From contig OZ024742.1 in the NCBI GenBank assembly GCA_964016885.1, positions 119,784,001 to 119,848,000 on the forward strand: a stretch of DNA of 64,000 nt, written 5' to 3'. Source of the stretch: Eledone cirrhosa (taxonomy: Eukaryota). Position numbers and translations under genes: made by a program. Below are positions 1-64,000 of this stretch, one piece after another (positions within the stretch are counted from its first letter, which is position 1; every line of letters starts with the position of its first letter). The notes under the pieces were generated by a model. That model saw nothing but the letters and a program-made list of their open reading frames with translations, made no database searches and had not been told where the DNA came from.

Positions 1-696
1 TTTTTCAAAACATATTATATATATTTTGAAGAGACTGAGCAAACTATAGCCTTGGAATAATTACTCTAATGCTTGTTGTTGATCTACAAGATAAAAGTGA
101 TTGATATTCAATATTTTTATTAGCACATAGCTTTTTATTATCAATTTTTAATATCATCTCAGAATGCAAAAGACTATTTTTTCAGGTAAATTATGTAGTC
201 ATGCTCCCAAAAACTATGAGTTAGCAGCATCAAATCAATTGTTTTTATCAGTTTCTCATTGTAGATTATTACCCACAAACATCAATAGAGGGAATACTTT
301 TAACTATAAATTTATATATACATATATATATGTGTGTCTGTGTGTGTATACATATGTGTGTATGTATGTAAAGAGGGAGAGAGAGGCGGTATGTAAAATA
401 TTGATACTGAAAATGGACACTGTTGGTGTTTATGTAGTTTGGGTTTTGCTTTGGAGCCTTAGAAAATAAAGGTCTTGTTTGAAATATTTAAATTTATTTT
501 AATCTCATAACACTCTAGCATTGATCATATTTTAAACCTCATTTACATAATATTTGCCAATGTATGCAAGTCGTAGTTTCTCTCTAACTAGAATAAAGTA
601 TTAAAGCACAGTAAGATTTAGTGTTGTTTGTTATATTGTTGATAGTTTTTGAAAGTCTATTTACTACTCAAAGCAATTACTATCATTTTTTTCCAG

Positions 697-768
697 TTTT
701 CGAAAGAAGCAAGTTTTGTCAGCTGTTTTAATGACACATTTGTGCAAGCTAATTACAGAAATAAAAAG
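697..768 (+). CDS. CACNA2D: alpha-2/delta calcium channel subunit, local exon 1 (VWA domain): FSKEASFVSCFNDTFVQANYRNKK
   Basis: ttttttccAG acceptor and GTTAGT donor; 72 nt, phase 0-0. Resembles vertebrate alpha2delta-1 [23 protein letters not shown] (recalled). Confidence 0.93.
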
Positions 769-873
769 GTTAGTATATTTTCATACATTGAGAATAGGTA
801 ATTCTAAAGCTTAATTGTTTTCTGCAAATATAAAACAATAGCCATCTTGCCTTTTACACGCACACGCGCATGC

Positions 874-917
<44 letters not shown>

Positions 918-954
918 CCTCATTTGTCCATCCATATGAGTATGCATAGATATG

Positions 955-1610
955 CCCAAGACTCGTTGAGAAGTCCTTTTTTCACCAATTTGCTGACAGC
1001 TCTATACTTTCTCAGCTTCAGCTTCTTCTTAACTCATCATCTCCTGGCATGCTCATATGCTAGAGCATGTTTCTTTATGAGACTAGGATTAATGATGAAG
1101 TCTTTTAGGGAGACCATGAGAGAACTGTTGTAGAGTTTATGCTGCCCACCAATTATTCATTTACCCAATACTAACTCCCTATAGAATACATATTTTAGAA
1201 GTCCTCATCCATTCTGACAGTGTGGTCTGCCCAGTGCAGCAGAACTCTGCATAGAAGAATGTGGATGTGAAGTAATATCATACAATTGAGGACCTTAGTT
1301 TCTGGGACCTTATCCTTCCAATAAATGTGCTGCAATTTACACAGACAGCAGAGGATATGTACGTTTCTTGGTATTTCTGCAGTTCATTCACATATAACAA
1401 AGCTAGAATAACAACCCTGTAGAATTTCAATTTGGTTTGGATACTGAGACCCTATCTCCCCCAAACTTTCCTGAGGAGTGTATCAAAGGCAATGCTGGCT
1501 TTGGTATTGATTTTATCATAGATGTAGATGATCCTTGGGAGATGTTGCCAAAATATGCAAACCTGACAAATCCACAGCCATGATTGCTATGTCTTGTACT
1601 TCTTGTGGTG
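955..1610 (-). mobile_element. degenerate RTE-clade LINE 3' fragment
   Basis: Minus strand shows decayed RTE C-terminal motifs (LHWADH, resembling LRWAGH) with stops and frameshifts. Confidence 0.55.
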
Positions 1611-1978
1611 GGGGTGTCTGATTGGTAACATGACTTTGTGCATCTCAGACACTAAACTTTCATTGAAAGAACATTCAACTACAAACAGAAACTCACAAAC
1701 TGCAAATTTCTTCATCTGATAATGTCTGATAAAGCTATTCTGGATACATCAGTCAGCATGGCTGTAACCAAAAAACATACATAAAAACACAGGGGCCAAC
1801 ACAATCAAATTTAACATTGTGGTTTGGAATATTGCTATTGACTCTCAATCATCAATTACACTGGCAAATCTGCCCCCATAGAATAACCATACTAGGATAA
1901 TATATTGGCACTGGTACACATACAGTTACACATTTTCAATCATGTAGTTCTTAATCACTATTTTTGTTTCATTATTTT

Positions 1979-2165
1979 CGGTGGATTGATTGGCAGTATT
2001 GGTAGAGCGTCAGAAACCATGCTTTGCAGCACATAGTTATGGCCCTTTACGTTCTGAGTTCTAATCCTGCCAAAGTTAACTTTGCCTTTCGTTCTTACTG
2101 GGTTGATAAAATAAAGCACCAGTAATGCGGTGGGGTAATTGCTGGCCTTGTGCCAAAAGTATAGA
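1979..2165 (+). mobile_element. SINE, family A (probably tRNA-derived)
   Basis: Reverse complement of the repeat copies clustered at 10750-11920 (gttctgagttctaatcctgcc...ttgcctttc...gataaaataaag...ggccttgtgcc). Confidence 0.75.
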
Positions 2166-2199
2166 AACAAATATTTTGTTTTGTAACATTTGTTACTTG

Positions 2200-2670
2200 A
2201 GTTCTTCTGAGAGGGTCATGGGGGCAGAGTCCTCAAACACTCCTTCCAGCTGGTCCTGTCTGAAGCAACCGTCTCTAATTAATCTGGCTGGATCACCAAG
2301 CATGACCAGTCAAGCTCATGGATGTTATCCAACCATCTTGCTCGGGGACTACCCCTGGGTCTCTTGCCGGTTGGTTTTGTCCGTAAAATCTGTCCAGCAA
2401 TCCTTTCCTGAGACATTCTAACCACAAGCCCATAATATCGGAGCTGTGATCTCTCAATTCAGAGAAGTAGCAGCTCTACCTGGAGAGACAGTAAAAGCGT
2501 CCAAAGTTAAGACATGGGAGGACTTTGGGGTTAGGTTGAAATCTGACTTCAGATCAGCAAATAAAGTGTTCTGGCAGACCATCCGCCAACTTTGTAATAA
2601 GAAGCCCTCCTCCACACCTTCTATCAAGAATGCATCCTTGTTGAGAGAAAACTTTGCTAATCCCCTAAAC
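2200..2670. mobile_element. RTE-like LINE fragment with an internal inversion
   Basis: 2200-2478 is homologous to 60075-60345 (LINE 3' end, minus strand). 2480-2670 encodes an ORF2-like piece, VKASKVKTWEDFGVRLKSDFRSANKVFWQTIRQL, on the plus strand. Confidence 0.65.
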
Positions 2671-2791
2671 CCAATGTTATTTGAATTCACTTTGCAAATA
2701 TATAAAATATTATAGATATCATGAAGGTTTGTAATTATTTTGTCATTGTTGTTGTTGCTTATAAAATTCTCATTATCATTGATTCTACTAG

Positions 2792-2881
2792 ATACTTACA
2801 AAGGCTGTGGAAAATCTTACAGCAAGGGATATGGCAAATTTTAAGAGGGGATTTGAATTTGCTTTTAAAGAATTTGAAAAG
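2792..2881 (+). CDS. CACNA2D: alpha-2/delta local exon 2 (VWA): ILTKAVENLTARDMANFKRGFEFAFKEFEK
   Basis: ctAG acceptor, GTACGG donor; 90 nt, phase 0-0. Matches [28 protein letters not shown] of alpha2delta-1. Confidence 0.92.
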
Positions 2882-3304
2882 GTACGGCATACAAAAATTA
2901 TTACCTTTTCTTTTATTTTGTATTATTTTTAATTTTTTCAGGTGACATTATGAATGGGATTAATATTTAATTAGCAAATTTTCTCAAGCCAATGTGCAAA
3001 TTACAGTATATAAAGACATTTATTTATGAATAATAGAGCTTGCGCAATGTTTTTTCAAAATTTTTATTTCACCCATATATTTTTTCAACTTATCCTTAAC
3101 ATACTAGAATAATATGTTTGAACTTTTTCATTTTAGATGTGATTTAATAAATCTGTTAGGATATAACTATATATGTGTGTGAGAGTATGCATATATATGT
3201 GTATGCATGTGTGTATATATATATATATGTGTGTGTGTGTATGTATGTGCATGTGTTTATATATATATATACATATATATATATAGCTAGTCTCTAAAGT
3301 CTGG

Positions 3305-3580
3305 CTCAAGCCCAGAGTCTCACCCGGCCGGTGCTTATCCCAATTTCCATGGCGTTAAGCAACTGAAAGTACAATACTAACCCTTGGACAGGACACCAGA
3401 CCATTGCAGGGTTAAACTCTCAACTATTGCTAGTATTCATTTTCAGTTGAGTATACTGGAAAAACATGAAATGAAGTCTTTTGTTCAAGAACACAACACA
3501 CAACCCAGTCCAGGAATTGAACCCACAACTTTATGGTCATAAGTCAAACACCCTTACCACTAGGTCACGTGCTTCCATAT
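3305..3580 (-). mobile_element. tRNA-derived SINE, family B
   Basis: Minus strand reads ggaagcacgtgacctagtggtaagggtg...gggttcaattcctggac (A/B-box-like). Shares its head with 36950 and 43690. Confidence 0.7.
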
Positions 3581-3870
3581 ATACATATATATATCTTATG
3601 AGACATTTGAGCAAGTGACATTGCAGCAAAAATATTGGGGATCTGCGTGTTACAATGAGATCAGGAACTTTGAGTCCAGTTGTATCCATAGGCTACAAGA
3701 AGCAGGAGGGAGGAGAAAATCATTATCAAACATACCAGCAATATTATCCAGTAAACCTCACCCTTGCAGGATCTGGGAACTTGCTTGCAAATCCTTGGCT
3801 GGTCTAAAGTGTCATACCTGATATAAACATCCAAACTGAATGAACTGAATAGGTTGTTTGGATCCTTATA

Positions 3871-4526
3871 TACTTGGCGTAGCAATAAAGTCTTTAGAAT
3901 AGTATTCTGTCTGCCATATATAGCAGTAAATGTAGTTAATATTAGTTGGAATTTGAACTTTGTTGTACAAGTGTGATATTCTGTATGAATGTGTATTTTG
4001 TCACAGGCCCATGCATAATTATTTTGTTGTCATTCTTGTGAGTTTATAATACACACATCGAATGGATTTAAGTAAAGAAAATTTTAGATCATGTGTTTTC
4101 ATTGAATGGAAATGAGGCAAATCAGCAACAAATATTGTACAATTGAAGGAGAGTGGAATTAACAACATTCCATCAAATTCAACCATTTATCATTGGCCGT
4201 CTTTGCACAACCACTATTCATGCCAAACTCATTCATTAATGCAGAACCAAAACAATCATTGTGTTGCATTGCACATGTTACTGGAATAAACAAAGAAAAT
4301 TTGTTTTTGCTTCATTAGAAGAGGTGGTGGATGAATCGTTGCACTGATTTCAACAATTGCCGAAAGAACGATTCCAGAGAGAGTTAAATGCTTTGCATAA
4401 GCACTGTAAAGATGTTATTGCCCTCAATGGAGATTATGTTTTGCAGAATAAATAAATTTTAGTTTCAATATATTGTGCATTTTCATTTAAAAGGTTATTG
4501 TAAGGAATTTATTGCCACGCCAAGTA
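3871..4526 (+). mobile_element. internally deleted mariner-type DNA transposon
   Basis: Terminal inverted repeats TActtggcgtagcaataaa and tttattgccacgccaagTA with TA ends. Transposase remnants FRSCVFIEW (N-terminal) and VIALNGDYV (C-terminal). Confidence 0.8.
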
Positions 4527-4710
4527 TATATATATTTATGTTGTATGGTTTTGTTAATAGGTAGCTGGGTTTGTGATCTAGCTTCAACAATGAAAGTGTG
4601 ATATTAATTTGTGTTAAATTATTGATTTTTTAATGTATTTTCATATTATTTATTTATCTTTTCCATTTCATTATTTGTTACTTACTCTTCAATAATTCAC
4701 TTCATTATAG

Positions 4711-4836
4711 TTCAGGAATAAGTCTAAACAAAATGGAGTAGGAGCTCAATGCAATGAAGTTATTATGTTACTTACTGATGGTGGGACAGATAATGCTAAA
4801 GATGTTTTTGATAAATATAATTGGCCAAATAAGACG
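4711..4836 (+). CDS. CACNA2D: alpha-2/delta local exon 3 (VWA, MIDAS Asp): FRNKSKQNGVGAQCNEVIMLLTDGGTDNAKDVFDKYNWPNKT
   Basis: ttatAG acceptor, GTATGT donor; 126 nt, phase 0-0. Contains the family hallmark CN.xIML.TDG..F.KYNW. Confidence 0.96.
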
Positions 4837-4967
4837 GTATGTATATTTTCTTACATTGGGAAGGCAGCATTTTAAAACTCATTTCTTGTTGTTTAACCAC
4901 AATTCAAACCTGATTGAACAAACCTATGATCAAAGGTTTTCCAGTCATAACCATCATATCTGTTTTT

Positions 4968-5657
4968 AATATATTGTATATCTAGGTCCACATTTACCAA
5001 TACAGTCCTCTTCCTATTTTAATATACAGTATATCTAGGTCCACATTTACCAATACAGTCCTCTTCCTGTTTTAATATACAGTATATCTAGGTCCACATT
5101 TACCAATACAGTCCTCTCCCTGTTTTAATATACAGTATATCTAGGTCCACATTTACCAATACAGTCCTCTTCCTGTTTTAATATACAGTATATCTAGGTT
5201 CACATTTACCAATACAGTCCTCTTCCTGTTTTAATATACAGTATATCTAGGTTCACATTTACCAATACAGTCCTCTCCCTGTTTTAATATACAGTATATC
5301 TAGGTCCACATTCATCAATACAGTCCTCTTCCTGTTTTAATATACAGTATATCTAGGTCCACATTTACCAATACAGTCCTCTTCCTGTTTTAATATACAG
5401 TATATCTAGGTCCACATTTACCAATACAGTCCTCTTCCTGTTTTAATATACAGTATATCTAGGTCCACATTTACCAATACAGTCCTCTTCCTGTTTTAGT
5501 ATACAGTATATCTAGGTCCACATTTACCAATACAGTCCTCTTCCTGTTTTAATATACAGTATATCTAGGTCCACATTTACCAATACAGTCCTCTTCCTGT
5601 TTTAGTATATAGTATATCTAGGTCCACATTTATCAATGCAATCTTCCTTCCTTTTTT
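4968..5657 (+). repeat. 53-bp minisatellite, about 13 copies
   Basis: Unit aatatacagtatatctaggtccacatttaccaatacagtcctcttcctgtttt starts at 4968, 5021, 5074, 5127 and so on; nearly identical copies, no spacers. Confidence 0.97.
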
Positions 5658-7269
5658 TAAAATAGTAGGTCGAGCAACTACATGGAAAGTTCCCTAAATA
5701 ATTTTAGAGTCTTAAATCCTGCCTCTTGTCACTAGAAAAGTGATAGCATTTTTTTCCATGATTTTCAACAAATGGATAATATCAGCAGTGGAAAAAACCT
5801 AAAGAACTAAAAAAACAGTATCCTTGGTTCTTTCTGGAAAATCGGCTTCTTTCCTTTCTTGATGATGATGATGATGATATATATAAACTTAAGAAAATTA
5901 ACAGAGAAGACGGGACAAAAACGGAAACAAGGCAAAACAAAAAACAATTTTTTTAGAGGACTTTTTATTTTAATTATTTTTTTAAAATAAAATACAAACG
6001 AAGGACACAGAGCTCCTTGGTTATTAGCCATTGACGTGGACTTTGGCAGTTTTGACCCCTACCAATGGTACTGCTAGTTTACCCAGGGTCCCAGCATCTG
6101 ACATAAGCCAAACACTGTCCAGTGGAGTAAGCAACAAGAGACAAAACATTAATTTATAGCAATTAATCTACAAGTATACACAGAATTTTATGTGATGTTA
6201 TAGCATGAGATTCATGAATGAAACAAAGAAAAAAAGGAAGAAGAAAGTAAGATAACGTTTTAAAAAATATAAGCCATTGTAATAAATGGGGAGAGAAGAG
6301 ATAAACACATTCGTCACATTAGTATTGATAAACTTAAATCAGGATAGATTCAGTTAGAAACTGATTGGACCATTACTCACCAGTGTACTTGATATTTGGG
6401 GTAGTAGAGTATAGTTATATGAAAGAGTTGGGACCCCAATGGCTGAGCTCTTGCCGTTTCAACAGCTAATTCTATACTGAATGCCAAAGGCATTGGTAGT
6501 TAACTGACTGTCTCATTAGGAGACGTCATTTATCCAAATAAGGGCATACATTGTACTTAAGAAAATTAACAAAGAGAACAAGGCAAGGTTTACATTTTCA
6601 GACTTCTGTGATTGTCTTATGGACATGTGTTGTTAAATATTAATGTTATTTAATAGATTCTGAAGAGATTAATATAGCAGGAATGAATATTCCTGTTATT
6701 TTGATTGAAACATTCATCAATCAATTAAATGATTTAATTTAAATCCTGGTTATTTTTTATTCATGTATGTATATGAAGTTTGTGTATTTGTATATGTAAG
6801 CATACATATTAATGTACATTAGTTCCATTATCTAAGATGGTATGGTATGGTTGGTGGGTTATTTGACTGCTATTTCTAGTATATCAAGTGGCTACATAAT
6901 AGTTTCCTCATTGGCTCTTAATAAAAGTAAGTTTGTTGTAAAACAATTATGGTTTCATATTTGAAATAAAAATATTGGTAGATGGTTGGACATTTCTTAG
7001 AGTGAATTCAAGTATTTTAGATTATGCCATGAAATATAATCTGAGAATAGTAAATGGAGTTTTTTACTTCTCTTTATTCTTATATCTCCTAAATATTATG
7101 ACATTGATGTTTTCAGTGAGTCATAGATGAGAAAATTGTAATAAATGTTTAGTTGTCTAGATATAAATGTTTGGTTGTCTAGATATAAATTTCATCATGA
7201 AATGTGAGTGTGTCAGTGAAACATATACATATACACCAGGTCCAAACAGAAAGGAACCAAACTCCCACT

Positions 7270-7530
7270 ATCACTGCCTCCGTCTCTCCCATTCTCCCAT
7301 CTCTCACTATTATGAGCAAATGGGGGCCCATGTGTTGGCCACCCCGTGGGCCAAGGACACCAAAAGTCTCCATTGCTACAGACCCAAGTGCAAACCCGAG
7401 AGTGACCGATATTTGGCTCAAAGTGCACCAGGTTGCCACTGAAGAATGTGTTGTTGCATGTGGCATCCCAGATGAGGATTTTACCAAGGCAGAACGGGAA
7501 GATGGTGGTGATGTCTGGCATTTATGAAAC
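7270..7530 (-). mobile_element. non-LTR retrotransposon fragment, restriction-like endonuclease domain (CRE/NeSL-type)
   Basis: PDITTIFPFCLGKILIWDATC and, in another frame, VAMETFGVLGP (PD-D-E..G RLE motif); frameshifted. Confidence 0.7.
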
Positions 7531-7725
7531 GTTATTGTTTAATCTTAATGTGTAATTATTTGGTGGGATAATGGATTGACAGATGTTAAATAAACACTTT
7601 TTTGTATTAATTAAATACCTTATATACTCTGTTTAAATATAACTATGGTTGACTTTGCCCAACTTAACGCAATTTATATTCAATACCAGGTTGTAATAAT
7701 AGCTGTTTATTTCTTTTTATTAAAG

Positions 7726-7804
7726 GTAAGAGTGTTCACGTATGCTGTAGGTCCTACTGCAAATCCTACATCTGCTATACGTTGGATGGCCTGTAGTAAT
7801 CGAG
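7726..7804 (+). CDS. CACNA2D: alpha-2/delta local exon 4 (VWA): VRVFTYAVGPTANPTSAIRWMACSNR(G)
   Basis: taaAG acceptor, GTAATC donor; 79 nt, phase 0-1. VRVFTY.VG...WMAC.N motif. Confidence 0.96.
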
Positions 7805-8525
7805 GTAATCTTATTTGATGATGCTTTCAGTGTTTCAATATTAATTATATTTTTATAATTTGATTAAGATCTGTAACCATTACAAATCTGATTGATTAAG
7901 ATCTGTAACTATTGTAGATTTGAAAAGTTCTTAAAATGATTAGATGGGTTGTCCAGAGTATAAATGACATTGATTGAAGTGCTGAGTTTTTTATATTTTG
8001 TTGTCTGGCCATAGCTTTTTCTTACCATGCCAATCACAGCTGTATTTTTAGCAAACTTTACTTTTTTGTACATCTGTAATTGCAAATTAAAAATAAAATA
8101 CTTAAATCTTCGTAGATAACCACTTGATGTCAACTATAAGTATCATTACAAAGTAACTCTCACAACCAAAAATATCTCATTTAAATAATATATTCTGTTA
8201 CTATCAGAAGTTTAGTATCTGTTTTTTTTGTTTTTTTTTTATTATTGAGATTACTTTATGGCACACATTTTAAAGCTGGTGGCAAGCAATGCAAAGGTTT
8301 AATACAGAAGTTTCGTAATGTAGTTAATATTTATTGATATTAAATGTGATTGGTGTAATCCAATGTAAAGATGAGTTCAAATATTATGTACAGTATATTG
8401 AACATACATGTATTTTATATCATTGTAAAAGGCCTAATAGTCTAAGGCTGCTAGATTTGGAGAATTTGTTAGTAGTCTGATAATGTTGATAATTATATTG
8501 ATTGTTGTGGATTTTATTTTTTCAG

Positions 8526-8575
8526 GATATTTTTCACAGATTCCAGCTATGGGTGCTATACGATCCAAAGTTCAA
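8526..8575 (+). CDS. CACNA2D: alpha-2/delta local exon 5 (end of VWA): (G)YFSQIPAMGAIRSKVQ
   Basis: ttttcAG acceptor, GTAAGT donor; 50 nt, phase 1-0, completing the Gly codon split from exon 4. Matches GYYYEIPSIGAIRINTQ. Confidence 0.95.
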
Positions 8576-9904
8576 GTAAGTTATCAAAAATTCTTAATCG
8601 AAATTCAATTAAAATCTAAAATATTAAAACAATGTTAATTTCTGATATTATTCAATAATTGCTTGCATTTTAAATACTTCTTTCAATCTAAATATTTATC
8701 AGTAAATTAATTTGATTTCAAAATATTTCTTAAATTCTACGAGACATTTCATCAATTGTAATAAGTTCTTTTTCAAACATCTATTCATTAAATGCAAATG
8801 TTGATTATTCTATAAATGTAGCATGATTCTATAAAAAATTACATTTTTTTCCAGGTGTCATTCAGAAAATGTCTTAAATCATATTTTACCACTTCCCGAT
8901 TAAAATTAAATTATATGAATGTTAAATAATTCAGATTATTTTTTTTTCATAAATTACAGGTTTACTTATGGAAATTAAATCTAATTTGCTTTGTTTTAAA
9001 TTTAGCATATAAAAACATATATATATATATCAGCTGTTTATAACGGATTTATAAGATATTCTTTGCATGAAAACAAAAACAGGAAGAGCAGTTAATTAAA
9101 TCCAAAGGAATCTTGCACCTTCATGGGGTTTTAACATTCAATGAAACGGAAAATGTTTTTTTGGCTTGTTTAACTCTCGGCTAGTTTCAATATGCATTGA
9201 TTCTTGTTATCATTATTCTTTCAAAGCATTGATTTTTAAAAAAATTGTTTTTAGAATTTAAAAAAGAAACAAAACAATTATGAAAAGTAATTAAATCTTA
9301 GGGAGGTTCTACTCGCTAAAGTAATACAATATTTGAATTAATCATAGATAAGCAGCTCTTTTATTTAGTGTCATGTGAAAGAAGACATTTTTGTTTTTTA
9401 ATTTCTACTTCAAAATGAAAGTTATGTCTAAGTTGAGGAAAAAATTATGTATTTTTGCAATGGCTCATATTTAATCTTTCAAAATACTAAAACATTAATG
9501 ACTGCAGTACCAATAAAAATTTAGATAAATGATAAATATATATATATATTTATTGTCTATAATATTAATGCAGTATAGGTAGATATGCTTTAAGCTTTTC
9601 ATGTTTCTCAAACAATGTTATTTAGCAATGCAATTTGATATGTTAGAAACTTTGGAAGAAAATAGCAATTTTGAACCCAAATTGGTAAGAAATCAAATTC
9701 TTGATTTAATTAACTAGGTTTATTTAAAATTTATCTAACTGGATAACACATCATCATTCTCATCATTTAATTCCAACTACCAAGATTGTTTTAATTGTGT
9801 TGTTTATCAGTATTCCATTTCAATATGATTTCAGTATACTATCCTTCTCCATTATAGAGTGTGGTTGAGAAAGAAATAGAAAGCTGTAAAAACATTTTCT
9901 GGTG

Positions 9905-10118
9905 CTAGTTGTTATTTAGCCTTAGGTCTGCTCTAATTGAACAGAGCTATGGTCAAAGGCATTTTAGCTGTAACCATCCCATTTTCCCCACACATACTAT
10001 AGCCAAAACTATATTGTACTGTATGGTCATCCATTTTCTTAGATGGTAGTATGTAAGTTGAGGGAGACTTGGTTGCTATTTATAGCTGATCGAAAAACCA
10101 TTAGATGCTCCCTCATAT
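9905..10118 (+). repeat. dispersed repeat, family C (other copies near 4888-5695, 6830-6915, 23033-23212, 39925-40095)
   Basis: Shared motifs ttgtttaacc...ctatgatcaaaggc...accatcc...agatggtag...gagatttggctgctatttctag. Confidence 0.65.
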
Positions 10119-10749
10119 CTAAGACTAGTTGTTAAATACATTGCATAAGGGTAATTTCTTTAGTAGTAAACAAATATTAAATAGTGGTTTGTTTTATGAA
10201 TACTCTGTTTGGAAAGGTTATTTATTCTGACAACATCAAAATGAGATGACCTACTGCAAATGGAATTATTCCAATTTATGGCTTTAGTTACTTAATCTGC
10301 TACATTAGAATAATTTTCAGCTGTTTTTTTCCTCTTTGCCTATATAAAATGTGTTTTGTAAAACATATCTGCTCTTTTTCATCTTCAATTAAGACATCAT
10401 TTCACATTTGTCAATTCCTGTTTTTAAACCCTGTATAAAAGATTGCATTTTTAGGAATGACCTTATTCCATGCATGTTCTATCAAGATGTTTTAAAACAT
10501 TAAAATAACTTCTTTGTAAGCATAAAATTGAGTTCCTGTCATAGTTTTTAACTCTAAAACAGTTTGTAAACATTCACTGTAGGTCAACCCGTTTTCTTCA
10601 GAAAATTAATAAAAAAAAAAAGAGAAAACGTACTAATTCAGCTGTTACTATTACTGCTGTTATTATTACTGCATTTACTAATGTTCATACTGCTATTACA
10701 ACTAACAACTATCAGTATGCCTAACACTACAAATAATAATAATAATAAT

Positions 10750-11925
10750 AGTTGTTTCTACTTTTGGCACAAGGCCAGCAATTATCCCAATACATTACTG
10801 GTACTTTATTTTATCGACCCCATAAGGATGAAAGGCAAAGTTAACCTTGGCAGGATTTGAACTCAGACCGTAAAGGGCCGTAACTCTATGCTGAAAAAAA
10901 TGTATCCAACCCTCTACCGATACTGCCATACCACTACCCTAATAATAACAATAATGATTTCTAATTTAAACACATATCAAGCAATTTTAGGGTGGAGGAG
11001 GTCAATTAAATTATCCCCAGTACTTGACTAGTACTTTATCTTATCAACCCTAGAAAGATGAACAGCAATGTTAATCTTGATGTGATTTAAACTTCAGATG
11101 TAAAGCATCAGAACAAAAAACTGATTGGTTGATGCGTTAACAATTCTGCCAATCCATTACCTTAATATAACGGTTTCTGATTTAGGTGCAAGGCCAACAA
11201 TTTTAGGGGGAGTGGAAAGTCGATTAAATCAATTCCCGTGCTTTACTGGTACTTTATTTTATCGACCCTGCAAGGATGAGAGACAAATTAACCTTGCTGG
11301 GATTTGAACTCGGAATGTAAAAGGCTGTAACTATATGCTGCAAAGCATGTTGTTCAATACTCTACCAATACTATAATAATAGCATTAAGTCAGCCAAAAC
11401 TTTGGATGAAATTTGAAAATTATAGGCCCCAAAAGATGAATTCTGAAGTCACTCTGCTCATAGGATAAAATAATTGTTTCTACTTTAGGCACAAGGCCAA
11501 CAATTACCCAGTGCATTACTGGTACTTTATTTTATTGACCCCGTAAGGATGAAAGGCAAAGTCAACCTCGGCGGGATTTGAACTCAGATCGTAAAGGGAC
11601 GTAACTATGCTGGAAAGCATGGTGTCCGACCCTCTACTGATACTGCCAATCCACCGCTCATAGGATAAAATTAAATACTGCAAGACATTTTCTTGGTGGC
11701 TCAACCAATTCCGATTACCACTAATAATGATAGTAATAATAGTAATAATTACAACAATAATAATTGTTTCTATACTTGCTTAGCTTTTCCTTTAAAGTTG
11801 GCTTATTATGTTGGCTCCTGTATTTAACTGGCAAAGTTTGAACTCATAATGTAAAAGGGATGTAACTAAATACCCCAAAACCATTTTGACCAACCCTCCA
11901 ATGGTTCTACCTATCCACCACCCAA
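10750..11925 (-). mobile_element. tandem cluster of about 5-6 family A SINE copies
   Basis: Repeated ggcacaaggcca...ctggtactttattttatcgaccc...ggatgaaaggcaaagt...ggatttgaactcag at about 10765, 10970, 11185, 11487 and 11830, separated by (aat)n. Confidence 0.85.
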
Positions 11926-12365
11926 ATGATAATAATTGCAATCATGAAGTTTAAAATATATTAGGAATTCTGGAGTGTTTTCTGGTACACTAAATATAAT
12001 GCATATTTCTTTTTATGATATAAAGTGTCTTCGTTAATGATATTTTCAAACCAGCAATAAAAGATTATTGATTAAAGAAAGAAAACAGCATGAAAGGAAT
12101 TTCACGAACAAAAATTTTCTCTTATTTATTAATTATATGCAAAAAATAAGAATCGATGCATATTTACTACAAAATATCTAAATAAATGATTTCATTTATT
12201 ACTGAATTTAAAAAGAAAATGATTATAAAAATTTTACTTTTGAAAAATTTATCATTTTTTAAAAACAATGTTTGATATTTTGGTTGCAATCCATGTAAAA
12301 TATGTTGGTACTGCTACGTGTAATGTATGTGACTTAAGCTCTGCTTGCTATGTTATTTATTCCAG

Positions 12366-12449
12366 CACTATATAGGAGTTCTAGCTCGACCTTTGGCCCT
12401 TAATCATTCTGAATACATCAAGTGGGCTGGGGTTTACCAGGATAGCCAT
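12366..12449 (+). CDS. CACNA2D: alpha-2/delta alternative exon 6A: HYIGVLARPLALNHSEYIKWAGVYQDSH
   Basis: tattccAG acceptor, GTAAGC donor; 84 nt, phase 0-0. Matches EYLDVLGRPMVL...VQWTNVYLDAL. Confidence 0.93.
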
Positions 12450-12849
12450 GTAAGCTGGCTATTACCTCTTCCTTCTACAACTTATATTCCTATTCACTAG
12501 TTATCAACACAATGCTATGCCACATGTTTTCTTTCTTTTCCTACTGCTTGTTTGCCTTACGCTCTAGTTTCTTTACACAATTTTATATTTGTCTCTTTTT
12601 TTTATGTGTGTGTGTATTTTTGATCTCTTTCTTTCCCCACATACAACTGCTTGCATATTTTTTTATGAAATATTTTTTGTATGTATTTACCATCTGTTGT
12701 TACACCTTTTGTAAGTGTGTTTCCTGCTGTCTTTCTCTACATACTGCATTGTGGCACTATCTTTATTGATGTCAAGTGTACCTGATTTTAGCCTGAACCA
12801 AAAAACAAAAAAAAACAAAAAATGATGTGTGCGTATTTCTTTTATTATT

Positions 12850-13205
12850 TTGCTGGTTTCAGTCATTGGCTTGTGGCCATCCTGGAGCACTGCCTTCAAG
12901 GATCTTCAAGCTTCATTTTGACCTCTGTACTCATTTCAGTCTAGTATTTATTTTATTGAAATCTATTTATCAAATAAATAAGTTGTGTGTTTGACATAAA
13001 GGGACATAACACACTGGTTTACACTGGTACACACACACATGCAACATCTACTAAATTTAAATTCAAATATATAGAATTACTATCATTCCACTTAAAAGCA
13101 TCAACAGCTTCAGTAGAAGACACTTGCCTAAGGAGCTGCACAGTGGGATTGAACCCTCAACTATTTGCTTGTAAACTTCTAAACCACATGGCTAAGCTTG
13201 CACAT
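12850..13205 (-). mobile_element. degenerate SINE
   Basis: gtttcagtcatt...gccatcctggagcactgcc and agacacttgcctaagg...cagtgggattgaaccc; related in reverse to 16560-16860. Confidence 0.55.
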
Positions 13206-13254
13206 ATGCATAATGCTGAAGGAACTAGCTTGTCATGTTCCTTTTGGATGATGT

Positions 13255-14664
13255 TTTCATAGTCTCTGTTCAAGAAAAGACTAGCATGAGGTGTTTAAGT
13301 TTTAAGTGGATGACACTGTGCCATGGAGCATTAAAGAAGATTAAATGGTGGTATAATTTACCTGTGTTGTAATAAGTGATAGTAAGCTTATCCTTAATAT
13401 AAAAGAAAAGAGAATGGAGATATAACTCTCCCTTTGGTTTGATGTATTTTCATTGCAGTTTGTTTGGCTGATAGTGGAGGGTTTAAAATTTCCTAACATT
13501 AAATTGCATGTTGCTGTCTTCAGGCTACTTGTTGCTTTTAAGTCTCATTGTGTGTATGTAACATCATCCAGATTCTTGATTGCCTGTGATATTTTCGTAT
13601 CATCAGCATAGCTAGTGAGAGCAGCTGCCTGTATAATTGAGTGTATGTCTGAGTGAGCTACTACAAACAACAGCTACTCTAAGTTCCCTGGTGGATTCCA
13701 TTGACTATTTTATTTCTTTTGTGAGGACACCACAAATTGCAACTGCCTTACTTCTGCCTCTTAAAGAAGTCATATAGCACTTCTCTAGTTTACCGACTAT
13801 GTCGAGATCTCACAGTTTGTGACATATTATTCTATGATAAACTTTATCACAGGGATTTGTAAAGTCACGATAATATATCCACTTTTGATATCCACCTGAT
13901 GATAGCTCTGTTTACCTTTGGAAGAGAATCTGTAGTGGTTTTGCTAAATCCTATTGAGGACTAGTTACTGAGTTTAAGCTCATTTCATCTGTGTATGTTA
14001 TTTCATTTTCCTCCTTAACATCCATATAATTGAAGATTACCATTTCTCTATGTAGAGAAGTAGAATCAAAGAACTCATCTGGCTTATTTATTAGTTATTT
14101 ATGTGATCTCTCAGTTTGAAGTAGCGACTCTAACTGACGTAACTCTGATCTCTGACCTATGCACTCTATCAAGCAACGTTACTTCACAGACCCTGTTGGC
14201 ATTATATAAATTTCTTAAGTTATATCAATGTCTTTTATAAGGACTTTCAGACCTATTTGGTTTGAGGATCTCTTTCTCATTAGCTCTTTCCGTGTGGAGA
14301 GCATGTGTGGTTTCCATCAGACCAAACATTGTTAGTGCAATGTTGTGGTCCAAGAAAATCATCTGTGCCACCTTCACACTTGAAGCTGAAATCGAGAATA
14401 TTTTTACCTCTCATTGGATAAAGTTGTATTTGTTCCAAGAATAACAAGTTAGATAGATAAAGCTGAGACCCTGATTCTCTTTTGTTCATACAGCAACATT
14501 CCTGAGAGAATGTGACCTTCAGGTCATTTGAAATTGGAGAGCTTGAAGTATCTCAAGAGAAGTATTGAAGTGTTGATCCAATTTAGTCAACACACCCTCC
14601 ATTTTTCAAAGTCTATCTTCAAGTATATCTTTGATTTGAAACATCTGGTAGATATGTGGGAGCC

Positions 14665-14714
<50 letters not shown>

Positions 14715-14780
14715 ATAAGTGGCAGTTACTCACAAGCTACAGATTTGTTCAAGCCTGTTAGTAGGCTTCTTGCTCTTTTC
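13255..14780 (-). mobile_element. old degenerate CR1/L2-type LINE fragment
   Basis: Minus strand YADDT (tcgtatcatcagcata near 13595-13610), collinear with the intact LINE at 49.5-52.6 kb; many stops. Confidence 0.6.
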
Positions 14781-15035
14781 TGTCTAAAACTGAATGCTAA
14801 TTGTATTGTTTAATATATATATATGATGTTTATGTATGTAAGGCATCTAATATTATAAGTGTGTTTATCAGCTTGCCTATGTATTTAATGTTTGATTAAT
14901 ATTAACATTGCCAAAATATCCCAGAGTGACATTCTACATTGAATGCATTACACATAGATTATGAAGGATTATAGTAGAAATGTGGTTTCATTAATGTTCT
15001 TTTCTCTGAAGTTCTCTCTGCTGTCTCTCTCTGAG

Positions 15036-15069
<34 letters not shown>

Positions 15070-15092
15070 TATATACAGGTACACACACACAT

Positions 15093-15127
<35 letters not shown>

Positions 15128-15129
<2 letters not shown>

Positions 15130-15430
15130 CTAGGGCGGATAAAATTCCCGAGATCCATGGACGAGTTCTCTCCAGCGGTCTCTGTCCCTCATTATCGCTG
15201 CCATGTCCTTCGTCTCCAACAGACCAGTGTACTGTCCTTAGGGCATCAACATACGTTAACCTTGGTCTTCCTCTTCCAGTGTGTCCATGTAGGGGCTCCC
15301 ACAGGAGCACTGAGTGCAATGTCAACTCTGGATGTCGGTGAGCATGTCCAGCTAACCTCAGTCTCCTCTGTGTCACTTTTGAGCTGACTTTTGGGAGGCT
15401 CCCATACAGCTCTGAGTTTTTCATCCTCAG
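15128..15430 (-). mobile_element. RTE LINE 3' fragment
   Basis: RRLRLAGHAHRHPELTLHSVLLWEP...GRGRPRLTYVDAL; ends in (TA)n. Confidence 0.85.
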
Positions 15431-16210
15431 TGTATATATAAGTTGTGTAATGTTTGTATTAAATAAATATACATTAATCAGTATATATATATATATATAT
15501 AGTAGATATGTGTGTAACTACAGTTATATGCAGTTCACTGGTTAAAGCACTCAATATTGTTACAAGGGTTCATCTCATGTGAGGTTTATATTTCAATATA
15601 CTCCAGGATTAAGGCAACTGTAATATGCAGAGTGTAAATACAGGTAAGCAGGAACAAAGTCAAAGTTGCACCATAAATAAATGTGCCTATGAACTTGAAC
15701 TCACATATCCAATGAGATGTTGATGTGAAGTCGAGCCCCGATTATGATCAGAACCTGGGCTGATCAATATCAAAACAATTGTTATCTGCAATAAAGTTTA
15801 TTTATCACAATTGTTTTGATATTGATCAGCCCAGGTTCTGATCATAATCGGGGCTCGACTTCACATCAACATCTCATTGGATATGTGAGTTCAAGTTCAT
15901 AGGCACATTTATTTATGGTGCAACTTTGACTTTGTTCCTGCTTACCTGTATTTACACTCTGCATATTACAGTTGCCTTAATCCTGGAGTATATTGAAATA
16001 TAAACCTCACATGAGATGAACCCTTGTAACAATATTGAGTGCTTTAACCAGTGAACTGCATATAACTGTAGTTACACACATATCTACTATATATATATAT
16101 ATAGTTATTTAATGTATATTTATTTATAGATATATATAGTTATTTAATGTATATTTACTTATAGATATATATAGTTATTTAATACAAACATTACACAACT
16201 TATATATACA
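15431..16210. repeat. long palindrome (foldback)
   Basis: 15500-15782 is the reverse complement of 15807-16089 with no mismatch seen and a 24-nt spacer. Outer arms 15431-15465 and 16176-16210 also pair. Confidence 0.95.
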
Positions 16211-16449
16211 GTTACTGGCTAGTTTCATGTAAGGTGTAGATTACTTTATTACAGACAATATATTTGCATCTACTGAGGAAATTTTCAAACCTTAATGTTC
16301 ACAAACAGTGGATCAGTAAATTGTAAGAAAAAAAAAATGAGAATTGTATATTATTTGCGAGTAGAGATTTAAAATGATATTTATTTTCCAATGAAATAAT
16401 CTGCACAAAACATGAAACCAGCCAGTAACCTTATATAATGTTATATTTA

Positions 16450-16520
<71 letters not shown>

Positions 16521-16559
16521 GTAGGCACCTACATGTATGTATATAAGTGTGTATCTTTG

Positions 16560-16860
16560 TGGATGCAAGCAAGTCCAAATAGTTAGGAAGTTTGCTTTGC
16601 AATCATACAGGCCTTGGTTTGATACCACTGTGTGTACTCTTGGACAAGTGTCTTTTACCATATCCTTGGGTCGACCCAAGCCAGTGAGTAAAATTAGATA
16701 GCAAGAAATTGTGTGGGATTTTGTCAGATAGATTGTGCCTGTTATTCCATAGTCTAGCCTTGTCATATAAAGTAAGAGAAGGGTACATGTGTCCATGGGA
16801 TACTCATTCACCTGCACGATGATTAAACAGCTGAGTGCGCATCACTGAAACTGACAGAAG
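16560..16860 (+). mobile_element. degenerate tRNA-derived SINE
   Basis: gttaggaagtttgctttgcaatc...ggtttgataccactgtgtg...ttggacaagtgtctt. Confidence 0.55.
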
Positions 16861-17857
16861 ATCCACCATGTATGTGCCTGTATGTTTGTATATATGTATA
16901 TATAAAGATATATATATATATCATCATCACTGCTTAACGTTTATTTTCCATACCCGCATAGGGTAGATGGCCTGTCAAATTATGAAGTCAGCCAAGTCAA
17001 GTGCCTATGTCTTGTTTATACAATCTGTTGAGATTTTTGTTTTCTATGACTGGATGTCCTCCCTAACATCAACCATATTACAGTGTGTACTGGAAGCTTT
17101 TTTTTGTGCTACCACCACTACCACTTTACAACGTGGAATGACACATTTTTAAAATGTTTATACCAATAGTTGTTTTCTTAATATCATACATTATTATATT
17201 GACCCTAGTACTATTTTATTGACCATTCATTAATCTCACAAGGCTAAACACATAGCTCACTTCTTGACCAATGGTTGTGAAAACAATGGCGATCCCATGC
17301 TGTTTAGAACAGCCAAATAAAAACCTTGTCAGAATAAAAGCTTTGGCTGGAGTTAACATTTGAGACATTGTAATGCAAGATAATAGTTTTATTAAAGAAA
17401 CAAAGTACATCAAACCTAGAGCTGCACTGTAAACTGCCTATTAAAATGTAGTTTGAAGTTATGTGTAATTATAATCAGTAATATGGATATAAGGTATATG
17501 CATCATATGAGATACACAGATCATTGAGTTATGATGCATAGTTGTGAACAAACTCAATATGAAAAGAAAATCTGGTTTTACAAACCGCTAGTGTAAACCA
17601 TCTCATAGTATACTTGTCTATCCTAGATAAATGCTTCATATAGCATGCTCTGCCAATTGAACTATGTCTCAAATATAGTGTTGGTGGAAACGTTTTGCTG
17701 CAACCACTACATTAAAATGCACACAATCAGCAGTCATAACTAGGCTATGCTGTCAATGCAATATGAAAGATGTGCAAGGACCAGTACTCTCACCAGTACA
17801 TTAGTGCTTGATGCTTGATGCCAAACCTCTCACTTTGAATAGGGGTTTTCTGCACTC

Positions 17858-17898
<41 letters not shown>

Positions 17899-18105
17899 AT
17901 ATATATATATATATGGAATAAACTTCTAGAAACTACAGTTATGGCAATCGTAGTGGTTTAAATGGAAGTTTTTCAAAAGCACCATACATTGTTACTTTCA
18001 TATACAATAATGAAATGAGCCATTGATTGGGTTGTTGAACCCTACTCTTTCTGCCCGTATATTCAAATATGTTGCGATAAAAACAAACCGTGTGTGTGTG
18101 CACAC

Positions 18106-18396
18106 CAGTGGTTCTCTAATTGTGTGGCATAGTATACTGATGTGCCATGAAATATAGTTAGATGCACTGAAAAAATAAAATATCTAAAAAGTACAAAAAA
18201 TAAAAACTGAAGTTCTAAATATAAATTCTTTATCTATGCCTCATTTATTGAATAAAGAAATATTTTAAATCACTTATATTTAAAGGTTAAAATATATAAA
18301 TACCATGATTTGATATATTTTTTATTTATGTAAAACATGTGCTAAAATATATCTATTTGCTGTTGAGTGTGAGTAAAAAACATTTTAGAATCACTA
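18106..18396. mobile_element. hAT(Charlie)-like MITE
   Basis: Imperfect terminal inverted repeats cagtggttctctaa and ttttagaatcacta. Confidence 0.45.
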
Positions 18397-19423
18397 ATGC
18401 ATATATAAAATAGTTTCTGATAAAATAGTGACATGTTTAATGCTTTTAGTCTAGTTTAGAAACTGAGGGCAATAAAATATATCATTGGTTTTATTTGAAT
18501 ATAAATGTATCATCTATTTTTTTCTTATAAATATTCATAAGTAATACATTATCTGAAAAGAATAGGTTTCTTAAATTAAATTCAGTTTATGTAAAAGAAT
18601 TTCTGAAATATAAATATTATATTACCTTCAACTTAACTCTGGAGTGATTTCATGTTAAAGTTGAAATATTCATAAGTTTACATATACCAAATTAATGCTA
18701 TATATCTTTTGATGTTTTAAAAATATTTGAGTTATATTTAGTTTCTTATTTTTTCTAAACTTTCTTAGTATCTAAGCAAAATGTAAAACGTATTGGTAAT
18801 CCATTGTATGAAAAGTATTTTATTCACAACATAGTCTTGAGTAGTTTTTTAATATGTAGCATGTATATTAGAGATATTTGTTAAATACATTAGGGTGAAA
18901 CAAATATATTAATTTAACATTAATTATATCTGTTTTAAATATATTACTCAAAGCAACTATTCAATTATATATAATTATATCAGGCTAAAACAGTTTCTCT
19001 TAAACCAGAGTTCCAAGCACTTTTGTTATGTCCTTTTTCACTTATTATGCTAGTTACCCAGCTTATTTCATTTATTTCTCACTTGCATCAATTATCACCC
19101 CATCATTCCTTTTACGGATCTCACAGATTGGTTCCAAATGAATATCACATAATTGTTATTTAAACATTTGTTGTTGTTTTTTTTTTCATAAATATTCAAA
19201 ACTTTACTTTCAGCTATAATCAAGCCAGGTGCATATCACAGACATTTTGTGATTTATGTTTTGATAATTTCTTTTATTTCATTTAATACAACTTTATAAT
19301 ATTTCACTCTATCCAGACATTTTCTCAAGTTTTTATGTGGATTTTTTTGTTAAAATTTGATTTTATGAATATTTTTTGTTGATGTTTTTATAAAACATTT
19401 TGTTGCATCTGTATTACCTACAG

Positions 19424-19498
19424 GAGTTTTTGAAGCATATGGGTTTTCCAGAAGATGACACTGAACAATTTCATTGGTCTCTTGGACTAGATCGTTCG
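19424..19498 (+). CDS. CACNA2D: alpha-2/delta candidate divergent alternative exon 6B: EFLKHMGFPEDDTEQFHWSLGLDRS
   Basis: ttacctacAG acceptor, TCG|GTAACA donor; 75 nt, phase 0-0, open. Starts E-F-L like E-Y-L, has G-x-P at the G/S-R-P position, then Trp and a D-x-x end. Higher GC than its flanks. Confidence 0.6.
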
Positions 19499-20976
19499 GT
19501 AACATTTAATACTTATATAGCTGGTGAAATTTATAAGTTTAGGGTTGCTTCTACTGCTGCAAATACCCACTGTTTTCTTTTAAAGAAATGTTAATGTTTT
19601 TTTTTCTCTTCTGCTAAAATGAACATTGGCATGTCTTCTCAGTCTATAAGAATCATTAACTTCTTTAGAAATGTTTTAGTAAATAATATTTCTTTCATAT
19701 ATTTCATAAAACTAAGAATACACTACCATATAAGGCTATAATGATGTAAACTTTTCTCAAATATACACAACCAGTAAAATGTTTCAGATAAATTATTTTG
19801 AATATGAATAAGTTTCTTCCCTGAAGACCTTCTGGTGTCCAGTTCTCCTGAGAGTTTGTTACCACAGCACTAATTTTACCTTTCAACAAAGTAATGAAAG
19901 GTAAAGTTTGTGTAACTGAGATTTAAAATCAAATCAAATTACCCATGTATTCACATAGATATATATATGCAAATTTCTGTAAATACATGGCACAACATTA
20001 AGTTTAAAATGTATTTATTATATATATTTGTACATTATTTGAGAAAAATGAACACATAGTTCCTTACTGTATGTTAATTGTATTCTTTGTTTGGTCTGCT
20101 AGAAAATACAGATGATTATTCTAATTGATTTATAAAACTGTAATGGCATGGTGGAATTGCTTTCAGGATTATTATTCAAATATTATGAAATTGTGCACAT
20201 TTGACTGGGTGTGATAATTTTTGGTGGTGGATATTTGATAGTCATCATAATTTAGTAGCTTCTCTGAAACTAAACGTAATTATATGCATATTAAAAAAAT
20301 ATTTCTGTATCTTCTATTTATCTATTCATCATTGCTTCTTCTTTTATCATTACAAAAAGGATCATGATCAACTTTTAAAACATTTTGACTCAAATTGGTT
20401 TCAGTTCAAAATAAGGTTCCAGCATTGAATTGTTGTACATAATATGAAATAAAATATTCAGTGTCTTCCCTAGAACACAATACATTGCTGGCAAAGTGGT
20501 ACAAACTTATGATTCTTCAGTTACAATCTAATCTCTATTCACAGTCATTGCAAACCTTCATGAATTTTCTCACTCATTTTAACTTTTTGGAGACATATTG
20601 TATTGTTACCTTACTATACTGCTTTACTTTATATCCATTGCAGTATTTAGTCTTATCTTTTTATGTTTTGACTGCATCATATGATTATTGGCAAAATGAA
20701 ACAGGCACCAGGTATGCTGAGATTGTGTATGAACTGATCAGTTAGGTAATACATCTATTTTGAAAGGTCAATTTGGTCATACACTGAACTTTTGTCTTAC
20801 GTTGAAATATTAGTTAAGAGTTAGTGACTTGATTGATAAACAAAACTGTCAAGAAACTAATGACTTATTTGGTAGTTATAGTTATTATTTATATTGAATT
20901 TTTTATCCCTCGAATGAATAAATACAACTCAGACTTTAAATCCTATATGTAAACAGACTAGTTTATTAGTTATATT

Positions 20977-21260
20977 TGTGTAGCTTTCTCTAGACAAAGG
21001 GAAGTAGCTGGAGTTACTTCCTGTTGAATTCTAGGTAGGAATTATAAAAGAGGGAGAAAAGAGACATCTTAGCCTTTTGGCGACCGGCTCTCGGACAGTT
21101 CACTCACGAGCGAGTTTGGTATAATCTTATATCTGTATCGAATTAAATTAGTGGTTGGCCTGCAGTGGTGTTTACCAAAGTAAATAACCCTGTGACCAAC
21201 TCACTAAAGTGGTGACCCCGACATGAGTGATGGTCTGGATGCCAGCGCAAATGGTTGGTT
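20977..21260 (+). mobile_element. LTR retrotransposon 5' remnant: LTR plus tRNA-Trp primer-binding site
   Basis: TG start, TATAAAAG box near 21044, then TGGTGACCCCGAC(A)TGA at 21210-21226, complementary to the tRNA-Trp 3' end (...TCACGTCGGGGTCACCA). Confidence 0.7.
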
Positions 21261-23517
21261 TTAACTGTTTAAGGGAAAGTCTGTTGGTTTATATTATATA
21301 GATATATAATATATATATATGTGTGTTTCTTTTTTCCAGGGCCAAGTTGGCGGGGTGGGTTTATTACTAATATCAACATTTAATTAATTAACAATGATAC
21401 ATTTCAAACATTAGATATCAGTAGAAATAAAAAATTGTCCAAGTAGTTGGGACTCCAGAAAATCTTATTGCTAAACAGTTTGCATATAGGAAATAAGAAA
21501 ATGGTTTTGTATATAACTATGGTAAATGGAGAGAAAATAAAAATTAAGTTTCAAATTTGCTGAATCAGTATTGTTATTATTTAGTTGTGAAGCATTTTGT
21601 TAGATATCAAAGATTCTCGGTAAATTGTTCTGTTAAATAGTTTATATAAATATATAAATATGGGAAAATTAAATACTTGCAATAAATAATAATTGAATAA
21701 GCTGAATGTTTTATATGTCAATTAATTAATTCTATTTGCTCATACAGGCAATGGGCTAAAGGATATTTATATATAACATTAGAGGGGAGCTGCTTCTTAA
21801 AAAATGATCTAGTGTTTTACAAAATAGCTTTTTTTGTTTTCAAAGCACTGTAAGCTTGCTTTATTTTTTTTTATGGAAGTAGGCATTTGGTTAGCAGGTG
21901 TATCTATCATTTTTCCATTGTATCTAAATAGGCTATTTTTAGATGAACATTTGTTATGTCTTTTTTGTCCCTAACATACATGATGCACCCTATTCAGCAA
22001 TTGCTTTTTAAATATAATAAATTAAATATAATAAATTAAATTAGGTAAAATACTGTTTAGTAGTTTGTGAAGAAAATATTATTTCATCAATTCCTCTTAC
22101 ATTTCCTATCCTCTTCTTGCAAGTGGTGAATGGTGACCTTTTGGTATACCTAAATCTTTAAACTATAATAATTTTCTACTTTTTCTGTCTAAAAGCATTG
22201 TTGTTAAGATCTCCAGTGTTTCTCCAATCTTGATAATACAGAACTTTTTTCAGTAAGTTTTTTCCCAACTATATAACAATTTAATCAAGAAGGCTTAAGT
22301 CATATTATTATATACATTAAAGTCATGTTCTTAAATAAATAACAGTATTTTGTTATTTTCTCAATAAGTGAAGTATAAATTTACTGTTTTTAAATAAGGC
22401 CAAAATTATGGATTTAGACACCTTAATGCTTTGTTGTTTACTTTTTCTATTAATCTTCATTATTGTTATGATGATTGGCATGCTGTTAAAAATTTAGTGT
22501 TTGCATAGTTACAACCAATCTACCTCTATTGCTTGGGCATGAGTTATGATATACGGTGCATATAAAGTAGAATGGCTCTTACTAAAACTGAATAAAAATT
22601 TATAAAAATTTATTCTATAATTCCTTGCAAAACTGTTTCTAAAATATGCACTATAAATATTTCTAAAAAATGTATGTTAGAATTTTCCCTACATTTAATT
22701 TATAAGTTATAAACACAAATTGCTTTTGTTATAAATTACATTATTATGTACACCATAATTTAGCTTTTAGTTTTCAGTAAATTGAGTCCACAAACTTAAT
22801 TTCCTTTCTGGTGAAAACTATTTTTCTTGCGTTTTAAAGACACCGAGAGAAAGCTGAATGTAAGAATGTGAGATTTCTTAACCTTTATAGATATAATAAT
22901 TCACAACATTGTAAAAGATATTATCTATATTTAGATATTACCTATTCAACTAATTTTATCAAAAATACTAAACATTTTATTGGAATTAATGCATTTTCTT
23001 AAAACAGCTACAGTAAAACATCTTCTTATGCAGTTGTTGTTTAACCCCAGCTTGACCATGATCAAGCATTCCTATGATCAACAGCATACCAACTATGACC
23101 ATTCCATCTTTTTAAAGGAGTGCATTATCAAATATATTCTTTTATTATAAGATGCTAAGGTTTTATTTGAGAGAGAAATATCTAATCACATAGAACTTTC
23201 CATATTGACTCCCTGTTACACTAATTTTAGATTGAGTTGCTATCATAATATTTATGAAAGTAACATGTGTAATTGCTGATTATAAATTTTTAATTACCAT
23301 GTAATGATTGCAATTAATTGGTTATCTGATGGATAGTAGTATTCAATATCAACTAGCTACAAAAATCTCTATTTCATATGTGTGTGAGTGTGTGTGTGTT
23401 TGAGAGAGGGGGAAGAGAGCAATATATATTAATATCATGTATATCTCTTAAATTGTTTCCATTTGTTGGTTTCATATAAATTGTAATTTTCTTTACCCTG
23501 TTTGATAGCAAATCTTC

Positions 23518-23733
23518 TTAACGCATTCCTGGTTCTACAAAACAAAGCTGTTAATTTTAAAATATTTAATTATAGTTCTAGGTAAGAACTTTTATGTTGT
23601 ATTCCAGACACCAGATAAATAATGAGAAAATTAGTTATGTTACTAAATCATTCCAAATTATTGAATGTCTTCAAAATTATTTGAAAATCATAGACAATGT
23701 ATTCCACTAAAAATATGGTAATGAAAGGGTTAA
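23518..23733. mobile_element. degenerate piggyBac-type MITE
   Basis: TTAAcgcattc at the left end and gaaagggTTAA at the right end. Confidence 0.5.
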
Positions 23734-26700
23734 TTATAATAAAATATAACACAATATGCAGTTGATAAGGTTATACCAAACTTTGACATCTAAATTATTT
23801 TCTTCCTCAGGAAACATGTTAGTTCTTTCAGTTTATCTAGCAAAAGCTTACATTTCATTTTTTCATCATAATTGTTCTCATTTGGGCAAATCACTCAAGT
23901 ACAAAGCAACATTGTATGTACTCAGGTACATTCAACATTGCATGAGGATGTTTGAAGCTTGACAGCCATCCAGCAATGGTAACATTTTGGATAAATCATT
24001 TTTCTAAATTTTTGTTTACCATTAATATTGCTATTCCTGAATTTTATTGCACAACAGAAATAAATGAATGGAAATTATATACTTAAAATAATTAAGCGAT
24101 TGTGTGTACATTGCTTTCTTACACCCTTAGTAAAATTAAATTGAGCAGAAATGATATAGCAATACTATTGTCATCAGCTACAAGGATAAAGCAATGACGA
24201 ATTTAGCTCACTGGAAATACAGTTTGATATGATGCAGTTTGATTTTTTTTCTTTTGAATATAGAACCATTAATAGCATATTTATAATGAACTAGCTTCAA
24301 AAGTAATTGACAAAGAATGAATGAATATTAAAACTATTTAAAAGTTTCAGGTCTATGTTCTTGCGAGGGTCTATGTGCCAACACTTGGTTCACCTTGTAA
24401 AGTCTATGAGCAAACTGCAACAAAAGCTTAAGTTGTAGAAGTGAGAGATAATGTCATAATCTGAAGGTAAAATATTCTACGAATAAGAGACTAATTAAAG
24501 GCCTGGGCTACAATGTCTAACAAGTTTAAAGAATGTTGATTTTTTTTATGTCCAATGCAAAGGAAGAAATTAATTTCATGTTTCAATACTTATTCAATAC
24601 TATTGTGTTGAATGATTGGTAACAAACCTTTTGGTGTGCCATATATACTTGTGTAAGAAGCGTCATATACATTGGAGAACAGGTGACTGTGACTGGATCA
24701 TTGGAAATAAATTTCTAGATTTTGAACTATCTTTTGTTTTCACACAAGTTGAAAGTAAAATTTGTTTTTAGTAACACAATATCTCTGCATTCAAAATACG
24801 AATAGAAAGTATATTACATTCTAGTAGAATTTGAGCAATGAAATCAAAAGATGTGTTATGATTAGAGAGAAAGGCATTCCAATAAACTGGAAATGTATAA
24901 GAATATTAGAATTAATGTGTGATAAAATCATGCAAGAGATGACTATGTGAAAAGTTTACATAAGCTGATTTTAGAAACCAACATAGGATAAAGGATGAAC
25001 TAGAGTTTATCTTAGAAAGTTAGACTACTCACATCAGGTGAGACAAAATTGAAATGTTTGAAATGTCATGCTACAGATCCATCTGCTTCGTGCCAACATA
25101 GGAAAGTTGATGTAAATTATTGATTTTTCTTTTATACGATTAACATTATTAGACTGGTTCGACTTTCTTCAATACATATGTTTTTCATATTATGGAATGG
25201 AAAATTTACGTGATAAATTTTTTGTAGTAAAATCCATTCAATTTTGTTAATAAAAATATTTTTTATTGATAATCCTTCCGGCAGCAAATATATTATGATA
25301 ATCTGTCTGATTGATAATTTTACATAAATTTATTTCATATTTACGTTTAACACTATTAACGTAATCAACTACTAGGCCATATAATGTTGGTTGTTTTGTT
25401 TTTTTAGATTAGCAGGGAGCATCATTAATTTCATACTCAATTTTTTACAATTTTTACTTAGCTTCTCACAAATTATATTCAGTAATGTTGTCCTTATATA
25501 AATCTTAGTTCCCACATTCTGATGTCAAATTCTTTTTATTACCCACGCAGGGAAAACTTCTATTTCTTTCAAGTCCTGAAAGCTGTATGAAATATACTAC
25601 CAGTAATAATTTGAACACCACTCCAACAGAACTTGCTACAATTTAAAGGGTGAGACCTTGAATTATGTGTCCTTTCTAGCAATACATATTTTCTCTTTAT
25701 AAGATGGAAGTTTAAAAAGGAATTGGTTTCTAATCTCAACAGATTGAGCAAACATTTAGAGGCTTCTCCTTTGCTGGCTTCCGTCTCTATGTAGAAGCTG
25801 CTTTGGTGGCAACCATATAGAAGCAAGCATATAGAAGCTTTCTAGTTGGCTTGAGTGACTCTGTTGAAGATTCCTTATTTACTTAAGCAAGTGCAAAGAA
25901 ACTCCCTCATTAGAACAAAAGTAATGATTTACTCCCTTCAACTAATCTGAAAAGTGATTATATATTATGTCTGCTTACTGGTGTGTCTTATATGGGAAGT
26001 TAAAATATTTGTACCTATCTTCCTCACTAAATGTTAAACTCTATAATATAGGACAGTATGAACAAATTTTTCAATATTAAAAAGGGTTTACACTCCTTTG
26101 AGTTCTTTCTATCACTAGGTTGATTCCACTTTGCTTCTAATATTTTTATCATACATTAGGAAGAATTTAATGTTGATGCTTTTAATTCACAAGAGGAAAT
26201 ATAAATACATAGCTTTTTTATGATTATTTATAAAATAACTGTATTAAATCTGAAACTTTCAACAAGTTATTTTAAATAACATAGCCTTATGTTTTGATCA
26301 TATTTCAGCTGACTTTAAACCATTATCTAGTTCCTTCTGATGGATTATTAAATTAAAGCAAACTGATTAGTAACCAAGAAAAAATGAATGCTTTAACATA
26401 CATTGAGGCATTCTATTTTTAGAGCAAAAATCTAAAGGTATAAAGTTATTTGTATTTACTTTGTTTAACAAATGCAAAATTAGCCATGTGTTCAACTCTA
26501 ATAAACAAGTAGTCATAGATTTACATGTTTCTCTATTAAAAGTAATAATGTTCATTCAATTATGTTCTGAATGGATAATTTAAAATATGTGTAAAAGCTC
26601 CAAAAATACTTATCACCAAATATAATAACTGTAGTAACAAATCATTATTCAATTAGTAGCAAAGAATTACTTATATTTATTTAAATTTCAAATATAGCTT

Positions 26701-27983
26701 TAAAAACAAATATGGTTATTCAATCTGATTGTGTTGCTATTTTCTTATCTCTTGTCTAAATATGATTTTTAAAATATTAAGATTTTAATAAGCTATAATG
26801 ATTGTGATGTTAATATACTTAACCAAAGATTACATGGTTTAAATGTTACTATTGCCAGTGTGTTGTGTGTTTAGGTAAGCTGCCTAACTAAAGTTCCAGT
26901 TCTATTTCTCTGAACCAGCTGAAAAATTAAATTGAAAATCAAAATCTAAATTGATATAACTAAATACTGCAAACTATTTTGTCTAACACTAATCTAATTC
27001 TATAAATCCACCACACATTTAAACTTATTAATCATTTGAAATGGTTGAAATACACACAATTGAAAAAGTTACAAAAGTTATCCCAAGGATAAAAGTCAAG
27101 ACTTATTTGATTTACATAGAAATGGGGAATGTTTAAAGGGTTTTCCAGAAAATGTTAGAATAATTCAGCATAAAAATTTCAAACTTTTCATGTTACTAGA
27201 ATATTTCAGAAAAAGTTAAAGATGTAACCATCAGCCTCCTACAAAATAACCTACAACTGTAACTTTATAGCACATGTATGTTTAAATAATTTTAAATATG
27301 CTAAATGCATATTCTAATTTTGAATAAACTTATTCAAATGCTGGCTGACCATTATCCTGTTATAAGATCAGTTATTTATATTATGTTAGTAATATCAATG
27401 ATTAGATTACTTAATTTCCAATTTTGTAATAGTTAATGATTCTACTATTTAAATATATTTACATAAAATGCTTTAGGTTTTGAAATAGTAAATTGTTGAA
27501 TATTATAAATATATATATAGATATTTAACTGAAAATTAACCTATATCTATACTGTGTGGGTGGGAATGGATGTTGGAAACATGAGTTTTGGAACAACTTT
27601 GGAAGTTTTCTATCAATGTTTTCGAATTTGCAGATTTTACTAATATCTGTAAATACTGTCATATTATTATTATACATCAGCGTGAAGGAATTCATATAAA
27701 AAGATGTCTAATTCCAATGATGGAAAGTAGAATCTGCAATTTAGAAAAGCTTAATGGTAAGCTACTGAAATTGCTTTACACATTCATTTCAATACAATAT
27801 GCTTATATGCTTCAACACTATTTGCTTTATATATGTATATATATATATATATATTAATATATATTAATATATATATATTAATATATATTAGTCCAGAAAT
27901 AGCCGTCGAAACGGCTTGAGCTCTGCCGTCAGGGTCATACTTTTTCCTATATAATATATATATATATATATATTAATATATAT

Positions 27984-28076
<93 letters not shown>

Positions 28077-29349
28077 ATGAACACTTATACTGCAGTAATA
28101 TTGATAAAATATTTTGTTTTTAATGATTTTTTTAGAATATTTATATCCATATTCTGTGTTAGACAATCATCAACTCTCTTCACAAGGGGCCTTGTTATCA
28201 TGCCTTCACCTAAATAAATTTGCTGTGAATATTTATATTAAGTTTTTCAGTACTTTTATTTGATACCCACTGATCATTTGATCCACAAATTCTGTTCACT
28301 CCACTCTTATCATGTTTACTGAATGTCTATATGATTGAACTTTTCTCTTTTGCAGAAAAAAATATCTGATCTTCATAATTACTAGTTGTCTTTATAGCTT
28401 ATCTAAACATTCTATCACTTTTGATTTATTATAGATATATCTAATCATATTGGCTCTTCTTTCTAGACTTTGTTGATCATCTATATTTAATGCTTCTTTT
28501 ATGCCTTTTTTTATGAAGAGAAAATCCCACAAACATCAACATCTTTTCTTTGAACATCTCCTAATCAATTTTGGCTTGTATTATTCCATTATGTATTGAT
28601 CAAGACCCTTACATAACATATCTCTTATCTGTATTTTACTATCTTGGGGAAGGATTTTTGCCATAAGACTTGTATGCAGTATCAGCCTTCTCATTTTATA
28701 ACTGCTGCTTTTTAATCAACTCATTGGTTGTATTACTTTTGAAGGCTATCAATATTTGTCTTTGTGAACTTTAGAAAGAAAAACACTCTAACAGTTTCAT
28801 CAAAAACAGTATTTGTTCTTTCCTATATATAGAAACTAACAAGTCATAACTCTGATGCAATTTGCTATCCTAATGAGAGTATGAAATAGTTTCTGTTACA
28901 ATTAGACATATTTCAACTGTCTTATTTATTTTGGTTTGGTATATATTTTTTCTAGTTAAATTGTTGAAAACGTTTTAGTCAAAACTGTGGACATGTAGTC
29001 TCATACATCATGTCTAATTGGAAAGGAAAGAGTTTTAAAGTTTAATACTACAACCTAATGAAAATTTTCCAACGTTTTAATAGCAGAATGTTTCACTTCA
29101 TTACATCAATACCCATACTACTTACCATGTCTGAAAATATCTCATTTGCAATGATGACTTTCTGTACAAAATTCTCATTTCCAGTATTTGATTCTGCAAT
29201 AACGTTCAGCACATCACTTTTATACTTCGAAACAATCCTTCCAAGATCAGCTTTAAAAACTTTCTTAATTTATAACGTGATACTAAACTTCTTTTTCTAT
29301 TTATATATTTTTTAAAAATATAAAATGTTTTATTGTAAAAAATGCAAGT

Positions 29350-29905
29350 GCCTTTTGTGGTTATGAAAACGGAAAAGGCTTTAGGGTCAAAGAAGAATGG
29401 GAAGGGTGATGGGCATAGGGTGCGACAGTATTGGGGCTGTGCTCCATGGACAGGACAATGGCTAGTGTCACCTGATGCAACAGCCGCACCACCTTGCAGA
29501 GCTCCTTCCTCAGATGAGCGGCTGATGTTCTGATCTTGCAGAGGAGCTCAACAATACGGGGTCCAAGTATGCCTGAGGTCTCGACAGTGACCAGTCTGAA
29601 AAGGAAGTGGCCAGACAATCCCCAGTATTTGTTTATCTTCCTTTCCTCTGCATTGCGGGCTGTGGTACCAGGGTATGTGGCCAAAGCGACTAAGTTGGAG
29701 GCGGAGAATGTGTCACAATATGTAGTGTCTAAGATGAGGGATCTACTTCCTTTGAATGGAAGAAGGTAATTCCATTGGGGTGCTTGCCATCTCCAGTTGT
29801 GATGGGAAGCCATCTGTATCGAGGCTCCTTCTCAATATGTTGTTGAGAGCGGCATGATGGGGGAACCAGACTGTGCTCTGATTGCAAGACAGTGGGTGCA
29901 GGCCT
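29350..29905 (-). mobile_element. non-LTR retrotransposon fragment, RLE domain (CRE/NeSL-type)
   Basis: LPFKGSRSLILDTTYCDTFSASN...ARNAEERKINKY.GLS..FLFRLVTVETSGILGP; same type as 7270-7530. Confidence 0.75.
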
Positions 29906-30504
29906 CTTTCAATTGATATATACTGTAATGGAATACTATTTTCTATGTCAAATATTTTGTATAATTTTTTTTATCTCAGTCTTGGGGATATCATAAGGAA
30001 AGAATTTAAGTATGTTTTCTCTCTCCGCAAGTTAGTTGATTTCTATTGTTTATATTACTAATAATATTGCGAATTCTACTGTTTCTATAAGCTTCCAAAT
30101 GTTCGTAAATATTACATAATTTACAAGACACTGGTATTTCAGTGTTAATTGATCATTGTAAACAATTTCATTATTCCACACTCCTTTTTACTATTCACAT
30201 ATATTAAATGGAACTGACTGACATCATAAGGAAAACTATTCTTTAATGTTTATTTAAATAAGTTATAAGGTTTTGTCATTTTTATACCATTTTGAAATTG
30301 CTGCTCTATATAACCTCACTCTGTATCTTGTTTTTATTCAGAACTAACAGAATTGTTTGTCATTATTTTCTTTTTATTAAGATAAACTTTCTGTTCCTTT
30401 TTTTAGAAAGACATTAATGTAAATTCCATTTTTAGTATCGCATTGGATATTTTACAATGTAATACTTTGATTTGGCTAACTTGAAAACCTTGATTTGTTC
30501 AAAG

Positions 30505-30588
30505 GAATATCTTCCTGTTCTCAGTCGACCATTGGTGCTAGACAATGCCAAACACAGTGAGTGGGTGAACATCTATTCTGACAAAATG
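30505..30588 (+). CDS. CACNA2D: alpha-2/delta alternative exon 6C: EYLPVLSRPLVLDNAKHSEWVNIYSDKM
   Basis: CTAAC branch point at 30476-30480, aaAG acceptor, ATG|GTATTT donor; 84 nt, phase 0-0. Aligns with 6A without gaps. Confidence 0.92.
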
Positions 30589-33500
30589 GTATTTATACTT
30601 CATTTGCAAGTATGCTGTTTAGGCAATTACCTGCTTTTATACAGTTAAAATTGCTTGACCAACAACCTAGCATCCATATTCTTGAGAGTCAGTGTGCTGT
30701 TTACTGTTACCTGCTATATATATATATATACATATATATTATATTATATATATATATATTATATTATATATATTTATATATACATATATATTTATATATG
30801 CATATATATTTAATAAGACTGGGTACATTAATGAAAATATTGCAAGACTTTTGAAGTAGATTTGTATTATTGTTTCTTTCTTTATCTCTCCTCTTGCTCT
30901 CTGTTCATTCATTTATATATATATATATATGATTATTGATTTGAAAATGTATTAGAAGTTACTAGACTACATTTCTCTCTAGCTTGGCTCATGATTTTAG
31001 TATTTCATCAGTTGTCCCTAAATTACCTAGAAAGTCTTAAGTTGTTTATTCTAAATGCTCTTTACTTGATTAATACTTTTTAGTTACACTATGTTAAAGC
31101 CAAGCATTTCCAACATAGATTTAATCATTTTTCATTTCATCTTCTCAAGTAACTTAGTCTCTTTGTTATTTGTAGAATGTTTCTTTCACTGTTAGTATTC
31201 AATTCCTCTATGATTCAGTATCTTAAAGTCACATATAAAGACTTTTGCTGTGGAAATCTGTAACATTTCTTAAAGTATATATAATAAAACTTAAAATCAG
31301 TCTACCTCTGTCTCCTCTCCCAGAAGGAAAAGGTGAAAGTTGACTGGTAGAGCTTTCTGAAATTGAACATCATTGAGACAGCATTCTAGCCACAATAATC
31401 TCATATCTATAGTCAGTATGTTAAGTGTCAAGACTTAAAAAACATGGTTGCCATTTTAAACATTGTAGGATGTTTGTTGTTAAAGTTTTGACACTATACT
31501 TATCTGCTGAATATCTTTTAATATCTTGAGATGTTTCCTATATACCTTTCCAAAATATTAAAACAGGGTATAGTATGTCCATATTGCTCTCCTCTAAACC
31601 AACTACTGTATTATGAAGTTTACAGTATAGTCTACACTGTGGTTTAGCACAACTGACCTTGATTAATAAACAATTGCTCAAAATGGTAATGCATTTTGAT
31701 AGCTGAATATATATTTGGATGAATTTACCTCTTTTAGGAGATTTTTAAAAAAGCACAGGCATATAATTCTTTTTCATCCAAATCGAGTGATTATCTTGTC
31801 AAATTTCTTACCACTGCCCTATATGGAAAACACAGTAGCTTTATTATGAATTAACTTAGTACAAGCATTCATGGACAGATCTCAAAAAGATTGAACCACT
31901 GGCAAGCTCTCTCAGACCTTGTGTGATGATATCCATTTTAGCAGTGTATATACATTAGAATGCTCTCTTTTTTGTCAATACCTTTGATTAAGTATAGATA
32001 TTACCATTCTATTAAGACTTTTTCTATGTATCTATCTAGTTTGATGTTCAATTCCATTATGCAGCATCTTAGATAAACTAATATCTTGTGAATGAAATTT
32101 TGAAAAAAGGAACCGTGTAAAAATCCACCAGAAGAATTTCTGCTGTTAGATTTGATACATTGCATGATTTAAAACCTCCACATGAGCCTTGATCTCATTA
32201 TTAAGGATAACTTTGAGGCTCTGAGAAGAAACATGGATGCTAACTATCCCCTTCACCAATATTTGACTGAAATACAATTATGCATTAGAATTTTAGTTTA
32301 AACTTATTCATGGTGGATTAATATGTTTCTAAGAATTTTAGCTAGTTTTGTAGTAAGCCATTTTAATTTGGACTATTTCTTTTAAGTTTTAAAAATGTTC
32401 ATAGCAGATTATATATTGATCCTGCCACGAAAATAAGTTTACCTATAACTAGGACCACCATATCAAGTTTTAAAAGGAATAGCAGAAAGCTTTATGAAGA
32501 ACTTTGTACATGACATTTTCCACTTAATGCTAATACATTGACTATGCTTATACATTTTTATCAGTCATCCTTAAAATAACCAAATATTTCCAGTAGTACA
32601 GAATACAGGCATGTAACTAGCTAAATTTTGTATTCATAGTATCCTAGATTGAGACATTTGTGGCATATCATCTGTAGCTAGATATATTTTTTGTTAAAAT
32701 CCTGCTGAGTCATATCTCTTTAAGATATTAAAAAATAACTTTAATATTGTTTCTTTTTCTTTGTTATGAACAATATCAAGTAGTTACTTTTACATTTTTT
32801 TTTTTAAAGTTTATCTCTTACATAAAAGTAAAATATAGGCGATATATTAGAGACAAATTTTTAGTTTTGCTGTTTTTGTTTTACTCGACGTAAAGTTTAA
32901 GTAGAAATATAAAGTTTTGATGGTAATACTTTTCCCAAGGATATTAACAGGATTAGTAAAGTTAAAGTCTGTATTGTTGATTTGAGATAGCAGCAGTTGT
33001 GTTGTTTACTATTCACAGTATTTTTATATTATTTTCATTTTGGTCTATAGGAATTTTATACTTTGTCGCATTTTCTACTCTTTAAAAATCATTATATTTG
33101 AAATCATTGATAATATTATGATTTTAAAATGTACCCAGTCTTTCTTAACAAAAACATTGCCTATTATGCATGCAGGTCCAAACTCCTTTTTTCCTATCAT
33201 CTTAAACCAGTTTGGTGAGTTCACATTTCACCAAGTTCTGTCATAGCATAATATTTTTCAGTAATACTGTTTGTTGTCTTTTCAATAATATTGTAATTCA
33301 TTATATTTTAAATCCTTTAAGTACTGTCAACTTTAAGTAGATTCTTATCAGTGTGCTATTCAATATGGGATATCAATTATATAATTCAATGTTTAAAAAA
33401 TATAATATACATTTAAAATTTTAATAATTCAACATTTAATAGTTTTAATTTTTTAATATATTGTAACTTAGTATATGAAATATGTGTTGAGTGTACATTG

Positions 33501-36500
33501 TGGAGTGTTTACCAGAAATTGGTGAATTTAATAACATTTGACCAATTTTAACATGTTTTTAATAATTAGTCAAAACACTTCTACCTTGAAAAACCATGTG
33601 CAGTGTACCTGTATAATTTTGATAACCTGTGTATTAATAATAATTATGAAAATACTATTGTCAGTTATAGCAAATATTTTAAATGAACTTTTTCATTAAT
33701 AATGAATAAAATAATTGTATAATGCCTGGACATTGATTGAGTATTTTCATAAATATCTGTTTTGTTTTTTTATAAACAAAGCTAATTATTCCTAACTGAT
33801 TAATATATTACAAATTTGGAGTTAATTTGATTAACTAAATTAAACAGGATTTATTAACCTTTTTATGTTGAAATATATAGACATTTATTTCATGGAATAT
33901 GGGAGAGATCCTCATATTAAAGATAAAGCAAGAAGATTGCCATAAAATTTCATCTCTAACATTTTAGCATTTAATCCTCATTTTGATCATATCTGTTTTT
34001 AAGATTATATTGTTTAACATTCTTTCTTGACAAAAACTTTACAGTTACGTTAGCTTTTTATCTAAAATATTAGTTTTGGAACATTCTTTTAATGAAGTCA
34101 GTTTATGTGTCCTACAAATATGATTTTCCATATCAAGTTTGTTGAGTATTTGTAACTGGGTTCTGCAGAAATTAAATAAATTATAGTGAAACTTGCAAAC
34201 TTCAGGGTATCATTTAAACACTATAAATATAAGTTTTAATTGTTTTGGGAAATCTACAAAGCTTCTTTTAGGATTTGCCTACAGATTCTCTAATATTCTT
34301 CAATTTTCCAATGAAGCTTTTTCCTATATATATTATTTGTTAATAAGACTTATTGTCAGTGCTGCAATACTAATGTGATTTAAGTGAAATATTTATGTGA
34401 TAATCCTTAGTTCACACCAGACAACAATCAATTTAGATATCTATAGCAAATAACTAAAATGTGTGAATCAAATTCTTCATCAGAAGCATCCTTTATTGAT
34501 CAAAATATGTTTACACATGAGCATATTCTTTTATTTTCCCATCAATCTACCATATTTTCCATTATCTGAAATATTGTTTGAATGGAATATGACATGCAAA
34601 TTAACAGATGTAATTTTATATATATTTTTTGTTTTTAGCTTTGCATCAAAACTATTCAAAACATAAACAAACAGATCATAAAATGAGAAACCTTCCATGA
34701 TAGAAATAATAATTATTTCATTGATCTAATATTGATTTTTTTTATGTTGAAACAATATGATAAACTTGTAGGAAAGGAGTATAGTTCATTGAAATTACCT
34801 GTATATAACTGGCATTTTATTCAGATTCAGAAAGATTTTATGAAAAGTTCACTCTGACAAAATTTTAACTCAAAATACTGAGGAATTAATTTAAATACTT
34901 AAAGTATTTAATCCAGGGCTATACCATTTTTGCCAGTTCAGCCTTTATTTTGATAATTTAAAAGGGCTATTAACTCAAATATAATCAACTAGTCAATGAA
35001 ATGTATACATACACATTGAAGTGCATCATATTTTTGTTTATTTTACTTTTCAATTTAATTCTGTCTACAAAGTTTTCAATCTGTCAAAAATAAATTGCCT
35101 GTCTAATATTTTGTTTTTTAGCCCCGAACCTATATCTGTTTCTACATGTGATAATCTTTTCCAATATACCATTACTTCTTGTACACATTTAAATTGTAGT
35201 TTCTTTGTCCATTACTTTTTTCAATTTCTATCTCTAAATTTAGCTAAAATGAACAACGTTTATGTCTCTGCAAATAAATGTTTGCACGTGCACAAACAAA
35301 CATATAAATTCCCACGAAATATATATAAGAAACATTTATATTAAACATATTGAACTTATGGCTTATGTTTAAGTTTAGTTTATTTTATGTTCAAATATTT
35401 TATTTTATTTTTGAAATTTCTAACTTTTATCGAAACTGAGGAAAAGGTATGGGAAGATGGAAGACAGACTAAACTGGAACATAACCATTTACTCAATATA
35501 ACATATATATATGTATGTGAGTATGTGTGTATATTTATATACAAATATGATAAAATACAGTTTCAGTTAAAGTTGAGTTAAACAAAGGGCTTCTAGATTC
35601 TGTATATTCAATTCTTTAATTATCTGTCTTTACTGTTACTCTCTCTTTGTTTCCTCAAGCACCAAACCCGATATCTTGATACTCTTCAGAGTGTCTGGGA
35701 ATCAGTAATTGAAGACCTATCTTTTAGGTTAGGTGATCATGGTTTATCAATAACTGCAAATCACCAACTATTTGGTTGTTTGGAATGTTTGTTTTTATTG
35801 TATCATTTGTATGCTTAGAATACATAAATAAGTTAGAAAAATGAATTTGTTTCTAAAATCCTCTGTATAATCATAATCCTTTCATTGATAAGGGAAATGT
35901 AGTAATATTATCAGAATTATTTCGTATTCAAATTAATATGAGTGCTGCATCTAACATCTTAACATATACGATATCCATCCACTTTACTTCTATTGCAGTT
36001 TTGTCAACTATAAAACTACTTATAAGCACATACATCCACAATAAATAAATCAACTATAACAACTGTGTTAGCTATCAATTTCTCCATTAAGGATTCCAAT
36101 ATTTATATATCAATATTTCAGAGTCACAGCACTCTATTTTCAAGATTCCAGTATTGATTTCAAGGTTGAGGTTTTGCACATCATTAGTATTCACATAAGT
36201 ATAACCAATACAAATTTTCATTGGTTGTTTTTATTTTTTTATTTATGTGTGCAGTGATCTGATTAGTTCTAGTCCTTGTAGTTGTTTGATATGTATTGAG
36301 AGGCTCCATGAATATGTTTGTCTTTAGTCATATATCATTGTGTATTTCCACAGTTTTTCTAAGTGTTCTTTATTATGTGGCAATCACTTTTATTAGAATA
36401 GGCAAATGGTTAGTTAATGAAGCAATGTAACATTGTGTGGCCAATAGAAACATTTAACAATGAAATTGCAAACTTTTAAGTTTGAATTAAATTTACATTT

Positions 36501-36949
36501 TTATTGTTATTGCTGTTGTTTTTGAATGGCTCTATTAAAAAGTTATTTGATCTAAAATATTTAAATGCCATGCAGATTTAAAAGTATGTGTATGTGTCAT
36601 GGATTCATTAGTGTTTGTATGAGCTGTGAATTTTTACATCCTCCATTTTGTTATTTGGAATGTGACAGAGCATGTTGCATCATATTTGACAGCCATCCTA
36701 CTTTCTACAATGTATTCTCTTGATAGTTTAAGATACTACCATGTCATATGTATATTTGATATATATATATATATAGCTGAATTGATAAGGTTTTTGTTTG
36801 GTGTGCCTTACTCAGAGATGTACATCACTGCACAAAGTTGAGGTATAGACGGACTATTGAGATTGCAGTAATTTTATTATACTCATGTTTTGTTTTACTG
36901 TTTATTATGTATCTGGATCCAACTGAGGAGAGAGATTTAGATATATTCT

Positions 36950-37265
36950 GAAGGCATGTGGCTTAGTGGTTAAGGTATTGGGTTAATGACTATAAAGTCA
37001 TGTGTTCAATTTCCAGGCTGGGTAGCACATTGTGTCCTTGAGAAAGACACTTTATTTAAATTGCTCCAGTTCATTCAATTGACAAAAATGAGTTGTACCT
37101 GTAATCCAAAGGGCTAACCTTATCACACACTATGTCACACTGAACCTTTCTGGGAGTTATATTAAGGATATATGTGTCTGTGGAATGCTCAGCCACTTGC
37201 ACATTAATTTCAAGAGCAGGCTGTTCCATTGTTCAAATGACTGAAACACTCATTGTCATAACTGA
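36950..37265 (+). mobile_element. tRNA-derived SINE, family B head
   Basis: ggcatgtggcttagtggttaagg...gtgttcaatttccagg...ttgagaaagacactttattt...ttgctccagt. Confidence 0.75.
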
Positions 37266-40200
37266 CGATGATCCAACATACAGATATATTTTTGGCTTTT
37301 GTTGGTTTTGGTGACATGTGGCTGCATGGCTTGAGTGTGTTAAAACCAACATCTGCTATAAATTGAGTATCTTGCATGTTTAGTTGGTTTTGCCTTTGAA
37401 ACATTTACTATCTATAAAGAATATTTTCTGGGAAATGTTGTTTTGCTGGGAACTGGATTTTAAATTATTTTTTCATAATACACACTTTAAAAATAGTTTC
37501 CTCTGTTTGATTAAGTCATTAGTTTTATGAATTTTATTTTTTTTTTTTATCTGACAGTCATTTGCTTTTGATATTATTATTTCTGAGTATGTTTTAATAT
37601 TCATAATACTTGTGTTTGTATGTATTATTACATGTTAATATATGCCTATGGATAGATGTATATCAATATATATACATATTTATATATGCATGTATGGAAG
37701 TGTGAGTGTTGATATAAACAGGAGTGATGTTGCCATAGTTTAACATCTCTATCTATGGTTAGATGAAATTATATTGATCATTGTTTTTTTGTTTTTTATA
37801 ATTAGAAGATACATTATTTAAGAACATTAATCATTCCTATATTCAATTATATTTCTTCTCGTGTATCAATAACTGTGTACTAATATCTAAAACACAGAAA
37901 AATACTTTTGTGTTGAATTTCATACAAACACTTTTTGGCTGATTTATAAACATAGAAACCATTTCCTCTCAATTTTCACCTTGATATAAGAAATAGAAAT
38001 TGGAATATTCCCCAAATCATCCTTGTGATATTTATTCAAATGGCTTAAAGCTAAGCTTCTTGCATGTTACTTCAAATTAATGATTTCTCATACATATGAA
38101 AATAAAACATTCTAGAATTAAGCCAGTTAGCAATGTTAAAACTCAGTAAAATTTGTAGATAATTGTGTTTTCATAAATATTATTTTGGTAGTGAAATATT
38201 GACACTACTATGAATATTTTCAGTGAAAGGATTAAAATTTAATGCTCTTCTGAGTGTTCTTGTTCCACTCTTCATTTCCAAGCCTTGTGAGGGAAATTGA
38301 GTAGATGGAAACTGTATAAGCCCATCAAGCAGACAACATTTGTATTTCATTGAGTCAGCCATGTCACACATTATGTCATGCTGATTCTGCTTAAGGATTA
38401 CATTAAAGTTACTAATGTAGGTGGAGGGCATTTAGTAAATAGATCAGTTCAAAGAATAATTAGAATACAGAGGACTCATTTGCTTTCTACTTCCATTTTG
38501 ACTTCATTTTCATAAACATAACTAAATGTATGCACACAAGTATATTCATAAGTATGTATATAGGTGTGTGTGGGAGTAAATGGAAATATATTTGTTACCT
38601 ATGCATTCAACTCTCCTTATATATATATATATATAGATGTTTTCATATACTTAAGCTCAAGCATCTTTAATATATCAACCCATGCACACAAAAAAACAAT
38701 TTAGCTTCAAACAGTTAAGGTCTAACTATATAACCACAAACACTCATTATTCTAATGTTCTCACATCTAGAACATCATGCCCTTCATTATCATAATATAT
38801 GTTCAATTCAAAACTTCATGGACTACATTACAGGAAATATCATTCATTTTAAAATCTTTCCCTTGTTTCTACTATTGTTATTACAACTTATATTTAACAA
38901 TCCAAAACTATTTATTCCCTTTTTCAGTTTTTTTGTTTTCCAGTTTTGTGTGCCCAACTTTATAATAAGATTTTCTGGTTTTTTTTTGTTTTTGTTTTGC
39001 TGTTGTTTTTTTTTTTGGTGTCCAACTTATACATACAGACCTGTGTCCTATCATATATATGTATGTACTCTTTATTAACTTTAAATACTTCAAATGTAAT
39101 ATTTACCACAATTAATGCTGATAATCTCCCCAACTTCTACCAGAAGCCTAGTGAACAATAAATACTTTTCTTATGTTTTATATATGAATATAAGAATGAA
39201 AAAACATTTAATAATGAGTATCGAAATATTTTTTTTTTTTTTTTTTTTTAAAGCATCCTTCTGCATTAAGATTCTGTCTGGTGTTGAAATTTAAATGAAT
39301 TCATTTTAGCATTTATTGTATTTTCATTAAATGTATCTCATATTAGTTTCTAAAAACATTTCAGATTTTCCCACTAACTAGTCATGATTTCAATAGCTCA
39401 CGTTATCATATTGTTTCATAATATATAGCATTGAGTGGAAATAATGTGCTTCATAAAAGCATAACAGAAAAAATACTTAAAAGAATTATTGATTTCATTC
39501 GCACAGCAAGAAATTATTCATAACATCACAACAGCACAATCAGATAGTACTTATTCATATATCAAGTTTACCTTGCAAATTAATGATAATGAATAAAAGA
39601 AAACCCCATTGTTTATGAAAAAAATGTGTAAAAGAAAAAAAAGAAGTAAATGAAGGTTAATTGATTAATGTAATATGATTTCAGAACTTGGATGTTGTGA
39701 CTTGTGATTCTGGTGGTTATTATAGTTTTGTCTATATGTACAATTATGTGTGCTGGTGAATCTGTCTGTGCGTGGGGGGGGGGGGATCTTAACATATACA
39801 TCAATTTGTGTATGTGTTAAGTTCTTTAGTTTGTTTTAGCCATCACGGCCTAGGCCCTGCTGCAGCAATGCCTTCAAGTGTAATATTTATTTATTTATAT
39901 ACTTGTATGCATAAATTATGTACAAAAGTCGGCCTTGACTGAAAAGATCTATAATCAACGATGTTTAATCCATTCCCATCCTGTCTTTTTATGAACTGTG
40001 TAGAATGTGTCCTTTTTTAAGATGGCAAGATGTGATTTGATAGGTATTTGGCTGCTTTTTCTAGCAGGTCAAGTGACCGTGTAGAGGCTCCTTCATTTGC
40101 TTGTAAAATACTGTGTTTGTATGTATGTGTGTGTTTGTGTGTATGTATGTATGTATTGTTTGTATGCTTGTTTATATTTTCAGCCTTATGTATAAAACAG

Positions 40201-41179
40201 TTTTTATCATATTGCCTGTGTAACTTATTTTAGCATAATGGAATTTTTTTCTTTAGAAATAATTGGTTATTTTTTTTTTTAAGTTATTTTGAAAATATGT
40301 ATTTAATATAAGTTAAGTTCTTGGAAAAATAGATTTACAGCTATTTTAGGTAATAAACTAAACTTTAGTGATTATTTTACTTAAAATAGGTTTCAGTTTT
40401 TATCTTTTGCTTCTGTCTCATATTGGCTTGTTATTCATTATTTCTTCAGCAAATGAACTGAAAACTGATAAAATACATGGTTCATTTCATTTACATCATT
40501 TTTTTATCATGCTACTTACAATGATATCATTAAATGTGGTTTGGATGCAGCCTGTTTTTTATTACAACTGGAGCCAATGGCATTAGATTGAGAGGACAGC
40601 AAAAGAACAGACATCATCACAAGACTTCTCTTCTGGGGCATTAAATCTCTAATTGGGGATGCAATTCTTCAGTGACAACCTATTGAAATAACTCAACAGC
40701 TGACAAAGTAATGGTTGCTCTAAGACTGAACTATCTCAGTTCAATCAAGATAGAGGTAGCTATTCATAAGAAAGAGACCAATGAAGTGAAATGGCTCTTC
40801 AGATATTGCTCACCATTTTTCTTCACTATTTTGTCAGCTGGGACCATGAAACAGTTGCCTGATATTCTGTGATATAATAAAATCCTTTTAAAAACAGAAT
40901 GTCTCATGAAAAAACCTATCAGATTTATTGAGACAATTTAACATATTTTCTTATGTATCAAAAGGAAAATATATTCAATTAAAACAAAATGGTTATGATA
41001 TTTAATTAAAAGGCTAATGAATTTTTGATTAATCAACATATATGTAAAAAACAAATTTAGTATAATATAATGTAGCTTTAAAAAGTAAATACATTTCATC
41101 AGAATAACTATAGTAGTAATATTACTTAACGCTTCTTCATTAAAACCTACTTTAAACTAAATATTTATTATTAGTATCT

Positions 41180-41181
41180 AC

Positions 41182-41235
<54 letters not shown>

Positions 41236-41821
41236 GTGTGTGTATATATATGTGTGTATATATATGTATATATATATATATGTGTGTGTATATATATGTA
41301 TATATATATATATGTGTGTATATATATATGTATATATATATATATATGTGTGTATATATATATATATATGTGTATATATATATACATATATGTATATGTA
41401 TATATATATGTATATATGTATATATATATATGTATATATGTATATATATATATATATATATGTATATGTATATATATGTATATATATGTATATGTGTATA
41501 TAATGTATATATATGTATATGTATATATATATATATGTATATATGTATATGTATATGTATATATGTATATATATATATGTATATGTATATGTATATATAT
41601 ATATATGTATATGTATATATATATATATGTATATGTATATATATAAATATGTATATGTATATATAAATATGTATATGTATATATATATATGTGTATATAT
41701 ATATATGTATATATATGTATATGTATATATATATGTATATGTATATATATATGTATATATATCTATGTATATGTATATATATCTATGTATATATATCTAT
41801 GTATATATATATATATCTATG

Positions 41822-41858
<37 letters not shown>

Positions 41859-41904
41859 CTATATATATCTATGTATATATATATATATATATGTATATGT
41901 ATAT

Positions 41905-41936
<32 letters not shown>

Positions 41937-42079
41937 GTATATGTATATGTATATATATATATGTGTATGTATATATATATATTTATACATATATATGTAT
42001 ATATGTATATATATGTGTATGTATATATATATATTTATACATATATATGTATATATGTATATATATATATATGTATATG

Positions 42080-42110
<31 letters not shown>

Positions 42111-42325
42111 GTATATGTGTATATATATATATGTATATATATATATTTATATATATATATATATTTGTATATATATATGTATATATATATTTATATATAT
42201 ATATGTATATATATATTTATATATATATATGTATATGTATATATTTATATGTATATGTATATATTTATATGTATATGTATATATGTATATATATATGTAT
42301 ATATGTATATATATATATTTATATG

Positions 42326-42356
<31 letters not shown>

Positions 42357-42387
42357 GTATATGTATATATATGTATATATTTATATG

Positions 42388-42450
<63 letters not shown>

Positions 42451-42479
42451 GTATATATATATATGTATATATATATATG

Positions 42480-42578
<99 letters not shown>

Positions 42579-42598
42579 GTATATATAATATATATATG

Positions 42599-42631
<33 letters not shown>

Positions 42632-42640
42632 GTATATATA
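41180..42640. repeat. (TA)n/(TATG)n compound microsatellite
   Basis: Seen directly in the sequence. Confidence 0.98.
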
Positions 42641-43200
42641 AAATCAGCAGTGGGGGAGGGTGCTCTGAAAGTACAGTAGCTAGAGTCAGAACTGGTTGGA
42701 AAAAGTTCAGAGAGCTTATACCACTATTAGCTGCTAAAGGGTTCTCCCTAAAAATGAAAGGCAGGTTGTACGATGCCTGCATACGTACAGCAATGTTGCA
42801 TGGTAGGGAGACCTGGGCATTGTGTGCAGAGGATATACGCAGACTAGAGAGGAACGAAGCTTGCATGCTCCGCTGGATGTGTAACAGTAATATACGTGAA
42901 CGGCAAAGCATAAACGAACTAAGGAAAAAATTAGAAATAAGAGGGATCAGATGTTGTTTACTCGAGAGAAGGCTACGTTGGTATGGACACGTGATGCGCA
43001 TGAAAGTCGATAGCTGTATAACAAAGTGCAGGGCAATAAAGATAGACGGTAGCCACGGAATAGGCAGACCTAGAAAAACCTGGGACGAGCTGATAAACTC
43101 CGACCTCACACACTTACACCTCTCCAAGACAATGTCACTGGACCGAGACCTTTGGCGGTACTCAGTAACAGAGAAGACCCGCCTTACCTAAATACATAGT
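42641..43200 (+). mobile_element. 5'-truncated RTE LINE
   Basis: Open frame [29 protein letters not shown]...MLHGRETW...[11 protein letters not shown]...GRPRKTW. Confidence 0.92.
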
Positions 43201-43309
43201 AAAACCTACTACAGCCAGTAGGCATCTCTAACAAAATAGACCCCCCACCCCACCCCCACCCCACCCCATCCACACCACCCCGTACTATGTAAAGTTATGT
43301 TGGTGTCGC

Positions 43310-43575
43310 GCCATCCAGGCCGAAACAAATGAGATCGTGTAGGTGTCACGACAAAAAAACACACAGTCCACGCTGTAATGTGGCCGTGTAGGCAACACGC
43401 TAAAAACCTCCCAGACCCACACTGTAAATGTGGTTGGTGTTAGGAAGGGCATCCAACTGTAGCAAACCTGCCAGACAGTCCTATGCGAGCAAGACAATCA
43501 CTCTTGCCTCAAGTGGGACTACCCCCGTCCAAACCCATGCAAGCGTGGAACACGGACGTTAAACGTTGATTATGA
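43310..43575 (+). mobile_element. SINE-like repeat with RTE-type tail
   Basis: cacactgtaaatgtggttggtgttaggaagggcatccaactgtag...gcaagcgtggaacacggacgttaaa; core shared with 43690-44030 and 60830-61115. Confidence 0.7.
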
Positions 43576-43648
43576 TGATATGTATATATATATATGTATA
43601 TATATATATGTATATATATATGTATATATATATGTGTATATATATATG

Positions 43649-43682
<34 letters not shown>

Positions 43683-43689
43683 TGTATAT

Positions 43690-44030
43690 GGAGGCACATG
43701 GCTTAGTGGTTAGAGCATTGGCCTTGCAATCAAAAGGTTGTGAGTTCAATTCTCAGACCGGGTGATGTGTTGTTTCCTTGAGCAAGGCACTTTATTTCAC
43801 ATTGCTCCAGTTTACTCAGCTGTAGAAATGAGATAGGGACCCCAGTCCCTATCATTCCACTGTAAAGTGGTCGTGGAGGTGCCACGGCAAAAAAGCACCC
43901 AGCACTCACTGTAAATGAGGTTGGTGTTAGGAAGGGCATCCAGCTGTAGAAATCAAGCCAGAATCAGTTCCCGTCCCACCCTTGCAAGCAGGGAAAAGTG
44001 GACGTAAAATGAGATGATGAGATGATGATG
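43690..44030 (+). mobile_element. tRNA-derived SINE with RTE-derived 3' tail
   Basis: Head ggaggcacatggcttagtggttagagc...gagttcaattc (A/B boxes). Tail matches the RTE 3' end at 63613-63655, followed by (GAT)n. Confidence 0.85.
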
Positions 44031-49500
<5,470 letters not shown>

Positions 49501-52500
49501 ACTTTGAATAACTTTGAAATGTTTTGGCCAGTATTGGCCCAGGCCATGTCTAACTTAATAGCACCACCTGGCGAAGTCTTTCAATTCAGGATTTGGGCAC
49601 CATGGCCCATTCGAGAAGAGAATTACTGTTTGCGGAGACATATCCGGGTGTGGGTGGTTTGTCCGGGATTACTTGGAGGAATTTGTCCAAAGACTTCTTG
49701 AATTTTGTGTGGTCAGTTTCTGTTTTGACGTGTCCTGGTGTGATGTTGAAGAGAGCAGGGCCGATTGAGGTGAAATAATTGTGCCGTATTGTTGTTATGA
49801 GTTGCGATTTAGATTTTTGAATGGGACGGATAGCACGGGGCCCAAGCCTTGGGTGTATCTTGAAGGCGATGCCAACATCATTTGGGCAGTGATGATGGAA
49901 CATTTTCCACATCATGCAGATAATATAACGCTCACGGCGACGTTGGAGTGAGTAAAGTTTCAGGTTTTCCAATCGACCCCAGTAGTCAAGGTCTGACATG
50001 CCATCTATCTTTTTCGTGATTGCCCTTTGAGGAGCTTCAAGTTTCATGATACTTTGTTTCGTGTGGGGAGACCACAGTGGACAACAGTATTCAAGGTGTG
50101 GTCGGGCGAAAGTAGAGAAGAGAAGGATAATGGTGCGGGAATCTCTCGACTGGAAGGTTCTGAGGATCCAGGAACACATTCTGCGGGCCATGTCAACTTT
50201 GCTGCTTATATGCGTGGTCCAGCTTATGTTGCTGTCCACGGTTACTCCCAAGTCTCTGATGTTGTTAGATGCCACGAGAGTTTCCCCGGAGGGAAGGGAG
50301 TACGGGAGTTTCAGAGCATCCTCTTTTCCAAAGTGGATCAGTTCGAATTTGTCTTCGTTCAGTAACATGTTGTTCTTTTCTGCCCATTGGGTAACAGCCA
50401 GTAGGTCTGACTGAAGGCTTATCCGGTCATCCACGCCATTGATGACCTTTTGGAGCTTGGAATCATCAGCGAAAATTTTAATGTTGCTGTGTTTGATGAT
50501 GTCAGTGATGTCATTAATATAGATGATGAAGAGAAGTGGGCCCAACACAGTGCCTTGTGGGACTCCACTACTGACTTTGGCTGATTTGACTCCCTCAACT
50601 ACAACATGTTGGGTTCTGTTTGACAGGAAGCTCTTGATCCACTGCAGCAGCTTTCCAGTGACACCAATATTGGACAGCTTTCTCAGTAGAATGTTATGAT
50701 CAACCCTGTCAAAGGCCTTGCTGAAATCAAGGTAGATAACATCAGTGTTGGAACCCTCTCCCAAGGCTCTCAAAATGTCATCAAAGTGATGCAGTAGTTG
50801 CGTCAGGCAATCCCTTCCATTACGGAATCCATGCTGGTTGGAGTTCAGCATATTGTTACTCTCAAGGAAGTGGGTCATTCGCGATCTCACCACTCGCTCA
50901 AATACCTTAATCATATGAGAGGTGAGTGAGATTGGACGGTAATTCACGGCAAGGGATTTGTTTCCCTTTTTGAAAACTGGGACAACAGACTGGGATAGAA
51001 GGTTTTCTGGCACATATCCAGCATCCAGTGAGTTCCGCCACAGATTGGCAAGAGGAGAAGCAAGTTGGTGTTGACACGCCTTCAAGACACAAGCAGGGAA
51101 CCTATCGGGACCTACTGCTGAATTATGCTTGATTTCCTTTATTGCCGCCAAGACATCAGGGGCGCCAAACGTTATGTCCGATAAGGTGTAATGGGGAGTA
51201 ACATCGCCGATACAGCCCAGATCGGCCATATCAGGATTGCTGAAAACAGAGCAGTATTGTTTCTGCAGTATCTCACCCATGGTTTTAGCATTGTCTTGAA
51301 GAGTGCCATTTTCATCAATTAGAGGGCCAACAGTAGAGCCAGTGATTTTGTGTTTTTTTGCAAATGAAAAGAACACTTTGGGATTGAGTTTGATCTTCTC
51401 AATGGCCCAGGCCTCTTCAGCTCTTCTCTGATTGTTGATGAGGGACATTATGTTGTTTTGGAGGTTATGTTTTTTAATCTCTAGTGATGAAATGGCAGTC
51501 AAGTTGATGTGTTGCTGCTGACAGTATTTCAGATTGTTGATTTTTTTGTTCGTTCTCTTAATTTTTCTGATGAGCGTTTTTCTATTTCTAGGGATTCTGC
51601 TCTTAGATTTGTTTATAGTTCTTAATGGGGTGTGTTTAGCACATATGTTTGTAACAGTGTCCACAAATGTCTGCCAGGATTTTTTGATGTTAGTGGGTGT
51701 ATGAGTGTGCGTGAAGGACCAGTCGACATGTGCAAGATCATGACTGATCGCTTCCCAGTTTGCATTGTGGAAATCCATAGCGTCAAACGGATGGACAGGA
51801 GAAATGACATTGGGTTTGTATATTGGACGGTGGAATCTCAGATCACAGAGAACCATGTCATGATCAGAGAGTAGAGTTTTCTCCACTGCAATATTGTGGA
51901 TATTGTCAGTGTGATTGCTGAAAATTAAGTCTAGGACGTTTTTGTGGCACCTCGTTGGTTCGAGCACTAGTTGGGATAGGAAGAAATCATCCATGAAGTC
52001 AAGAAGCGATTCCACAGCTTCCCTGTCAGAGGTTGAGGCAGAAGAACCTGGTGGCAGGGTGTTTGTGGACCAGTCAACTCCGGGGAGGTTGAAGTCCCCC
52101 ATCATTAAGATGTTGTCAGGGTGACACTCTTGGATGAAACACTTTATGCTGTTGAGGCATTCCTTGAAGCATGGTACAGGCGTTTGGGGTGGCCTATAGA
52201 GCCCAACTACTAATAGGTTGTTGGTTTGACTGAATACAGTGACTGCCTCACAGTATCCATTAGTGAATATGTTCATAGCCTCTGTTGAGAAAGAATTATG
52301 GACATAAATGGCAGTTCCGCCCTTTCTTCTGCCAGCGCGATCAGCACGGATGGCTTTGAAATTTTTCACTTTCACCTCGGCTTCCAAGTGGAGGTTACTG
52401 AGATGGGTTTCAGTGAGGACGAAGAAAGGGATGTGGTTTGGATGGACATCAATCCAGTCCTCCAGGAATTTGATCTTCCATTTTTGAGTATTGGTGGAAG

Positions 52501-52633
52501 GGCTGATGCCTTGGGCGTTAAGCAAAAATGTAGAGGCGAGAGTGGATGGTTTTAATTGTTTTGGTGTGTTGTTAATTTGTTTGTTTGTTAATGGCAGCAA
52601 TGGGAGTTTGTGCAGTGGGGTGATAGTGGAGGG

Positions 52634-52635
<2 letters not shown>
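49501..52635 (-). mobile_element. CR1/L2-group LINE with an uninterrupted ORF2 (APE endonuclease plus reverse transcriptase)
   Basis: About 1015 codons without a stop, ending at 49586. APE motifs LNAQG, LTETHL, YRPP, GDFN, LDL, SDH. RT motifs NYRPISLTS, QHGFR, YLDFSKAFD, GVPQGTVLGP, FADD. C-terminal LQRRRERY. Short 3' UTR ends in ttcaaagt repeats. Confidence 0.95.
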
Positions 52636-52688
<53 letters not shown>

Positions 52689-52719
52689 GTATATATATAT
52701 GTATATATATACATATATA

Positions 52720-53292
52720 TCCAGTACAACCTGTCCCATGGTCGGGTCGTTGGCGACTAAACTGGCAACCCCACCAAGGTTTCTTGGTGAGGAGGGTGAC
52801 TTTGGACATCCTGCAGGACTAAAAACAAAACCTGTCAAAGGGCAAAGGAGCTCTTAAGAGTCAATGGCCATCCAAAATCACCGGGAGAGATGACCCCTTA
52901 GCCTTTGTCAAGGCAGAATTCTAGGAGAAGGAAAACTCTGATATAACACCTGCAACCCTGATGGTATCCAATGATGTTGACTTGTTCTTCTTTTTGGTAA
53001 ATATCATCTTGGTTAAGAGAGTGGGACTGGCTTTGTGCAGTGCCTTTGCTCACTATAAAAGCTTCACGGCACAGGCATTGCTTTATATCTGGAGATCTCT
53101 CTGCACTTGTCGTCACATGGTACCATGGGCCCAGCACTATGTGTCAGTAATTGTCACAAGTGTAGTGTTTGTACCAGAGTTTTCAAGTCGCTGGCTGGAC
53201 TAAAAAGTCACACTCGTTCAGCGCATCGGTAGGGGTTCTCCTACATGGATATAAAGTAGTGGCCGTACTCGAAAACGAGTTGGCAGCCACCA
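52720..53292 (+). mobile_element. non-autonomous retroelement (probably RTE-derived), copy 1
   Basis: Contains ctaggagaaggaaaactctga, which I recall from RTE 5' UTRs. No coding frame, flanked by (TA)n, near-identical inverted copy at 61905-62306. Confidence 0.65.
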
Positions 53293-54940
<1,648 letters not shown>

Positions 54941-57864
54941 CTCACCACTTAAAAGCTGAAAATTAGACTTTGTACATTGTTTATATATTATTAGATTATA
55001 GAGTTTTAATAAACAACTTAAATGTAATTTAATTGTTGATATGTTGTTTTTTCTGTGATGTAGCAGCTTTTAGTAAAATTTGATTGCTGATTTGCCTTTC
55101 TGTATATCTTACAATATTTGATTCCATATAAATTACAACTAATACATCATATTATTTATATCTCTTTTAGCCATTGTAAGTGAAATTTTTGTTTTAAAAT
55201 ATCTGATGTTTTTATGAAAATGTTTAATTTATATTTCAGATGTATTTTGTCTTATTAAAATTCTGTATTTAAGTTTTATGCTGTATTCTGAATTGTTTTT
55301 AACAATATAAAAAGTTATGCTAAATTATATATAAAGGGTAAAACTGTTATTCCAAGCATTTCTATAATCAGCATCATTGTCACATCAACAGTATTATTTA
55401 TTTGTTGCTGCTAATGATTTATAAAAATTTATAAGAAACTTGAAATCATTGATTCATTAATCCAATAACATGTTAACATCACATAACAACATTGGTTGAA
55501 ATTAGTATAACTGTTACTCCAGGACAAAACAAAATCAACAAATAGATGATAAGAGTGACTTTTGCCAAACCATAAATTGCTCAGCATTGATACAGAACTG
55601 TATAATCTTTCCAAAGAATATTAAGATTAAGAAGTATGGACAGCTTTCTACTATACTAAAATAATCTATTTAGATATGACATCATAAATAAATGAGTCAG
55701 ACTAAAAAGTTCAGTGAGAACAAGAACACTTTGAACAAGGGACTTTGAGCCTATGTTCGATAATTACTGTCATAAGAGGTGGCTCAAAATTCCAGCTGAA
55801 CTCATTGTAAAGATTGTCTTTTGGAAAGGATAGTAAGGTGGATGCTACAAAAAAGAGTGATATAAAGAATAACACTGAAAAGTTTAAGGATTGGCTTTTA
55901 CTTTCAAACAACATTTTTATCATATATTTCTTCAAGCAATATTTGAAGATACAGTTGAGGGGAGAGGTCTGTGTTCAAGTACATATGAAAATTTAAATAC
56001 ATATTATGAGAAATGTATGAAATGGTCTCTTAAATATGACACAAGGCAATATTTGCTTAGCTCATCATTTCAGGTTGCTTGATCCTCATTCCTTTTCTTT
56101 TTCTTTTGGGATATATTAATTAATGTTATACCAGATGTTTCTACTGTGTTTTGTTATTGTAACAGCCTGGTCTGGTTCTTTGTAATATTTTCTTTTAGTG
56201 GGGATTATGACATAAAATATTTCTGTATTTCTATTATAATTAATAAATTAGTGTTACATATATATAAATAGTTATAACCATTAATATATGATACTTATGT
56301 ACCAAGTCAAGCATTAACTGACACTAATTAGTGGAAGATAACAGATATGTATCACTTCCACATTTCCAGTTTCATAGATGAATATTTTTGCCAAAATAAA
56401 CTATCAAACTTTTCATATATCAAGTTATGAGACCTTTCAATATATGTTGATCATATTTAGTGAAATCAATGCACAATAGTTTTGGTGTGTTATGTCTGTT
56501 ACTAGTATTTTTCCAGGGAAGAAATGCACCAATCTTTTTACTTTAGAATCTGATTATCTCATGAATATTTGGAATTAGAATTAAAAACAGTTTGGCTCAG
56601 TACTGATCCCCAGAGGAATTTTTACATTATATGAAGTATTTTTGTCATTTGATAATTGGTAGCCCAGCGTTCCATGTTTACATATTAAAATCTAAAAAAT
56701 GAATGTTCTTCTTATTAAAGTTTGAATTTAACAAATTATTAATCAAAACTAAACATGTGCAATGTATGTCTATTCTATCTAACAATCCATGTAAATACAA
56801 TATCTTTTGCTAGTTTGAATGCTTTAGCTTTTCTAATATACCATCTTATTAAACTTATCAAATTATTAACCAAATTCAATAACTGTTTAAATTATTTTTT
56901 CATATTAATATTTTTAAAATATAAAACTGATGTTTTTTTTTAGAAGTGAATTATTCTCTTAAGAGAAGCTATTCATTTACTTTGAAATTGCTTAATGAAA
57001 CATGAAGACCATAAATTATAAATTCAGTCTTCTTTGGCTTCCATCCTAGCAAGAGAGCCTTCAAAATAAATCTAAGTTCTATGAACCTGTCTGTGAGATC
57101 CAATATATTATATTTTGCATGCATAAATTTCTGATAACTATATGCTTTCTTTCTTGCTATTGAAACGGTGCCATGCATACTTATTTTCACCTTATTTACT
57201 CACATGCACATTACCTTTCTAACTGTTTAAAATTTCTATAAAATATTGTTTACTAAATTATATACAGACAATTTAAAACTAACAGTTTATTTATAACTGA
57301 ATAATACTAGATACATTTAATTACCTAACATTGTAAGAATATGATACTAACTGCTAATCATTTTCTATAACTTTTTATAATTCATATTTAAATATCTAAA
57401 TATTCTCATCAAAACCTTTTGAGAGCTACTGGTATATCACAATTACCAGAAACATTTTGTATATTTTTGAAATGTGAAATTAGCTACCAGCCATTCTTTT
57501 TACAGGGCTACTTTGCAATACTAAAGCACTTGCTAATTTCTCTAGTACAAAATTTTGATTCACTCATCTAAAGGTACCAGTTATCTCTGGTGTGATGGGA
57601 ACTAGTGTTTTACAATTACATTATCATGTATTTATTAGCTTAATATAAGTTACTATAACTTAGCTTGGAACATAAAATAATATGTCTAAACATTATTGAA
57701 AGTTTTCATTTCAAATATTTTTATATATTTATTTTTGTTTTGTAAATTAAAATATTGTTAATCCTAAACATACAATTTATAAAATATTTGTTTATATTCT
57801 AAATATATTTTCATGATTAATTAGTGTTATCTGTTTCCCCAATATTTTAATGTTTATCTTTCAG

Positions 57865-57921
57865 GGGTTAGGCATGGTAACAACTGTAACGTTACCTGTA
57901 TATAACCGAACCTTAGGAGCC
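57865..57921 (+). CDS. CACNA2D: alpha-2/delta local exon 7 (dCache): GLGMVTTVTLPVYNRTLGA
   Basis: tctttcAG acceptor, GTAAGT donor; 57 nt, phase 0-0. Matches ELGLVITGTLPVFN. Confidence 0.95.
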
Positions 57922-58766
57922 GTAAGTTGTCTTTTTAAATTATTCTATTGACATTTATTTAGTGATTATCAATATCTTCTGTTTCTTTCCTATTGTTTAC
58001 TCAGCTTAAATGTTAGTAACTAGTAAACTATATTTTATGTGATATAACTTCCATAGTTATAGATTGTATGTATGGTCCTATAACTCCTGATAGTGTTGTA
58101 GGTGTGCCCCATTGACATTCAACGTTTTGGGGGCATTTTAAGCCTGGCAGAGCCCTTCCCTCCCCAGGCTTGAGTATAGCAAATTTCTTCCAGAAAAAAA
58201 TAGAAAGTGAGAGAGATGAAATGAAAAGGGGATATAGAGGAAAAATCTACCCCAGTACTAGACTGGTACTTGTTTTTATTCACCACGAAGGAATGAAAGG
58301 CAATGTTGACCTCATTTGTTTTTAATTTTGTTTCCTAAGTGCATTCCAGATGGTTCTAGCTATCACATTGTGTCTCATAGAGAGGTACTAAGGAGACATT
58401 CTTTTGCAGTTGGCAACAATGTGGCTAATATCTTTGATCTTTGTTTTACATAGCCTACATTTATTGTCAACTGATGGCCCTCCTCTTTTGTGTAGCAGAT
58501 GTATGTATGTGTAGTGACCTATGCATATATGTATGTATGTATAGGAAGGGGTGGAAATTGTCTGAAAACAAGATGCAAGTATATAGCTTAGTATTAATCA
58601 TTTGCTAATTGTATGTTTTGGAAACTATTCCCTTCAGAAAATTAATTGTATTGAGAAAATTTAAATACTAATATTGACATATATTACATAAAAAATAATA
58701 TTTTTCTTTACTTTTTTAATGAAAATAGCCTTAATTTAACTTTTATATCTTGTAATATACTTTCAG

Positions 58767-58844
58767 AACAATCAGACAATTCTTGGAGTGATGGGAGTCG
58801 ACATAACAACAGATGATATGTTAAAGAAAATTGAAAGGAATAAA
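58767..58844 (+). CDS. CACNA2D: alpha-2/delta local exon 8: NNQTILGVMGVDITTDDMLKKIERNK
   Basis: ctttcAG acceptor, GTATGT donor; 78 nt, phase 0-0. NQ.ILGVMGVD motif. Confidence 0.96.
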
Positions 58845-59050
58845 GTATGTCCTCATATCTACACAACATTTTCTTTTCAATGTGCATTCAAAACTTTAAA
58901 ATTAACCTTCTCAGTAACAGGATAAGTGTTGCTTAAAATTTTATTAATTATCTTTAAAAATATTTAAACCATACATGTTCTTTGGTTATGGTAATTTCAA
59001 TATTAAAAGCAAAGTATTTCAAATCATACTAAAGATTTTAATGTGTTCTT

Positions 59051-59279
59051 ATAACCCTTTAGTATTTACATTACTCTATATTTGCTATTGTATTTTCATG
59101 GTAAAGGCTTTACCTCACATAATTATCTCACATAATATCGAATCTATGAGATTTTCATGTTCTTTATTTTGGGAACAATATTTCAACGTCAGTATGAATG
59201 GCCAGTTACAGCCAGTTTGAACAGAAATAGGTGAGAGAATTCTGATCGGATATGGCCAGTTTAAATGCTAAAGGGTTAA
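59051..59279 (-). mobile_element. piggyBac-type MITE, copy 1
   Basis: aTAAccctttagta...tgctaaagggTTAA terminal repeats and target site. Strand is relative to copy 2. Confidence 0.85.
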
Positions 59280-59460
59280 AGGAAAAGATCAAATGTCTTA
59301 CAAACTGCTTCATTTTCATATTAGTTACAAGGACTAATATTTTCAACTCTACCTTGGAACTTATAACTCATCCCTTTTGATAGCTTGGCAGCATACATTA
59401 CATATAACAGTATGTAAAAACTGAATTATATTAAATATAACATTTAATGATTTAGGAACA

Positions 59461-59689
59461 TTAACCCTTTAGCACTTAAACAGGCCATATCCGATCAGAA
59501 TTCTCTCACCTCTTTCTGTTCAAACCAGCTGTAACTGGCCACACATACTGATGTTAAGGTATTGTTCTCAAAATAAATAACATCAAAATCACGTAGATTC
59601 AATATTATGTGAGATAATTATGTGAGGTAAAGCCTTTACCACAAAATTACAATAGTATATATAGAGTAATATAAATGCTAAAGGGTTAA
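59461..59689 (+). mobile_element. piggyBac-type MITE, copy 2 (inverted relative to copy 1)
   Basis: TTAAccctttagca...tgctaaagggTTAA; body is the diverged reverse complement of 59051-59279. Confidence 0.88.
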
Positions 59690-60074
59690 ATAATAGATGA
59701 GCTTTCTGGTTACAATGAAATAAATACTGAGTATTAGTTTCTCAGAAAATTTCCACAGTAAGAAACCAAACAATTCAATCTGTCTCCTACATGAAGTCAT
59801 AACTATAAATTATGGAACACATTACTAATAGTCTTGCAAAATATTGGACTACATCTGACTTCAAAGCTAAATTGAAAAGCCCCACCAAAAAAACATTCCT
59901 TTCCTTCAATTCACCACTGTTTTCCTAATATACTCCTAATATCTTTTTGTATATAGTATATATATTGATCAGTAAGCTGTTACCAATAAATGTTTTATTA
60001 TCATGATCAAGTCATGAGTTAAATAGAAATGTCATTGATTTGATATTATTTAATTAAATGTTAGTATCTTCTCT

Positions 60075-60820
60075 TCTTCACCCACTTATTCCTGTGAGGA
60101 TCGTGAGGGCTGAGTCCTCAAACACTCCTTCCAGTGGGGCCTGTCAGAAGCAACTGTCTCCAACTAGTCCAGCTAGACCCCCAAGCGAGACCAACCATCT
60201 TACTTGGGGTCTACTCCTAGGTCTCAAGCTGGTTGGTTTTGCCCATAAAATCTGTCCAACAATTCTTTCCTAAGACATTCTAACCACATGCCCATAATAT
60301 CAGAGCTATATTCTCTTAATTCGGAGAAAGAACAGCTCTACATGGAGTGAATCTCTGATCTCCAAGCTCTATCAAGTAATGTTACTCCAAAGACCCTTCA
60401 GAGGAATCCCATTTTGGCTGCTTGTATTCGTGATTATTTAAGATTCATGACCATGGGTAAGGATTGGCAGGAATACTGAATTGAAGATAACAAGTTTGGC
60501 TTTTACACTTACCTCCCTTCTTCTGATTACTAAATGCTGAAGCTGGAGCATTACTGCACCAGCTCCTGCAATTCTTGCATTTAATTCAGCCTCCTGCCTT
60601 CCATCACTCGTGAACACAGTAACAAGAAACTAGAACTTCTCTACCTGCTTCAATGGAACTCCATTCATATGTAGAGTGCACTGCGCTGACTTTCTTGAGA
60701 GAAAAATTGTCTCAGTTTTCGCAGCACTGATTTTTATTCCAGCCATGCAGCACTCGGCATCAAACCTATCGAGTGCAAGTCAGAGATGACCTTCTGTAGA
60801 GTTAAGTAATACCATGTTGT
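60075..60820 (-). mobile_element. degenerate RTE-clade LINE 3' fragment
   Basis: Minus strand QVEKF*FL..VFTSDGRQEAELNARIAGA, typical of the RTE ORF2 C-terminal region. 3' end shared with 2200-2478. Confidence 0.75.
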
Positions 60821-61320
60821 CCAATCTGTGTAGTTATCATTAGGAATGGCATCCAGCTGTAGAAATAATACGAAACAAAGGGTTGAGAAGACTCTTCAGT
60901 TATGTCAAGGATATGGGAACTTTCCTAGTGTTGGTGCTACAATAAAAGGCAGCCAGTACACTATGTAATGTGTTAGGCATTAGGAAGAGTATTCAGCTGT
61001 AGAAATCATGACAAAATTTTGTTTAGGAGGGTGGTAGCTCTGATTAAGCACTGATTTGGTCTGTAATCACCTGTCCAATGTATGCTAACATGAAAAAAAA
61101 AAATGAACATTAAGTGATGGTGATAATAATTATGTATATAAAGTAAGATAGTCTAATAAAGCATATTTCTTTCTAAAATTCAAGGTATAAATATATTCAT
61201 TTCCCAATTAAACTAATATCTTTCTTTTCAAACAAATCTGGAATACATCACACAGTTGAAAACACAACAAAACATTATAAAAACAACTGAGTAAAAATGT
61301 GTTCTGCTTCCTTTTTTCAG

Positions 61321-61395
61321 CTTGGGCCTCTCGGATATGCTTTTGCTATCAATCGAAATGGCTATGTTGTATTTCATCCAAATTTGAAAATTCCT
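61321..61395 (+). CDS. CACNA2D: alpha-2/delta local exon 9 (Cache): LGPLGYAFAINRNGYVVFHPNLKIP
   Basis: ttttttcAG acceptor, GTAAGT donor; 75 nt, phase 0-0. LG..GY.FAI..NGYV..HPNL Cache motif. Confidence 0.96.
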
Positions 61396-61649
61396 GTAAG
61401 TATTATATTCTAAAATATTTAAAATAAACATAAAATATACTCATATAAATGTATTGAAATAGTTATATGTGCAAAGATTCATAAATATTTATTTTCTATT
61501 TCTAACTCTATCTTATGATGAAGGACTAGTGTATGAAACATTAAGACTCTCTTCCTGCGATCTCAAGCATCAAACTAATATATTTCTTCCATGTACTGTG
61601 TCATTTGTTTTGTTGTTTTTATTATTACTTTTACGTACATACATATGTA

Positions 61650-61680
<31 letters not shown>

Positions 61681-61872
61681 GGAGTTTATCTAGCATTTTA
61701 AAGGGTCCGTCAAGCTACCGATTATAGAGTCGGGTAAGATCGATACAGATCCAACCTTGAGCTGATCAGTGGTGAAACGCGCGTCACCTACCAATAAATG
61801 TAATGAAGGAGTAAACCAATCATCCTTGTTATCCTTTCAATACATACATACATACATACATACATACATACA

Positions 61873-61904
<32 letters not shown>

Positions 61905-61905
<1 letters not shown>

Positions 61906-62304
61906 GGTGGCTGCCAACTCGTTTTCGAGTATGGCCACTACCTTATATCAAGTGGGAGAACTCCTACCGATGCGCTGAACGAGTGTGACTTTTTAGTCCA
62001 GCCAGCGACTTGAAAACTCTGGTACAAACACTACACTTGTGACAATTATTGACACATAGTGCTGGGCCCACGGTACCATGTGACGACAAGTGCAGAGAGA
62101 TCTCCAGATATAAAGCAATGCCTGTGCCGTGAAGCTTTTATAGTGAGCAAAGGCATTGCACAAAGCCAGTCCCACTCTCTTAACCAAGATGATATTTACC
62201 AAAAAGAAGAACAAGTCAACATCATTGGATACCATCAGGGTTGCAGGTGTTATATGAAGAGTTTTCCTTCTCCTAGAATTCTGCCTTGACAAAGGCTAAG
62301 GGGT

Positions 62305-62306
<2 letters not shown>
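61905..62306 (-). mobile_element. non-autonomous retroelement, copy 2 (truncated, inverted copy of 52890-53292)
   Basis: The ORF track gives near-identical peptides at 52961(+)/61993(-) and 52898(-)/62059(+). Confidence 0.8.
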
Positions 62307-62348
<42 letters not shown>

Positions 62349-62433
62349 CATATATATATACATATATATATATATATACATATATATATACATATATATA
62401 TACACATATATATATATATACATATATATATAC

Positions 62434-62466
<33 letters not shown>

Positions 62467-62496
62467 GACATATATATATATATATATGTATATATA

Positions 62497-62546
<50 letters not shown>

Positions 62547-62623
62547 CATATATACATATATATATATATACATGTATATATATATAGACATATATATATA
62601 TATATAGACATATATATATATAT

Positions 62624-62656
<33 letters not shown>

Positions 62657-62703
62657 TGTATATATATATACATATATATATATATATACACATATATATA
62701 TAC

Positions 62704-62734
<31 letters not shown>

Positions 62735-62831
62735 CATATACATATATATATATATACATATACATATATATATATATACATATACATATATATATATACA
62801 TATATATATACATATACATATATACATATAC

Positions 62832-62910
<79 letters not shown>

Positions 62911-62937
62911 ATCATATATATATATACACATATATAC

Positions 62938-62970
<33 letters not shown>
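62307..62970. repeat. (TA)n/(TACA)n microsatellite
   Basis: Seen directly in the sequence. Confidence 0.97.
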
Positions 62971-63663
62971 GATGTACAGGGAAATTAGAAAGTAGAAGTC
63001 GCATTGATAGACACATTTTTCAAATGCAGGAGGGCGCTATAGAAGTGGTTGATAGCTTCTGGTACCTAGGAGATCAGATTAGCATGGGAGGAGGGTGTTC
63101 CGAGGCCATAGTATCTAGAATAAGGACGGGTTGGAAGAAGTTTAGGGAGCTGCTTCCTCTGTTGACGAAGAAGGGTTTCTCCCTGCGTACGAAAGACCGG
63201 TTGTATGATGCCTGTGTGAGGAGCGCGATGCTGCATGGTAGTGAGACATGGGCAGCAACTGCAGAGGATATGCGACGGCTGGAGAGAAATGAGACAAGCA
63301 TGCTCCGTTGGATGTGCAGTGTAAATGTGCGTGAACGACCCAGCATAAATGTGTTGAGAGAGAAACTGTGTCTAAGAGGTATAGAATGTAGTGTACGGGA
63401 GAGGAGATTGAGGTGGTATGGACATGTGATGCACATGGAGGATGACCGATGGGTGAAGAAGTGCCAGGAATTGCCAGTTGAAGGAAGACGTGGTAGAGGT
63501 AGACCACGAAAAACATGGGCGGAGGTGGTGAGAACAGACCTCAGATCATTGAAGCTCACGGTAAAGATGACGAGGGACCGTGACGAGTGGAGAGATCCTG
63601 TGCTGAATAAGACCCGTCCCACCCTTGCAAGCAGGGAGAAGCGGACGTAAAATGATGATGATG

Positions 63664-63666
<3 letters not shown>
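62971..63666 (+). mobile_element. 5'-truncated RTE LINE with (GAT)n tail
   Basis: Open frame [22 protein letters not shown]...MLHGSETW...RRLRWYGHV...GRGRPRKTW; stop at 63650, then atgatgatg. Confidence 0.93.
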
Positions 63667-63751
<85 letters not shown>

Positions 63752-63758
63752 TATATAC

Positions 63759-63791
<33 letters not shown>

Positions 63792-63804
63792 CATATATAT
63801 ATAC

Positions 63805-63887
<83 letters not shown>

Positions 63888-63904
63888 TATATACATATAT
63901 ATAC

Positions 63905-64000
<96 letters not shown>
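63667..64000. repeat. (TA)n/(TACA)n microsatellite
   Basis: Seen directly in the sequence. Confidence 0.97.

Follow-up and report, generated by a model that had tools for sequence, protein, structure and literature searches.

The window, a 64,000-nt stretch of the Eledone cirrhosa genome, carries a gene that, judged from its sequence, is the octopod orthologue of the molluscan alpha2delta-1/2-type (CACNA2D family) gene. Its eight constitutive exons in the window are identical to the O. bimaculoides orthologue at 194 of 208 positions, and 26 of the 31 genome matches of the O. bimaculoides protein fall in one 300-kb locus around the window. The O. bimaculoides orthologue contains VWA_N, VWA, dCache_1 (under Pfam's cut-off) and VGCC_alpha2 domains and shows similarity to the solved alpha2delta-1. 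The exons in the window, including three alternative exons termed 6A, 6B and 6C, are as follows:

697..768, + strand: constitutive exon, VWA domain; splice sites, matches O. bimaculoides protein P0022
2792..2881, + strand: constitutive exon, VWA domain; splice sites, matches O. bimaculoides P0022
4711..4836, + strand: constitutive exon, VWA domain; splice sites, served as the first homology query
7726..7804, + strand: constitutive exon, VWA domain; splice sites, exact match at 7725-7802 in a contig of run X1
8526..8575, + strand: constitutive exon upstream of the cassette; phase-0 donor GTAAGT
12366..12449, + strand: alternative exon 6A, 84 nt, 28 aa; equivalents of Y450 and D452 present
19424..19498, + strand: alternative exon 6B, 75 nt, 25 aa, divergent; G at the Y450 equivalent, D452 kept
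30505..30588, + strand: alternative exon 6C, 84 nt, 28 aa, nearest the single ancestral exon; Y450 and D452 kept
57865..57921, + strand: constitutive exon downstream of the cassette, starting in phase 0; equivalents of T461 and T463
58767..58844, + strand: constitutive exon; equivalent of D491, the last residue of the amino-acid-binding motif
61321..61395, + strand: constitutive exon, dCache_1; splice sites, O. bimaculoides P0022 match

The coordinates, translations, lengths (84, 75 and 84 nt) and bordering AG and GT dinucleotides of 6A, 6B and 6C are as given in the original prediction, and so are the phases of the flanking exons, 8526-8575 ending and 57865-57921 beginning in phase 0. The three copies are tandem exons that share one pair of constitutive neighbours, canonical splice sites and one frame. 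The introns between them measure 6,974 and 11,006 nt, all introns are GT-AG, the cassette donors read GTAAGC, GTAACA and GTATTT, and each cassette exon length is a multiple of three. The setting is one of short exons inside an A+T-rich, repeat-rich intron. The 4,061-nt contig of run X1 that matches 7725-7802 exactly suggests a spliced transcript, which speaks neither for nor against the cassette junctions. Four sequencing runs of unspecified kind contain the query exon; a comparison of two of them with 7600-19600 showed no cassette junction of Eledone cirrhosa, the joints and loose ends being dominated by high-copy repeats.

The copies are homologous and of similar length. The alignment of 6A with 6C is gap-free, and the residues in common are precisely the 10 listed in the original prediction (Y2, V5, L6, R8, P9, L10, L12, W20, Y24 and D26), with a global BLOSUM62 score of 66 (z 10.5) that none of 5000 shuffles reached; at the DNA level, 43 of 84 nt are identical. 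The pairwise similarity of 6B is weak (z 2.2 against 6C, z 1.6 against 6A), and its match to a profile of the canonical exon (z 5.0, 0 of 300 shuffles) is a modest test, as the anchored ends favour 6B. The duplication is confined to this exon: across 8601-57800 the best local scores of the neighbouring exons are 30-40 against self scores of 79-140, and the flanks of the copies, scoring 15-29, resemble one another no more closely than intron pairs drawn at random (null with a median of 25 and a 90th percentile of 31), as had been claimed. Local scans of the window recovered three copies and no more, and no fourth copy occurs among 64 open phase-0/0 AG..GT candidates in 8600-57800. A genome search with 6C, a loose first look that missed 6B too, returned 6C and 6A alone. 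A candidate of 54 nt at 57574-57627 bears a faint likeness to the exon at 58767 but has no DNA similarity to it, is absent from all orthologues and was dismissed as chance; a weak match at 34046 (score 33) lies inside the background.

An old exon duplication maintained by selection had been proposed, and comparison with other animals bears this out. Exon 6A is identical at 28 of 28 residues in Eledone cirrhosa, O. bimaculoides (isoforms X1 and X5) and Sepia, and 6C retains 27 of 28 residues in O. bimaculoides (X2 and X4) and Argonauta and 25 of 28 in Sepia. Orthologues of 6B are annotated in O. bimaculoides and Sepia, with 18 of 25 and 15 of 25 residues identical, respectively, and the last eight residues invariant in the three cephalopods; mid-exon, the 6B of Eledone cirrhosa departs from that of O. 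bimaculoides. The O. bimaculoides RefSeq isoforms X1-X6 (XP_052825055-65) carry A, C, B, C, A and none, in that order. In Sepia-type transcript-contig proteins, A or C occurs alone and B is joined to the upstream exon. Isoform sets of gastropods and bivalves include all three types, each alone, and gene models of Elysia (P0012) and Biomphalaria (P0145) that string all three together preserve the A-B-C order of the window. A fourth copy, D, is found in RefSeq records of oysters and mussels, and nemertean, brachiopod and annelid records carry several copies of the exon. Vertebrate records carry the segment once, as the original prediction had stated for the family, and in outgroups it occurs exactly once in 160 of 160 records.

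In an exon tree of 79 rows and 28 columns (P392_3, Ridg_2 and P0433 left out), which like the class scores is partly circular because the labels A-D were assigned by eye before scoring, C forms one group over three mollusc classes (branch values 82/87), B occupies one side of a long-branched split (73/61) and A is not one group. Among the annelid, brachiopod and nemertean copies, firm grouping is limited to an Owenia copy with a Lingula-type copy (98/93). B evolves fastest: its within-class scores average 13-32, those of C 86-105. When cephalopod 6B is compared with gastropod and bivalve B, the scores (mean 0.8-5.7) are no higher than those against other classes, so its orthology to them depends on position, exon ends and a weakly supported branch.

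Original expectations of mutually exclusive isoforms were borne out in part. Single-copy isoforms of A, B and C all exist in orthologues, but exclusion appears to be leaky: of 87 RefSeq isoforms in 15 sets, 61 contain one copy, 19 contain two and seven contain none. The doubles comprise A+C in three Haliotis sets, Physella and Magallana, and A+B, B+C and A+D elsewhere. Five of the six O. bimaculoides isoforms contain one copy, one contains none and none contains two, and none of nine cephalopod transcript-contig proteins covering the site joins two copies. RefSeq retains rare junctions and gives no isoform proportions; the doubles and skips therefore indicate either that exclusion is not strict or that RefSeq captures splicing noise.

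The mechanisms of mutual exclusion were considered as in PMC6071210. The intron lengths rule out hindrance by a short intron, the donors a U2/U12 mismatch, and the in-frame exon lengths a decay of frameshifted products. A branch-point/AG-exclusion scan gave distances of 25 nt for 6A, 92 nt for 6B and 67 nt for 6C, all inside the range of the constitutive exons (21-112 nt) and thus without sign of distant branch points. Docking/selector pairing of the kind that underlies Dscam-type exclusion did not exceed the null in the 300-nt zones of window DNA scanned: at step 10 the best worst-of-three duplexes had energies of -16.4 (upstream) and -17.9 kcal/mol (downstream), and at step 20, the step used for the null, of -15.6 and -16.4, where 12 random triplets per side spanned -15.6 to -19.7 and -16.1 to -20.0. 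With the three anatomical mechanisms excluded, regulated competition between splice sites remains, through splicing factors or undetected RNA pairing.

The cassette exon corresponds to residues 425-454 of human alpha2delta-1, as counted on the 8IF3 alignment. Thirteen residues line the gabapentin/leucine pocket (cryo-EM, 10.1101/2022.12.05.519047), and four of them lie on this exon, namely rabbit Y452, D454, A455 and L456 (human 450 and 452-454). An alanine scan for mirogabalin, cited in PMC11308618, identified 12 residues of importance, Y450, D452 and L454 included. The presence of pocket residues on the exon formed no part of the original prediction, and a link between exon and pocket was not found in print by a literature search whose reach excluded most subscription papers and bioRxiv supplements. 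Tyrosine occupies the Y450 position in 160 of 160 outgroup records, all 14 C copies and all three D copies, and in none of the 18 B copies, for which the position is set by an alignment anchored at the exon 3' end; the D452 position is kept in 16 of 18 B copies. In the dCache_1 motif YxxxxRxW...Y...D, the C-terminal Y (human Y450) and D (D491) are present in isoforms A and C, and this Y is missing from isoform B under the same anchoring. In the N-terminal YxxxxRxW of Eledone cirrhosa, the first Y is replaced by F, and R and W are retained. In the constant half of its pocket, positions Y236 and V207 carry F and Y, respectively, matching two changes listed for the gabapentin-insensitive alpha2delta-3/4. 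Cephalopods and bivalves keep R241, W243, T461 and D491. In all nine gastropod rows, Q replaces the key R241 and the cassette is nonetheless kept, so amino-acid binding may not be the selected trait.

The cassette as such is already known. It had been described as hidden, but it appears both in RefSeq and in Table 1 of Dunn et al. 2018 (PMC5818475), which gives the O. bimaculoides sequences QHY..DSH (6A) and QEF..DRS (6B) along with two versions from oyster; gene, position and kind of event are all shared with the window. That paper lists the site and nothing further. By eye, its three Aplysia versions resemble A in one case and C in two, B being absent; its main text lacks the words 'gabapentin' and 'ligand' and never uses 'duplicat' of the cassette site. 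In Aplysia, the site was assayed by RT-PCR as exon 15a/15b (PMC10657410, 2023), with primers that, read by hand, sit in the exons flanking the cassette site, and sensory neurons, relative to the whole nervous system, showed no preference between two versions. RefSeq molluscan CACNA2D-like sets likewise present A, B and C singly at matching junctions; they are automatic models, silent on mechanism and function, and outside the octopus they add doubles and, in oysters and mussels, D. The Dscam, Mhc, MRP1 and 14-3-3 zeta clusters (PMC6071210) also consist of tandem, homologous, interchangeable exons of like length and frame, but the present cassette differs from Dscam-type clusters in having three copies 7-11 kb apart, no docking/selector found, and doubles and skips in relatives. 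Relative to the dCache_1 motif of alpha2delta-1 (PMC8915833), R241, W243, T461 and D491 are constitutive here, and Y450 and D452 lie in 6A and 6C; unlike in mammalian alpha2delta-1, the Y450 part is on a swappable exon and missing from 6B. The splice regions A, B and C of vertebrate alpha2delta-1 lie elsewhere in the protein and are inserts, not swaps.

Collectively, these observations suggest that an exon of 28 codons, which occurs once in arthropods and deuterostomes, was duplicated in tandem before the split of cephalopods, gastropods and bivalves. Its three copies would be spliced mainly singly between two fixed flanking exons, with some skipping and some doubles in other molluscs, and the choice of copy would reflect regulated competition between splice sites. 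The exon runs from the end of the VWA domain into the strand completing the first dCache pocket, so that a swap would alter the VWA-dCache joint as well as the wall of the pocket. C may provide an ancestral-type pocket and A a modified one, and B, without the motif tyrosine, most likely has weak or altered amino-acid binding; the result would probably be isoform-specific trafficking or modulation of CaV1/CaV2 channels. Taken whole, an old duplicated cassette used mainly one copy at a time, the swap affecting pocket or joint, is a reasonably probable explanation. The cassette is almost certainly real and alternative, and transcripts of Eledone cirrhosa likely contain mostly one of the three copies. 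The isoforms are, on a slender balance of probability, functionally distinct at the pocket or joint, and their difference could possibly, though not probably, be amino-acid binding itself.

That selection acts instead on the VWA-dCache joint, through its surface or its mechanics (binding to channel outer loops, matrix or synaptic partners, folding or export), with the pocket incidental or vestigial in molluscs, seems rather unlikely. In its favour, about 23 of the 28 exon residues precede the pocket-lining end; B differs most in mid-exon; A copies of gastropods and bivalves gain 3-8 residues at the end; gastropods lacking R241 still have three copies; and vertebrate alpha2delta cache-domain splice variants are tied to synapse formation (PMC9901441). 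However, the tyrosine, a buried ligand contact, is invariant in single-copy lineages and C and gone in every B, a consistent change, and the constitutive motif residues are retained by cephalopods and bivalves. An arrangement of three independent, non-exclusive cassette exons, with every form (single, double or skipped) an intended product and the second copy of a double serving as an insert, is improbable. It would accommodate the doubles and seven skips in RefSeq, every product being in frame, but doubles are missing from both the O. bimaculoides isoforms and the cephalopod transcript-contig proteins, and RefSeq, with rare junctions kept, cannot yield proportions. Moreover, the segment is a core strand found exactly once per outgroup protein, so the skip form should not fold the pocket.

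Equally improbable is the view of 6B as a decaying or attenuating copy, yielding a poorly folded or truncated subunit that lowers alpha2delta output rather than a third working form. The fast evolution of B fits such decay, as do the Sepia-type proteins P0029, P0033 and P0037, in which the frame reads past the 6B donor into the intron and stops; yet all 18 B copies examined, from three mollusc classes, are open and in frame, most keep D452, the last eight residues are invariant in cephalopods, and full-length B isoforms are annotated in many species. An assembly artefact or chance open frames could be suspected from short exons in repeat-rich intron and the weak pairwise similarity of 6B, but the probability is negligible: other cephalopods have these three exons annotated as well, orthologous isoforms already refute it, and DNA contigs of run X2 are unbroken across 6A (11634-14655) and 6B (17924-19600). 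The old, mainly one-at-a-time cassette remains the preferred reading. A bolder version of it, tentative and rather doubtful, is that the lophotrochozoan alpha2delta pocket is a splicing switch with a canonical C, a modified A and a tyrosine-less B, pre-dating the split of the mollusc classes, and that oysters, annelids, a brachiopod and a nemertean have gained additional copies.

Being already on record, the cassette is ordinary as a discovery, and its value is as a test system. The mammalian alpha2delta-1 pocket binds leucine and gabapentinoids, and the natural purpose of this binding is not known (PMC9901441). Octopus, Aplysia and Lymnaea, all animals of neurophysiology, offer three versions of the pocket wall in an otherwise identical protein. 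Should ligand binding or channel trafficking prove to differ between these versions, the natural purpose of the pocket becomes testable, and if the pocket is indeed a splicing switch, the natural variants would reveal that purpose. The cassette would then represent a route by which invertebrates with few alpha2delta genes may diversify calcium-channel control.

The duplicated exons belong to an alpha2delta-1/2-type gene, whose O. bimaculoides orthologue (P0022) carries VWA_N, VWA, dCache_1 and VGCC_alpha2 domains and matches the solved alpha2delta-1 at E 5e-188. A genome search with P0022 returned 31 matches, and a single ~300-kb locus around the window accounts for 26; the eight constitutive exons in the window are 194/208 identical to P0022 and 190/208 identical to a Sepia-type protein. 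Matches on other Eledone contigs (C4:186586181-186586333, C7:307200-307745 and C9:11135641-11135805) are probable paralogues, and C563:13237-13323, a 79%-identical piece for P0022 residues 533-561, a stretch unmatched at the main locus, may represent an unplaced exon of this gene.

Location of the window and of the exons discussed
G000:C3:119784001-119848000, the window, within the 3.0-Gb Eledone genome (G000)
8526-8575, constitutive exon upstream of the cassette
12366-12449, plus strand, alternative exon 6A
19424-19498, plus strand, alternative exon 6B
30505-30588, plus strand, alternative exon 6C
57865-57921, constitutive exon downstream of the cassette

The three copies lie where the original prediction placed them, preceded by AG, followed by GT and 84, 75 and 84 nt long, and the junctions of both flanking exons with each copy are in phase 0. 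The gapless alignment claimed for 6A and 6C likewise holds, with 10/28 residues identical (z 10.5, 0/5000 shuffles as high) and 43/84 nt identical at the DNA level. Pairwise likeness of 6B to 6A and 6C is weak (z 1.6 and 2.2), and 6B scores z 5.0 (0/300 shuffles as high) against a canonical-exon profile built without cephalopod rows. Only this exon is repeated, as proposed: neighbouring exons are unrepeated, the flanks of the copies are unrelated, and neither a 49-kb interval of the window nor a genome search with 6C, which recovered 6A and missed 6B, yielded a further copy. Unbroken DNA contigs of one public run span 6A and 6B plus flanks; in the two public runs compared with 7600-19600, no splice junction of the Eledone cassette itself appeared.

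Exon classes across species were labelled A, B, C and D by eye before scoring. The copy 6A is identical in the three cephalopods compared; against the other two, 6C matches at 27/28 and 25/28 residues and 6B at 18/25 and 15/25, the final eight residues of 6B being invariant. RefSeq isoforms X1-X6 of O. bimaculoides contain A, C, B, C, A and none (five with one copy, zero with two, one with none), and Sepia gene models and transcript-contig proteins contain A or C, singly. In three Sepia or Sepia-type records (P0029, P0033, P0037) the upstream exon is joined to B and then reads into the intron. These records, together with P0005, P0122 and P0401, pass the donor of the alternative copy and then stop; they may reflect intron retention or faulty gene models, and would yield a short secreted fragment ending in VWA. 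The three types are also annotated singly in abalones, Biomphalaria, Physella, Pomacea, Littorina, oysters, scallop and Dreissena, and two gene models stringing all three preserve the A-B-C order of the window. Oysters and mussels have an extra 25-residue copy, D (tree support 99/94). In the supplement of PMC5818475, the third Aplysia version (splice 7) is C-like with N at the Y450 position, judged by eye; Aplysia may thus possess an additional copy, distinct from A, B and C.

An old duplication giving mutually exclusive isoforms had been proposed. Conservation and single use in relatives support an old duplication with each copy used in place of the others. Exclusion looks leaky: of the 87 RefSeq isoforms in 15 sets (six from Mytilus, among those listed), 61 include one copy, 19 include two and seven include none. 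The doubles and skips point to leak or noise, the size of which is not given because RefSeq models lack proportions. Of the mechanisms of exon exclusion listed in PMC6071210, cassette anatomy rules out short introns, a mix of U2 and U12 splice sites, and decay of double-inclusion transcripts through a frameshift, and a scan of 300-nt zones for docking/selector RNA pairing at the cassette gave nothing outside its null. The favoured, probable mechanism of exon choice is therefore one in which weak splice sites compete and splicing factors steer the outcome, which would permit leak as well.

The introns also contain repeats. The intron separating 6A from 6B holds a perfect inverted repeat at 15486-16103, with 300-nt arms on either side of an 18-nt loop; contigs from short reads are about twice as deep over one arm as over the neighbouring sequence, consistent with a genuine palindrome. 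It would give long double-stranded RNA in the pre-mRNA, with no exon looped out. The LINE element listed below sits in the 27-kb intron after 6C.

Repeats and mobile elements in the window
~4950-5600, tandem array of about a dozen near-identical ~53-nt units in the intron after exon 4711-4836, noticed in translations
10747-11624, high-copy interspersed element present in four diverged copies, a short way upstream of 6A
near 42589-43191 and 62990-63650, shorter LINE-like remnants
49586-52756, minus strand, LINE element with an uninterrupted 1,056-codon frame encoding endonuclease and reverse-transcriptase domains
52925-53203 and 61993-62295, one interspersed element in two nearly identical copies

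The expectation that family proteins have the segment once is borne out for arthropods and deuterostomes, in all 160 records with both flanks (of 168, five assigned by similarity); in eight outgroup multi-record sets, versions differ at no more than 4/28 residues among the members listed (15 per large cluster). Beyond molluscs, isoforms of the nemertean Lineus have two versions, Lingula-type records have three, and gene models of Capitella, Paralvinella and a Ridgeia-like protein string two or three. Since copies occur in three mollusc classes and beyond, and singly in the outgroup, sequence comparison indicates that the cluster arose no later than the split of those classes, and probably earlier. 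In the exon tree, whose 28 columns are too few to settle more than this grouping, the C copies cluster together (82/87), the B copies fall on one side of a long branch with weak support (73/61), and the A copies do not come together. In Lineus records P0049-P0055 and P0019 the alternative exon can be followed by micro-inserts 6 and 9 residues long, and P0364, a more distant alpha2delta-like protein, strings two versions of the segment too. Branchiostoma RefSeq isoforms (P0197, P0280, P0271, P0210) swap two versions of the exon orthologous to 8526-8575, strung together in one amphioxus gene model; this duplication, adjoining the cassette site in the same gene, is apparently independent.

The alternative exon corresponds to human alpha2delta-1 residues 425-454, counted along an alignment with PDB 8IF3. 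According to the available text of PMC8915833, the first dCache_1 of alpha2delta holds a VWA insertion that splits the amino-acid-binding motif, and the ligand amino group is held by the third tyrosine and last aspartate of the motif. In the gabapentin structure, as described in the available part of 10.1101/2022.12.05.519047, 13 residues line the pocket, and on that list four of them (rabbit Y452, D454, A455 and L456) fall within the last five of the exon; Y450, D452 and L454 (human numbering) are named in an alanine scan cited in the accessible text of PMC11308618. Anchored at the exon 3' end, Y450 and D452 equivalents are present in 160/160 outgroup records, 14/14 C and 3/3 D copies, and B, assigned by alignment, has Y at the Y450 position in 0/18 and D at the D452 position in 16/18. 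Class A, anchored at its tryptophan, has Y in cephalopods and bivalves (9/15) and H or E in gastropods (6/15). The three classes A, B and C thus differ at the ligand-binding residue itself. That the swappable exon would act as a true ligand-binding switch is a tentative reading, less likely than not. The arginine R241 is essential for gabapentinoid binding; its column in alignment A3 has Q in all nine gastropod rows and R in the other 37.

The cassette is real, old and conserved, and as a feature it is already known: described as hidden, it is in print (Dunn et al., PMC5818475). In the available text of the 2023 follow-up, PMC10657410, RT-PCR of two versions found no preference in sensory neurons, and its primers, read by hand, flank the cassette site. 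In the text examined, neither paper treats the exons as duplicates or ties them to the pocket, whose definition dates from 2022; by word search, the available text of PMC12919962, PMC4342343 and 10.64898/2026.09.15.751774 has no bearing on the cassette. An exon-pocket link was not found in the literature searched, a scope that most subscription papers fall outside. The testable addition is that a conserved ligand motif has its latter half on a swappable exon, one class of which, B, is without the motif tyrosine across three mollusc classes.

Follow-up and report, generated by a model that had tools for sequence, protein, structure and literature searches.

Does the choice between alternative exons in an octopod alpha2delta gene decide whether this calcium-channel subunit has an intact amino-acid pocket? 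The question arises from 64,000 nucleotides of the Eledone cirrhosa genome (assembly GCA_964016885.1, contig OZ024742.1, 119,784,001 to 119,848,000, forward strand; hereafter the window, to which positions refer), where a sequence-only reading had proposed that a switched exon encodes part of the amino-acid and gabapentinoid binding pocket. The window contains an octopod alpha2delta (CACNA2D) gene, whose exons match alpha2delta of Octopus bimaculoides exon by exon in tblastn and at splice sites. Its orthologues have the domains VWA_N, VWA, Cache, and VGCC_alpha2 (PF08399, PF00092, PF02743, and PF08473), with the VWA inserted in dCache1, structure models of the product match alpha2delta-1 structures, and the best vertebrate matches are alpha2delta-2. 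Constitutive exons E1 (697..768), E2 (2792..2881), and E3 (4711..4836, with LTDGG), all on the + strand like every feature below, encode parts of the VWA domain, as does E4 (7726..7804), which is also matched by a 4061-nt contig of sequencing run X1. The 3' end of E5 (8526..8575) is the phase-0 donor feeding the cassette, and the constitutive exons resume with E7 (57865..57921), E8 (58767..58844), and E9 (61321..61395, Cache). Among the matches listed for one 10-kb stretch downstream, none corresponds to exons 3' of E9. The genome has at least one further alpha2delta-like locus, which weakens the idea that splicing substitutes here for gene duplication.

The cassette comprises exons 6A (12366..12449; 84 nt, 28 aa), 6B (19424..19498; 75 nt, 25 aa), and 6C (30505..30588; 84 nt, 28 aa). 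Each is an AG...GT exon in phase 0 that leaves an open frame when spliced to E1-E9. Between E5 and E7 lie 385 AG..GT candidates of 60-102 nt without a stop; we scored them against 11 reference peptides, a scan that detects only exons resembling these. The three exons and their nested versions scored 65-155 and the next candidate 23; a possible fourth exon picked by eye near 35660 was outside the top 25. Searched by themselves against Pfam, the three exon peptides were too short to return any family. Exons 6A and 6C have 10 of 28 aa in common and differ at 18. The three exons fit a tandem array of paralogues whose phase is equal and whose lengths are close, and 6C is the nearest of them to the single exon of outgroups. 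Conservation is complete for 6A (28/28 identical in both O. bimaculoides and cuttlefish-type proteins), high for 6C (27/28 and 25/28, respectively), and lower for 6B (18/25 and 15/25). Within 6B, WSLGLDRS is shared without change by the window, O. bimaculoides, and cuttlefish, and the middle is divergent and fast-evolving; an acidic loop of 6B is not conserved in O. bimaculoides. The evolution of this middle part is what one would expect if the three exons were redundant duplicates of equal function. We nevertheless regard such redundancy as very improbable, given the invariance of 6A between octopus and cuttlefish and the distinct class signatures found in fixed order over three mollusc classes.

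The cassette exon aligns with EYLDVLGR...WTNVYLDAL of alpha2delta-1. The Leu/gabapentin pocket of that protein is lined by Y452, D454, A455, and L456, and Y452 and D493 hold the ligand's amino group (bioRxiv 2022.12.05.519047). Of the 13 residues that line the pocket in ligand-bound alpha2delta-1, the slot occupied by the cassette corresponds to these four, including the motif Tyr. Alignment to alpha2delta-1 and its solved structure bears out the proposal that the cassette exchanges the dCache1 pocket's amino-side strand, and the residues at the variable positions line the pocket in that structure instead of pointing away from it. The Tyr and Asp of this strand are among the listed pocket residues, whereas its Trp, which had been included in the proposed motif, is not. 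The numbering given for the motif residues is correct when counted on the human sequence (Y450, D452, and D491). The motifs lie on the + strand at 12423 (WAGVYQD, 6A), 19475 (WSLGLD, 6B), 30562 (WVNIYSD, 6C), and 58785 (GVMGVD). The last of these is in E8, making its motif Asp (58800-58802) constitutive as had been claimed, and E7 bears the pocket Thr equivalent to T463. We also searched for the upstream RxW half-motif, and found it in the same gene, 3.9 kb upstream of the window (F-D-V-R-R-R-P-W-Y at G000:C3:119780026-119780085); Arg and Trp are present and the first position of YxxxxRxW is Phe.

The alternative exons differ at the motif Tyr. Both 6A (Tyr 12435-12437, Asp 12441-12443) and 6C (Tyr 30574-30576, Asp 30580-30582) keep Tyr-x-Asp, and have the Y[x27-34]D half-motif with 34 residues between the Tyr and the E8 Asp. 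This half-motif is missing with 6B, an exon devoid of Tyr that has Gly at that column (19484-19486) and keeps the Asp (19490-19492). From these sequences we lean, with some reserve, towards the reading that exon choice gives from one gene either an intact pocket (6A or 6C) or an altered one (6B), and is not a fine tuning. The cassette, which presumably arose by tandem duplication before the split of cephalopods, gastropods, and bivalves, would thus offer three in-frame versions of the post-VWA segment with the motif-Tyr strand. Forms with 6A or 6C are predicted to accept small amino acids only, and the 6B form to have weak or no affinity for them: 6B would fold with Asp and turn in register, and the loss of Tyr would lower binding of the ligand's amino group. 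The weakest step is the last, in which the state of the pocket would alter how CaV1/CaV2 channels are trafficked or how far their current is enhanced. For the pocket reading, mutations of other motif residues (R241A and D491A) abolish binding of the drug or its effect, and current is also reduced by R241A (PMC8915833). Amino acids occupy the pocket with no demonstrated effect of their own (PMC9901441), and free amino acids are not known to influence trafficking, which speaks against this reading.

The earlier suggestion that splicing could tune ligand binding may apply to the Tyr contrast of 6B. It is weak for the pair 6A and 6C, in which Tyr and Asp are retained by both exons and two adjoining pocket positions vary freely among 6C orthologues. 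Of the 18 residues at which 6A and 6C differ, just 2 are at pocket positions and 16 are outside the pocket. The two exons probably diverge less in the ligand they select than in surface loop and glycosylation.

How general is this pattern? The three-exon cassette has already been published and is common across molluscs. In its available part, PMC5818475 tabulates it for Aplysia, oyster, and octopus, and the trio of mutually exclusive exons that it places between VWA and Cache is the same as ours (Octopus QHY..DSH for 6A and QEF..DRS for 6B; oyster entries QEY..DSL and QAY..DPR). That part of the article, which predates the 2022 motif, presents the cassette as a sequence observation without reference to the pocket or to function, and we found no link between cassette and pocket in the open-access literature searched. 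Among mollusc exons assigned by hand to classes A, B, and C, in species that are related, [WF]xxxYxD occurs in all 16 last-position (C) exons and the WxxxYxD strand in none of the 22 middle (B) exons. The B exons still keep Asp at -3 (20/22), an aromatic residue at -8 (20/22), and I/L/V at -6 (19/22). One B row (P0071) has a Tyr in the Tyr column of the MAFFT alignment. The order A-B-C is constant in all double-exon gene models seen, and this order and the class signatures are common to three mollusc classes. Between cephalopod 6B and the B exons of gastropods or bivalves there is no detectable similarity (the best score is 28, and a spider exon reaches 26), and their orthology is assigned from position and end pattern.

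The same comparison gives some weight to an alternative, namely that the cassette is kept for protein-level reasons (a VWA-to-Cache linker helix, an exposed loop, or glycans setting partner binding, synaptic targeting, or folding), with the pocket changes as a by-product. The location of most A-vs-C differences outside the pocket points in this direction, as do the octopus-cuttlefish conservation of 6A, which includes the loop, the N-H-S sequon of this exon, and the distribution of N-glycosylation sequons (7/18 A, 8/22 B, and 2/17 C exons). An alpha2delta-2 splice variant outside the motif alters synapse formation (PMC9901441). Furthermore, the motif Arg is Gln (RRQSWY) in 14/14 gastropod proteins printed and all three exon classes are still kept. 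Retention of the cassette alongside a degenerate classical pocket argues against the pocket reading. The variability of the A455 site among C orthologues (H, Y, K, S, or R) and the absence of a B-to-E7 join in cuttlefish-type proteins also speak against it. However, a surface-loop role does not explain why B loses the Tyr yet keeps the adjoining Asp and hydrophobic positions, nor the Tyr-x-Asp retained in every C exon. We therefore consider the protein-level alternative a real contender, but an unlikely one.

Gabapentinoid binding, as named in the sequence-only reading, is not supported. In the constant half of the pocket V209 is replaced by Tyr and Y238 by Phe, substitutions to which the drug insensitivity of alpha2delta-3/4 has been attributed, and gabapentinoid binding is therefore unlikely. 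Where a gabapentinoid-type pocket (alpha2delta-1 and -2) has Val 209, Tyr 238, Ala/Thr 217, and Ala 455, we find Tyr, Phe, Met, and Ser/Arg/Lys. The Eledone subunit is thus predicted not to bind gabapentin. The gabapentin-insensitive vertebrate alpha2delta-3 and -4 have V209Y and Y238F in common with the Eledone gene, and A455S in common with 6A; they also have Phe at the first position of YxxxxRxW. While vertebrates vary the pocket via separate genes, the Eledone gene would do so via an exon. Relative to the dCache_1AA motif of alpha2delta-1 (PMC8915833; bioRxiv 2022.12.05.519047), isoforms A and C have the same split Arg/Trp/Tyr/Asp, and the model of isoform C has the same fold, but Phe replaces the first Tyr, Tyr replaces V209, Met replaces both A217 and Y219, and the amino-side Tyr is on a switchable exon and missing in 6B. 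Splicing in the Cache domain also occurs in mammalian alpha2delta-1 (regions A, B, and C), where the variant without C has lower gabapentin affinity (PMC9901441). Those regions are loop insertions away from the motif, whereas the Eledone cassette exchanges motif residues themselves. Other invertebrate channel genes switch a core site by exons, such as Lymnaea Cav3 (exons 12a/12b) and the NALCN selectivity filters, according to the available parts of PMC9694082 and PMC3557258. These switches alter the ion selectivity of a pore subunit, as tested for Cav3, whereas the one in Eledone concerns a predicted ligand site in an auxiliary subunit.

The alpha2delta amino-acid pocket is the target of gabapentin-type drugs. 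A broader and rather doubtful extension of the pocket reading is that, in molluscs and some other lophotrochozoans, an old cassette gives one gene subunits with different ligand pockets. Splicing would then be the cell's means of setting its CaV channels to answer to an extracellular amino acid or not, or, via the Tyr-less form, to another small ligand. If true, splice-chosen pockets would be direct evidence for a physiological sensing role. Pocket-intact and Tyr-less forms on one backbone, across mollusc neuroscience models, constitute a natural three-way comparison, with the gastropods that have Gln for the motif Arg as a built-in control.

Exon 6B raises a further possibility. Its donor is followed by 31 open codons and a stop (19499..19594), and 27 of the 31 residues are identical to the tail of the octopus-type record P0289, with a frame-keeping gap. 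This read-through could represent either a terminal version of 6B or an intronic element that is conserved. Cephalopod 6B might then be mainly an off-ramp, ending the transcript or destabilising the fold, and giving a secreted truncated alpha2 without delta/GPI anchor or a poorly trafficking subunit. None of the three cuttlefish-type proteins with B (P0018, P0022, and P0026) joins it to E7: all end in a different read-through tail, 18 residues past the B donor, and two of them (477 and 439 aa) are Logan records spanning many upstream exons. The AlphaFold models of isoforms C and B, one job per isoform, could be read likewise. Isoform C matches ligand-bound alpha2delta-1, as the pocket reading would have it (TM 0.80 to 8FD7; exon pLDDT of 72-86), whereas the register of isoform B could not be placed: pLDDT is below 50 over residues 439-476, and the confidence of RRRPW is 49, against 79 in isoform C. 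However, the B-type rows of the alignment are unlike cephalopod B, one protein in this modelling (P0002) has an additional 13-residue insert, and the low pLDDT may stem from the few similar rows. Moreover, O. bimaculoides X3 and an older model have B joined to E7, as have the B isoforms of gastropods and bivalves. The tails of octopus and cuttlefish are not related to each other (475 of 1000 shuffles reach such a score), and read-through can be unspliced intron. An off-ramp as the main role of 6B seems improbable to us.

In cephalopods, annotation of other species indicates one cassette exon per transcript. The RefSeq isoforms of O. bimaculoides use 6A (X1 and X5), 6B (X3), or 6C (X2 and X4); none of the six has two cassette exons and one has none. 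Exon 6A is also found in cuttlefish proteins, and 6C in Argonauta and cuttlefish. Two cassette exons occur together in 0/11 cuttlefish-type Logan proteins. Several gastropod and bivalve gene models join two, and double inclusion stays in frame. Among Eledone reads, the contig of run X1 matches, of the listed pieces, only E4, a pattern expected of a spliced transcript. No exon junction was found in these reads, and run X1 has no cover on 12388-12558 and 18900-21000, which gives no evidence either way. Runs X2-X4 look genomic and span 6A continuously, and X2 also spans 6B. The introns between the cassette exons are of 7 and 11 kb. Six duplex tests for docker-selector pairing gave none that clearly beats shuffles (the best was matched by 1 of 12), and the flanks of the cassette exons have no 9-mers in common. 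The YGCY counts downstream of 6A (6 copies) and 6C (5 copies) rank with the highest 1.4% and 3.1%, respectively, of background windows, a result to be set against the 110 flank-motif pairs tested.

The middle of an octopod CaV alpha2delta gene occupies the window (G000:C3:119784001-119848000, 28% GC). The peptide of constitutive exon E3 gives a 95% match to the alpha2delta of Argonauta and O. bimaculoides, and tblastn places the exons of the O. bimaculoides protein in order over the window and the preceding 10 kb. Between E5 (ending at 8575) and E7 (starting at 57865), which border the cassette, lie three alternative exons of one slot: 6A (12366-12449), 6B (19424-19498) and 6C (30505-30588), all of phase 0 with AG/GT ends. 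Among 385 candidate mini-exons scanned in this interval, only these three score like known exon peptides. The frame stays open with a single exon, with none or with any pair, and a search of this locus for an exclusion mechanism found none.

The cassette exon aligns to EYLDVLGRPMVL...WTNVYLDAL of alpha2delta-1. According to the accessible part of the gabapentin structure report (bioRxiv 2022.12.05.519047), 13 residues line the pocket (rabbit numbering: W207, V209, Y219, W225, Y238, R243, W245, Y452, D454, A455, L456, T463, D493), with the ligand amino group held by Y452 and D493. The cassette supplies four of the 13 (452, 454, 455 and 456), which read Y-D-S-H in 6A, Y-D-K-M in 6C and G-D-R-S in 6B; the equivalents of T463 and D493 are on E7 and E8. 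The Tyr-to-Asp spacing is 34, within the Y[x27-34]D that defines the second half of the split dCache1 motif in the available text of PMC8915833, and the upstream half, FDVRRRPWY, lies in the same gene 3.9 kb 5' of the window. Given this mapping, spacing and upstream half, the structural claim of the sequence-only reading, that the cassette encodes part of the amino-acid pocket, therefore holds. Judged from sequence, the cassette is real and conserved and swaps four predicted pocket-lining residues, one form being without the motif Tyr.

The same reading had called the pocket gabapentinoid, and this part is not supported. In the constant half, positions 209, 217, 219 and 238 carry Tyr, Met, Met and Phe, respectively; bioRxiv 2022.12.05.519047 attributes the drug insensitivity of alpha2delta-3/4 to V209Y and Y238F. 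The excerpts available of PMC9901441 invoke a bulky residue at 217, and report docking in which alpha2delta-3/4 admit small amino acids only. Val209 is confined to the vertebrate rows of our alignment. All three isoforms are thus predicted to be drug-insensitive. AlphaFold, proposed as a check with that reading, modelled isoform C well (mean pLDDT 81; 72-86 over the exon; TM 0.80 to 8FD7) but did not place exon B in isoform B, where pLDDT is below 50 over 439-476; the cause may be thin support in the alignment and not the biology.

All three exons are used, as seen in O. bimaculoides RefSeq and in cuttlefish-type proteins. Of RefSeq isoforms X1-X6, X1 and X5 carry A, X2 and X4 carry C, X3 carries B, and X6 has no cassette exon. 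Among 11 cuttlefish-type Logan proteins, five have A, three have C, two end in B read-through and one leaves the frame ahead of the slot; none joins two cassette exons. No junction was seen in E. cirrhosa reads; one run is RNA-like, but its contigs reach neither 6A nor 6B, so this result is uninformative. Identity to O. bimaculoides and to the cuttlefish type is 28/28 and 28/28 for 6A, 27/28 and 25/28 for 6C, and 18/25 and 15/25 for 6B, where conservation is restricted to both exon ends. As B was seen only as a terminal piece in the cuttlefish-type proteins, and as 27 of the 31 codons 3' of its donor (19499-19594, one frame-keeping gap) are identical to another octopus-type record (P0289), more than for 6B itself, 6B could be an off-ramp to a truncated secreted form, which we nevertheless regard as improbable. 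This stretch could serve as the tail of a terminal exon or as a splicing element; the read-through tail that ends cuttlefish-type P0018, P0022 and P0026 is unrelated to it.

Among the members listed, at most 15 per cluster, gastropods and bivalves have 3 or 4 alternatives for the slot, the nemertean Lineus has two and the annelid Dimorphilus likely two, and a single exon type is seen in amphioxus, hemichordate, lamprey, tick, spider and millipede. Gene models joining two or three exons never depart from the A-B-C order of the window; their existence also shows that those annotations do not follow strict exclusion. After manual assignment of classes, [WF]xxxYxD occurs in 16/16 C, 0/22 B and 5/17 A exons, counts that are not independent events because the species are related. 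Of the 22 B exons, 20 retain Asp at -3, 18 retain Pro at -2, 20 retain an aromatic at -8 and 19 retain I/L/V at -6. Window 6A and 6C score best against their own class, 6B likewise within cephalopods only; that the exons are redundant we hold to be very improbable. Some bivalves (oysters, mussels; P0063, P0064, P0183, P0282) have a fourth, 25-residue exon type with an intact WxxVYxD, which was not found in the window. Amphioxus (P0076, P0077, P0224, P0226) alternates the preceding exon instead (YYVDIPAV vs YFLEIPAV).

We lean, with some reserve, towards exon choice setting an intact against an altered pocket. The proposal that splicing tunes ligand binding is weakened by several observations. 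The motif Arg is Gln (RRQSWY) in all 14 gastropod proteins printed (P0036-38, P0041, P0042, P0046, P0048, P0050, P0055, P0056, P0058, P0061, P0062, P0071), and gastropods still keep the cassette; in mammals, the consulted part of PMC8915833 states, mutating this Arg abolishes drug binding. Free Trp or Phe left alpha2delta-1 trafficking unaltered in the section available of PMC9901441. In addition, 16 of the 18 differences between 6A and 6C fall outside the pocket, and 6A has an extra glycosylation sequon relative to 6C; both would suit a surface or partner role, which we consider possible but rather unlikely. Gastropods combine Gln at the carboxyl-binding Arg with His at the motif Tyr in most A exons (6/7 gastropods), and in snails and slugs the pocket is possibly re-tuned.

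The cassette is not new, because a 2018 Aplysia CaV2 paper (PMC5818475, in the part accessible) already lists three mutually exclusive alpha2delta exons in the VWA-Cache interval, with octopus A and B ends. No report of its overlap with the motif was found in the open-access literature. Known mammalian alpha2delta splicing affects loops outside the motif, whereas this cassette carries motif residues themselves; the closest working analogy comes from NALCN and snail Cav3, in which alternative exons are reported to switch ion selectivity.

Elsewhere in the genome, L009 (G000:C4:186586184-186586330), L004 (G000:C45:53687-53833) and L011 (G000:C9:11121818-11121970) are exons that belong to at least one additional alpha2delta-like gene and to a VWA_N-like gene that is more distant. 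Within the window, two 300-nt arms in the 6A-6B intron (15486-15785 / 15804-16103) form a perfect inverted repeat around an 18-nt spacer, which may be a hairpin, a young element or an assembly artefact. YGCY, the motif of muscleblind-type regulators, clusters 3' of 6A (six, 12450-12699) and 6C (five, 30589-30838), weakly after multiple testing. In the 6C-E7 intron, a higher-GC minus-strand stretch (~49540-52600) flanked by long AT microsatellite tracts looks like a LINE-type reverse-transcriptase element. A tandem array of ~12 copies of a ~55-nt unit lies 3' of E3 (~4975-5640), and very high-copy short repeats cluster 5' of 6A (10678-11703), with summed contig depth >100,000 in most bins.

Follow-up and report, generated by a model that had tools for sequence, protein, structure and literature searches.

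A Tyr-lacking middle exon of a molluscan alpha2delta splice cassette in Eledone cirrhosa and its possible effect on the ligand pocket

The window, the whole 64-kb stretch of Eledone cirrhosa DNA analyzed here, contains eleven alpha2delta (CACNA2D) coding segments, all on the + strand. The first four (697..768, 2792..2881, 4711..4836, and 7726..7804) encode parts of the VWA domain, the end of which lies in the constitutive exon at 8526..8575. The donor of this exon leads in phase 0 to one of three alternatives, namely exon 6A (12366..12449, 28 aa), exon 6B (19424..19498, 25 aa), or exon 6C (30505..30588, 28 aa). Downstream of the cassette are a constitutive exon carrying the equivalent of T463 (57865..57921), a constitutive exon carrying the essential pocket Asp equivalent to D493 (58767..58844), and the next constitutive dCache exon (61321..61395). 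Window exons 2-5 and 7-9 share 80-100% identity with Octopus bimaculoides alpha2delta; exon 6A is identical at 28/28 positions to both the O. bimaculoides and the cuttlefish exon, and exon 6C at 27/28 and 25/28, respectively. The O. bimaculoides protein has the CACNA2D architecture, a Pfam VWA domain within dCache_1 followed by a second dCache and VGCC_alpha2, and matches the solved alpha2delta-1 with an E value of 3e-176. The gene in the window is an octopod CACNA2D gene, and 6B is the middle one of three versions of one exon. Full-length relatives were retrieved with the VWA exon at 4711..4836 as the query.

At 84, 75, and 84 nt, all three alternatives are multiples of three; each is in phase 0, and each is seen between the same flanking exons in proteins. 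Among the cephalopod records with the slot, 0/22 contain two copies and one contains none. Gene models with two or three copies occur in gastropods and bivalves and represent either real transcripts or model errors. In 8/26 species groups there are models (P0013 and models in the seven other groups; also P0175) in which the slot is left out entirely with the frame preserved, so that a pocket strand is missing. Steric clash is ruled out because the introns are 7 and 11 kb long. Docking-site pairing was also considered and rejected, as the 600-nt flanks yielded no more than four duplexes, all of them weak (-14 to -17 kcal/mol, scored without a null).

The 6A-6B intron holds a perfect 300-nt inverted repeat (15486-15785 / 15804-16103) with an 18-nt spacer, which could be a fold-back element, a source of long double-stranded RNA affecting editing or exon choice, or an assembly artefact. 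Very high-copy short repeat pieces lie 3' of 6B (19812-19857 and 21040-21210), and a 53-nt unit is repeated in 13 copies at 4964-5657. The intron after 6C contains a LINE-type insertion on the - strand (49586-52756), an open frame of 1056 codons with endonuclease and reverse-transcriptase-like motifs recognized by eye. Shorter fragments of another LINE-like element are present at 42589-43191 and 62990-63650, and degenerate microsatellite arrays, TA-rich, kilobases in length, and strongly skewed between strands, extend over 41150-49550 and 53200-54950.

Exon 6B is an open 75-nt frame bounded by AG and GT, in phase 0 at both ends, with the translation EFLKHMGFPEDDTEQFHWSLGLDRS and an intact donor, GTAACA. 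As the original prediction had stated, it is three residues shorter than 6A and 6C (25 vs 28 aa), has EDD at positions 10-12 in place of L-x-L, retains Pro9 and an Asp as the third residue from its end, and lacks the conserved Tyr. The conserved R-P pair has likewise had its Arg replaced. Two finer points of the prediction needed revision. The E-[FY]-L start is common to 6B and 6C but not to 6A, which begins HYI, and the spacing of Trp to the terminal Asp is not kept, as Trp lies at -8 from the exon end in 6B and at -9 in 6A and 6C. No letter differs within 6B in public DNA contigs, which come from one sample that is possibly the assembly's own. Pfam searches with 6B alone or 6C alone gave no match.

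When 6B was used as a query together with the in-frame sequence flanking it, the search returned a single protein, O. bimaculoides RefSeq isoform X3 (XP_052825062.1). In this isoform and in one older model, 6B is joined to both neighboring exons. A 24-residue copy, joined to the preceding exon, is found in Sepia pharaonis and in two proteins of the same cluster. The proposed check for conservation in other cephalopods was borne out: 6B is identical at 18/25 positions to the O. bimaculoides exon and at 15/25 to the cuttlefish exon, with scores of 89 and 78, against 14 and 13 for the best of 1893 decoys (AG..GT frames from the window). The likeness of 6B to 6C, taken alone, is marginal (a score of 16, equalled by 2/1893 decoys). 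The three cephalopod copies are 24, 25, and 26 aa long, their length changes all preserve the frame, and their last eight residues are invariant, while the middle varies in both length and charge. The X3 copy resembles 6B in exon position, in 18/25 residues, and in its last ten residues, but its 26 aa include a neutral Gly/Pro-rich middle where that of 6B is acidic.

These comparisons make it very improbable that 6B is a decaying pseudo-exon or a chance open frame. Such a reading could draw on the weak likeness of 6B to 6A and 6C and on the absence of a Pfam match for 6B; it is refuted by the conservation of the exon, seen in the 18/25 and 15/25 identities, the frame-preserving lengths, the invariant last eight residues, and the annotated isoform. 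The divergent isoform that had been proposed is thus real and under selection, with the Tyr loss kept in octopods and cuttlefish. The acidic loop, which had been put forward as a hallmark of the exon, did not hold up. The net charge of 6B is -4 in the window, 0 in O. bimaculoides, and -2 in cuttlefish, and in the corresponding gastropod and bivalve exons (class B, below) it ranges from -3 to +3. A conserved acidic loop was therefore rejected, and the charge is species-specific and incidental. Because the last eight residues are invariant while the middle varies in charge, it is the loss of Tyr, and not the acidic loop, that is under selection.

The slot corresponds to residues 427-456 of rabbit alpha2delta-1 in an alignment counted by hand, and 6B spans the end of the linker between VWA and dCache_1, a pocket strand, and the lid. 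Of the 13 pocket-lining residues listed in the available text of bioRxiv 2022.12.05.519047, Y452, D454, A455, and L456 fall within it. The missing Tyr aligns to Y452 and is thus, as predicted, the pocket Tyr of that list. The accessible part of the paper defining the dCache_1AA motif (PMC8915833) pairs Y452 with Y144 of PctA and describes the third motif Tyr as a contact of the ligand amino group; in PctA, mutation of Y144, among other residues, reduces AI-2 binding (PMC7584622). The Y452 position is Gly in 3/3 cephalopod 6B copies and Tyr in 6A and 6C, so the third Tyr of the motif is missing from the 6B form. At Y452, D454, A455, and L456, 6B has Gly, Asp, Arg, and Ser, with a one-residue gap after Trp.

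Outside the exon, the motif Asp D493 is present in the window exon at 58767-58844, and the motif Arg and Trp of the N-terminal half, encoded upstream of the window, are found in 3/3 cephalopod proteins from relatives. Compared with the dCache_1AA pocket of alpha2delta-1 (PMC8915833, available text; PDB 8FD7), cephalopod alpha2delta has equivalents of R243, W245, W207, W225, D454, T463, and D493. It differs in the 6B form by Gly for Y452, Arg for A455, Ser for L456, and a shorter strand, and in every form by Tyr for V209, Met for A217, and Phe for Y238; the last of these, the first motif Tyr, is Phe in 3/3 cephalopod proteins with any exon choice. Tyr at V209 together with Phe at Y238 marks the gabapentin-insensitive alpha2delta-3/4 in the available text of bioRxiv 2022.12.05.519047, and these subunits accept small amino acids only, by docking, in the portion of PMC9901441 at hand. 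In view of this resemblance at V209, A217, and Y238, even the 6A and 6C forms may bind small amino acids only. Gabapentin binding is expected for no cephalopod isoform, so that "insensitive" must refer to a small natural ligand. That the 6B form may be ligand-insensitive in this sense, as originally proposed, has to be weighed against its retention of the R243, W245, D454, and D493 equivalents. Structures predicted with AlphaFold2 for the 6B and 6C isoforms of O. bimaculoides, from alignments of 45-46 rows, have pLDDT <50 over the slot in both cases and therefore say nothing about the pocket.

We surveyed the slot in 50 relatives and their cluster members and found several versions of it in annelids and a nemertean as well as in gastropods and bivalves. 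Their length and their order within tandem models served to sort them into classes (our own labels), with one sequence per species and class, giving 20 exons in A, 25 in B, 17 in C, and 6 in D; chiton, brachiopod, nemertean, annelid, and spider rows, slotless records, and most tandem models were left out, and the rows come from related species and are not independent. Leave-one-out scoring of a first set of 56 assigned 54 to their own class. In class C, Tyr at -5, Asp at -3, and Trp or Phe at -9 are found in 17/17 exons. Class B has Tyr at -5 in 0/25, Asp at -3 in 23/25, an aromatic residue at -8 in 20/25, and Pro at -2 in 23/25, giving a D-P-R/H end. The R-P pair occurs in 17/17 class C and 19/20 class A exons and in 0/25 of class B. 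The exon order in Elysia and Biomphalaria tandem models is A-B-C, as in the window.

Several other versions were seen in the course of this survey. A fourth, 25-residue variant (class D) occurs in oysters, a scallop, and mussels, with Tyr and Asp kept and no R-P (P0058, P0091, P0123, P0145, P0162, and P0191). Gastropod class A exons are lengthened, with His for the pocket Tyr and the Asp mostly absent (P0081, P0098, P0106, P0138, and P0184). One Lineus variant (P0008) lacks both the pocket Tyr and the Asp. Cephalopod 6A and 6C retain both residues. In the window, 1909 phase-0 AG..GT/GC frames of 57-105 nt were scored with profiles of classes A-D, and no fourth copy emerged.

Exon 6B carries the class B signature, with its middle rank, an aromatic residue at -8, no Tyr at -5, and Asp at -3, and is probably orthologous to the Tyr-less exon that occupies the middle position in gastropods and bivalves. 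It would then be an old molluscan exon rather than a cephalopod novelty. Gastropods, bivalves, and cephalopods split in the Cambrian. A tree of 72 exons and 28 columns places cephalopod 6B with class B apart from the rest (84/75, unstarred, with long branches). Another history, compatible with either of the functions considered below, is a cephalopod-specific duplication that came to lack the Tyr and one residue separately from class B. We consider this possible but unlikely. The class B profile gives 6B only 1.4 bits, inside the background of the 1909 frames, and 6B ends in D-R-S rather than D-P-R/H. The cuttlefish copy, unlike both octopod copies, retains R-P, and it has higher scores with C and A than with B. 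The mean pairwise score of 6B is 15.6 for class C and 7.5 for class B, the long branches could pull 6B toward B in the tree, the AU test gives p 0.067 for 6B with C and p 0.156 for 6B with D and so rejects neither, and bivalve class D shows that extra copies do arise. Against this, an independent origin requires that the old middle exon was lost and a new one gained at the same rank with the same loss of Tyr, and that the same rare Trp shift occurred twice, Trp at -8 being found in 0/101 mappable sequences of 136 diverse relatives, a count weakened by long inserts at this place in many of them. Over the last 12 residues, moreover, all three 6B copies score closest to class B.

In functional terms, the reading we favor, at about even odds, is that 6B is the middle exon of an old molluscan alpha2delta splice cassette in which the choice of exon sets one wall, that of the amino-group contacts, and the lid of the pocket, and that the 6B pocket is weakened or re-tuned. 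With 6B in place of 6A or 6C, one of two amino-group contacts would be lost and the lid reshaped; the subunit would still be full-length, with a pocket that has low affinity for amino acids or takes a different ligand. Exon choice could then set the strength or the ligand control of CaV1/CaV2 surface density in each cell type. An effect on channel density would follow because in mammals an occupied pocket is believed to promote trafficking of the channel, and 6B in particular would alter it because pocket mutants blunt channel enhancement there: in the available text of PMC12303104, mammalian pocket Arg mutants show reduced channel enhancement. A bolder form of this proposal, which we hold to be rather doubtful, is that since before snails, clams, and cephalopods diverged a three- to four-exon cassette has swapped the pocket wall and lid of alpha2delta to give different small-molecule specificities, with 6B ignoring amino acids or binding another ligand.

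Some observations count against the pocket reading of 6B. The two residues proven essential, R243 and D493, are retained and are not encoded by the exon. At the position of the pocket Arg (rabbit R243), 15/16 bivalve records (one without the region) and 3/3 cephalopod records have Arg, and gastropods retain the cassette despite having Gln there in 17/19 records (two without the region; P0036, P0037, P0051, P0052, and P0062 are among them). The gastropod Gln may also reflect a changed ligand, as the position closest to it in a bacterial amine receptor is likewise occupied by Gln (bioRxiv 2023.04.06.535858, available text). The substitution also bears on the use of snails as gabapentinoid models.

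The main rival to the pocket reading is that the exon acts as a hinge between VWA and dCache_1, with 6B changing how VWA is oriented, the contact with the channel, or an extracellular partner, and the altered pocket arising as a by-product. Linker makes up roughly two thirds of the exon, and the R-P pair follows the exon classes as described above and is absent from both octopod 6B copies. The retention of the cassette by gastropods without the pocket Arg fits such a role, as do the loss of Tyr and Asp from gastropod class A and the models that skip the whole slot. In cephalopod 6B, however, it is the linker that varies, and the pocket strand and lid that are invariant, and the Asp at the D454 position is kept in 23/25 class B exons; we therefore regard the hinge as an unlikely primary role, if one to be taken seriously. 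A further explanation, which we judge improbable, is that cephalopods use 6B as a last exon, reading through its donor to an intronic stop, so that either a short alpha2 fragment lacking an anchor is made or the transcript is non-productive. All three cuttlefish-type 6B proteins (P0018, P0022, and P0026) end within the intron, which counts against the pocket reading; they pass the donor and stop after 18 residues, as do 0/10 proteins with 6A or 6C, and two of the three records come from transcript-sized contigs. In the window the frame continues for 31 residues past the 6B donor. The three records are not independent, however, the read-through tails of the window and cuttlefish are dissimilar by eye, the donor itself is intact, and the O. 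bimaculoides models join 6B to the following exon. Read-through ends also occur after other variants (P0154, P0237, and P0291) and are expected because the introns that follow are long.

The cassette and 6B are already in print and in RefSeq, and the E. cirrhosa exon is a new orthologous copy. In its available text, PMC5818475 (2018, Fig. 1 and Table 1) reports three mutually exclusive alpha2delta exons in Aplysia, Crassostrea, and Octopus in the same VWA-Cache slot. The first and last residues printed for its Octopus entry match 6B, and its Table 1 also has an oyster D-P-R form. The original prediction that homology-based annotation would miss 6B was right insofar as profiles of non-cephalopod exons score it at background (<=1.4 bits), and wrong in that the exon had already been annotated (XP_052825062.1; PMC5818475 Table 1). 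The available text of PMC5818475 lists the site without a function or a link to the pocket, and the E. cirrhosa copy differs in its own acidic middle; a search of the supplement of PMC5818475 gave no match. In the literature covered, which includes the available text of PMC12919962 and excludes subscription papers, no paper linking the cassette to the pocket was found. What seems to be new is the suggestion that 6B swaps one pocket wall and drops a key Tyr, as the matching snail and clam exon does. Judged from the exon sequences, the loss of Tyr is more widespread than originally supposed.

The nearest mammalian parallels differ in kind. Splice regions A, B, and C of alpha2delta-1 show that splicing in the cache domain can reduce gabapentin affinity, and the paralogues alpha2delta-3/4 differ in pocket residues (PMC9901441, available text). 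These mammalian variants are cassette inserts away from the motif or separate genes, whereas the molluscan splicing swaps motif-bearing residues within one gene. Why alpha2delta retains a bacterial-type amino-acid pocket is described as an open question in the accessible parts of PMC12303104 (section 15) and PMC9901441. The value of the present analysis lies less in the exon itself than in the predicted link of a listed, little-studied cassette to this pocket. A motif-swapping cassette maintained across three mollusk classes is hard to explain unless the region is functionally tuned, and it offers natural isoforms for work in Aplysia, Lymnaea, or heterologous systems. If the bolder proposal of different small-molecule specificities is true, these isoforms would amount to a naturally occurring set of variants of the pocket, and they would demonstrate that a physiological ligand exists for the gabapentin site.
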